32,000 bases of DNA from Desulfocapsa sulfexigens DSM 10523 (GTDB taxonomy: Bacteria; Desulfobacterota; Desulfobulbia; Desulfobulbales; Desulfocapsaceae), in assembly GCF_000341395.1 (NCBI RefSeq), contig NC_020304.1:900001-932000 (forward strand). Reading direction: 5' to 3'. The position numbers and the translations under genes were made by a program. The notes under the pieces are model-generated. The model saw nothing but the letters and a program-made list of their open reading frames with translations. It did no database searches and was not told the DNA's origin. Every line of letters starts with the position of its first letter. The first letter of the stretch is position 1. This document shows, one piece after another, positions 1 through 32,000 of this stretch.

Positions 1-440
1 GAATCATTAAAGCCAGCGTCGTTGATGTCAAGTTTAGACCAGCCTATTCCGCCACCGACAAATGGTGTCCAGGCAGAGCCGGTATCAACATCGTAAAAAC
101 CATTGACCATAAAGGAAAGAGTTTTCAGGTCGCCCTCGTTAAAGCTACCGTAATAGTTGTTGTAGTACGTTATATCAAGGTCATTCTTTTGTTTGATAAT
201 CTCTAGTTCCATACGCATCGGGCTCACAAAATCATACCCTGCAGCAAGAGAACCTACAAAGCCGCTGTCATATGTCATTTTGGCTGTCCCGCCTCCATTT
301 GGCATGTTGTCTATATCAGCATCCATACCCATACCTATGCCTATATTCCCCTTAATGTAAAAGGAATCTTTGGCGGCCATTGAACTCACAGGAGCAACGA
401 GTACAGTCAGCGTTGCTACAGTTAATAAGGTTTTTTTCAT
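1..440 (-). CDS. Outer-membrane beta-barrel protein (OmpA-like / OMP_b-brl type), N-terminal 146 codons only; C-terminus lies beyond the left edge
   Basis: Absent from the ORF track because it is truncated. My reverse-strand translation from ATG 440-438 gives MKKTLLTVATLTVLVAPVSSMA/AKDSFYIKGNIGIGMGMDADID...GSLAAGYDF...SFMVNGFYDV...WTPFVGGGIGWSKLDIN. It has a Sec signal peptide, an alternating aromatic/Gly beta-strand pattern, and an AGAGGA RBS about 7 nt upstream. Confidence 0.7.
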   Translation of the reverse strand, partial: MKKTLLTVATLTVLVAPVSSMAAKDSFYIKGNIGIGMGMDADIDNMPNGGGTAKMTYDSGFVGSLAAGYDFVSPMRMELEIIKQKNDLDITYYNNYYGSFNEGDLKTLSFMVNGFYDVDTGSAWTPFVGGGIGWSKLDINDAGFND

Positions 441-517
441 TTTATATTCCTCTTTTGAAAATTTAATAAAGATAAATATTTTCTTATATAATTTCTACAT
501 CGACACAGATATAAGCT

Positions 518-826
518 TTAGCGTTTCCGGCCACCTCCCCCACCACTCCCACGCCTTTGCTGAGTACTACTATCATCTCTTTTTGCATTGGCTGGTTGTC
601 CAGTGTATTGCTGCCGTTCCTCTGGCGTCATATTCTGCATGCGCTCCTGCCATTCAGAACGAAAAGCATTACGCTCTTCCTCGCTTGCCTCCTGCAGAGT
701 TCCCCGCGAGTTACTGAGTTCTTCATTACTCATGCTGGAATAATCGTTTACTGCCCATACCGGTGTTGCTGCTGTCATGAACGTCATGGTCAACATAATT
801 GCTGTTTTTTGAATCTTGCATGTCAT
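518..826 (-). CDS. Small secreted protein with a Glu/Arg/Gln-rich helical core and a Gly-rich basic C-terminal tail; possible CpxP/Spy/ZraP-like periplasmic protein (tentative)
   Basis: GGAGG RBS 7 nt before the ATG. Signal peptide ...MTAATPVWA/VND. MTPEERQQY resembles an LTXXQ-type motif. The tail is RRGSGGGGGRKR. It is co-oriented with, and 69 nt downstream of, the lipoprotein gene. Confidence 0.6.
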   Translation of the reverse strand: MTCKIQKTAIMLTMTFMTAATPVWAVNDYSSMSNEELSNSRGTLQEASEEERNAFRSEWQERMQNMTPEERQQYTGQPANAKRDDSSTQQRRGSGGGGGRKR

Positions 827-895
827 GATTTTTCCTCCATATTTTTTTGGGAATCATAATTCACAGGCCGTCTTAAGTTCCTCACCTGCTCCATC

Positions 896-1714
896 TCATT
901 TGTTTTGGCTCTTGTTTCCAAGCAATTGTATGCCATTTCTTCCTACACCCTCACGATCCTTGAGGGTCGCATTCTTAGCCAGGTATACTTTTGCCCATAT
1001 TTCAATCGGTTCATGGCTGCCACCGCCCTGTGCACCTCCTTTTCCTCCCATTTTTTTGCCACCTCCTCCACCACCCCTTCCGCCTCGACCACCACCGGAA
1101 GATACTTTGCCGGATGGTTTTTCTGGTTTACCGGTCTCAAGCCCGACACCGATAGTGTTGTTTTTTTTTGAGTAAGTTAGTGGAACTTTCAGTTCATAAA
1201 CCAGATACCCTTGCTGCATTCCGAGTCGGACATATATCCCCATTTCTTCAGCTTTGTTCGTCGGTAATGTTTGACGGGTCTCTTCCACCCCACTGAGTAT
1301 GGCCAGGCTGTACTGTGTATCTTCCAGCATTTCCTCCATACCATTTCTTGTTTTATGGTCTGACATGCGTCCCGGGATCAGATTTTGTCTGGCAAGTGGG
1401 AACTGTAGGCCGAATGTTTTTCTGTTCTCTCCTGTGTCATCAAGCCATACGGTGAAACCGGTTCGCAAAAGCATCATATTGGTAACCTGGTTTCTACTTA
1501 ACAAGCGGATATAGAGACTATCCTCATCGTTCATCATAGACACTCGCACCCTGGAATTTTCATCAAAATACTGTGGATTTTCCGGCCAGGCAGCATCTCT
1601 ACCGTTTAAAGAAATCGGTTCAGTCCACTGGCTTTGCAGTTCCACTTCGTTACATCCAACCAGAGAGATGGTTACCAGAGGAATTAAGAGGGTAAGGAGC
1701 TTAGTTGGTTTCAT
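896..1714 (-). CDS. Lipoprotein of unknown function with an internal Gly/Arg/Lys-rich tract
   Basis: Signal peptide with lipobox LVGC (MKPTKLLTLLIPLVTISLVG-C). The tract is SSGGGRGGRGGGGGGKKMGGKGGAQGGG. The N-terminal half (ISLNGRDAAW...SLYIRL...FTVWLDD) loosely resembles CBM9/DOMON-like ligand-binding folds; that resemblance is unverified. Confidence 0.7.
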   Translation of the reverse strand: MKPTKLLTLLIPLVTISLVGCNEVELQSQWTEPISLNGRDAAWPENPQYFDENSRVRVSMMNDEDSLYIRLLSRNQVTNMMLLRTGFTVWLDDTGENRKTFGLQFPLARQNLIPGRMSDHKTRNGMEEMLEDTQYSLAILSGVEETRQTLPTNKAEEMGIYVRLGMQQGYLVYELKVPLTYSKKNNTIGVGLETGKPEKPSGKVSSGGGRGGRGGGGGGKKMGGKGGAQGGGSHEPIEIWAKVYLAKNATLKDREGVGRNGIQLLGNKSQNK

Positions 1715-1841
1715 AATGTTCTCTCTTTTGTTTTTTGTTAAACCTCTTGACTTGAATCGATAATGATTTGTCGATTAGCCTTGGATTTTTCTAAAGTACA
1801 GCACTCTCTGACTGATTGCTGTTAAGCTCCGGTCAAGTTGT

Positions 1842-1856
1842 GTAAAGTTGTGTAAA
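1842..1856 (+). promoter_or_regulatory. Direct repeat GTAAA-GTTGT-GTAAA (CpxR-box-like) in the divergent promoter between the lipoprotein operon and the response regulator gene
   Basis: Sequence 1836-1857 is AGTTGTGTAA AGTTGTGTAA AG, a 10-bp tandem unit. GTAAA sits at 1842-1846 and 1852-1856 with a 5-nt spacer, which equals the E. coli CpxR consensus GTAAA(N5)GTAAA. Confidence 0.5.
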
Positions 1857-1921
1857 GCTATTACACTGATTAGAAATAGTGCAGTAGTATCCGAGAGAGA
1901 ATGATCTTCGGAGGAGACGAT

Positions 1922-2626
1922 ATGAAAACAATTTTAGTCATTGATGATGACAAAGAACTGTGCGAGTTGCTGGTTGAATTTTTACAGCCAGAAGGATTTA
2001 GAGTTGAAACAGTGAATGAGCCACACGGCGGCTTACGGCAGGCCTTATCCGGTGAATACTGTCTGGTGGTTCTTGATGTGATGCTTCCAGGCATGACGGG
2101 ATTCGAACTCTTGCGGAATCTCAGGATATCTTCGCAGGTTCCTGTGCTGATGCTTACAGCCAGAGGTGAGGATATTGATCGTATTATTGGCCTGGAGATG
2201 GGGGCGGATGATTATCTGCCCAAACCATTTAACCCTCGCGAACTTGTGGCCAGGATTCAAGCCATTTGGCGTCGAGTTCAGCCAGAAGAAAAACAGCAGT
2301 TGGAGAATACGTCCCGGATTGAACTTGATGATATTGTACTTGATTTTGGTTCAAGGAGTGTGAAACAGAATAACAATACCATTAAAGTTACCGCCGTCGA
2401 GTTTTCCTTGCTTTATGAGTTGTTGCGTAAGGCTGGTCAGGTATTGACACGTGAGGAGTTGACCCAAAGGGTTTTGAATCGTAAGCTTGAGATTTTTGAC
2501 CGCAGCATCGATGTCCATGTCAGCAGCCTGCGAAAAAAGCTGGGGCACAATATAGACAACCGAGAACGGATCAAGACCATACGCAGTGTTGGCTATCTTT
2601 ATACCCAAGCACATCAGGATTTGTAA
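1922..2626 (+). CDS. OmpR-family response regulator (CpxR-like)
   Basis: MKTILVIDDD..VVLDVMLPG..PKPF receiver motifs and a C-terminal winged helix (..RIKTIRSVGYLY). GGAGGAG RBS lies before ATG 1922, so the track's start at 1901 is probably an upstream extension. Confidence 0.95.
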   Translation: MKTILVIDDDKELCELLVEFLQPEGFRVETVNEPHGGLRQALSGEYCLVVLDVMLPGMTGFELLRNLRISSQVPVLMLTARGEDIDRIIGLEMGADDYLPKPFNPRELVARIQAIWRRVQPEEKQQLENTSRIELDDIVLDFGSRSVKQNNNTIKVTAVEFSLLYELLRKAGQVLTREELTQRVLNRKLEIFDRSIDVHVSSLRKKLGHNIDNRERIKTIRSVGYLYTQAHQDL

Positions 2627-2628
2627 TC

Positions 2629-4044
2629 ATGCGTAGCCTTTTTTGTAAACTTTTTATGAGCTTTCTTCTTATCACACTGCTTGCCAGTTTCACCACGGTG
2701 ATGATCTCTTATTGGGCACAAGTTGGCCCCTATGGTGAGCTTAAAAAGCGGGTGGAGCATAACCAGATTCAATCTTTGACTCATTCTCTTTCGGTAATCG
2801 GCCTGGCGGCAGTGAAGATACTTGAAATTGGCGACAAGGAAGCATTGATTGCTTATTTACAGGAAGTTGGAAAACAGCACCACAGTCGAATTGTTTTGCT
2901 GCAGGAAGACAACAGCACCTTTTCAGATCACAAGCTGCCACCGAACGCTGCTGATCTTGTTGTTTCTTCCCGTAAATCGCATGATATTCAATACAACCTA
3001 TCCGAAACAGAAATCATTGTCGCCATTCCCCTTTTTAGCAAAAACAGACAGATAATGACACTCATCGGAAGCACGGCCAGGATTGTGCGGCCTCGTGTTT
3101 TTATAGACAATAAACAGGAAAAAGTATGGCATCGGCTACTCTTTTTTCGTCAACGTTTTGGCTTACCCGTAATTGTAATAGTTTCTGTTGCTGCGGCAGG
3201 TTGTTACCTGCTGGCCCGTTCACTGACTGCACCAATCCGTGATTTACGCAAGGCCACCCAGCGAATGAGCAAAGGTGATTTCTCAGCCCGGGTTGATCTT
3301 TGCAATCGCAGGAGAGATGAAATTGCGGATTTGAGCCGTGATTTTAACATGATGGCCGAACGAACCCAGTCTTTAATCCAGTCTCAGAAGCGATTGTTAC
3401 GCGATGTTTCTCATGAACTGCGTTCCCCGTTGACCAGGCAGAATCTTGCGGTGGAACTGGCCCGGCAACGATTCAGCGATGCGGAACCTTATCTTGCGAG
3501 AATTGAAAAAGAGTCTGGACGGCTCAGTGAACTCATTGACCAGCTCCTCATCTTGACCAGGCTTGAAGGGAGTGTGGATAACACACCCAAAGAGCTAGTG
3601 CATTTACATGAATTATTGAATGATATTGTACGTGATGCCAATTTTGAGGCTGCCAGTCGGGATCGAAGAATAGAAATACAAAACCTGAATGAGATTACAA
3701 TGTTCGGTTCCATGGAGATGCTTGGTCGGGCTCTGGAGAATGTGATTCGCAATGGCTTACGCTATACTACAGCCGGAAGCGCCGTTGAGATCAGTACATC
3801 AAAAGGTAAGGATTCTGCAACTATTATTGTCCGAGATCATGGCCCAGGTGTACCGCAGAAGTATCTTGAACATATTTTTAAACCTTTTTTTCGGGTAGCA
3901 GAGTCGCGTGGCCGTGACAGCGGCGGCACGGGTATCGGCCTGGCCATCGCCAAACAGGCGATCCTGATGCATGGCGGTGGAATAGTAGCAAGAAATGCCG
4001 AGGAAGGCGGTCTGATAATTGAGATTCACTTACCGTTGTCGTAA
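2629..4044 (+). CDS. Sensor histidine kinase (CpxA-like: 2 TM, periplasmic loop, HAMP, HisKA, HATPase_c)
   Basis: HAMP is LTAPIRDLRKATQRMSKGDFSARV. H-box is SHELRSPLT. N-box is ENVIRNGLRYT. G1 is RDHGPGV and G2 is GGTGIGLAIAK. The gene starts 2 nt after the regulator stop. Confidence 0.95.
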   Translation: MRSLFCKLFMSFLLITLLASFTTVMISYWAQVGPYGELKKRVEHNQIQSLTHSLSVIGLAAVKILEIGDKEALIAYLQEVGKQHHSRIVLLQEDNSTFSDHKLPPNAADLVVSSRKSHDIQYNLSETEIIVAIPLFSKNRQIMTLIGSTARIVRPRVFIDNKQEKVWHRLLFFRQRFGLPVIVIVSVAAAGCYLLARSLTAPIRDLRKATQRMSKGDFSARVDLCNRRRDEIADLSRDFNMMAERTQSLIQSQKRLLRDVSHELRSPLTRQNLAVELARQRFSDAEPYLARIEKESGRLSELIDQLLILTRLEGSVDNTPKELVHLHELLNDIVRDANFEAASRDRRIEIQNLNEITMFGSMEMLGRALENVIRNGLRYTTAGSAVEISTSKGKDSATIIVRDHGPGVPQKYLEHIFKPFFRVAESRGRDSGGTGIGLAIAKQAILMHGGGIVARNAEEGGLIIEIHLPLS

Positions 4045-4218
4045 TCAGCCCACTTTTCTCATGAATATTTTGTTCCAAAATTTTAATATACTCCAACAAA
4101 TGCTAAATGGTTTGTTTGTTAACAAAATGTTCACCAAAAGCGTTTCAATATAACCAATCCTGTTTTCTCGCTCGCCCCTCACATCTGTGGTCATCTCAAC
4201 TCGTGAGAAACCCGGACT

Positions 4219-4246
4219 AGGGCCTCGGAATAATCCCAAAGGCCCT
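4219..4246. terminator. Possible hairpin between the convergent kinase and EF-hand genes
   Basis: AGGGCCT (4219-4225) pairs with AGGCCCT (4240-4246) across a 14-nt loop. The T-tract is weak (aacatttt), so function as a terminator is uncertain. Confidence 0.25.
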
Positions 4247-4316
4247 AACATTTTGCTCAAGCCCCGATGACATCCCCTCCATCTTGGTCGCTAATAGAGT
4301 TGTGCATCTCTTTGCA

Positions 4317-4757
4317 TTAAGCTTGGATATTAACCGGGGAATAATCCTCTGGATCCTCCTCCTGCTCCCCAAACATATCCATCAATGTCGAGAAGGAATC
4401 ATTTTCCGCATTTGATTGATAGGCAGCATGGGATTGCAAAGATGCTGCCCCGCTTCGAAGACCTCCCGTCTTCTCCTGAATTTCTCTCATCATGGATTCC
4501 ATTTCACCCCTATCCATCAGCCCGTCATTATTGGCATCATAGGTCTTTGCTACCTCCGCCACGTTCATTGTCTGGCCTGTCATCCCAGACATTTTGTCGG
4601 CCATTGTCTGGAGTTCAGCCTGATCAATAGCGCCGTTTTTGTCGGCGTCAAGCTTGTTAAATCGTCCTTCAGCTCCTTTCCCTTGCCCTTGCCGTGCGCC
4701 CTGCGCCTGCTGCATATTAGCAAAAGAATAACTATACGATCCACTTATTCCGTTCAT
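4317..4757 (-). CDS. EF-hand calcium-binding protein (two canonical loops), 146 aa, no signal peptide, acidic C-terminus
   Basis: The loops are DADKNGAIDQAE (aa 37-48) and DANNDGLMDRGE (aa 74-85), both fitting D-x-[DN]-x-[DN]-G-x-[IM]-D-x-x-E. AGGAG RBS lies before ATG 4757, so the track start at 4841 is an unlikely extension. Confidence 0.8.
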   Translation of the reverse strand: MNGISGSYSYSFANMQQAQGARQGQGKGAEGRFNKLDADKNGAIDQAELQTMADKMSGMTGQTMNVAEVAKTYDANNDGLMDRGEMESMMREIQEKTGGLRSGAASLQSHAAYQSNAENDSFSTLMDMFGEQEEDPEDYSPVNIQA

Positions 4758-4910
4758 CGTAATGACTCCTTTTTTGGTTATGGAGATGATGAAAGAGAGG
4801 ATGTCCGTTTCCAATCTCCTGTAAAAGCATTCCTCTATCAACTGTACATGGAGATAGTTTTATCTCCACTGATATTCAAATCGGGCTGGAATCTAATTTT
4901 CTATAGCTTC

Positions 4911-4926
4911 TTTACAATAACTTTAC
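4911..4926 (-). promoter_or_regulatory. Second GTAAA direct repeat (N6 spacing), about 155-170 nt upstream of the EF-hand gene
   Basis: The plus strand reads TTTAC-AATAAC-TTTAC, so the minus strand reads GTAAA-GTTATT-GTAAA pointing toward the gene. The spacing is one nt longer than the consensus. Confidence 0.3.
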
Positions 4927-5189
4927 AAACCGAAGGTGATAAAGAATATTAGAGTACGAATGCCTTTTAGAAATGTCCATACTGTTGCCCTGTAGAAGGT
5001 CAGAGCATAACCACAAAGAAAAGGTGCTGAATAGAAGAATTTGTCGAATTCAAAAGCGGAAAAGGCTGTTCTCAACAACTTCGCACTGGCAACGTGTTCC
5101 CCGGTAAAGGCATCAAAACCTACCTGGCCATCGATTCAACATCAGCCTGTACCAAGGAGTCCATCCCAGATCTGGGGATTTTCAGACAC

Positions 5190-5726
5190 TCAAAACCAGA
5201 ATTCCGGATAACGTCGATTTCTCGGTATATTATTGACCAGCAGGGCGATGATAAGCATTGTTACTGCCCCTAACGCCACCGGTACAATGACATACAGATA
5301 TCCCAGGGCATGAACGTTATCACTTCCGATAACAGCAATCAGGGCAGTGGCCCCGCCTGGCGGATGAAGGGTACAGGTAGCGTGCATAACAGCAATGGCG
5401 GTGGCCACCGCAAGGGCTGCAGCCAGCCACATCTGGCCATGAAATGTTTGATAACAAAAGACCCCTATGATGGCCGATAAAATGTGACCGCCGACCAGAT
5501 TACGTGGCTGAGCCAGGGGACTTCTTATAGCCCCGTAAATGAGAACGGCGGACGCACCAAAAGAACCGATAATCATCACCAGGTCACTTTCAGCCAAAAA
5601 ATTATAATGAAGGAGGGCAACTGCCGCTATCCCCAGAAAAGCCCCCAACCAGGACCAGGCTATTTCCGACAATCCTGGTCGAGGTGGACTTTTAGTGATC
5701 CCCTTCATTTTTTGAAAGTATGCCAT
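5190..5726 (-). CDS. HPP-family integral membrane protein
   Basis: HPPGGATAL motif and 4-5 hydrophobic helices. ATG 5726 is preceded by AGGAGAAAG. The track start at 5792 would overlap the upstream CBS gene. Confidence 0.85.
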   Translation of the reverse strand: MAYFQKMKGITKSPPRPGLSEIAWSWLGAFLGIAAVALLHYNFLAESDLVMIIGSFGASAVLIYGAIRSPLAQPRNLVGGHILSAIIGVFCYQTFHGQMWLAAALAVATAIAVMHATCTLHPPGGATALIAVIGSDNVHALGYLYVIVPVALGAVTMLIIALLVNNIPRNRRYPEFWF

Positions 5727-5742
5727 TGTGTGCTTTCTCCTC

Positions 5743-6354
5743 TTACAAAAGTTGTGAGCGGACAATATCGCCCCTGGAAAGAATACCCACAATCTTTTCT
5801 CCTTGCTGATCGAGCACAGGGAGCCGATTGATATTATTTTTTGACATTATGACTGTGATTTCACCTAGGGGGGTATTCTCTCTGATCGTAAATGGAGGAT
5901 GGCTCATAATATCAGCAGCCACCCTTTCAGGACTAGATACAGCAACACACCCTTTTCCCTGAAGACTGTTAGTGATTATAGACATAAAAGATCTGTTGTT
6001 GGTACCCAGATCCTTGAGAAAGTCTTGTTCTGACAAAACCCCCACCACTCTTTCTTCGTTATCCAAAACCGGCACCCCCGAGATGGAGGCAGCTGCCATT
6101 CGCTTTGCCGCTTCCAGCAGTGGGGTATTTGCAGCAACGCTTACTACCTCTCGGCTCATGATATCTCTGGCAAGTATAGAGTTGGTCAGCCGTTCCATGG
6201 CATGCTGATAAGAAAGTTTATACAGCTCCTTAAAGTCACTTGCAGTGATGTCAAGGTAGCCAGAAATTTCCTTCATCGCCTCATATATGTCCTCATCGGA
6301 AATGGCTAATCTTTCTGGCAGACAAGGCTGGGTGGAACTTTTTGCTGTTTCCAT
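5743..6354 (-). CDS. CBS-domain pair protein
   Basis: Two CBS repeats are present (ARDIMSREVVSV...GVPVLD and AADIMSHPPFTI...RLPVLD..GILSRGDIV). ATG 6354 (METAK) is preferred over the TTG at 6384. It lies 16 nt upstream of the HPP gene. Confidence 0.85.
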   Translation of the reverse strand: METAKSSTQPCLPERLAISDEDIYEAMKEISGYLDITASDFKELYKLSYQHAMERLTNSILARDIMSREVVSVAANTPLLEAAKRMAAASISGVPVLDNEERVVGVLSEQDFLKDLGTNNRSFMSIITNSLQGKGCVAVSSPERVAADIMSHPPFTIRENTPLGEITVIMSKNNINRLPVLDQQGEKIVGILSRGDIVRSQLL

Positions 6355-6457
6355 GGTCACTCTCTCTTTTTTGCTAGTGATCAATGTGGTTACTTCACCT
6401 CTATCGCTTCAACCGGGCAGCAATCAACCGCTTTTCCACAGTCGCAGGTCTCACTTT

Positions 6458-6475
6458 TGTGAATTTGTTTTCACA
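6458..6475. promoter_or_regulatory. Inverted repeat TGTGAA-N6-TTCACA upstream of the CBS/HPP operon
   Basis: Perfect 6-bp arms lie about 100 nt upstream of the CBS start in the divergent intergenic region. No regulator can be assigned. Confidence 0.25.
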
Positions 6476-6626
6476 TTAATCTGGCCAAACGATGTTGTCA
6501 ATATGTTGGAAATGGTACTTTACGAACCTTCTCCATAACAACTTAGGGACTACCCATTAGTAAATCTGTTACTTCCTTGACTGATACCATCACTTAGATT
6601 TTTTCGCTAATATCAAAAAAACATGC

Positions 6627-6655
6627 TTGACAACATCCGAAGTACACCATACCTT
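6627..6655 (+). promoter_or_regulatory. Candidate sigma70-type promoter of the TetR/efflux operon
   Basis: TTGACA at 6627-6632, a 17-nt spacer, then TACCTT (3/6 match to TATAAT). Confidence 0.3.
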
Positions 6656-6662
6656 TAAAGTG

Positions 6663-6676
6663 AGTAATCAATTACT
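6663..6676. promoter_or_regulatory. Palindrome AGTAAT-CA-ATTACT, candidate TetR operator
   Basis: A perfect 14-bp palindrome sits between the candidate -10 element and the GGAGG RBS (6686-6690) of the TetR gene. Confidence 0.4.
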
Positions 6677-6694
6677 ATCTTTTCAGGAGGTTTT

Positions 6695-7303
6695 ATGGTA
6701 ACCCAGAGCAAACATCTTCCGGCAGAAGAGCGCCGTACAGTAACTGTCGAAGCCGTGATTGAGTTGGCTGCAGAACAAAATCCGAATGATATCACTACAT
6801 CTGCTATTGCTGCCCGTATGGGATTGACACAGGGCGCTCTGTTTCGACACTTTCCCAGTAAGGCAGCCATTCTCCAGGCAGTGATGGAATGGGTGGCCGA
6901 GCGACTGCTGACAAGGTTGGATAAGGCCATACAGGAGGCCCCATCGCCACTCGCCTCTCTTGAAGCCATGTTCATGGCCCATGTGCTGTTTGTAGCTGAA
7001 CATCCTGGCGTTCCCCGCATTCTGTTTGGCGAGTTGCAGCATTCTGAAAAAACCGCTTCCAAGATGATGGTACAGGCACTCATCAAGCATTATGGCGAAC
7101 GCCTTCACCGGTTGCTCAAAGAGGGAAAAATACTAAAAGAACTGGACGCTGATCTCGACATAGAGGCGGCTGCCACTCTCTTTATCGGCACCATTCAGGG
7201 GCTCATAATGCAATCACTCCTGGCAGGTGATGTGGATCATATTCGTCGTGATGCACCGAGGGTTTTCAATATCTATCGTCGTGGCATAAGGAGCATGCAA
7301 TGA
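6695..7303 (+). CDS. TetR-family transcriptional regulator
   Basis: N-terminal HTH is TTSAIAARMGLTQGALFRHFPSKAAIL. It is the first gene of the operon and overlaps the next gene by ATGA. Confidence 0.9.
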   Translation: MVTQSKHLPAEERRTVTVEAVIELAAEQNPNDITTSAIAARMGLTQGALFRHFPSKAAILQAVMEWVAERLLTRLDKAIQEAPSPLASLEAMFMAHVLFVAEHPGVPRILFGELQHSEKTASKMMVQALIKHYGERLHRLLKEGKILKELDADLDIEAAATLFIGTIQGLIMQSLLAGDVDHIRRDAPRVFNIYRRGIRSMQ

Positions 7304-8451
7304 AAAAATTCCCCATACAAGGACGTACCCTGGCACTGGTGGTGGTAATTTTGCCACTCCTGGCTCTCTTTATCTATGTCGCTTTGCGTTCAGGGCCGCT
7401 GGCCCCTGTACCAGTGACCGTGACCACGGTAAAGAAACAGAGCATTACACCTGCACTCTTTGGCATCGGTAATGTCGAGGCTCAATACACCTACAAGATC
7501 GGTCCGACCTTTGTGGGGCGCCTGAAACACCTCGATGTTCAAGTTGGAGATCTTGTTAAGGCCGGGCAGGTACTTGGCGTAATGGACCCCGTTGATCTTG
7601 ACGACAGAATCCACGCTCAAGATTTCGCAGTGAAGCGCGCCAATGCCCAGTTGAGTGAAGCCAAGGCCAGGCAGACTTATGCGCTAACGCAGGCTCAACG
7701 GTATGAACAATTACTGGCCGCGCGATCAACCAGTGAGGAAAGCGTTGCTACTAAAAATCATGAACTTGATGTGGCTGCGGCAGCTTTAAAGGCAGCCTCT
7801 GAGGAACTCGATCGTGTCCAGTCTGAACGCGATGCCCTGATAGCCCAACGCAACAATCTGAAACTTGTCGCCCCGACTGATGCACTGGTCGCCCTGCGCA
7901 ATGTTGACCCAGGTACGACAATCGTGGCTGGCCAGGCAGTGGTAGAGCTGGTCGATCCCCTAAAAATGTGGGTTAATGTGCGCTTTGATCAAATTCACTC
8001 AGGTGGAGTAGCAGCCAATCTGCCAGCCCAGATCGTACTCCGCTCTCAGTCGGAAAAAGTTCTAGGGGGTCGAGTGATACGGGTTGAACCATTGGCCGAT
8101 GCCGTGACTGAGGAAACCCTGGCTAAGGTGGTGTTCAATCAGCGTCCTGAGCCACTGCCGCCAATAGGTGAACTGGCCGAAATAACAGTGTTTTTACTGC
8201 CACTCCCAGCTGCACCAATTATTCCCAACGCAGCCATCCAGCGAATCGATGGCCGATTGGGGGTATGGCAGGTAAAAAATGGTGATCTGCACTTCACACC
8301 GGTCTCACTCGGTGTTGCTGATCTGGAGGGTCATGTGCAGGTTCGCGAGGGACTCAATAATGGAGACCAAATCGTGGTTTATAGTGCAAAGTCCTTGACA
8401 GCAGGCACCCGCATTGATGTTGTTGATCACATCCCTGGTGTAAAGCCATGA
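7300..8451 (+). CDS. Efflux periplasmic adaptor (membrane fusion protein, HlyD/MacA-like)
   Basis: N-terminal TM anchor, lipoyl-like GDLVKAGQVLGVMD, a coiled-coil hairpin, and LKLVAPTDALVA plus beta-barrel domains. Confidence 0.9.
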   Translation: MKKFPIQGRTLALVVVILPLLALFIYVALRSGPLAPVPVTVTTVKKQSITPALFGIGNVEAQYTYKIGPTFVGRLKHLDVQVGDLVKAGQVLGVMDPVDLDDRIHAQDFAVKRANAQLSEAKARQTYALTQAQRYEQLLAARSTSEESVATKNHELDVAAAALKAASEELDRVQSERDALIAQRNNLKLVAPTDALVALRNVDPGTTIVAGQAVVELVDPLKMWVNVRFDQIHSGGVAANLPAQIVLRSQSEKVLGGRVIRVEPLADAVTEETLAKVVFNQRPEPLPPIGELAEITVFLLPLPAAPIIPNAAIQRIDGRLGVWQVKNGDLHFTPVSLGVADLEGHVQVREGLNNGDQIVVYSAKSLTAGTRIDVVDHIPGVKP

Positions 8452-9653
8452 TCAGCCTTGCGGGACGCGACATCATGCATGCCTGGGGCAAATTCGTTTT
8501 TACCGGTGTCGGCCTTGGGCTGCTTATCGGCGTGACACTGTCCATGGCTGGGATTTATCGAGGCATGGTGGATGATGCCAAGGTGCTTCTTGACAACAGT
8601 GGCGCTGATCTCTGGGTTGTTCAACAAGACACCCTCGGTCCCTATGCTGAACCGTCAAGCATCTACGATGACGCCTGGCGCTCCATTCGTGGCATGCCTG
8701 GCGTTGTAAGGACTGCCAATGTTACCTATCTTACCATGCAGGTTAAGCAAGGCGAACGAGATGTACGAACCATGGTTACCGGCATCACTCCCGGAGAGCC
8801 CGGTACCCCCGGATGGCCCCCATATCTCGTCGCCGGTCGCCAGATCACCCGTGGCCATTACGAGGCCGTGGCGGATATCGCCTCCGGATTTAAGCTTGGC
8901 GATAAGCTCCAGATCCGCCGCAACTACTACACTGTGGTTGGCTTGACCAGGAGAATGGTCTCTTCTAATGGTGATCCAATGGTATTCATCCCACTCAAGG
9001 ATGCTCAGGAGGCCCAATTTCTCAAGGACAATGACGCCATCCACCAGCAACGGCGTCGCACCACTGCCAACCCGGCATTCAATCAACCGAACGTTCCAGG
9101 TTTACTCGATGCGATCATCGCCACCCAAAGCATCAATCCTTACGTTAATGCAGTACTGGTGCAGCTTGAAACGGGCCACAACCCTGATATTGTGGCAGAA
9201 TCGATCCGCCGTTGGAAACGCTTGACAGTCTACACGCGCAGCCAGATGGAGGAAATACTCGTTGGTAAACTCATTGCCACTGCGGCAAAACAGATATTCA
9301 TGTTTCTGGTTATTCTTTCGGTTGTCAGCTCAGCTATTGTTGCTTTCATTATCTACACTCTGACCCTTGGCAAGATACGCGAAATTGCCGTGCTGAAATT
9401 AATCGGCACTAAAAACCGGACCATTGTCGCTTTGATTATGCAACAGTCTGTTGCTCTAGGCATGATTGGTTTTGTCGTAGGAAAAATCACAGCCACTTTA
9501 CTGATGGCACCGTTTTTTCCTAAATATGTCCTTTTGGAGCCCCTCGACTCGGTCGTCGGTTTTGCCGCCGTAGTGCTGATATGCATTCTGTCGAGCGTTA
9601 TCGCCATTCGTGCTGCTCTCAAGGTCGATCCGGCTGAGGCCATTGGGGGTTGA
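8448..9653 (+). CDS. ABC transporter permease, FtsX/MacB-type with a large periplasmic domain
   Basis: TM1, then an approximately 240-aa periplasmic domain, then three C-terminal TMs carrying the FtsX signature region (REIAVLKLIGTKNRTIVALIMQQSVALGMIGFVVG). Confidence 0.9.
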   Translation: MISLAGRDIMHAWGKFVFTGVGLGLLIGVTLSMAGIYRGMVDDAKVLLDNSGADLWVVQQDTLGPYAEPSSIYDDAWRSIRGMPGVVRTANVTYLTMQVKQGERDVRTMVTGITPGEPGTPGWPPYLVAGRQITRGHYEAVADIASGFKLGDKLQIRRNYYTVVGLTRRMVSSNGDPMVFIPLKDAQEAQFLKDNDAIHQQRRRTTANPAFNQPNVPGLLDAIIATQSINPYVNAVLVQLETGHNPDIVAESIRRWKRLTVYTRSQMEEILVGKLIATAAKQIFMFLVILSVVSSAIVAFIIYTLTLGKIREIAVLKLIGTKNRTIVALIMQQSVALGMIGFVVGKITATLLMAPFFPKYVLLEPLDSVVGFAAVVLICILSSVIAIRAALKVDPAEAIGG

Positions 9654-9654
9654 T

Positions 9655-10362
9655 ATGGGTTATAAAGGTATTCAAATCGAAGGATTAAAAAAACGTTATG
9701 GCAACGGAGAAACCGCCGTAGATGCCCTTAAAAAGGTAGATATGCATGTGGCCCCAGGTGAAGTGGTCGGTCTGATCGGACCGTCAGGATCAGGCAAAAG
9801 TACGTTGCTGAAATCCCTCGGAGCGGTGATCGAACCCACTGCCGGGCGAATGATTCTTGGAGATGAGGTCATTTATGACGATGGCTGGAAAGTGAAGGAT
9901 TTGCGCGCCCTGCGCCGCGATAAAATTGGTTTTGTCTTCCAGGCTCCGTATCTCATTCCTTTCCTCGATGTAACCGACAACATCGCATTGCTCCCCATGC
10001 TTGCAGGTGTGCCAAATGGTGAAGCACGTGAGCGGGCAATAGAGTTACTAAAAGCCCTTGATGTGGAACATCGTGCCAAGGCCATGCCATCCCAACTCTC
10101 GGGAGGTGAGCAGCAGAGGGTAGCCATTGCCCGGGGCTTGATTAACCGCCCACCGGTAATTCTAGCCGACGAGCCTACGGCACCTCTCGACAGCGAACGG
10201 GCACTGGCTGTCATTCGTATTTTAAACGATATGGCTCACCAGTACGAAACGGCTATCATCATAGTCACCCATGATGAAAAAATCATCCCGACCTTCAAAC
10301 GCATCTATCATATCCGTGATGGCGTAACCTACGAGGAAGCCGGAGAAGGTCGCGATTTTTAG
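9655..10362 (+). CDS. ABC transporter ATP-binding protein (MacB/LolD-like, separate polypeptide)
   Basis: Walker A is GPSGSGKST, the signature is LSGGEQQR, Walker B is ILADEPT, and the H-loop is VTHD. ATG 9655 lies 1 nt after the permease stop. Confidence 0.95.
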
Positions 10363-10395
10363 TGAAAGCAGAGCAAGAGAGGCTCACAACTACCA

Positions 10396-10860
10396 ATGAA
10401 ATACAAACAAGCTATCAAAACAATCGGTGCTGTCAGTACGATTGGGACATCGTTGCTGCTCGCTGGCATTATGGCTTTGGCTGATACCAACACGAAGGCA
10501 GGGCCGCTCACTCTTGTAAAGATCATGCAAGACCAGGGCATGTATATGGAGAAAATTACCGCAGGTATTATTCGTGAAGATTGGCAACAGGTGTCAGAAA
10601 GTGCACTGCGGATTGCCGGCCATCCTCAGCCGCCGCTGACCGAGAAGATCCGTATCCTTGGTTTTGTCGGTTCGGATGTCAACACGTATAAGAACTACGA
10701 CAAGAAAACCAGCCAGGCAGGTCAGGAACTCAGTCAAGCAGCTGAGCGCCAGGATGGAATACTGGTGGTTTCTGCCTTTGCAACTTTGCAAACCAGTTGC
10801 CTTTCCTGTCATCAGCATTTTCGCATACCGTTTCAGGAGTATTTTTATGAGCATCGTTAA
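10396..10860 (+). CDS. Class II cytochrome c (cytochrome c'-like), periplasmic
   Basis: Signal peptide, mostly helical sequence, and a single CLSCHQHFR heme motif 15 residues from the C-terminus (the pattern C-x-x-C-H-x-x-[FY]-R is typical of cytochrome c'). Confidence 0.75.
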   Translation: MKYKQAIKTIGAVSTIGTSLLLAGIMALADTNTKAGPLTLVKIMQDQGMYMEKITAGIIREDWQQVSESALRIAGHPQPPLTEKIRILGFVGSDVNTYKNYDKKTSQAGQELSQAAERQDGILVVSAFATLQTSCLSCHQHFRIPFQEYFYEHR

Positions 10861-12280
10861 AACAATAACTGGCCACATCTTCACTGCATCTATCATTGCC
10901 GGCCTGCTGGCTGCTTGTTCGATTGGCCCGGATTTCAAGCGCCCCCAATCTCCTAAGGTGGAGAATTACACCCCCACTCCAATAAACCTTGGAGGATCAC
11001 AGCGTATCAGCGAGGACGGCCTGGTCAATCAACAATGGTGGCATGAGCTCGGCTCAGCAAAGCTAAACGCCCTGATCGATGAAGCCTTGCAAGCTAACCC
11101 CACACTGATTGGTTATCAGGCTACGCTACGCCAGGCCGATGAACTGTATGCTGCCCAGGCTGGCTCGAGCCTGTATCCCCAGCTTGGTGCCAACGTAGGT
11201 GGCCAGCGGCTGCGCTCTAATCCCGGCATTTTATCAGGGCAGAGTGGTGATACCCAGGAATTCAGTATTTACAACACCAGTGTCGGCGTTCAGTACACCT
11301 TCGACCTGGTCGGCGGTAACCGACGCGCCTTGGAGTCCCTGGCCGCCAAGGTTGATTATCAACGCTTCCAACTTGAAGGAGCCAGACTGACGCTAACAAC
11401 TCATATTGTTACAACCGCTGTCACTCAGGCCAAGCTTGCTGGTCAAATCCAGGCCACAGAGGCCATCCTTCAGTCCCAGGAAGAACAGATGGAGCTGACC
11501 AGAGAGCGTGTACGTCTTGGCCAGGCCGATCGAGATGATGTCCTGGCCTTGCAAGTCCAGGTAGAACAGACCCGTGCCAGTATTCCACCCTTGCGGAATC
11601 AACTTCAGCAAAACGAGCACCTGCTTGCTGTACTCACCGGTCGGGCTCCAGGGAACGGAGAAGGACCATCCTTCTCCCTTCACGAATTCACTCTGCCGGC
11701 TGATCTGCCCCTAACCGTCCCCTCCGTACTGGTTCGCACCCGCCCCGACATTCTGGCTGCCGAAGCCCTGCTGCATGCGGCCAATGCAGAATACGGTGTG
11801 GCTATTGCCCAGCTTTACCCCCAACTCACCCTCAGCGCCAATCTTGGTTCACAGGCCTTAACCACCAGTGCGTTGTTTGGCAGCAACTCAGCTATTTGGA
11901 GTCTGGTCGGACAGCTGACGCAACCCCTGTTTAATCCGGGATTACCAGCACAAAAACGGGCAGCCCTGGCTGCATTCGATGCAGCGGCGGCCAGTTACCA
12001 AAATGTAGTGCTCGAATCGTTACGTAATGTGGCTGATGTGCTGCGTGCCTTGGATAACGATACTCAAAGGTTGACTTCCCTTTCCGCTGTCGATGTGGCA
12101 ACGCAGGAATCGTTGGAATCCATCCGGCGACAATATGCCCTTGGAGCCGTGAGCTATGTCGGTCTACTCATTGCACAACAGCAGGCACAACAGGTACGAG
12201 TAGCTCTGGTCGAGGCGCAGGCACAACGCCTTATCGATAGTGCCGCCTTCTATCAAGCCATGGGTGGAAATGAAGGATGA
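10847..12280 (+). CDS. Efflux outer-membrane factor lipoprotein (NodT/OprM family)
   Basis: CAGGAG RBS lies before ATG 10847. Lipobox is LLAAC. FKRP, RPDILAAEALL and two repeated TolC-like halves are present. The track start at 10658 runs through the cytochrome gene and is rejected. Confidence 0.9.
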   Translation: MSIVKTITGHIFTASIIAGLLAACSIGPDFKRPQSPKVENYTPTPINLGGSQRISEDGLVNQQWWHELGSAKLNALIDEALQANPTLIGYQATLRQADELYAAQAGSSLYPQLGANVGGQRLRSNPGILSGQSGDTQEFSIYNTSVGVQYTFDLVGGNRRALESLAAKVDYQRFQLEGARLTLTTHIVTTAVTQAKLAGQIQATEAILQSQEEQMELTRERVRLGQADRDDVLALQVQVEQTRASIPPLRNQLQQNEHLLAVLTGRAPGNGEGPSFSLHEFTLPADLPLTVPSVLVRTRPDILAAEALLHAANAEYGVAIAQLYPQLTLSANLGSQALTTSALFGSNSAIWSLVGQLTQPLFNPGLPAQKRAALAAFDAAAASYQNVVLESLRNVADVLRALDNDTQRLTSLSAVDVATQESLESIRRQYALGAVSYVGLLIAQQQAQQVRVALVEAQAQRLIDSAAFYQAMGGNEG

Positions 12281-12640
12281 TAAACATTTGCATTAGAGGA
12301 ATACATCTTCTGACAAGGTATCGTCGCCTGCTCCTGCCATAAAAAAGTGGCGTTACGATTAAGAAACTTTCTCATCATTTCAAAACCTTATCCCATATCA
12401 ATCTGGATACTTACACCCGCCTACCGAATGTTTCCCTTAGCGATCAGAAAGAACTTCAGGGTAGGAGAAACAACACCTGCTCAGCCTCCGTCACATTAGG
12501 AAATATACAGTCATGAATCAGTTGTCTTTTTCAATTAGTGCTCTGAAATCGCTGTTCACATATTGCTATCCAATTATCATGTGAGTTTTCTCGATCTCGG
12601 GCCGAGAGATCTCTCTCAACCCGGCTTTGTTTAACGGGTA

Positions 12641-12687
12641 CAGAAAAAAACAACAAAAAACCCGCTAACCAATTCTGGTTGCGGGTT
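12641..12687 (-). terminator. Rho-independent terminator downstream of tRNA-Leu
   Basis: The minus strand reads AACCCGC-AACCA-gaat-TGGTT-a-GCGGGTT followed by TTTTTGTTGTTTTTTT. Confidence 0.75.
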
Positions 12688-12722
12688 TGATGTCCATCTA
12701 TGGACTATGATGGATTAGTTAA

Positions 12723-12808
12723 TGGTGCCGAAGGCGAGAATCGAACTCGCACGACCGTGGGCCACTGCCCCCTCAAGACAGCGTGTCTACCAGTTCCACC
12801 ACTTCGGC
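12723..12808 (-). tRNA. tRNA-Leu (anticodon GAG), 86 nt with a long variable arm and encoded CCA
   Basis: The reverse complement is GCCGAAGTGGTGGAACTGGTAGACACGCTGTCTTGAGGGGGCAGTGGCCCACGGTCGTGCGAGTTCGATTCTCGCCTTCGGCACCA. The acceptor stem is GCCGAAG/CTTCGGC and the anticodon stem is CTGTC/GGCAG with loop TTGAGGG. It is very similar to E. coli leuU, which also follows secG. Confidence 0.95.
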
Positions 12809-12828
12809 ACACAATTCTATGACTTATT

Positions 12829-13206
12829 TTATTCCTGAGCTTTAGGAGCCTCCGGAGCAGGTGAAGCTTCTTCAGATACCGCTGTGGGCATTGGGATTAC
12901 CGTTTCAGCAGATTCTTTTTTTTCTTCCACCATAGTAGCTTGCGGTACTACGTTCATCAATGATCCGGTACTTGAGGTCGATGAAATATAAGCAAGACTT
13001 ACAGATGTAACCATAAAAACTATTGCAGATGCTGTTGTAATCTTATTAAGCAGCGGCACAGGGCCTTCTGACCCGAACAGCGACTGACTAGACCCACCAC
13101 CACCAAATGCAGCTCCTGCATCAGCGCCTTTTCCATGCTGGAGCAGGACAATGACAATCAGGAAGAAACATACTGCAACATGAGCAATGGTTAAAAGAGT
13201 TAGCAT
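12829..13206 (-). CDS. secG: Preprotein translocase subunit SecG
   Basis: The N-terminus LLQHGKGADAGAAFGGGGSSQSLFG is the classic SecG signature. Two TM segments are present. Confidence 0.9.
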   Translation of the reverse strand: MLTLLTIAHVAVCFFLIVIVLLQHGKGADAGAAFGGGGSSQSLFGSEGPVPLLNKITTASAIVFMVTSVSLAYISSTSSTGSLMNVVPQATMVEEKKESAETVIPMPTAVSEEASPAPEAPKAQE

Positions 13207-13219
13207 TAACTACTTGGTC

Positions 13220-13975
13220 TCAAATAAAATTAATAATTCTACAAAACGAATCAGCATCAAGCGCCGCACCGCCGACAAGCGCACCGTCTATATCGGTCTG
13301 CGCCATTAGTTCATCGACGTTATCAGGTTTGACCGAGCCACCATACAATATTCTAACGGTGTCGGCAATATTTTTTTCAAACATTTCTGCTAATAGTTTC
13401 CGAATAAAGGCATGAGCCTCCTGAGCCTGTTCCTTACTGGCCGTTTTTCCGGTACCTATCGCCCATACCGGCTCATAGGCCACAACAGTTTTCCCCATAT
13501 CCTGGAGACTAACCCCTGCAAGTCCTTCTCGGAGCTGTTCTTCTAATATTTCAAAGGTCTTCTCACCTTCTCTTTCTTCCAAAGTTTCTCCAACACAAAA
13601 AACCGGAATCAGACCGAATGCCAATGCACCGAGAACTCGCTTATTAATGATCGCATGATCTTCATGAAAAATCTGCCGACGCTCAGAGTGCCCGATTATG
13701 GCGGCTGTTCCTCCGGCTGATTTGATCATGGTTGGCGATATTTCCCCGGTAAAAGCACCCTCAGCTTCCCAGCAAACATTTTGAGAGGCAATCAGGACAT
13801 CACTGCCCTGCAGGACATGCGCCACCTCACTGAGCACCGTGTATGGCGGGGCCAGCAGGACATCTCGGTCAGCCAACCCGGCGGAACATTTCCCTATCGC
13901 AGCGGCCAGCTGACATGCATCAATTACAGTAGTATGCATTTTCCAGTTTCCAGCAAGTAATGGTCTACGTTTCAT
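13220..13975 (-). CDS. tpiA: Triosephosphate isomerase
   Basis: AGNWKMH, IGHSERR, AYEPVWAIGTG and GGSV motifs. Confidence 0.97.
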   Translation of the reverse strand: MKRRPLLAGNWKMHTTVIDACQLAAAIGKCSAGLADRDVLLAPPYTVLSEVAHVLQGSDVLIASQNVCWEAEGAFTGEISPTMIKSAGGTAAIIGHSERRQIFHEDHAIINKRVLGALAFGLIPVFCVGETLEEREGEKTFEILEEQLREGLAGVSLQDMGKTVVAYEPVWAIGTGKTASKEQAQEAHAFIRKLLAEMFEKNIADTVRILYGGSVKPDNVDELMAQTDIDGALVGGAALDADSFCRIINFI

Positions 13976-14007
13976 TCCACCTCCAGATTACCAAATTATC
14001 AGAAAGA

Positions 14008-15186
14008 TCACTTTCTCAGGACTTCCACACCAGGCAACGTCTTCCCTTCCATAAGTGCCAGAAAAGCTCCGCCCCCTGTGGACATATACGAGATATTGGC
14101 AGCTTCACCCGATTTTTTCACTGCAGCATTGGAATCTCCTCCGCCTGTTACAGACAGGGCATGCGATGAGGCTACCGCCTGGCATATAGCCATTGTACCA
14201 CGAGCAAAGGCATCCATTTCAAAGGCTCCCATGGGACCATTCCAGACGATAGTTCGAGCATCCGCCATCGCTTCCTGGAAATAGATTGTACTTGCAGGAC
14301 CGATATCCAGCGCCATCCAGCCTTCAGGCACATCACGGGAGGTGACATTTTTAACAACAGCATCAGCAGCAAATCGATCCGCAGCGACAAAATCAACAGG
14401 AAGATAAAGCTTAACCCCTTTCTCCTCAGCTTCCCGCACAAATTCCCGGGCACTGGCAAGAAGATCTTCTTCTATCTTTGATGCCCCCATATCAATCCCC
14501 TGACTCTTCAGGAATGTGTTGGCCATGGCACCACCAATTATCATGGTATCAACCTTATCCAACATATTTTTCAGAGCACCAAGTTTGGAAGAAACTTTTG
14601 CGCCGCCAACAAGGGCTACCAGAGGTCGCACCGGAGTGTCCATGGCCTTGTGGAAAAAATCCATTTCGGTCTGCAGCAAAAAGCCTGCCGCCTTCTCAGC
14701 AACACAGGCAGGGATTCCGACCACGGAGGCGTGAGCCCGGTGCGATACGGCAAAGGCATCATTGATATAAACATCTGCCATGCGGGCTATCTGCTCGGCA
14801 AAAACTGTGTCATTTTCAGTTTCCTGCTTATGGAAACGTAGATTCTCGAGCATCACCACATCACCCGGCTGCATCGCAGCAACAAGAGCCTCACTTTCTC
14901 CCCCGACACAGTCAGGAGCAAGAAGCACCGGGCGCTCGAGAATAGCGGCGAGATGACTGGCAGCAGGAGCAAGACTGAACTCCATAACCCGTTTTCCGCC
15001 GGGTCGACCCATATGGGAGCAGAGAATCAGTTTCGCTTCCTGATTCAGGATATGGTTGATAGTGGGCAAAGCCATGCGAATACGGATATCGTCTGTTATA
15101 TTTCCATCTCCGTCCATTGGCACATTAAAATCAACCCGTACCAGTACCCGCTTTCCCTTCAAGTCAAGATCACGAATTGTATTCAT
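14008..15186 (-). CDS. pgk: Phosphoglycerate kinase
   Basis: RVDFNVP, SHMGRP, GGAKVS.K and TGGGDS motifs at full length (392 aa). Confidence 0.97.
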   Translation of the reverse strand: MNTIRDLDLKGKRVLVRVDFNVPMDGDGNITDDIRIRMALPTINHILNQEAKLILCSHMGRPGGKRVMEFSLAPAASHLAAILERPVLLAPDCVGGESEALVAAMQPGDVVMLENLRFHKQETENDTVFAEQIARMADVYINDAFAVSHRAHASVVGIPACVAEKAAGFLLQTEMDFFHKAMDTPVRPLVALVGGAKVSSKLGALKNMLDKVDTMIIGGAMANTFLKSQGIDMGASKIEEDLLASAREFVREAEEKGVKLYLPVDFVAADRFAADAVVKNVTSRDVPEGWMALDIGPASTIYFQEAMADARTIVWNGPMGAFEMDAFARGTMAICQAVASSHALSVTGGGDSNAAVKKSGEAANISYMSTGGGAFLALMEGKTLPGVEVLRK

Positions 15187-15198
15187 GCAACCTTCCTC

Positions 15199-15648
15199 TT
15201 ATTCTGGATCGTCGTTCAACCTCAGGACGTACATAACGGCATCGTCCACAGGCTCTTTATAATAGTCTTTACGTCTTCCGGTTTTCAAAAAACCGTGTTG
15301 TTCATAGAGCCTTAATGCTGGATGGTTCTGGGAACGAACTTCAAGAAATATCTGCTCGGCTCCCTGCCCCTTCGCAATTGAGCAGAACTCCTGCAACAAA
15401 GCCCTGCCAATGCCCGATCTCCGAACTTCAGGGCCTACCGTTATTTTTAAAAGCTCTGCCTCAACACCCGTCTGCAAACCACAGCACCAGGCCCTCACCT
15501 CACCATCCGGAGCCACGGCAACAAGAGCAATCCCGTATTTTCGTTGGAGCTCAGAACGGATCTGCTGCCTGTTCCATGCTGAAAGACTGCGTTCCTCAAT
15601 GGCTGACACGGTCGCAACATCCCCACCATTCATCTGGCGGATATGCAT
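15199..15648 (-). CDS. rimI: GNAT acetyltransferase, RimI-like (ribosomal-protein-alanine N-acetyltransferase)
   Basis: Acetyl-CoA motif A is RRSGIGRALL, ending in ..A.RLYE..GF. The length of 149 aa is typical of RimI. Confidence 0.75.
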   Translation of the reverse strand: MHIRQMNGGDVATVSAIEERSLSAWNRQQIRSELQRKYGIALVAVAPDGEVRAWCCGLQTGVEAELLKITVGPEVRRSGIGRALLQEFCSIAKGQGAEQIFLEVRSQNHPALRLYEQHGFLKTGRRKDYYKEPVDDAVMYVLRLNDDPE

Positions 15649-15650
15649 AC

Positions 15651-16868
15651 CTACAGCATCTTATCAGCGACGGTTACCGTCAGATCGCCCAGTGTATTGG
15701 TATAACTTCCAAGTTCGTTATCATACCAGGCATAAACTACGGCCTGGGTGATGGGAACATTAAGGATATGATTAGCCCCAGCATCAATTTGGCAGCTCTT
15801 CAGTTTCTGAAGGTTCACTGGAATAGACGCTGTCCGGGTATGCGTCTCCGTTCCTTCAATTACGGCAGCAGCCTCGGGGACACCTATGATATCCGAAGAG
15901 ACATTCTGGTCCTCGGAAAATTCAAGATACTTGCTGTTTTCAGCATATTCACGGTAAATGGAATTGATCCGCTCCCGCTTCAACGGGCTGTCAAGATCGT
16001 CCTGAAAATTCATCACCAGGACAATAAGTGACCCGGTGGAGGTGGGAACCCGCACAGATTCTGCAATAAACCCAATGGATTGCATCTCTGGGATAACCAG
16101 AGCCAGAGCCTTGGCTGCTCCCGTGGTGGTCAGAATAATGTTATTAAGAATTGAACGATTTTTCCTGAGATCTGCAGCACCGGACTTTGGCAGAGTATCA
16201 AGAACCTTCTGACTGCCTGTTGCCGCATGAACCGTCACCATGGAAGCACTCAGGAAATTTTCTGCGCCAATGGATTCCATCAGTGGTTTTATCATGTAGG
16301 AAAGACAGGTGGTGGTACAGGATGCGGCAGAGATAAGTGCGTGCCTGGATGGGTCATAATCCTCATCATTTATTCCCATAACTGCCGTTACAGCATCCGC
16401 TGGCATATCAATGCCCTTAGATTTAATTTTAAATGGAGCCGACAGCATAACCTTCTCAGCTCCTGCCTGCAGATGGCCACGTAAGGCCCCCCACCCCGCA
16501 TCCGCATCAGCTGTGGGATCAGTGAACGCCCCGGTGGTATCCACCACCAGCTTCACATTATTTTCCTGCCAGGCTATATCTTTAGGATTTCTGGCAGTAC
16601 GAAGAAATTTCACCGGCACACCATTAATAACCATGGTTCCAGCCTCTTCATTCAGCTCTTCGATCACCCTGCCGCCCCTGTGGCCATGCAGATAGGTGCC
16701 AAGGCGTCCAAATGATGAATCCCGCTCTACCGAAGCTGCAAGGTCATTCAATCCCTGACCGATTTCACGGCCAACGTTAACCACCAGTCCTGAAAAATGT
16801 TTCCTTGAGACGTGGTGCCAGAGGGAGAGTTTTCCAATTCGACCCATGCCGTTTAAACCTAATTTCAT
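15651..16868 (-). CDS. gap: Glyceraldehyde-3-phosphate dehydrogenase, atypical long form (405 aa)
   Basis: GMGRIG Rossmann motif, catalytic SAASCTTTCL (canonical SNASCTTNCL), TVHAATG and TTTGAAKAL. It is about 70 aa longer than canonical GAPDH (about 335 aa). Confidence 0.85.
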   Translation of the reverse strand: MKLGLNGMGRIGKLSLWHHVSRKHFSGLVVNVGREIGQGLNDLAASVERDSSFGRLGTYLHGHRGGRVIEELNEEAGTMVINGVPVKFLRTARNPKDIAWQENNVKLVVDTTGAFTDPTADADAGWGALRGHLQAGAEKVMLSAPFKIKSKGIDMPADAVTAVMGINDEDYDPSRHALISAASCTTTCLSYMIKPLMESIGAENFLSASMVTVHAATGSQKVLDTLPKSGAADLRKNRSILNNIILTTTGAAKALALVIPEMQSIGFIAESVRVPTSTGSLIVLVMNFQDDLDSPLKRERINSIYREYAENSKYLEFSEDQNVSSDIIGVPEAAAVIEGTETHTRTASIPVNLQKLKSCQIDAGANHILNVPITQAVVYAWYDNELGSYTNTLGDLTVTVADKML

Positions 16869-17057
16869 AACAACGCTTCTCCTGTAGAGGTATTGTATTT
16901 TCTGCCTGCACTCTAAAAACAGACGGTATCAAATAGACGAAATGCAATGAGGTCGGTGCTTTCTCCTTCCCCTTTCAGCATTCATTCCTTATACTGTAAA
17001 TTCGATGATTCTTCAAAGATTAAACATAATTGATACAAAAATCCACTCCATTTGACC

Positions 17058-17756
17058 ATGCAATTTGAGACCCCGCTCCAATCGGCCACACTTGTCAAAC
17101 GCTACAAACGCTTTCTGGCCGATGTAACCACTGCCGAAGGCAGGAAAATTATTGTCTACTGCCCGAACACCGGAACTATGCGAAGCTGTTCAACTCCTGG
17201 TAGTCAAGTAATGCTCTCCACTTCTCCCAACCTTAATCGTAAATACCCTCAGACTCTGGAGATGATACGGGAAAATGACACCTGGATAGGAGTAAACACC
17301 GGGCTCACCAATACAATTGTGGCCGAAGCTATCCATGAGGGCCGCATTAAAGAATTTCAGAATATCGACAGAATAACAAGAGAAATTGTCACCTCAAAAT
17401 CAAGTCGACTCGATCTGCTCCTTGAACAGAGAGACAAAAAAATTTATGTGGAGATAAAAAACTGCTCCCTTGTTGAAGAGGGCTGGGCGATGTTTCCAGA
17501 TGCTGTAACAACACGGGGAACTAAACATCTCGAAGAACTGGCAAGTCTGGTAAAACAGGGACACCAGGGAGTTATCTTTTTTTGCATTCAACGCAGTGAT
17601 GCGGATCGCTTCAGGCCAGCCGCTCATATTGATCCAGTCTACGCCAGCACTCTTGCTGAAGTGAGCAATAAAGGGGTACAGATAATCGCCTATCAAGCAG
17701 AAGTCCGGCCTGAGTCAATCTCTATACGAAAAGCAATCCCCTGCTTTCTCAAATAA
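17058..17756 (+). CDS. sfsA: Sugar fermentation stimulation protein SfsA (nuclease-fold DNA-binding protein)
   Basis: The N-terminus is MQFETPLQSATLVKRYKRFLADV, followed by ..CPNTG..; VE(I)K; G.KHL.EL. ATG 17058 is preferred over TTG 17052. Confidence 0.9.
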   Translation: MQFETPLQSATLVKRYKRFLADVTTAEGRKIIVYCPNTGTMRSCSTPGSQVMLSTSPNLNRKYPQTLEMIRENDTWIGVNTGLTNTIVAEAIHEGRIKEFQNIDRITREIVTSKSSRLDLLLEQRDKKIYVEIKNCSLVEEGWAMFPDAVTTRGTKHLEELASLVKQGHQGVIFFCIQRSDADRFRPAAHIDPVYASTLAEVSNKGVQIIAYQAEVRPESISIRKAIPCFLK

Positions 17757-17771
17757 CACCATATAACAGCC

Positions 17772-18470
17772 ATGATTCCTGACAACAAAAAAGCAGTGAT
17801 TCTTTTCAGTGGAGGCCTTGACTCCACCACCGTTCTCGCTATAGCCAAGGAAGCTGGCTACTCATGCTATTGCCTCAGTTTTCAATATGGCCAGAAACAG
17901 ACTGTTGAGCTGGAAAAAGCCCGGCGAATTGCCGATGCAAGCCAAGTTGCTAAACACCTTATCTTAAACCTCGATCTGGATAAAATCGGTGGTTCTGCTC
18001 TTACAGACTCCATAGACGTCCCTAAAGATAGAGACATGATACATAATGCGGAAGAAATTCCCATTACTTATGTCCCTGCACGGAATATCATCTTTCTGGC
18101 CCACGCTGTGGCCTGGGCAGAGGTACTTGGCGCAACGGAAATTTTTATTGGCATAAATGCAGTGGACTACTCAGGATATCCGGACTGTCGCCCGGAATTT
18201 TTGGAATCTTTCACACAAATGGCAAACCTGGGAACTCGAGCAGGGATTGAGAAAACGGGAAGATTCTCTATTCAGGCCCCCTTACTGAATATGAGTAAGG
18301 CGGAAATTATTAAAACGGGTATTGGGCTCGGGGTTGATTACGCCACAACCCATAGCTGTTATGATCCGGTTAGCGGAAAAGCCTGTGGCAGATGCGACGC
18401 CTGTGTGCTGCGCATGAAGGGCTTCAGCGAAGCCGGGATTGTAGATCCAACTGATTACATCAAGACCTGA
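17772..18470 (+). CDS. queC: 7-cyano-7-deazaguanine synthase QueC
   Basis: PP-loop is [10 protein letters not shown]. The C-terminal zinc cluster is SCY...CGRCDAC. Confidence 0.95.
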
Positions 18471-18530
18471 GCCACACTCAGCTGAGTATCTCCTGAAAAA
18501 TATACGTGTCTTCAGGAAGTTGATGCGATT

Positions 18531-19817
18531 TCACGTCAGTTCATTGTGCGTGATCCGGCCTCCCATAACTGTCAGCACTGCTTTCCCCTGCAGTTCCCAA
18601 TCAAGAAAAGGAGAATTCTTCCCCTTGGAAAGAATCGAATCTTCCGTAAAGACATATCTTTTTTCCGGATCAATGACCGTTATATCTGCAACATTTCCCT
18701 GAGCAATCGTTCCACCTTCGACCTGTAAAATTCGTGCCGGGGCTGAAGACATCAGCTCTACCATACGCAGTGCACCAATCACCCCATCCCTGACAAGAGC
18801 CAAGGATAAGGACAATGATGTCTCAAGACCAATAACCCCGTTTGCCGCCCGATCAAACTCGAGTTCTTTTTCCAACACGGAATGGGGGGCATGATCTGTG
18901 GCTATGGCATCGAAGGTACCGTCCTGCAGACCTTTCCTGATTGCCTGCCTGTCTTTTTCTGTCCTCAGGGGAGGATTCATTTTGGCATTGGTATTGTAAT
19001 CGCCAACCGCCTCATCGGTAAGGGTGAAATAATGGGGTGCTGTTTCGGCAGTCACCCGCACGCCTCTTGCCTTCGCTTGAGCGATAAGTTCGGCAGCCGC
19101 CCCGGTACTGACGTGGGCAATATGGATTCGCTGCCCGGTAAGTTCTGCCAGGGCTATCTCCCGATATACCATAATCGCTTCAGCAGCAGCAGGAATTCCG
19201 CGCAACCCGAGACGGGTGGAGACCACCCCTTCATTCATCGAACCATTTCGACTCAATGCCATCTCTTCAGAATGAGAAATCACCAGAAGGTCATGACTTC
19301 CGGCATATTGCATCGCTCGACGCATCAACTGACTATCAAGAACAGGAAGCCCATCGTCACTTACTGCAACAGCGCCTGCTTGCCTCAATTCACCATATTC
19401 TGCAAGCCCCGCCCCCTTGCTTCCCTTGCTGATAGCGCCAACAGGATACACTCTTGCCGAGCCTTCTCTGGTGGCAGCCTTGGTAATAAACTGAGTAACA
19501 GAGGCGCAATCATTTACGGGAGTAGTGTTTGGCATACATGCAACAGCAGTAAAACCTCCTGCCGCAGCAGCCCTGGTACCAGATTTTATAGTTTCCTTAT
19601 ACTCCTCACCCGGCTCCCGGAGATGGACATGCATATCAATAAGCCCAGGAACAATCCACTTCCCATGCACATCATAAACTTCACTGTTTTCAGGGATTTC
19701 TTTCTGTGCAGGAACGATAACACCATCTTCTACCCATAGATCTCCCTTTGCGTCCACACCGGTAACTGGATCGAGAAGACGTCCGTTTTGAAGGATTAAC
19801 CTGTTCACTGTTGTCAT
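18531..19817 (-). CDS. pyrC: Dihydroorotase (428-aa class)
   Basis: Metal-binding motifs are DMHVHLREPG and ATDHAPH. It lies directly downstream of pyrB. Confidence 0.95.
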   Translation of the reverse strand: MTTVNRLILQNGRLLDPVTGVDAKGDLWVEDGVIVPAQKEIPENSEVYDVHGKWIVPGLIDMHVHLREPGEEYKETIKSGTRAAAAGGFTAVACMPNTTPVNDCASVTQFITKAATREGSARVYPVGAISKGSKGAGLAEYGELRQAGAVAVSDDGLPVLDSQLMRRAMQYAGSHDLLVISHSEEMALSRNGSMNEGVVSTRLGLRGIPAAAEAIMVYREIALAELTGQRIHIAHVSTGAAAELIAQAKARGVRVTAETAPHYFTLTDEAVGDYNTNAKMNPPLRTEKDRQAIRKGLQDGTFDAIATDHAPHSVLEKELEFDRAANGVIGLETSLSLSLALVRDGVIGALRMVELMSSAPARILQVEGGTIAQGNVADITVIDPEKRYVFTEDSILSKGKNSPFLDWELQGKAVLTVMGGRITHNELT

Positions 19818-19819
19818 GA

Positions 19820-20788
19820 TTATCCTCTCCCTCCTTCCCGTCCCATCACCAGATATAATAACGCCATCCGTACGGCCACACCGTTAGTCACCTGTTCCAG
19901 GATCACAGACCCCTTTCCGTCAGCGACGTCCGGATTCATCTCCACACCACGATTAATAGGGCCGGGGTGCATAACCAGCACATCGGGGCGAGCATGTTTT
20001 TGAAGCAGATTATGGTTAATGCCATAAAACTGGGAATACTCACGAAGCGAAGGAATCAAGGGATCATCCTGACGTTCCCGCTGAATACGAAGAGCCATTA
20101 CAACATCGGCATCTGTCACTGCCTCGACAATGGAGCCACAAACTCTTGCGCCAAGTGCATCAAGTCCAGGAACCATAAACGTCTCAGGGCCTGCAACTCT
20201 TACTTCTGCACCAAGCTTTGTAAAACCGAGAATATCAGAATGAGCGACTCTGCTGTGGGCTATGTCCCCGACAATGGCAATTTTCAGTCCTTCTACGGTT
20301 CCCCTGTGTTCACGAACTGTCATCATATCAAGAAGTGCCTGACTGGGGTGTTCATGAGTTCCGTCTCCAGCATTAATAATTGAAGCCTCTACATGACGGG
20401 CAAGAAGACCAGGTGCACCGGAGCTACCATGCCTGACGATTATAGTATCAGGATTCATGGCCTGGAGATTACGGGCCGTATCAATCAGCGTTTCACCTTT
20501 AGTGGCAGAACTGGTGGATGCAGCAATATTAAAGGTATCTGCACTCATACGTTTCGCCGCTATCTCAAAGGAGAGTCGTGTCCTGGTGGAAGGTTCAAAG
20601 AAAAAATTAATAATAGTCTTTCCCTTCAGGGTGGGAACTTTTTTGATGGAACGGCTGGATATCTCTTTAAAGGAAATCGCTGTATCCAGAATATGAAAGA
20701 TATCGGCAACAGATAGCTGTTCTATTCCAAGGATATGTTTATGCTTGAACTGATAGGCGTCTTTCACGTTTTTTGTACTCACCCTCAA
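19820..20788 (-). CDS. pyrB: Aspartate carbamoyltransferase catalytic subunit
   Basis: [15 protein letters not shown] and HPGP motifs. The start codon is uncertain: either TTG at 20788 overlapping the lepB stop, or GTG at 20782. Confidence 0.93.
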
Positions 20789-21432
20789 TAGACAATGTTA
20801 CCAATCCGCCCCCAGCGAATGGAAGTAAAACGATCAACTGACATAAGCGGCTCATCAAGATCCCAGGACCAGTATAAAATAAAAGCCTTTCCAAGGACAT
20901 CCTTTAACGGAACAAAGCCCCAGAACCTACTGTCATAGCTGTTATCACGATTATCCCCCATAACAAACAGGGTACCTTCGGGAACTTTTACCGGCCCCAT
21001 ATTATCTCGAGGCCCTGTACCTGCGGCCATAACAGTGCTTTCGGTGAAATGGGCGTGGGGATTAGTAATAGGTTCTCCATTCAAAAAGAGTTGTTTGTCT
21101 TTCACTTCAACAATATCACCGGCAATGCCGACAACCCTTTTTATATAATCAATAGAGCGATCTTTTGGAAAGCGAAAGACCACGACATCGTCACGTTCAG
21201 GACTTTTCCAGGGAATAAGCACGTTTCCCGTCATGGGGATCTTAACCCCATAGATAAATTTATTTACCAATAAATGGTCACCAATCTGAAGAGTTGGCAA
21301 CATGGAACCGGAAGGAATCTTAAAAGCCTGGACAATAAAGCTCCGAATAAAGAGAGCAAGTATAATAGCTATGATAATCGCTTCAACGTACTCGCGAACA
21401 ACTGATTTTTGGGGCTTTTGACTACTCAGCAC
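20785..21432 (-). CDS. lepB: Signal peptidase I
   Basis: SGSMLPTL (catalytic Ser), YIKRVVG (catalytic Lys) and [14 protein letters not shown] motifs. GTG 21432 is preferred because a GGGAG RBS sits 6 nt upstream. The track start at 21477 is also GTG but has no RBS. Confidence 0.9.
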
Positions 21433-21714
21433 TGGAAACTCCCATAAAGAGACATTAAAATAACCTGACAACCACACAATGAAACAAAACTACTCGAAAG
21501 TAAGACCAATTTCAAGACACCCTACAAAGAGTTGTCACATATAAAATAAAATCAATACCTTCAGCCAGCGCACCTCAGGAGACTACACCACATAGTGAGC
21601 CACGCCTAGGCAGAATACCTATATATAGTACAAAATGACACAATCAATGGTCTTCCCATTATTTAACTACCTGTTTTAGCAACAAGAAAATATCGGCTTT
21701 TATATCACCACTCC

Positions 21715-21749
21715 TTGACAAACACTTTTTTTTGTGTCCTTAATATAAT
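21715..21749 (+). promoter_or_regulatory. Possible promoter of the pil operon
   Basis: TTGACA at 21715-21720 in an AT-rich 353-bp intergenic region. The -10 candidates are CTTAAT (spacer 18) and TATAAT (spacer 23, too long), so the call is weak. Confidence 0.2.
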
Positions 21750-21830
21750 TTAGTCGTCAATGCCTGTGATCACATAAGACAACATGATTGCAGATATTAT
21801 TATATTTCTCATGCCAATAAATAGATACTC

Positions 21831-22889
21831 ATGAATCTGCCTTTCTTTTCCAGTGAAGACCTTGTTGTCGGTATTGATATCGGCTCCCATGCAATAAAGG
21901 TCTGCCAGCTTAAACGAACCGACAAGGCTTACGCCGTGGTTAATCTGGGTAGCGCAACACTCCCGGAAGGGGCAGTCGATGATGGTACCCTGAACGATTC
22001 TGAAATTGTCGGTAAAACAATAGCCGAACTATTTAAAAGTTTAAAAATAAAGAAGAAAAAAATTGGTTTCTCCATCTCAGGCTATTCAGTTATAGTAAAA
22101 AAGGTTAACCTTGCGGTTATGTCAGAAGAACAACTGGAAGAGCATATTCAGTCTGAAGCAGAACAATATATTCCCTTTGATATTGATGACGTTTACCTTG
22201 ATTTCCAGGATCTTAAAACCAACAGGGAAGATAGTGACAGGACCGATGTCATGCTGGTGGCTGCTAAAAAAGAAATTGTTGATGACTACCTGGAAATGTT
22301 CGAGGATCTGGACCTCAGACCTGTGATCGTTGACGTCGATGGTTTCGCACTGGAAAACACATACGAATACAACTACCCGAAGGATGAAAATGTTGCACTG
22401 GTAGACATTGGCGCGTCCAAGATGAACATCAACATTATCTCCAATGGTATTTCCGTTGTTGCCCGAGACATCGTTGTTGGCAGCCACCAATTGACAGAAC
22501 AGATCCAGGCAGCTTTTGATCTTGAGTTCGAGGAGGCTGAAGCCCTGAAACTTGGCCACATCCCGGCAGAAGAAAAACAGGAAGAGATTGCAGATATCTT
22601 TTCAACGACTTGTACCCAATGGGTGCTTGAAATTAAGAAAGCAATTGATCTTTACCATGCAAACCATTCGGACTCACCTCTAACACGTCTGGTTCTGAGT
22701 GGCGGTGGCTCAAAAGTTTCGGGTCTTATTGATTTTCTTTCCAATGAGACTGGTATATCAGTGGAACTGTTTAACCCTTTTGGTAATATGACCGTCAATG
22801 AGAATAAAATTGATCCGGATTATCTGAAAAACATTGGCCCGGAAATGGCAATTGCAACAGGGATTGCCATCCGTCCATCAGTTATATAG
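21831..22889 (+). CDS. pilM: Type IV pilus assembly protein PilM (actin-like ATPase fold)
   Basis: VGIDIGSHAIKV phosphate-1 motif, VDIGASKMNI and LSGGGS. The length of 352 aa is typical. Confidence 0.9.
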   Translation: MNLPFFSSEDLVVGIDIGSHAIKVCQLKRTDKAYAVVNLGSATLPEGAVDDGTLNDSEIVGKTIAELFKSLKIKKKKIGFSISGYSVIVKKVNLAVMSEEQLEEHIQSEAEQYIPFDIDDVYLDFQDLKTNREDSDRTDVMLVAAKKEIVDDYLEMFEDLDLRPVIVDVDGFALENTYEYNYPKDENVALVDIGASKMNINIISNGISVVARDIVVGSHQLTEQIQAAFDLEFEEAEALKLGHIPAEEKQEEIADIFSTTCTQWVLEIKKAIDLYHANHSDSPLTRLVLSGGGSKVSGLIDFLSNETGISVELFNPFGNMTVNENKIDPDYLKNIGPEMAIATGIAIRPSVI

Positions 22890-22898
22890 GCTGAAATT

Positions 22899-23471
22899 AT
22901 GCTAAGAATTAACCTCCTTCCCATACGTCAGCTGAAAAAACGCGCCAAGGCGCGTAATCAGATAATAAGTTTCCTCACCCTGCTTATTTTTCTCTTTCTT
23001 ATTTTAGGGACTGTCAGTTTTTTACAAAGCACTCAAATAAAAAACATTGAATCATCGATTGCAGAACTGAAGAGAGAGAAGCAACAGTATGCTCCTATTC
23101 TTGCAGAGATGAAAAAACTTGAGCAGACTAAAAAAGATCTTGAAAACAAAATAGGCATTATTAAAAAGCTCAGAAGAGACTCAGCCATAACGGTCCATAT
23201 CCTGGATGAAGTGGCAAAAAAAGTCGATTCCAAACGAATGTGGCTCAAATCGTTAAAGCAGCAGGGAGCTAATCTGTCCTTAACGGGAGTGGCACTGGAC
23301 AACCAAACTATTGCCCAATTCATGGATGCCCTGAAAGACTCTCCATACATCAGTGAGGTAAATCTTTCAAACGCATCTCTGGCAAAAGTTTCTGGTCGGG
23401 ATTTAAAAAGCTTTTCACTGGCTTGTGACATCGTCAGTCCGCCAGAAGAAAGTCAGAAAAAAGCTAACTAG
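22899..23471 (+). CDS. pilN: Type IV pilus assembly protein PilN
   Basis: The N-terminus MLRINLLP is conserved in PilN. It has a single TM, a coiled coil and a ferredoxin-like C-terminus. Confidence 0.85.
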   Translation: MLRINLLPIRQLKKRAKARNQIISFLTLLIFLFLILGTVSFLQSTQIKNIESSIAELKREKQQYAPILAEMKKLEQTKKDLENKIGIIKKLRRDSAITVHILDEVAKKVDSKRMWLKSLKQQGANLSLTGVALDNQTIAQFMDALKDSPYISEVNLSNASLAKVSGRDLKSFSLACDIVSPPEESQKKAN

Positions 23472-23495
23472 AACTCAGAATAAACACTGCGGTAT

Positions 23496-24134
23496 ATGAA
23501 AAAGACTAACGCATTCGCGACCTTTATAGACGAGAAATACATCCCGCTTGACAAAAAGCTGAAAATTGCTTTGGCGGTTATTCTCTTTTTACTTCCAGTG
23601 GTTCTCTTTTATTTTTTGTGGCTTCAACCACACTACAAAAACCATGCCCGTCTGACACAGCAGAAGGCTGCAATGACTCAAGAACTCCAGAAAGCGAAGG
23701 CAAAAGCTGCAAACAAGGGCAAATTGCAAGCTGAACTCGATGCCACCGAGGAACTTTTTGCAGAAACTGCAACACTGCTTCCAAAAGAAAAGGAAATCCC
23801 AAGTCTTTTGACAAATATTTCAGCTTTGGGCCGCGGATCTGGACTGGACTTTCTCACCTTCAAACCAAATGCTGATATCCCCAGAGATTTCTATTCTGAG
23901 ATTCCAGTTGACATCAAGGTTCGTGGTCCTTACCACAATATGGGAATTTTCCTGAATCAGGTGAGCAAGCTGGATCGAATAGTGACAGTGGCAAACATTA
24001 ACATGGGGGGTCCTAAAAAAGAGGGCTCAGAAATGCTTCTCAATTCAAGTTGCCGCCTGGTTACTTACCAATTTACCAATGTACAGATCAGCAAACAAGA
24101 AGACCCGAAGAAAAAGCGCAAAAAACGCAGATAA
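23496..24134 (+). CDS. pilO: Type IV pilus assembly protein PilO
   Basis: Single TM, coiled coil, LLP.E.EIPSLL and the I.V.G.YH....F motif. It has a poly-Lys/Arg tail. Confidence 0.85.
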   Translation: MKKTNAFATFIDEKYIPLDKKLKIALAVILFLLPVVLFYFLWLQPHYKNHARLTQQKAAMTQELQKAKAKAANKGKLQAELDATEELFAETATLLPKEKEIPSLLTNISALGRGSGLDFLTFKPNADIPRDFYSEIPVDIKVRGPYHNMGIFLNQVSKLDRIVTVANINMGGPKKEGSEMLLNSSCRLVTYQFTNVQISKQEDPKKKRKKRR

Positions 24135-24148
24135 CAGACTGTCAGCCT

Positions 24149-24682
24149 ATGAAAACATCATTCTTAAACACAAGGCCACATTTAGCCAAATCATTAACAT
24201 TTTTATTATTGGGAACAATGCCCATCAGTTCAACGGCACTTGCACTTCCTGTTTCTTCACCCCAGGAAAATCCAACCCAACTGACCTTAGCCTCACCCGG
24301 ACAATCGCCGGAAGCATTTTTTGAATACCGCATTGAAAATAGACCCGATCCTTTCCAGCCTTTTATCTCAGAAAAAGCCACATCAGCAAATATTAATGAA
24401 ATTCTACCGGTTGACGAACAATTATCAGGTATGCAATTGTTTGAGCCAGGACAGTTAAATCTTGTCGCAATAGTCATGACAGGGGATAACGATTTTGCGA
24501 TGGCTGAAGATACAACAGGAAAGGGATATATTCTCCGTACAGGAATGAAAATTGGAAAGCGCGGAATCGTCACCGCCATTCAAACCAACGAAGTCAAGAT
24601 TGAAGAAACTGCTTTTACCAGAGCTGGCAAAAAACTAACAAGCAAAATTGTGATGCTCCTCAAGAAAGAGGGAGAAGAATAA
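24149..24682 (+). CDS. pilP: PilP-like periplasmic protein
   Basis: Signal peptide (..SSTALA/LP), the RPDPFQPF motif, and a C-terminal beta-domain (L.LVAIV..G....A...D..GKGYILR.G.KIGK.G.V..I). It has no lipobox. ATG 24149 is preferred over the track start at 24050, which overlaps pilO. Confidence 0.75.
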   Translation: MKTSFLNTRPHLAKSLTFLLLGTMPISSTALALPVSSPQENPTQLTLASPGQSPEAFFEYRIENRPDPFQPFISEKATSANINEILPVDEQLSGMQLFEPGQLNLVAIVMTGDNDFAMAEDTTGKGYILRTGMKIGKRGIVTAIQTNEVKIEETAFTRAGKKLTSKIVMLLKKEGEE

Positions 24683-24685
24683 ACA

Positions 24686-26611
24686 ATGCATACAAAACTT
24701 TCCACGTACTATTTGGCCATTTGCTGTTCACTTTTCCTTCTCCTGACACATTCCGTTCAGGCAGCAGAAACGGGTGTTTACTCAATTCAGAACATTGAAG
24801 CAGATGTACAGGACAACAGCCTGCTCATGGTGCTGAAAGGTGACAGTCCTCCTGCATACACCATGTATGAACTTTTTTCTCCTGCCCGGCTGGTTGTAGA
24901 TATTGCCGATGCTAATTTGAATGAATCTATAGACCTGGCTGAAATTATCCCGGCAAATGATTTCACCACCATAACAATCACTACCCTCAAGGATAAAAGT
25001 CCATCTATTACCCGCTTTGAAATGACCCTTGCGGACAGTCACACCTATAAAGTTGAGCGGGTAGAAAATGACCTTACAATTCGTCTTTTTCCACAGGATA
25101 CAACTGGTACAACAGAACTCAAAGCTGACAAAAATATTGATGCAACTGCCCCCCCCGCACTTCACGACATTGTTGTACGAAAAGATGACAACCAGACCGA
25201 GATCCTCTTTCAGGCAGACCAGGCAATTGAGGATTATAGAGAAGATACCGTAACAGGGCGTGACGGCCTTCCTGATTCCATGTATATCGATATCAACAAT
25301 GTAAATGGTTCCGAATTAATACGTGAAAAAAACATAGGAACAAGCCTTTCTAAAATTCGTGTTGCAACCAGGGGTTCCGGAGTTCGAGTGGTATTTGATG
25401 CAGCCCCTGAAGGACTATTTTCCTATGACATCAAAACAGTTCCACAGGGTTTACTGGTAACCATTAACGAAAAAGGACAACAACAGAATGCTCCAGAGTC
25501 AGTTCCGGCTCCCGAAGAACTCAAAGATAACTCAATAAGTGCTGAAGCGATTACTTCAGATCCAACCCTTGATGCGCTTATAGATTCCTCGGAAGCCGCC
25601 TTGACGCAGAAATCACTAATATCTGAAGAAAATGTGACGGCCGCCGAGGCTATGCAGGATTCATTTGAATTCTCAGGCTACAAGGCAACTCGTATCAGTG
25701 TTGATTTTTACAAAATAGACCTCCATAATGTCTTCAGACTTTTTCGTCAGATCAGTGGTATCAACCTTATCGTCGATGAATCCGTAAACGGTTCTTTAAC
25801 CCTTGCCCTCAATGATGTCCCATGGGATTTTGCTCTCGACATTATATTGAACTTAAAAGATCTAAAAAAAGAAGAACGGCATAATACTGTTGTTATTTAT
25901 CCAGCAAAAAAAGAGTTCGCATGGCCAGAACGTGCGTCTGACAACCTCTCCTTTGAGGCGGACGCTGAAGTCATAGAACAGGAAGCTCTGATCATCCAGC
26001 AGTCAACTAACCAACCCGCAGAAATTATGCAGGCAAAGGAATTACTTCGCAGGGCAAAAATTGAGGAACAAAATAACGACCTCGAAGACGCAGTCAGGTT
26101 ATATGAGCAAGCATTTGCCCTATGGCCCGAAAATGCGAAAATTTCTAACCGACTTGCCGCTCTATACCTTGTTGATCTCAAAATATATGCCAAAGCTATT
26201 CATTTTGCCAAGGAAACACTCAAGATCAATAAAAACGATTATCAGGCAGCGTTGTATGGTGCTATTGCCTCAGCCAACATGGATCAGGTTTCAGAAGCAA
26301 TGGAATATTTCGCACAAAGCATAAGCGGCACCCCACCAATGAAGGAAGCACTTATCAGTTACGCTGCTTTCAGTGAAAAGAAAGAACAACCTGAAGCGGC
26401 ACTGAAACTTCTTAACAAGTACGCAGAAAATTACAGCGATACAGTTGAAACCATGATTTCAAGGGCCAGACTCTATGACACCATGGGACAAACACAAAAA
26501 GCAACAGAGCAGTACAAGTCGTTGTTGTATTCTGGTTATCAGCTGGTTCCAGGGTTGAAGAAATATATCCGCGGCCGATTAGCCATGAAAGACAATCAGA
26601 TTGTTCAATAA
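24686..26611 (+). CDS. Secreted AMIN-AMIN-(secretin N0-like)-TPR protein; carries no secretin barrel
   Basis: The signal peptide is ..THSVQA/AETG. Two AMIN-like repeats cover about aa 30-135 and 157-265 (..PARLVVDIADANL.. and ..SMYIDINNVNG..). The N0-like block FSGYKATRISVDFYKIDLHNVFRLFRQISGINLIVDESVNGSLTLALNDVPWDFALDIILN covers about nt 25664-25912. TPR-like helices cover about nt 26020-26560 (..AVRLYEQAFALWPENAKISNRLAALYL..). Confidence 0.8.
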   Translation: MHTKLSTYYLAICCSLFLLLTHSVQAAETGVYSIQNIEADVQDNSLLMVLKGDSPPAYTMYELFSPARLVVDIADANLNESIDLAEIIPANDFTTITITTLKDKSPSITRFEMTLADSHTYKVERVENDLTIRLFPQDTTGTTELKADKNIDATAPPALHDIVVRKDDNQTEILFQADQAIEDYREDTVTGRDGLPDSMYIDINNVNGSELIREKNIGTSLSKIRVATRGSGVRVVFDAAPEGLFSYDIKTVPQGLLVTINEKGQQQNAPESVPAPEELKDNSISAEAITSDPTLDALIDSSEAALTQKSLISEENVTAAEAMQDSFEFSGYKATRISVDFYKIDLHNVFRLFRQISGINLIVDESVNGSLTLALNDVPWDFALDIILNLKDLKKEERHNTVVIYPAKKEFAWPERASDNLSFEADAEVIEQEALIIQQSTNQPAEIMQAKELLRRAKIEEQNNDLEDAVRLYEQAFALWPENAKISNRLAALYLVDLKIYAKAIHFAKETLKINKNDYQAALYGAIASANMDQVSEAMEYFAQSISGTPPMKEALISYAAFSEKKEQPEAALKLLNKYAENYSDTVETMISRARLYDTMGQTQKATEQYKSLLYSGYQLVPGLKKYIRGRLAMKDNQIVQ

Positions 26612-26670
26612 TTCAGAATTCTATAGAAATGAGACCAAAACTTTCTTTTTCAATGCCCAAGGGGTTTTCC

Positions 26671-28443
26671 ATGAAGCTTCAAACATCAATGCTGCAGTTA
26701 AGCTGCCTTCTTCTTCTTTCCTTCTCCGTTGCCTCCTGCATACCTGACAAGGGCGAACCTGAAGTAGACCTTCCGGAGGCACCTCCAGTCCCGGTCGAGA
26801 CGGTTGAAGAACAAACTCAACTCCCTGTACAGTATCAGGCACCTTCCTATATGGTTGACACCTCAAGCAGTGAAAGCATCGATGAAGTTGCTGATGATGT
26901 CATAATTAAAGTTGGGGCCTCTATTCGTTCCACCCAAGGTCCTCAACCGCTCTGGGATATTCTGAAGCGGCTTGCTGCCTTGAAAAAGATGAGCGTTTCG
27001 TGGGCAAGTGATGTTGACCAGAATGTGCTTGTTGATGTTGATATAAGCGCTGATGACGATTTCTACAGTGCTATTGACAACCTTCTGCGTCAGGTGGATT
27101 ATTACCATGAAATGAATGGTTCGACCATTGTGGTCCATTATAAAGAGACGAGACAATTCCACATTGCAATGCCCTTTACTAAACAGCTCTACGAAACTGC
27201 AACGGGTGGCAATGTCCTTGGCAGTAACGATGCTGCAAGTAATATTGAAGGAACTATTCGTTTGGATTCCAAGGGGAATGAATTCGATATCTGGAAAAAC
27301 ATTGAAGATAACATGAATGCTATCCTTGACACCTGGTCGACATCTGCAGTTACCTCGGTTCCGGAGAGCACTCCTGCAGAAAATGAGGACACAGCTGATA
27401 CTACCCCAAGCAAGGCAACCAAGCAGGTTTCTGCTTCTGGTAACAAATACACCATAGACAAACCTGTTGGTCTGATTACTGTCCATGCACCACGACCACT
27501 TCTGGATAAGCTTGAACTCTATTTTAAGAATCTTAAGAGAGAATTATATAAACAGGTTTCCATCGAAGCTAAGGTTATTGAAGTCCAATTAACTGACTCC
27601 TCGTCTATTGGCCTCAACTGGAACATGCTATTAAAAAATCTCACGGTTGGTGCTAGTTACAGTGGTGCCAAAACCCGTTCGGATTCAGACAGTAATACCA
27701 ATACCGCTTCAAGCGATTGGGGGAGGGATTATAATGACACTACCAACAGAGACACCGATATTGACGGGCTAACCACATCCACCCGTGCGGTAACTGATAC
27801 CATAACATCAGTTGGATCGTTGGCAGCTTCCACAACAGATACCATTACCCACCTCATTACTGAAGGAGGTGGAGCCGCCATATCACTTGCCGCATTTACC
27901 ATGGATACCTTCCTGAATGCCGTTAAAGAGCAGGGACAAACGACCATACTCTCAAACCCAAAACTCAGTGTCTTGAATGGGCAGCCTGCACTTATTACCG
28001 TGGGAAGAAATGTCACATACATAGACAGCATTGAATCTGATGTCAACAATGACACCGGAACGGTTTCCTACACCGTAGAGACCGAACGGGTTCTATCTGG
28101 AGTCGGCCTTGCACTGACCGCAAACATCCTCGAAGATAATGAAATCATTCTCAACTTGGTTCCAGTCACCTCCGAACTTGAAGAACCCATTGAATACAGA
28201 GATGTTGGTCTTGGCCAGGTTGGATTGCCGATCATTAATGTCAGGGAAATGAGTACAACAGTCCGGGTCAGAGATGGGGAAATGCTGGTTATTGGTGGGC
28301 TAATTTCAAATGTTGAAGACAATGGCGGAACATTTGTACCAGGAACCAGCAATATTCCATTTTTCAAATACTTCTTTGGCTACGAAGAAAAAATAAGCAG
28401 AAAAAGAGAGCTTATAATCTTACTTAGACCACGAATTATATAA
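26671..28443 (+). CDS. Secretin-family outer-membrane channel, lipoprotein type (MshL/PilQ-like)
   Basis: Its own RBS (AAGGGG) and a signal peptide with lipobox VASC. An N0-like domain is present (PLWDILKRLAALKKMSVSWASDV...). The secretin core is VSIEAKVIEVQL..SIGLNW ... ILSNPKLSVLNGQPALITVG ... GLPIINVREMSTTVRVRDGEMLVIGGLI ... IPFFKYFFG....R.ELIILLRPRII. Confidence 0.9.
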   Translation: MKLQTSMLQLSCLLLLSFSVASCIPDKGEPEVDLPEAPPVPVETVEEQTQLPVQYQAPSYMVDTSSSESIDEVADDVIIKVGASIRSTQGPQPLWDILKRLAALKKMSVSWASDVDQNVLVDVDISADDDFYSAIDNLLRQVDYYHEMNGSTIVVHYKETRQFHIAMPFTKQLYETATGGNVLGSNDAASNIEGTIRLDSKGNEFDIWKNIEDNMNAILDTWSTSAVTSVPESTPAENEDTADTTPSKATKQVSASGNKYTIDKPVGLITVHAPRPLLDKLELYFKNLKRELYKQVSIEAKVIEVQLTDSSSIGLNWNMLLKNLTVGASYSGAKTRSDSDSNTNTASSDWGRDYNDTTNRDTDIDGLTTSTRAVTDTITSVGSLAASTTDTITHLITEGGGAAISLAAFTMDTFLNAVKEQGQTTILSNPKLSVLNGQPALITVGRNVTYIDSIESDVNNDTGTVSYTVETERVLSGVGLALTANILEDNEIILNLVPVTSELEEPIEYRDVGLGQVGLPIINVREMSTTVRVRDGEMLVIGGLISNVEDNGGTFVPGTSNIPFFKYFFGYEEKISRKRELIILLRPRII

Positions 28444-28499
28444 AAAATTTCAATCAACTTTAATACCACGATTCAATAAGAATTTTCAGGGAGAAAATT

Positions 28500-29489
28500 A
28501 TGCAGAAGTTAAAATACATACTTTATCTGCTCTCAGCCGTACTCGTTATGGGTTGCGGCAATACGGTTGTGGAGACCCTCTATGTTGCGGATCCTCCAAA
28601 TCCCAATGCTCCTGGTAAAGGACAGACTATTGTCATCCTTCCTTTCGCCGACTATACCAGTGCTGACTCCATCGCAGGTGCATACAGAAGGAACCTGGCA
28701 GTCACTGAGGCAATAACGGACAGACTAGTTGCCAACGGCTTTAGCCTTGCTATCCAGGAAGACGTATTCGGATATCTTGTCGCTGAAGAAATCGTCAGCG
28801 TCATTCCATATGATGAAAACAGAACAGCCAGTTTATCCGAAGAACTGAACAATGAATGGTCGGAATTGATGAAAAGTCACTTAAGGACGTATATTCAAGA
28901 CCAGAAAATGCGTTCAGGTGAAACTGTTTCAGGAAGCCCAGGGACCCATGCCCTTGACCAGAAAGCCGTTGCGAAAATAGGCCGTCAATTTAATGCCGAT
29001 TACATTGTTCGTGGGCGACTCCTTGAGTTTAAAACCCGAGAAGAGAATACGTGGATACCATGGAAAAAAGGTCTGCTTCCATTTACTTTGGGGTTAAGTA
29101 GCCAGACACTGAATGGTTTTGCTCGTTCTGACACATATGATGACTGGGGGCATATGCTTCTTCCAGGAACCCTGGGTGCCATCACAGGGTATAATGCCGA
29201 CACACTCGGATTTGACAATAACGTTGGTGGTGGTGTGGTGTGGGGAGCTGTTGGTGCAGGTGCTGGACACATGGCAAAAAATGGCGGCCAGGTTGATCAG
29301 GCCGTAGTTCAGATGCGTATTTGGGTACAGGAGGCAGCCACTGGAAATCTTGTCTGGACAAACAGAGTTGATGTCAAGGTATCACCTGAATCCGTATATG
29401 CCGATCGTCAATATGATATGCTCTTTGACAAAGCAATACATAAAGGTGTCAACACCCTTATTGATAACTTTGTTCAGTATGGATTATAA
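28500..29489 (+). CDS. Lipoprotein with a CsgG/HfaB- or LpoB-like domain and a glycine-zipper insert
   Basis: AGGGAG RBS and lipobox VMGC. By eye, IVILPFADYT.., ..ADYIVRGRLLEF.., ..DQAVVQMRIWVQEAATGNLVW.. and ..AIHKGVNTLIDNF align with CsgG blocks (VSVYNIQDETG; IMVEGSIIGYE; DQIAVNLRVVNVSTGEIL; AIETGVIFLIND). It also has GGGVVWGAVGAGAGHMAKNGG at nt 29226-29288. Confidence 0.7.
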   Translation: MQKLKYILYLLSAVLVMGCGNTVVETLYVADPPNPNAPGKGQTIVILPFADYTSADSIAGAYRRNLAVTEAITDRLVANGFSLAIQEDVFGYLVAEEIVSVIPYDENRTASLSEELNNEWSELMKSHLRTYIQDQKMRSGETVSGSPGTHALDQKAVAKIGRQFNADYIVRGRLLEFKTREENTWIPWKKGLLPFTLGLSSQTLNGFARSDTYDDWGHMLLPGTLGAITGYNADTLGFDNNVGGGVVWGAVGAGAGHMAKNGGQVDQAVVQMRIWVQEAATGNLVWTNRVDVKVSPESVYADRQYDMLFDKAIHKGVNTLIDNFVQYGL

Positions 29490-29513
29490 GATTCATATCT
29501 GATATTCTCCCGC

Positions 29514-29560
29514 AAAAAAAGGCTCTTAATGCAAACTGCATTAAGAGCCTTTTTTCTTTT
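29514..29560. terminator. Bidirectional rho-independent terminator shared by the pil operon (+) and secB (-)
   Basis: A 13-bp perfect stem, GGCTCTTAATGCA (29521-29533) with TGCATTAAGAGCC (29537-29549), and a 3-nt loop. It is flanked by A7 upstream and TTTTTTCTTTT downstream. Confidence 0.85.
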
Positions 29561-29632
29561 CTAGCTAATGGAGCACTATCAAATAAAAATCACAATTGCA
29601 TTACAAGTACAAAAGGCTTCTATTATTCAGTT

Positions 29633-30115
29633 TTAGTTTTTGGCAGCAGCAGCTTCCTGCTTGGAATTTTGATATAAAGCCATAAAGTTAATCGGTTCCA
29701 TAAGGAAGGGTATAAAACCACCATCAACTGATATCTGGCTGACTATCTGCCTGGTAAAGGGGAAAAGAAGCGTTGGACAATCAACGCCCAGTACCATTTC
29801 CAGATGTTCTGCAGGAATATTCCTCATTAGAAATGCGGCTGCATGTTCAATTTCCATAATAAACATGGTCTTGTTGTTATTTCCACTATCAAGAATTTTA
29901 GCAGTAATCTGTAATGCAACCTCGTAGTGATTATCATCCAGTTTTTTATTGTTCAGTTTTAAATTAACTTCAACCTTTGGTTCCTGATTCTGTGCCTGAA
30001 AAACACCGGGAGCATTGGGATTTTCAAAAGAGAAATCTTTGATATACATCTTCTGCATGCGAAAAACAGGATTGGTATCTTCTGCAGCATTATTGTTTGC
30101 ATTTTCCTCTGTCAT
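29633..30115 (-). CDS. secB: Protein-export chaperone SecB
   Basis: FRMQKMYIKDFSFENPNAP matches the SecB N-terminal signature. The protein is 160 aa with ..LFPF.RQ...... downstream. Confidence 0.9.
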   Translation of the reverse strand: MTEENANNNAAEDTNPVFRMQKMYIKDFSFENPNAPGVFQAQNQEPKVEVNLKLNNKKLDDNHYEVALQITAKILDSGNNNKTMFIMEIEHAAAFLMRNIPAEHLEMVLGVDCPTLLFPFTRQIVSQISVDGGFIPFLMEPINFMALYQNSKQEAAAAKN

Positions 30116-30251
30116 GTTTACCTACCTCAATAGACGGTTACTAAATATTCAATCAATGGTTACCCAACAATAAGGGCACCTTACAAAAATCTTCCTTATT
30201 AAACAGTAAAATTGGTCGTTAGGCAAAGGAATTCCAAATTTTATCAAGAAG

Positions 30252-32000
30252 CTAACGTTTAAGCACATCACCGAGATAGTAACCTGTGAATGACCCTTTG
30301 GATTGTACTATTTTTTCAGGGGTTCCAGTCGCCACAATATTGCCACCATTATCACCTCCTTCAGGCCCAACATCTATCACCCAATCCGCTGTTTTTATAA
30401 CGTCAAGGTTATGCTCTATAACTACAACCGTATTTCCATTATCAACCAGTCGCCCCAGAACGCATAACAAGTGTTCAATATCAGCAGGATGCAGTCCAGT
30501 TGTCGGTTCATCCAGAATGTAGAGCGTTTTACCACTGGCTCTGCCGGAAAGCTCTTTCGCCAACTTTACCCGTTGAGCTTCCCCGCCTGAAAGTGTCACC
30601 GAGGACTGACCAAGGCTGATATAGGTGAGACCAACATCATAAAGAGTCTGTAATCTGTTCTTTACAGGAGGAATATTTTTGAAAAATTCCAGAGCCTCTT
30701 CAACGGTCATCGAGAGGACTTCATGGATATTTTTGCCACGATATTTAATTTCCAATGTTTCCTGGTTATAGCGTTTTCCCTGACACGCCTCACACACCAC
30801 ATATATATCGGGTAAAAAATGCATGGCAATCTTATTCACACCTTCACCCTCACAGGCCTCACAGCGTCCACCTTTAACATTGAAACTGAACTGGCCCAGC
30901 TTATATCCCCGGACTCTGGACTCCGGTAGACGTGCGAATAGTTCACGAACAGGTGTAAAAACACCGGTATATGTAGCTGGATTGGAGCGGGGTGTTCTGC
31001 CAATGGGACTTTGGTCAATATCAACTATCTTATCAATCTTATCCAGGCCGCTAAGAGTGGTCTTCCCTATCCTGGCACAATCGAGTCTTCGCCCCACTCC
31101 CTCTTTTGCAAGAGGAAAAAGTGTTTCAATCACAAGTGAACTCTTTCCAGATCCTGATACTCCAGTAATGCAGGTCATTACTCCGAGGGGAAAGGAGACA
31201 TCAATATTTTTGAGATTATTAACAACACCATGCTTCAAACGAAGAAATTGCCTTTTGGCGGCTTTACGCCTTTTTTCAGGAACCGCAATATTCCTGCTTC
31301 CACAAAGATAATTCCCGGTCAACGATGTATCACATTTCAACAGGCCTTGGACATCACCAGCATAGACGACCTCCCCACCGTGCACCCCTGCTCCAGGGCC
31401 CATATCAAGTATGAAATCAGCAGTCATAATCGTGTCGGTATCATGTTCCACCACTATGACACTGTTCCCCATATCCCTTAATTCAATTAGAGTATTAATC
31501 AATTTCTGATTATCACGCTGATGAAGGCCAATACTAGGTTCGTCTAAAATATAGAGTACCCCGGCCAGTCTTGATCCTATCTGAGAGGCCAGTCTGATAC
31601 GCTGGGCCTCACCCCCGGAAAGGGTGCCTGATTTCCTTTCAAGGGACAAATAGCCTAGCCCCACATCTTCAAGAAACGATAACCTGTCAACAATCTCTTT
31701 CAAAATGGGTTCTGCTATCTGACGTTCACGACTAGAAAAGGGAATAAGAGGGAGATATTCGATCATCTGTTCAATGGATAGACAGGTGAGATCATAGATT
31801 GACCATTTACCCGCTTTCACAGACAGCGCCTCCGGCTTTAAACGCTCACCATGGCACTGTGGACACGTTTGTTCATTCATGAAACGGCCAAGTTCCTCTC
31901 TGATCATAGGAGAATTGGTCTCATGAAATCTTCTGTTCAGTTGCGGTATAACCCCCTCATACGGCTTCACTGTGGTCATCTTTCGGTGTCCTTTCTGATA
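30252..32000 (-). CDS. uvrA: Excinuclease ABC subunit A, C-terminal ~580 codons (gene continues past the right edge)
   Basis: Walker A is GVSGSGKSS. There are two LSGGEAQR signatures and the zinc module C..C...CEACEGEG...CEACQGKRY. The frame stays open upstream of the track's Met at 31979 (..YQKGHRKM..), so that Met is internal. Confidence 0.97.

Follow-up and report, generated by a model that had tools for sequence, protein, structure and literature searches.

A pilMNOP locus of Desulfobulbales with a barrel-less AMIN-N0-TPR protein, an MshL-type lipoprotein secretin and a further lipoprotein gene in place of a single pilQ

In the type IVa pilus machines that have been studied, a single polypeptide, PilQ, carries out peptidoglycan targeting (AMIN domains), coupling to PilP (N0 domain), formation of the periplasmic rings and formation of the pore; it is the N0 of PilQ that PilP binds in known machines. 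AMIN domains direct PilQ to septal peptidoglycan (PMC10653833, PMC5285504). Peptidoglycan anchoring can also be supplied outside the secretin pore polypeptide, as by the LysM proteins FimV and TsaP, and so can TPR-mediated secretin assembly, as by the lipoprotein pilotins PilF/PilW/Tgl and TadD (PMC10653833, PMC10499894). Type IVa pilus genes are typically spread over several loci, MSHA genes almost always occupy one locus with mshE, mshG, mshM and mshA, and type IV filament systems are described as commonly co-opting secretins from one another (PMC6668835). In Shewanella, MshL is a predicted outer-membrane lipoprotein (PMC3223724).

Here we describe a seven-gene cluster from Desulfocapsa sulfexigens DSM 10523, found in a 32 kb stretch of DNA that was analysed as a whole (hereafter the window, to which all coordinates refer). 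All seven open reading frames lie on the + strand, as do the domains given below: pilM (21831–22889, 352 aa), pilN (22899–23471, 190 aa), pilO (23496–24134, 212 aa), pilP (24149–24682, 177 aa) and three genes here called gene 5 (24686–26611, 641 aa), gene 6 (26671–28443, 590 aa) and gene 7 (28500–29489, 329 aa). Taking 24149 as the start of pilP and 26671 as that of gene 6, the intergenic gaps are 9, 24, 14, 3, 59 and 56 nt. The gene 6 start used here is Met15 of the mechanical reading frame (start 26629); an SD-like AAGGGG favours it, as do the start positions in many homologues. SD-like sequences also stand upstream of gene 5 (GAGGGAGA) and gene 7. Directly behind gene 7 lies an intrinsic terminator (29515–29555) with a 19-pair stem and a 3-nt loop, and since an A-run precedes and a T-run follows the stem, it should act bidirectionally between the convergent genes 7 (+) and secB (−). 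No comparable + strand terminator was found inside the cluster, and the seven genes are presumably co-transcribed. Genes for a pilin, PilB, PilC or PilT were not found within the 32 kb window. An earlier sequence-only reading of this DNA had described seven co-directional genes with these gaps, a single strong terminator at their end and a window free of pilin, PilB/PilT and PilC genes, and our analysis reproduces all of this. As the features are of gene scale and are conserved in many genomes, chance is not an issue.

By their protein families, the first four genes are type IVa PilM, PilN, PilO and PilP, in that order. PilM, the cytoplasmic actin-like part of the alignment complex, matches PF11104 (E 2.4e-77) as well as TIGR01175 (256.8 bits, cutoff 133) and is 61–93% identical across 80 Desulfobulbales loci. 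PilN matches PF05137 (E 5.2e-20, 71.7 bits, cutoff 22.8) and PilO matches PF04350 (E 2.1e-41, 141.9 bits, cutoff 22). The window PilP remains just under the gathering cutoff of PF04351 (25.3 versus 25.6 bits). Its identity, with an HR-type β-sandwich domain, is confirmed at family level by sequence comparison: PF04351 is matched in all 13 PilP sequences scanned (the one from the window and those of 12 relatives; best 5e-10), and the profile of the family finds M. xanthus PilP (3jc8_Pa) as its best solved match (E 3.4e-13). The pilMNOP assignment of the earlier reading is thus upheld, by curated cutoffs for the first three proteins and by the family-level match for PilP. The window PilP lacks cysteine altogether and its signal peptide is of type I (ALA/LP), a type (AxA), without a lipobox, that is also found in the 12 relatives; judging by these signals, PilP is not a lipoprotein here.

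Gene 5 encodes a secreted, barrel-less protein in which the N-terminal half of PilQ is fused to a TPR domain. Behind its type I signal peptide (VQA/AE) stand two AMIN domains (24809–25060, aa 42–125, and 25157–25459, about aa 158–258), an N0/STN domain of the type IVa PilQ type (25688–25999, aa 335–438) and the TPR domain (26033–26530, aa 450–615). PF11741 (1.4e-9) covers two stretches, the best at aa 42–125. Scanned alone, the second AMIN domain reaches 21.3 bits with PF11741 (cutoff 20.5) and the STN domain 31.5 bits (cutoff 28.4); the second AMIN domain is missing from some relatives (P0104, L046, L053, L055, L066). The PilQ model TIGR02515 gives 65 bits (cutoff 284, 6e-18) and aligns over model positions 2–105 only, and the best solved match of the N0 domain is M. 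xanthus PilQ residues 458–554 (E 2.9e-27). The TPR domain is recognized by TPR_14 (4.5e-9), TPR_19 (7.9e-8) and other TPR models; against the PilW/PilF pilotin model TIGR02521 it yields only 23.8 bits (cutoff 154), and solved pilotins are absent from the sequence matches of gene 5. PF00263 is lacking in gene 5 and in all of the 120 homologues listed. This bears out the barrel-less AMIN-AMIN-N0-TPR protein proposed earlier, with AMIN2 and STN passing Pfam cutoffs by themselves. The protein fits architecture v of de Souza et al. 2008 (N-terminal AMIN, STN and TPR, without a secretin domain), so that AMIN+STN+TPR combinations were catalogued already in that year (PMC2572700). Elsewhere, its homologues are annotated as ‘HofQ’, ‘PilQ’ or ‘AMIN domain-containing protein’; a protein that cannot form a pore is thus widely labelled PilQ/HofQ, and pathway inventories of Desulfobulbales may misreport the secretin given these labels.

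Gene 6 is a secretin by PF00263 (E 1.9e-35) and is matched by solved secretins in sequence and in fold. With the MshL model TIGR02519 it scores 247.3 bits, 3 bits short of the cutoff of 250.2, and other secretin models stay far below (GspD 128.5 bits, PilQ 110.2 bits). Its relatives carry the name MshL at NCBI and JGI. The lipobox reads VASC, with a cysteine (Cys37) invariant in 21 sequences, in agreement with the lipoprotein secretin of MshL flavour that the first reading had seen. A PilQ in the usual sense, one polypeptide with N0, N1 and barrel scoring at least 284 bits, is not encoded in the cluster, where gene 5 reaches 65 bits and gene 6 110 bits. A simple fission of pilQ is ruled out, as the gene that carries the barrel is MshL-like and not PilQ-like.

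Towards its N-terminus, gene 6 has a conserved periplasmic domain (26896–27168, aa ~90–180) that gives weak matches to PF10671 (TcpQ) in 16 of 21 members (best 0.0024) and 4e-4 when scanned alone, whereas a profile-profile comparison with the N0 domain of gene 5 gave no significant match (E 0.13). These similarities indicate that the domain may be N0/TcpQ-like, and it might itself bind PilP. A Ser/Thr/Asn/Asp-rich insert further downstream (27640–27888, aa ~338–420) varies in length, is short or absent in P0319, P0344 and P0346, and is modelled with pLDDT below 50. The structure model of the whole protein (pLDDT 49.5) is poor in its N-terminal half and its fold matches say only ‘secretin’, the best match of this low-confidence model being BfpB from the BfpBG complex.

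In order to follow the three genes behind pilP across genomes, as the sequence-only reading had suggested, we surveyed the neighbourhoods of gene 5 orthologues. The order lepB / pilMNOP-5-6-7 / secB was found at every locus with a long enough contig among 80 genomes of Desulfobulbales, including those in which gene 5 is as little as 42% identical, so the triad is conserved throughout the loci that can be judged. A gene 5 relative is encoded by 299 species genomes. The arrangement is an order-wide, automatically annotated feature of Desulfobulbales, an order that also contains the cable bacteria, and is not peculiar to D. sulfexigens. Synteny extends in equal measure to the neighbouring lepB and secB, which makes conserved adjacency weak evidence of functional coupling, above all for gene 7.

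Gene 7 encodes a lipoprotein (lipobox VMGC, Cys19 invariant) whose family lacks a Pfam model and comprises only 210 clusters among 1.84 billion representatives. LpoB matches, weak or sub-threshold, occur in all 23 members scanned (the window protein and 22 relatives) and suggest a shared fold class only; for the window protein they amount to 18.3 bits with PF13036 (cutoff 22.3) and 17.2 bits with TIGR02722 (cutoff 110.6). Weak FlgT_M matches are found in 15 and CsgG matches in 3 of the 23. CsgG (PF03783) does not match the window protein, TraT gives no Pfam match in gene 7 and no solved structure matches it by sequence. Foldseek with the low-confidence model (pLDDT 59) retrieved CsgG (E 4e-5, TM 0.35–0.46), TraT (E 9e-5, TM 0.29–0.40) and FlgT (E 7e-5), and matched PelC, LpoB and LptE too. 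Based on this model and the weak HMM matches, gene 7 appears to belong to the LpoB/CsgG/TraT/PelC fold class. The CsgG/LpoB-like lipoprotein of the earlier reading accordingly holds for the lipobox and the fold class and stops short of a family-level match. A Gly-rich hydrophobic insert (29040–29291, aa 181–264) with the motifs GTLGAITG and VVWGAVGAGAG is modelled, at low confidence, as two helices and is a candidate membrane-embedded hairpin; weak glycine-zipper 2TM matches (PF05433) occur in 3 of 23 members, and the insert scanned alone gave no match. Gene 7 defines a small unnamed lipoprotein family that is worth a Pfam entry.

It is possible, if somewhat unlikely, that gene 7 is a passenger, i.e. 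an envelope lipoprotein with a function of its own that only shares a transcript or neighbourhood with the pilus genes. Such a function might, with similar reservation and by analogy to other LpoB/CsgG-fold proteins, be peptidoglycan or surface-protein handling. The equal synteny of the unrelated lepB and secB speaks for this, as does the lack of a secretin-specific signature in the family. Among six distant relatives that we looked up, five are not next to secretins: four of these adjoin large surface-type (BACON, PKD, carboxypeptidase-regulatory-domain) or unannotated proteins, and one lies on a contig too short to judge. Several distant relatives sit on contigs too short to be informative. 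One of the six, however, is located inside a separate type II secretion-like/type IV filament-like cluster with its own secretin. In D. sulfexigens, moreover, gene 7 lies on the same strand as gene 6 at a distance of 56 nt, is preceded by an SD-like sequence of its own and by no terminator, and the only strong terminator comes directly after it; wherever a Desulfobulbales locus extends far enough beyond gene 6, gene 7 comes next. Of the outer-membrane module that had been proposed to follow pilP, the three conserved genes stand, while the membership of gene 7 is weakened by the lepB/secB synteny and the five relatives away from secretins. A role for gene 7 in the pilus machine is putative.

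From what is observed, namely how the genes are ordered, which domains and which signal or lipobox types their products have and how well these are conserved, we consider it probable that the cluster codes for the envelope-spanning components of a type IVa pilus machine (or a closely related type IV filament machine) specific to this lineage, and just as probable that the variant has become fixed across Desulfobulbales as an order. Its substrate would be a type IVa pilus. PilM, PilN, PilO and PilP would build the alignment complex that is usual at the inner membrane and in the periplasm, and the work of a single PilQ polypeptide would be divided among separate proteins. Gene 5 would be a soluble periplasmic protein that holds the machine in position by binding peptidoglycan through its two AMIN domains, with its PilQ-type N0 as the most likely docking site for PilP and its C-terminal TPR arm reaching towards outer-membrane components. 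The MshL-type secretin of gene 6 would, as a lipoprotein, pilot itself to the outer membrane and form the gated pore. Gene 7 would be a second outer-membrane lipoprotein, with a fold seen in ring-forming lipoproteins (CsgG, TraT, PelC, FlgT) and with the Gly-rich hydrophobic insert, and probably a collar or stabiliser at the pore. In such a history, the ancestral PilQ would have kept its peptidoglycan-anchor and N0 part and gained a TPR arm, and the pore would have been handed to a co-opted MshL-type liposecretin. A more specific version, which we regard as rather unlikely, is a Desulfobulbales gate in which a peptidoglycan-anchored N0/TPR ring couples PilP to the self-piloting MshL-type pore and gene 7 provides an oligomeric TraT/CsgG-like collar with a glycine-zipper membrane anchor. 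If true, such a collar, whether it surrounds the secretin or lies next to it, would add a new class to the outer-membrane rings associated with secretins.

Genes 5–7, perhaps together with this pilMNOP, could instead form a separate machine of MSHA-like or type II secretion-like kind, which we hold to be improbable; the corresponding notion that an ordinary type IVa pilus is encoded elsewhere and that PilQ was not replaced is equally improbable. MSHA systems do include a TPR protein, MshN (PMC6668835), gene 6 is MshL-like with relatives of that name, and motor or pilin genes are missing nearby, within the 32 kb window. Against this, the PilM score clearly exceeds the cutoff for type IVa PilM, PilP and the N0 domain of gene 5 best match type IVa parts of Myxococcus, and mshE, mshG, mshM and mshA, which belong to the usual single MSHA locus, are all absent from the window; a lone pilMNOP-plus-secretin locus fits the typically scattered type IVa genes (PMC6668835). 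That gene 5 is a decaying PilQ remnant, with its barrel lost and no function of its own, is extremely improbable: nothing of PilQ beyond the N-terminal half is left in it and automatic annotation often labels it PilQ/HofQ, but its frames are intact at about 620–650 aa in more than 100 clusters listed and in 80 genomes, the 200 aa at its C-terminus form a regular TPR domain and not frameshifted barrel sequence, and N0, the most conserved and almost invariant part (alignment A1), and TPR are nearly invariant among sequences only 53–78% identical overall, which argues for selection over decay and effectively rules out a pseudogene.

The divided type IVa machine that we favour would be a natural dissection of PilQ, with its four jobs on separate polypeptides, so that each role could be tested gene by gene, and the question of which N0 binds PilP could be taken up by structural work. 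It would also represent a clean case of secretin co-option in which the ancestral N-terminal module was retained and the pore replaced. We found no experimentally characterised system with the gene order pilMNOP-5-6-7 in the (largely open) literature. The novelty implied by the earlier reading is reduced by the listing of the architecture in 2008 (PMC2572700), by the order-wide occurrence and by the frequency of co-option (PMC6668835).

Compared with known systems, the locus shares single traits with several. Gene 7 resembles CsgG, TraT, PelC and FlgT in its N-terminal lipid anchor and, by its low-confidence model, in an α/β domain of the same fold class, but differs in lacking a family-level sequence match. 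To our knowledge, none of the four is a secretin partner. TraT is anchored in the outer membrane through amphipathic helices (PMC11733297), a helical anchor to which the candidate hairpin insert in the low-confidence model of gene 7 can be likened. With FimV, TsaP, PilF/PilW/Tgl and TadD the locus would share the functional logic of helpers kept apart from the pore. Unlike FimV and TsaP, gene 5 uses AMIN and not LysM, and unlike PilF/PilW/Tgl and TadD it is not a lipoprotein, carries N0 and fails the PilW/PilF model. The type IVb pairs BfpB-BfpG and TcpC-TcpQ likewise combine a lipoprotein secretin with a separately encoded periplasmic accessory protein, and both recur in the gene 6 comparisons, BfpB as best fold match of the low-confidence model and TcpQ in the weak N-terminal domain matches. 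The protein families and the alignment complex differ, however, and the type IVb partners BfpG and TcpQ are without AMIN, PilQ-type N0 or TPR.

The two closest systems are MSHA and the type IVa machine. As in MSHA (Vibrio/Shewanella, mshIJKLMN...), the secretin is MshL-like and a predicted lipoprotein (PMC3223724) and a TPR-containing protein is encoded beside it. In contrast to MSHA, MshM, MshE, MshG and MshA are absent from the Desulfocapsa locus and only the MshL-like gene lies in the 32 kb window, canonical PilMNOP takes the place of MshI, MshJ and MshK as alignment proteins, and the TPR domain is fused to AMIN-N0 and encoded before the secretin rather than after it. Like type IVa PilMNOPQ (Myxococcus xanthus, Pseudomonas aeruginosa), the locus has the order PilM-N-O-P, encodes AMIN and a PilQ-type N0 directly after pilP and finds its best solved matches for PilP and N0 in Myxococcus proteins. 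It differs in that the cluster has no single PilQ, the N0 protein being without N1 and secretin barrel and ending in TPR; in that the pore is a separate MshL-type lipoprotein; in that PilP is not a lipoprotein, whereas known PilP is an inner-membrane lipoprotein; and in the extra lipoprotein gene at the cluster end. The hybrid of type IVa and MSHA layouts recognized in the sequence-only reading is therefore found at the level of the secretin, with PilMNOP and the N0 of gene 5 type IVa-like and gene 6 scoring as MshL.

All seven forward-strand open reading frames proposed in a sequence-only reading of this DNA (pilM, pilN, pilO and pilP, followed by genes 5, 6 and 7 rather than by a single pilQ) are present in the window, and the claimed gaps of 9, 24, 14, 3, 59 and 56 nt follow once the start of pilP is set to 24149 and that of gene 6 to 26671. 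Mechanical ORF calling begins gene 6 at 26629; we prefer Met15 (26671) because an AAGGGG Shine-Dalgarno-like sequence precedes it and many homologues start there. The longer form (604 aa) is used in some database entries. The strong terminator claimed for the cluster corresponds to a 19-pair hairpin (29515-29555) with an A-run and a T-run on its sides. It separates the convergent gene 7 and secB and is the sole strong forward-strand terminator in the region, which, together with the spacing, suggests that the cluster is co-transcribed.

With each species represented by a single genome, a scan revealed a relative of gene 5 (24686-26611) in 299 genomes. Of the best 80 of these 299, nearly all are assigned to Desulfobulbales or carry only a higher-rank label; among them are Desulfocapsa, Desulforhopalus, Desulfopila, Desulfoprunum, Desulfogranum, Desulfosediminicola, Desulfotalea and Desulfobulbus. 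Searching these 80 best loci with all seven proteins as well as LepB and SecB showed that the arrangement lepB (minus strand), pilM, pilN, pilO, pilP and genes 5, 6 and 7 (plus strand), secB (minus strand) is kept in every sufficiently long contig, down to 42% identity of gene 5. Since every locus of sufficient length has it, the triad of genes 5 to 7 is an order-wide trait of the Desulfobulbales. The housekeeping flanks are likewise syntenic with the pilus cluster across the order, with queC, pyrC, pyrB and lepB upstream and secB and uvrA downstream (20785-21477 and 29633-31979 in the window). With unrelated flanks conserved to the same degree, gene order by itself is no proof of a working link between gene 7 and the pilus genes.

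PilM (PF11104 at 2e-77; TIGR01175 at 257 bits against a cutoff of 133), PilN (PF05137 at 5e-20) and PilO (PF04350 at 2e-41) exceed their curated cutoffs by far. The product of the fourth gene falls just below the Pfam PilP cutoff (25.3 against 25.6 bits). A PilP match was obtained for 13/13 scanned sequences, the window protein and 12 relatives (best 5e-10), and the family profile aligns almost end to end with the solved Myxococcus xanthus PilP (3.4e-13). Profile similarity thus makes the assignment of gene 4 as PilP secure at the family level. In characterized type IVa machines PilP is an inner-membrane lipoprotein. The window PilP (24149-24682) contains no cysteine and carries an ordinary AxA-type (type I) signal peptide, and signal peptides of this type, without a lipobox cysteine, are also found in the 12 relatives. 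PilP of this clade may be soluble, or tethered through PilN and PilO alone.

The 641-aa product of gene 5 begins with a type I signal peptide and continues with two AMIN domains, an STN/N0 domain and a TPR-repeat region of ~170 residues. It had been described as barrel-less, and a Pfam scan found no secretin domain in it. In isolated scans AMIN2 reaches 21.3 bits (Pfam cutoff 20.5) and STN 31.5 bits (cutoff 28.4). The NCBI PilQ model aligns through its positions 2-105 only, to residues 335-438, and of all solved structures the family profile best matches M. xanthus PilQ in its N0 region (residues 458-554, 2.9e-27), followed by N0 of Pseudomonas, Neisseria and Vibrio PilQ. For the TPR part, generic TPR proteins are the sole matches among solved structures, and the PilW/PilF pilotin model gives 23.8 bits where its cutoff is 154. 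The 120 gene 5 homologues among the matches listed are all about 510-660 aa long with the same architecture, and none of them contains PF00263. That gene 5 is a decayed PilQ can be rejected, since the N0 domain, linker and TPR domain hardly vary among aligned sequences that share 53-78% identity with the query. This pattern argues for a functional protein under selection. AMIN2 is dispensable in a few relatives: it is missing from five proteins of about 510-540 aa, and because some close relatives lack it, AMIN copy number is variable in the family. Public annotation lists gene 5 relatives as HofQ, PilQ or 'AMIN domain-containing protein'.

Gene 6 (26671-28443) carries the secretin domain at its C-terminus (PF00263, 1.9e-35). 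It had been read as a lipoprotein secretin of MshL flavor, and the MshL model is indeed its top score (TIGR02519, 247.3 bits, just short of the 250.2 cutoff), ahead of GspD (128.5 bits) and PilQ (110.2 bits). The lipobox VASC with its invariant cysteine identifies the product as a lipoprotein, in agreement with Shewanella MshL, which is a predicted lipoprotein (PMC3223724). The conserved N-terminal domain (about residues 90-180) gives sub-threshold TcpQ-domain matches in 16 of 21 members, and profile comparison found no significant similarity between it and the N0 of gene 5. A fold search with a poor model (pLDDT 49.5) retrieved secretins of various kinds, headed by the type IVb liposecretin BfpB. 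The secretin region also contains a low-complexity insert rich in Ser, Thr, Asn and Asp (27640-27888, aa ~338-420), which varies widely in length among relatives and is short or absent in three of them.

Gene 7 (28500-29489) encodes a 329-aa product with the lipobox VMGC, whose cysteine is invariant. It has no Pfam family and its 837 close homologues are 'hypothetical'. The family is small: a profile search against 1.84 billion representative proteins found only 210 clusters. Weak LpoB matches occur in 23/23 family members (best 3.6e-5), next to weak matches to FlgT_M (15/23), CsgG (3/23) and glycine-zipper 2TM (3/23). A model of modest quality (pLDDT 59) matches the folds of CsgG (4e-5), FlgT, TraT, GNA1162, PelC, LptE and LpoB. 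These weak signals agree with one another, and the proteins named belong to a single fold class of outer-membrane lipoproteins, several of which form rings. Of the label 'CsgG/LpoB-like lipoprotein' given from the sequence, the fold class is therefore retained, but membership in either family is not. Residues 181-264 form an insert with two glycine/alanine-rich hydrophobic segments; the amphipathic helices that anchor TraT in the outer membrane (PMC11733297) offer an analogy that is suggestive only.

Outside Desulfobulbales, six distant gene 7 relatives were looked up, one on a contig too short to judge. One of the six (locus L082, 8170-10874) belongs to a cluster resembling a type II secretion or type IV filament system, with a T2SSE ATPase bearing an MshEN domain, pilins, a GspD-type secretin and T2SSF. 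Four of the six have no secretin in view and adjoin large BACON, PKD, carboxypeptidase-regulatory-domain or unannotated proteins. Across the six loci, the lipoprotein usually adjoins a 540-730 aa protein without Pfam match, mostly as its direct downstream neighbor, or else a protein with one of these three domain types; in L082 the pair is part of the secretion-like cluster. Such pairs may constitute a two-gene surface module.

As claimed, no pilin, PilB, PilC or PilT gene was found in the 32 kb window; a canonical PilQ or a second system may be encoded elsewhere in the genome. Its other content is housekeeping or unrelated: a two-component system and an EF-hand protein, HPP/CBS genes, a TetR, MacAB-like and OEP efflux set, and secG-tpiA-pgk-gap, sfsA, queC, pyrC, pyrB and lepB, then secB and uvrA. 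The small EF-hand calcium-binding motif protein (4317-4841, minus strand; PF13499 at 1e-9) overlaps an opposite-strand ORF of 178 aa (4416-4952). The TetR regulator, HlyD-type adaptor, MacB-like permease, ABC ATPase and OEP outer-membrane factor that follow one another at 6695-12280 resemble a tripartite efflux operon, in which the real start of OEP is in doubt because a 154-aa ORF without Pfam match (10396-10860) overlaps the listed start (10658). A tRNA-Leu (anticodon GAG, 12723-12808, minus strand) lies directly downstream of secG. In the gap-pgk-tpiA-secG row, a 405-aa protein (15651-16868, minus strand) with weak matches to the GAPDH N and C domains (3e-15 and 6e-24) is above the usual length, occurs in the same 405-aa form in a relative's genome, and may represent a divergent GAPDH class.

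A literature search found no published description of the seven-gene arrangement, no experiment on it and no pairing of an AMIN-STN-TPR protein with an MshL-type liposecretin. The AMIN, STN and TPR architecture itself was already listed in 2008, with a Desulfobulbales-related genome among the organisms in the figure, and the authors made a general prediction of outer-membrane transport and nothing further (PMC2572700).

The cluster had been proposed as a hybrid of the type IVa pilus and MSHA layouts. Judged by their profile matches, the PilMNOP alignment complex and the gene 5 N0 have type IVa character and the pore resembles MshL, which upholds the proposal at the level of the secretin. The same combination excludes a plain fission of pilQ. 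The simplest history would have three steps, in which an ancestral PilQ lost its barrel, the AMIN-N0 part was retained and acquired a TPR domain, and a liposecretin was co-opted; co-option of secretins has been described as common in this superfamily (PMC6668835). With its lipid anchor, gene 6 would probably need no separate pilotin, and the TPR arm of gene 5 probably touches the secretin or gene 7, a contact we infer by analogy. In characterized machines PilQ N0 is bound by PilP, and the AMIN domains bind septal peptidoglycan (PMC10191384, PMC10653833, PMC5285504). On this model, the PilQ-type N0 of gene 5 is probably the docking site of PilP, and its AMIN domains are likely to position the complex and to bind peptidoglycan, both being presumed contacts.

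Follow-up and report, generated by a model that had tools for sequence, protein, structure and literature searches.

In model organisms, a single PilQ chain forms the pore, docks PilP (N0) and targets peptidoglycan (AMIN), and the TPR pilotin is a lipoprotein of its own. A gene of Desulfocapsa sulfexigens DSM 10523, located in a window of 32,000 nucleotides (the whole stretch of DNA that was analysed), encodes AMIN, N0 and TPR modules on one chain and is followed by a separate secretin gene. This raises the question of what such a protein is, and which of the tasks of PilQ it might perform. The gene, referred to here as the target ORF, lies in the following unit.

21831–22889, + strand: pilM, the first gene of the operon (Pfam PilM_2 E=2.4e-77; TIGR01175 256.8 bits, above cut-off)
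22899–23471, + strand: pilN (Pfam PilN E=5e-20)
23496–24134, + strand: pilO (Pfam PilO E=2e-41)
24149–24682, + strand: pilP-like gene (Pfam PilP 24.9 bits, slightly short of the 25.6-bit cut-off), whose real start is an internal ATG
24686–26611, + strand: target ORF of 641 aa, with an ATG start, GAGGGAG upstream and a TAA stop
26671–28443, + strand: MshL-like lipoprotein secretin gene (Pfam Secretin E=2e-35) from its probable start; the listed ORF begins at 26629
28500–29489, + strand: conserved lipoprotein gene, the last of the operon (329 aa, lipobox VMGC, glycine-rich segment)
29515–29555, + strand: terminator-like hairpin (19-bp stem and T run), which closes the seven-gene unit

The sequence of the pilP-like product has a signal peptide of the signal peptidase I type and contains no cysteine. 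The 329-aa lipoprotein gave only a weak LpoB-like profile match and no PDB sequence match; its gene was found downstream in all 39 informative loci and was absent from the operons of Dissulfuribacter and Thermodesulfobacteria. No ExeA/MshM-like ATPase was found within the window, and a true MSHA operon was ruled out, there being no mshM and the neighbours of the secretin gene being of the pilMNOP type rather than mshI/J/K.

The target protein consists, in this order, of a signal peptide, two AMIN domains, a PilQ-type N0 and a 13-helix TPR array.

24686–24763, + strand: signal peptide (residues 1–26, cleavage VQA/AE), recognized in the sequence and forming a helix at residues 8–24 of the model
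24773–25096, + strand: AMIN domain 1 (residues 30–137), a Pfam AMIN match and beta-sandwich with pLDDT about 85–90
25154–25471, + strand: AMIN domain 2 (residues 157–262), a Pfam AMIN match and beta-sandwich with pLDDT about 90
25472–25672, + strand: linker (residues 263–329), with pLDDT <50 and 20–65 % identity among homologues
25673–25915, + strand: domain assigned as PilQ-type N0 (STN) (residues 330–410), matched by 4ar0, 3jc8 and TIGR02515 and the most conserved part
25916–26017, + strand: conserved post-N0 segment (residues 411–444), with 50–97 % identity, along which the PilQ profile alignment extends to position 105
26018–26611, + strand: TPR array and stop codon (residues 445–641), about six TPR motifs with pLDDT 90–97

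An initial annotation, made without database searches, had described a PilQ-like N-terminal module (two AMIN domains and N0) detached from the barrel, fused to TPRs and ending without a secretin domain. Pfam, PDB homology and AlphaFold2 confirmed the fused module, and Pfam and NCBIfam profile searches of the 641-aa protein found no secretin domain and no PF00263 match. The cleavage site of the signal peptide is of the signal peptidase I type; the lipobox motif [LVI][ASTVI][GAS]C was absent from this peptide on inspection of the sequence, and no conserved cysteine was found in the family N-terminus in the homologue alignment. The target is predicted on these grounds to be a secreted, non-lipidated periplasmic protein. 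Conservation is poor in the linker, which is probably disordered.

AMIN folds had been expected within residues ~30–265, and this was borne out by Pfam AMIN matches and by two beta-sandwiches in the AlphaFold2 model, at residues 32–136 and 158–261 (pLDDT about 85–94); the models of the target and of the secretin are both monomers. The best Foldseek PDB match of the target model was M. xanthus PilQ (3jc8_Qa). Pfam AMIN matched residues 42–125 with E=1.4e-9. AMIN2, when residues 157–262 were scanned alone, reached 21.6 bits against the Pfam cut-off of 20.5, and a comparison of AMIN1 with AMIN2 by hhalign revealed no significant similarity, so that the assignment of AMIN2 leans on a borderline Pfam score together with the predicted fold. 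AMIN2 was cleanly missing in the one-AMIN homologues P0103–P0106.

The N0 domain claimed for residues ~326–405 was supported by sequence homology to PilQ N0 but not by a predicted fold. Residues 330–411 matched the solved N0 of N. meningitidis PilQ (4ar0; E=6e-15) and residues 292–409 matched residues 437–554 of M. xanthus PilQ (3jc8; E=9e-19), whilst the PilQ profile TIGR02515 was matched only over its positions 2–105 (E=6e-18; 65 bits versus a cut-off of 284.35 bits). The Pfam STN match, at 28.1 bits, fell just under the cut-off of 28.4 bits. AlphaFold2 gave no confident fold for this domain (pLDDT 30–45), probably owing to the near-invariance of the 34-sequence alignment in this stretch, and the assignment was therefore based on homology rather than on the model. 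GspD N0 chains were absent from the PDB sequence matches, and the only GspD_N0 Pfam match was sub-threshold (E=0.0088). With PilQ N0 domains as its best PDB and NCBIfam matches, the domain is assigned to the PilQ type. Berry et al. are said to have found in 2012 that PilP binds the N0 of PilQ; PDB entries 4ar0 and 4av2 were among the sequence matches of the target. PilP docking, the most obvious role for a PilQ-type N0 whose gene directly follows pilP, did not feature in the initial annotation.

The AlphaFold2 model of the C-terminal part contained 13 helices (residues 427–640, pLDDT >90), in a region with many TPR Pfam matches. Foldseek matches of the target included MamA, OGT and PilW 2vq2, the last of these ranking 49th with E=1.6e-6 and a TM score of 0.67 on the target. 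The PilF/PilW profile TIGR02521 scored 23.8 bits against a cut-off of 154 bits (E=2.7e-5). The likeness of the TPR array to pilotins is generic to TPR proteins, and the proposal that the target is a pilotin fails in the strict sense on this score, on the lack of a lipobox and on the lipidation of the secretin itself.

In the downstream secretin, M15, K16 and the lipobox cysteine Cys37 were invariant in 38 homologues, and translation probably begins at M15 (nt 26671), which is preceded by AAGGGG. Since the secretin carries this invariant lipobox cysteine, it may be self-piloted. The best-scoring model was TIGR02519 MshL, at 247.3 bits versus a cut-off of 250.2 bits; the homologues are named MshL in their source records, and the best Foldseek match of the secretin model was the BfpB liposecretin. 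Pfam searches revealed no AMIN domain in the secretin, in agreement with the initial annotation, which had also credited this gene with its own ribosome-binding site, lipoprotein signal peptide and N0-like domain. The evidence for the last of these was weak. A conserved N-terminal alpha/beta domain is present (residues about 95–178, pLDDT 70–78), for which the Pfam TcpQ match was sub-threshold (E=0.004; such a match occurred in 11 of the 38 homologues) and the Foldseek N0 matches had E values between 2e-3 and 1e-2; its assignment stays weak because the secretin monomer was modelled with low confidence (mean pLDDT 50). No similarity between the target N0 and the N-terminal and N3 domains of the secretin was detected by hhalign, which argues against a simple duplication.

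A total of 1248 homologues of the target were found at E≤1e-5, including more than 100 near-full-length ones (89–100 % query coverage) with the same Pfam set. The gene order pilM-pilN-pilO-pilP-target-secretin was kept in all loci examined, comprising nine of nine genome loci plus those of Dissulfuribacter and Thermodesulfobacteria. A metagenome scan, which covered close relatives only (55–99 % identity) and quantifies synteny rather than widening the taxonomic range, found the secretin downstream of the target homologue in 48 of 48 informative loci and a pilP match upstream in 59 of 59 loci with enough sequence. A frameshift or assembly error was ruled out by this homologue conservation and synteny; the earlier statement that the gene is not a frameshifted pilQ thus holds, the full-length homologues, the conserved order and the separate secretin gene all supporting it. 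This is a genuine arrangement that is conserved across the phylum Thermodesulfobacteriota, and the constant gene order ties the target closely to the secretin.

Conservation was uneven along the protein. Identity among homologues was highest in N0 (79–98 %), compared with 42–83 % in the AMIN domains, and N0 plus TPR formed the invariant core of about 125 representatives of 50 %-identity clusters. Family members carry 0, 1, 2 or 3 AMIN domains, and AMIN-less versions of 396–409 aa occur in pilMNOP-X-secretin operons of Dissulfuribacter and Thermodesulfobacteria. The suggestion that the target provides in trans the AMIN function that its secretin lacks is plausible for this protein; judged from the variable AMIN number and the AMIN-less members in the same operon, however, AMIN supply cannot be the core function of the family.

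We propose, with about even confidence, that the target acts as a soluble adaptor in the periplasm, belonging to a type IVa-like pilus machine that divides the tasks of canonical PilQ between two polypeptides; we infer the steps of this mechanism from the observed domain composition, homology, conservation and gene order. The target N0 would be the docking site for the PilP C-terminal domain and so link the PilMNOP alignment complex of the inner membrane with the complex in the outer membrane. The six-TPR module resembles the PilF/PilW/Tgl pilotins in size and shape. Its partner would be the adjacent MshL-like lipoprotein secretin, contacted either through the still unfolded beta-lip as the secretin assembles or, once the machine is complete, through the N-terminal domain; six-TPR, 13-helix pilotins have been modelled on the secretin beta-lip (PMC10653833). 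As optional elements of the family, the two AMIN domains would anchor the assembly to peptidoglycan and probably determine its formation site in the cell. Two earlier studies describe an interaction of the PilQ N-domains with components of the inner membrane, and recruitment of the machine to septal and polar peptidoglycan by the AMIN domains of PilQ (PMC10653833; PMC5285504). A wider formulation, to which we give somewhat less than even confidence, is that across Thermodesulfobacteriota the PilP-docking N0 has moved off the secretin onto a periplasmic TPR protein, giving a three-tier complex of PilMNOP, an N0-TPR adaptor with 0–3 AMIN domains and a self-piloting liposecretin. Against the adaptor, the weakly N0-like domain of the secretin could be the PilP partner instead; the missing AlphaFold2 fold for N0 and the generic character of the TPR-pilotin likeness also count against it.

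The target could alternatively be a transient assembly factor only, its AMIN domains finding septal or polar peptidoglycan and its TPRs chaperoning secretin monomers into multimers before it dissociates. One polypeptide would thereby combine two steps of which, in M. xanthus, one falls to the AMIN domains of PilQ and the other to the pilotin Tgl. The pilotin-sized, 13-helix TPR module (PMC10653833), the weak PilW-family profile match, the Foldseek match to PilW and the invariant secretin adjacency all agree with such a role, and peptidoglycan-binding secretin scaffolds acting in trans have a precedent in GspB/OutB (PMC9239104). We nevertheless regard it as rather unlikely, because it accounts neither for the PilQ-type N0 being the best-conserved element nor for the dispensability of the AMIN domains in many lineages; moreover, the target is not lipidated, whereas the secretin is, and its outer-membrane targeting therefore needs no pilotin.

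A still less probable reading, which we would rank as clearly doubtful, makes the target an accessory periplasmic ring or peptidoglycan collar that stabilizes the secretin in the cell wall and is comparable to TsaP or FimV; PilP would then sit on the N0-like domain of the secretin, and the target N0 would mediate self-oligomerization or stack onto the ring of secretin N-domains instead of binding PilP. Secretin N-domains do form stacked rings (PMC10653833), and both the AMIN domains of the target and the conserved alpha/beta domain of the secretin, with its weak N0 and TcpQ similarity, are compatible with a collar; however, AMIN-less family members cannot be peptidoglycan collars, and the target N0 is specifically PilQ-like and encoded right after pilP. 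JGI pipelines call the homologues ‘PilQ’, which might hint at a truncated gene, but the idea of an assembly or annotation artefact, or of a decaying and functionless pilQ remnant, is refuted by the conservation data and retains a vanishingly small probability: intact ORFs of comparable length are present in more than 1000 homologues, N0 and TPR are strongly conserved and the operon position is kept across the phylum.

If the adaptor model is true, the system is a natural dissection of secretin functions and would show that sub-complexes of the inner and outer membranes can be coupled in trans. Relocation of N0, if true, would likewise amount to an undescribed form of secretin–inner membrane coupling and to a natural experiment that parts PilQ gating and pore, docking and cell-wall anchoring. 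The AMIN number of 0–3 among close relatives offers a handle on the evolution of pilus placement in a group that includes the Desulfobulbales. The gain is incremental rather than conceptual, as the domains are all known and secretin scaffolds that act in trans have precedents.

The AMIN-STN-TPR architecture itself is not new. It was catalogued by de Souza et al. in 2008 (PMC2572700, item v) without a functional study, the guess being a role in outer-membrane transport (PMC2572700). The target belongs exactly to this class, although its Pfam STN match alone is borderline; operon context, variable AMIN number and the partner liposecretin were not part of that description. Literature searches on cable-bacteria PilQ, MshL in Desulfobulb* and AMIN/STN/TPR pilus proteins returned nothing beyond the 2008 AMIN paper.

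The downstream secretin, scoring best on the MshL model, recalls the MSHA systems (MshL, MshM, MshN), in which a TPR protein is likewise encoded by a gene of its own. The operon described here differs in being of the pilM-N-O-P type, in having no MshM-like ATPase in the window and in that the TPR gene precedes the secretin; no MshN-named model was among the NCBIfam matches. The Campylobacter flagellar scaffold PflA, proposed to be pilus-derived, has a TPR superhelix behind an AMIN-like beta-sandwich (PMC11870540). It differs from the target in its 17 TPRs, its lack of an N0 domain and its flagellar context; PflA (9hmf_K) was Foldseek match 10 of the target, with a global but poor alignment (rmsd 35.6).

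The type II secretion protein GspB/OutB is a separate periplasmic protein that links the secretin to peptidoglycan and the inner membrane and aids secretin assembly (PMC9239104). GspB/OutB, and ExeAB, thus follow the same logic as is proposed for the target, but with unrelated domains, namely an HR domain that binds the secretin N0 and a C-terminal extension, whereas the target itself carries N0, AMIN and TPR. Pfam detected no LysM or HR domain in the target, as found in TsaP, FimV and GspB, and its resemblance to these proteins is functional only.

With PilF, PilW and Tgl the target shares about six TPRs, 13 helices and a length of roughly 200 aa in this module; like them it is encoded with a pilus secretin, on which it presumably acts. 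These pilotins, however, are outer-membrane lipoproteins without AMIN or N0, whereas the target lacks a lipobox and has both. The Geobacter operon pilMNOPQ (GSU2028–2032) has no intervening gene, and the split between target and secretin is not shared with it. PilQ of M. xanthus, P. aeruginosa and N. meningitidis begins, like the target, with a signal peptide that is followed by tandem AMIN domains and then N0, and its gene also directly follows pilP; a canonical PilQ of 763 aa (P0248) aligned to target residues 25–422 with 31 % identity. In contrast to PilQ, the target lacks the N3 and secretin domains and has TPRs after N0. The parts are redistributed: the pore is a separate MshL-like lipoprotein, whilst AMIN, N0 and TPR stand together on a soluble protein.

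The AMIN- and TPR-bearing protein is encoded within a seven-gene unit on the + strand (window 21831-29555), closed by a terminator-like hairpin:

21831-22889, + strand, pilM
22899-23471, + strand, pilN
23496-24134, + strand, pilO
24149 (real start)-24682, + strand, pilP-like gene (Pfam PilP 24.9 bits, just below the 25.6 cut-off)
24686-26611, + strand, target ORF (641 aa)
26629 (listed start; conserved start 26671)-28443, + strand, secretin gene
28500-29489, + strand, final operon gene, encoding a 329-aa lipoprotein (lipobox VMGC)
29515-29555, + strand, terminator-like hairpin (19-bp stem)

Housekeeping genes flank the operon on the opposite strand (lepB, pyrB and pyrC upstream; secB and uvrA downstream), and no further pilus genes were found elsewhere in the 32,000-nt window. 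Assignment to an MSHA operon was rejected, as mshM is absent and the neighbours are of the pilMNOP type. The signal peptidase I gene lepB (20785-21477, - strand), upstream of pilM, is also found upstream, again on the opposite strand, in Dissulfuribacter and Thermodesulfobacteria (related loci L010, 1626-2273, and L011, 2307-2945), where lepA sits between lepB and pilM; this gene arrangement seems to be ancient and to have been kept throughout the phylum. The window also encodes a small bacterial protein carrying calcium-binding EF-hand motifs (4317-4841, - strand; Pfam EF-hand_7, E=1.4e-9). At 6695-12280 (+ strand), a TetR regulator gene precedes those for a tripartite efflux set of the MacAB type: an HlyD-family adaptor, an FtsX/MacB permease, an ABC ATPase and an OEP/TolC-like outer-membrane protein.

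The initial annotation described the target as two AMIN domains and an N0 domain fused to TPRs, with no secretin domain, and this architecture was borne out by Pfam, alignments to PilQ N0 domains and AlphaFold2. The N-terminus (residues 1-26) is a signal peptide of the signal peptidase I type, with cleavage site VQA/AE and no lipobox. Pfam matched the first AMIN domain at residues 42-125 (E=1.4e-9); the second was not detected when the whole protein was scanned, and reached 21.6 bits (Pfam AMIN cut-off 20.5 bits) when residues 157-262 were scanned in isolation. AlphaFold2, run with a 34-sequence alignment, gave two confident β-sandwiches (residues 32-136 and 158-261), in line with the AMIN fold proposed for residues ~30-265, and M. 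xanthus PilQ ranked first when the model was compared with the PDB by Foldseek. The PilQ model TIGR02515 was matched over positions 2-105 only. The TPR module comprises 13 helices (residues 427-640, pLDDT >90). No secretin domain was found in the protein, and its identification as PilQ was rejected on that ground; it is likewise no classical pilotin, having no lipobox and scoring far under TIGR02521.

The N0 domain, proposed for residues ~326-405, aligned with the N. meningitidis PilQ N0 structure 4ar0 (target residues 330-411, E=6e-15) and with M. xanthus PilQ 437-554 (target residues 292-409, E=9e-19). Because Pfam STN scored 28.1 bits, marginally below its 28.4 cut-off, and AlphaFold2 left the region unfolded (pLDDT 30-45 across residues 266-438, nt 25481-25999, N0 plus flanks), this domain is called by sequence homology. 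The low confidence falls on the best conserved segment of the protein, although that segment is clearly homologous to N0 domains of known structure, and the near-invariant alignment there may be its cause.

A search of 5.8 billion proteins with the target as query returned 1248 matches at E<=1e-5, including >100 near-full-length homologues, mostly of 600-660 aa, with the identical AMIN+STN+TPR Pfam set. The seven-gene order was retained in 9/9 genome loci; related genome loci were labelled Desulfocapsa, Desulfocapsaceae and Desulfobulbaceae. In 80 metagenome loci, counting those with enough flanking sequence, pilP lay upstream of the target homologue in 59/59, the secretin directly downstream in 48/48, and the 329-aa lipoprotein after the secretin in 39/39. 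The ORF is no artefact, neither a frameshifted pilQ nor an assembly error; the feature is real, conserved and was correctly described.

An exhaustive search gave ~125 50%-identity cluster representatives (E<1e-30, ~390 to 840 aa), in which Pfam scans revealed a constant N0+TPR part preceded by 0-3 AMIN domains. Near relatives (~80% identity in N0-TPR) lack AMIN2 alone. An AMIN-less subfamily of ~400 aa (237 matches at E<1e-10) carries the names Dissulfuribacter, Dissulfuribacterales, Thermodesulfobacteria and unclassified 'Deltaproteobacteria'; its operon in Dissulfuribacter thermophilus and one Thermodesulfobacteria MAG is pilM-pilN-pilO-pilP-[N0-TPR]-secretin, with the trailing lipoprotein missing. 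Identity to the window protein among homologues was 79-98% in N0, 50-97% in the post-N0 segment, 55-91% in the TPR module, 42-83% in the AMIN domains and 0-65% in the linkers. The metagenomic P0204 (998 aa), a distant match, has a distinct, odd, N0-rich architecture, in which TPR and DUF2135 accompany multiple STN/GspD-N0 domains and a fragmentary match to Secretin. Since the AMIN+STN+TPR architecture was listed (de Souza et al., 2008), our literature searches found no further work on it, and the protein is experimentally uncharacterised.

The partner secretin (Pfam Secretin, residues 431-604) scored highest against the NCBIfam model MshL (247.3 bits; cut-off 250.2), followed by GspD (128.5) and PilQ (110.2), and its homologues carry the source name MshL. 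Clean fission of a single pilQ gene was rejected because this pore is MshL/T4b-like and the front half of the target PilQ-like. The gene had been credited with its own RBS, lipoprotein signal and N0-like domain. The first two hold: an AAGGGG Shine-Dalgarno-like motif precedes M15, M15-K16 are invariant in 38 homologues, and lipobox C37 is invariant, Dissulfuribacter and Thermodesulfobacteria versions included. Translation probably starts at M15 (nt 26671) rather than at the mechanically listed 26629, which puts 59 nt between the end of the target gene and the secretin start. A Ser/Thr/Asp-rich insertion, predicted to be disordered, separates the N3-like and secretin domains (residues ~340-415, window ~27646-27873); its length differs among homologues and it is missing in Dissulfuribacter and Thermodesulfobacteria.

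The final lipoprotein, with a glycine-rich stretch near residues 240-265, gave a weak LpoB-like match and no sequence match in the PDB; it may act as an accessory factor, specific to this lineage, for the secretin or for peptidoglycan.

That the target is a stoichiometric adaptor has, in our judgement, about an even chance; the data establish domain identities, conservation and synteny, and its binding partners we infer as follows. Its N0 would most plausibly dock PilP, as N0 does in PilQ, because it is PilQ-type, shows the highest conservation in the protein and belongs to a gene that directly follows pilP. Docking of PilQ N0 on PilP was reportedly described by Berry et al. in 2012. According to PMC10653833, the N-domains contact inner-membrane components. 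The TPR module matches T4aP pilotins in size and helix count and is for this reason the likely secretin-binding end; that the target is a purely transient assembly factor, with its conserved PilQ-type N0, seems unlikely. In PilQ, AMIN domains direct the machinery to the peptidoglycan of septa and poles (PMC10653833; PMC5285504); being optional in the target's family, such domains would tune anchoring or placement there and not define function. The initial proposal of an AMIN supplier and pilotin was only partly right, since the family core is N0+TPR and the target is not lipidated.

It is rather improbable that PilP docks on a domain of the secretin itself and that the target serves as an accessory collar. 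The secretin has a conserved N-terminal α/β domain (~residues 95-178); hhalign found no sequence similarity between it and the target N0. TcpQ was the sole family matched, weakly and in 11/38 homologues, and the claimed N0-like domain is thus weakly supported. In the low-confidence secretin model the closest structural match was the BfpB liposecretin, and isolated N0 domains matched it at E between 2e-3 and 1e-2 only.

The PilP-like protein has no cysteine, and its signal peptide is of the signal peptidase I type; it is therefore not a lipoprotein, whereas Geobacter sulfurreducens PilP is annotated 'pilus assembly lipoprotein PilP'. PilP is lipidated in other model organisms too. Geobacter has the ordinary pilMNOPQ order, in contrast to the split arrangement here. 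In its proposed role the target is functionally like GspB/OutB, trans-acting secretin scaffolds of unrelated domains that link the secretin to peptidoglycan and the inner membrane (PMC9239104). Compared with Myxococcus, where a lipidated TPR pilotin serves an AMIN-bearing secretin, the window pairs a lipidated secretin with an AMIN-bearing TPR protein: lipid anchor and TPR have exchanged partners.
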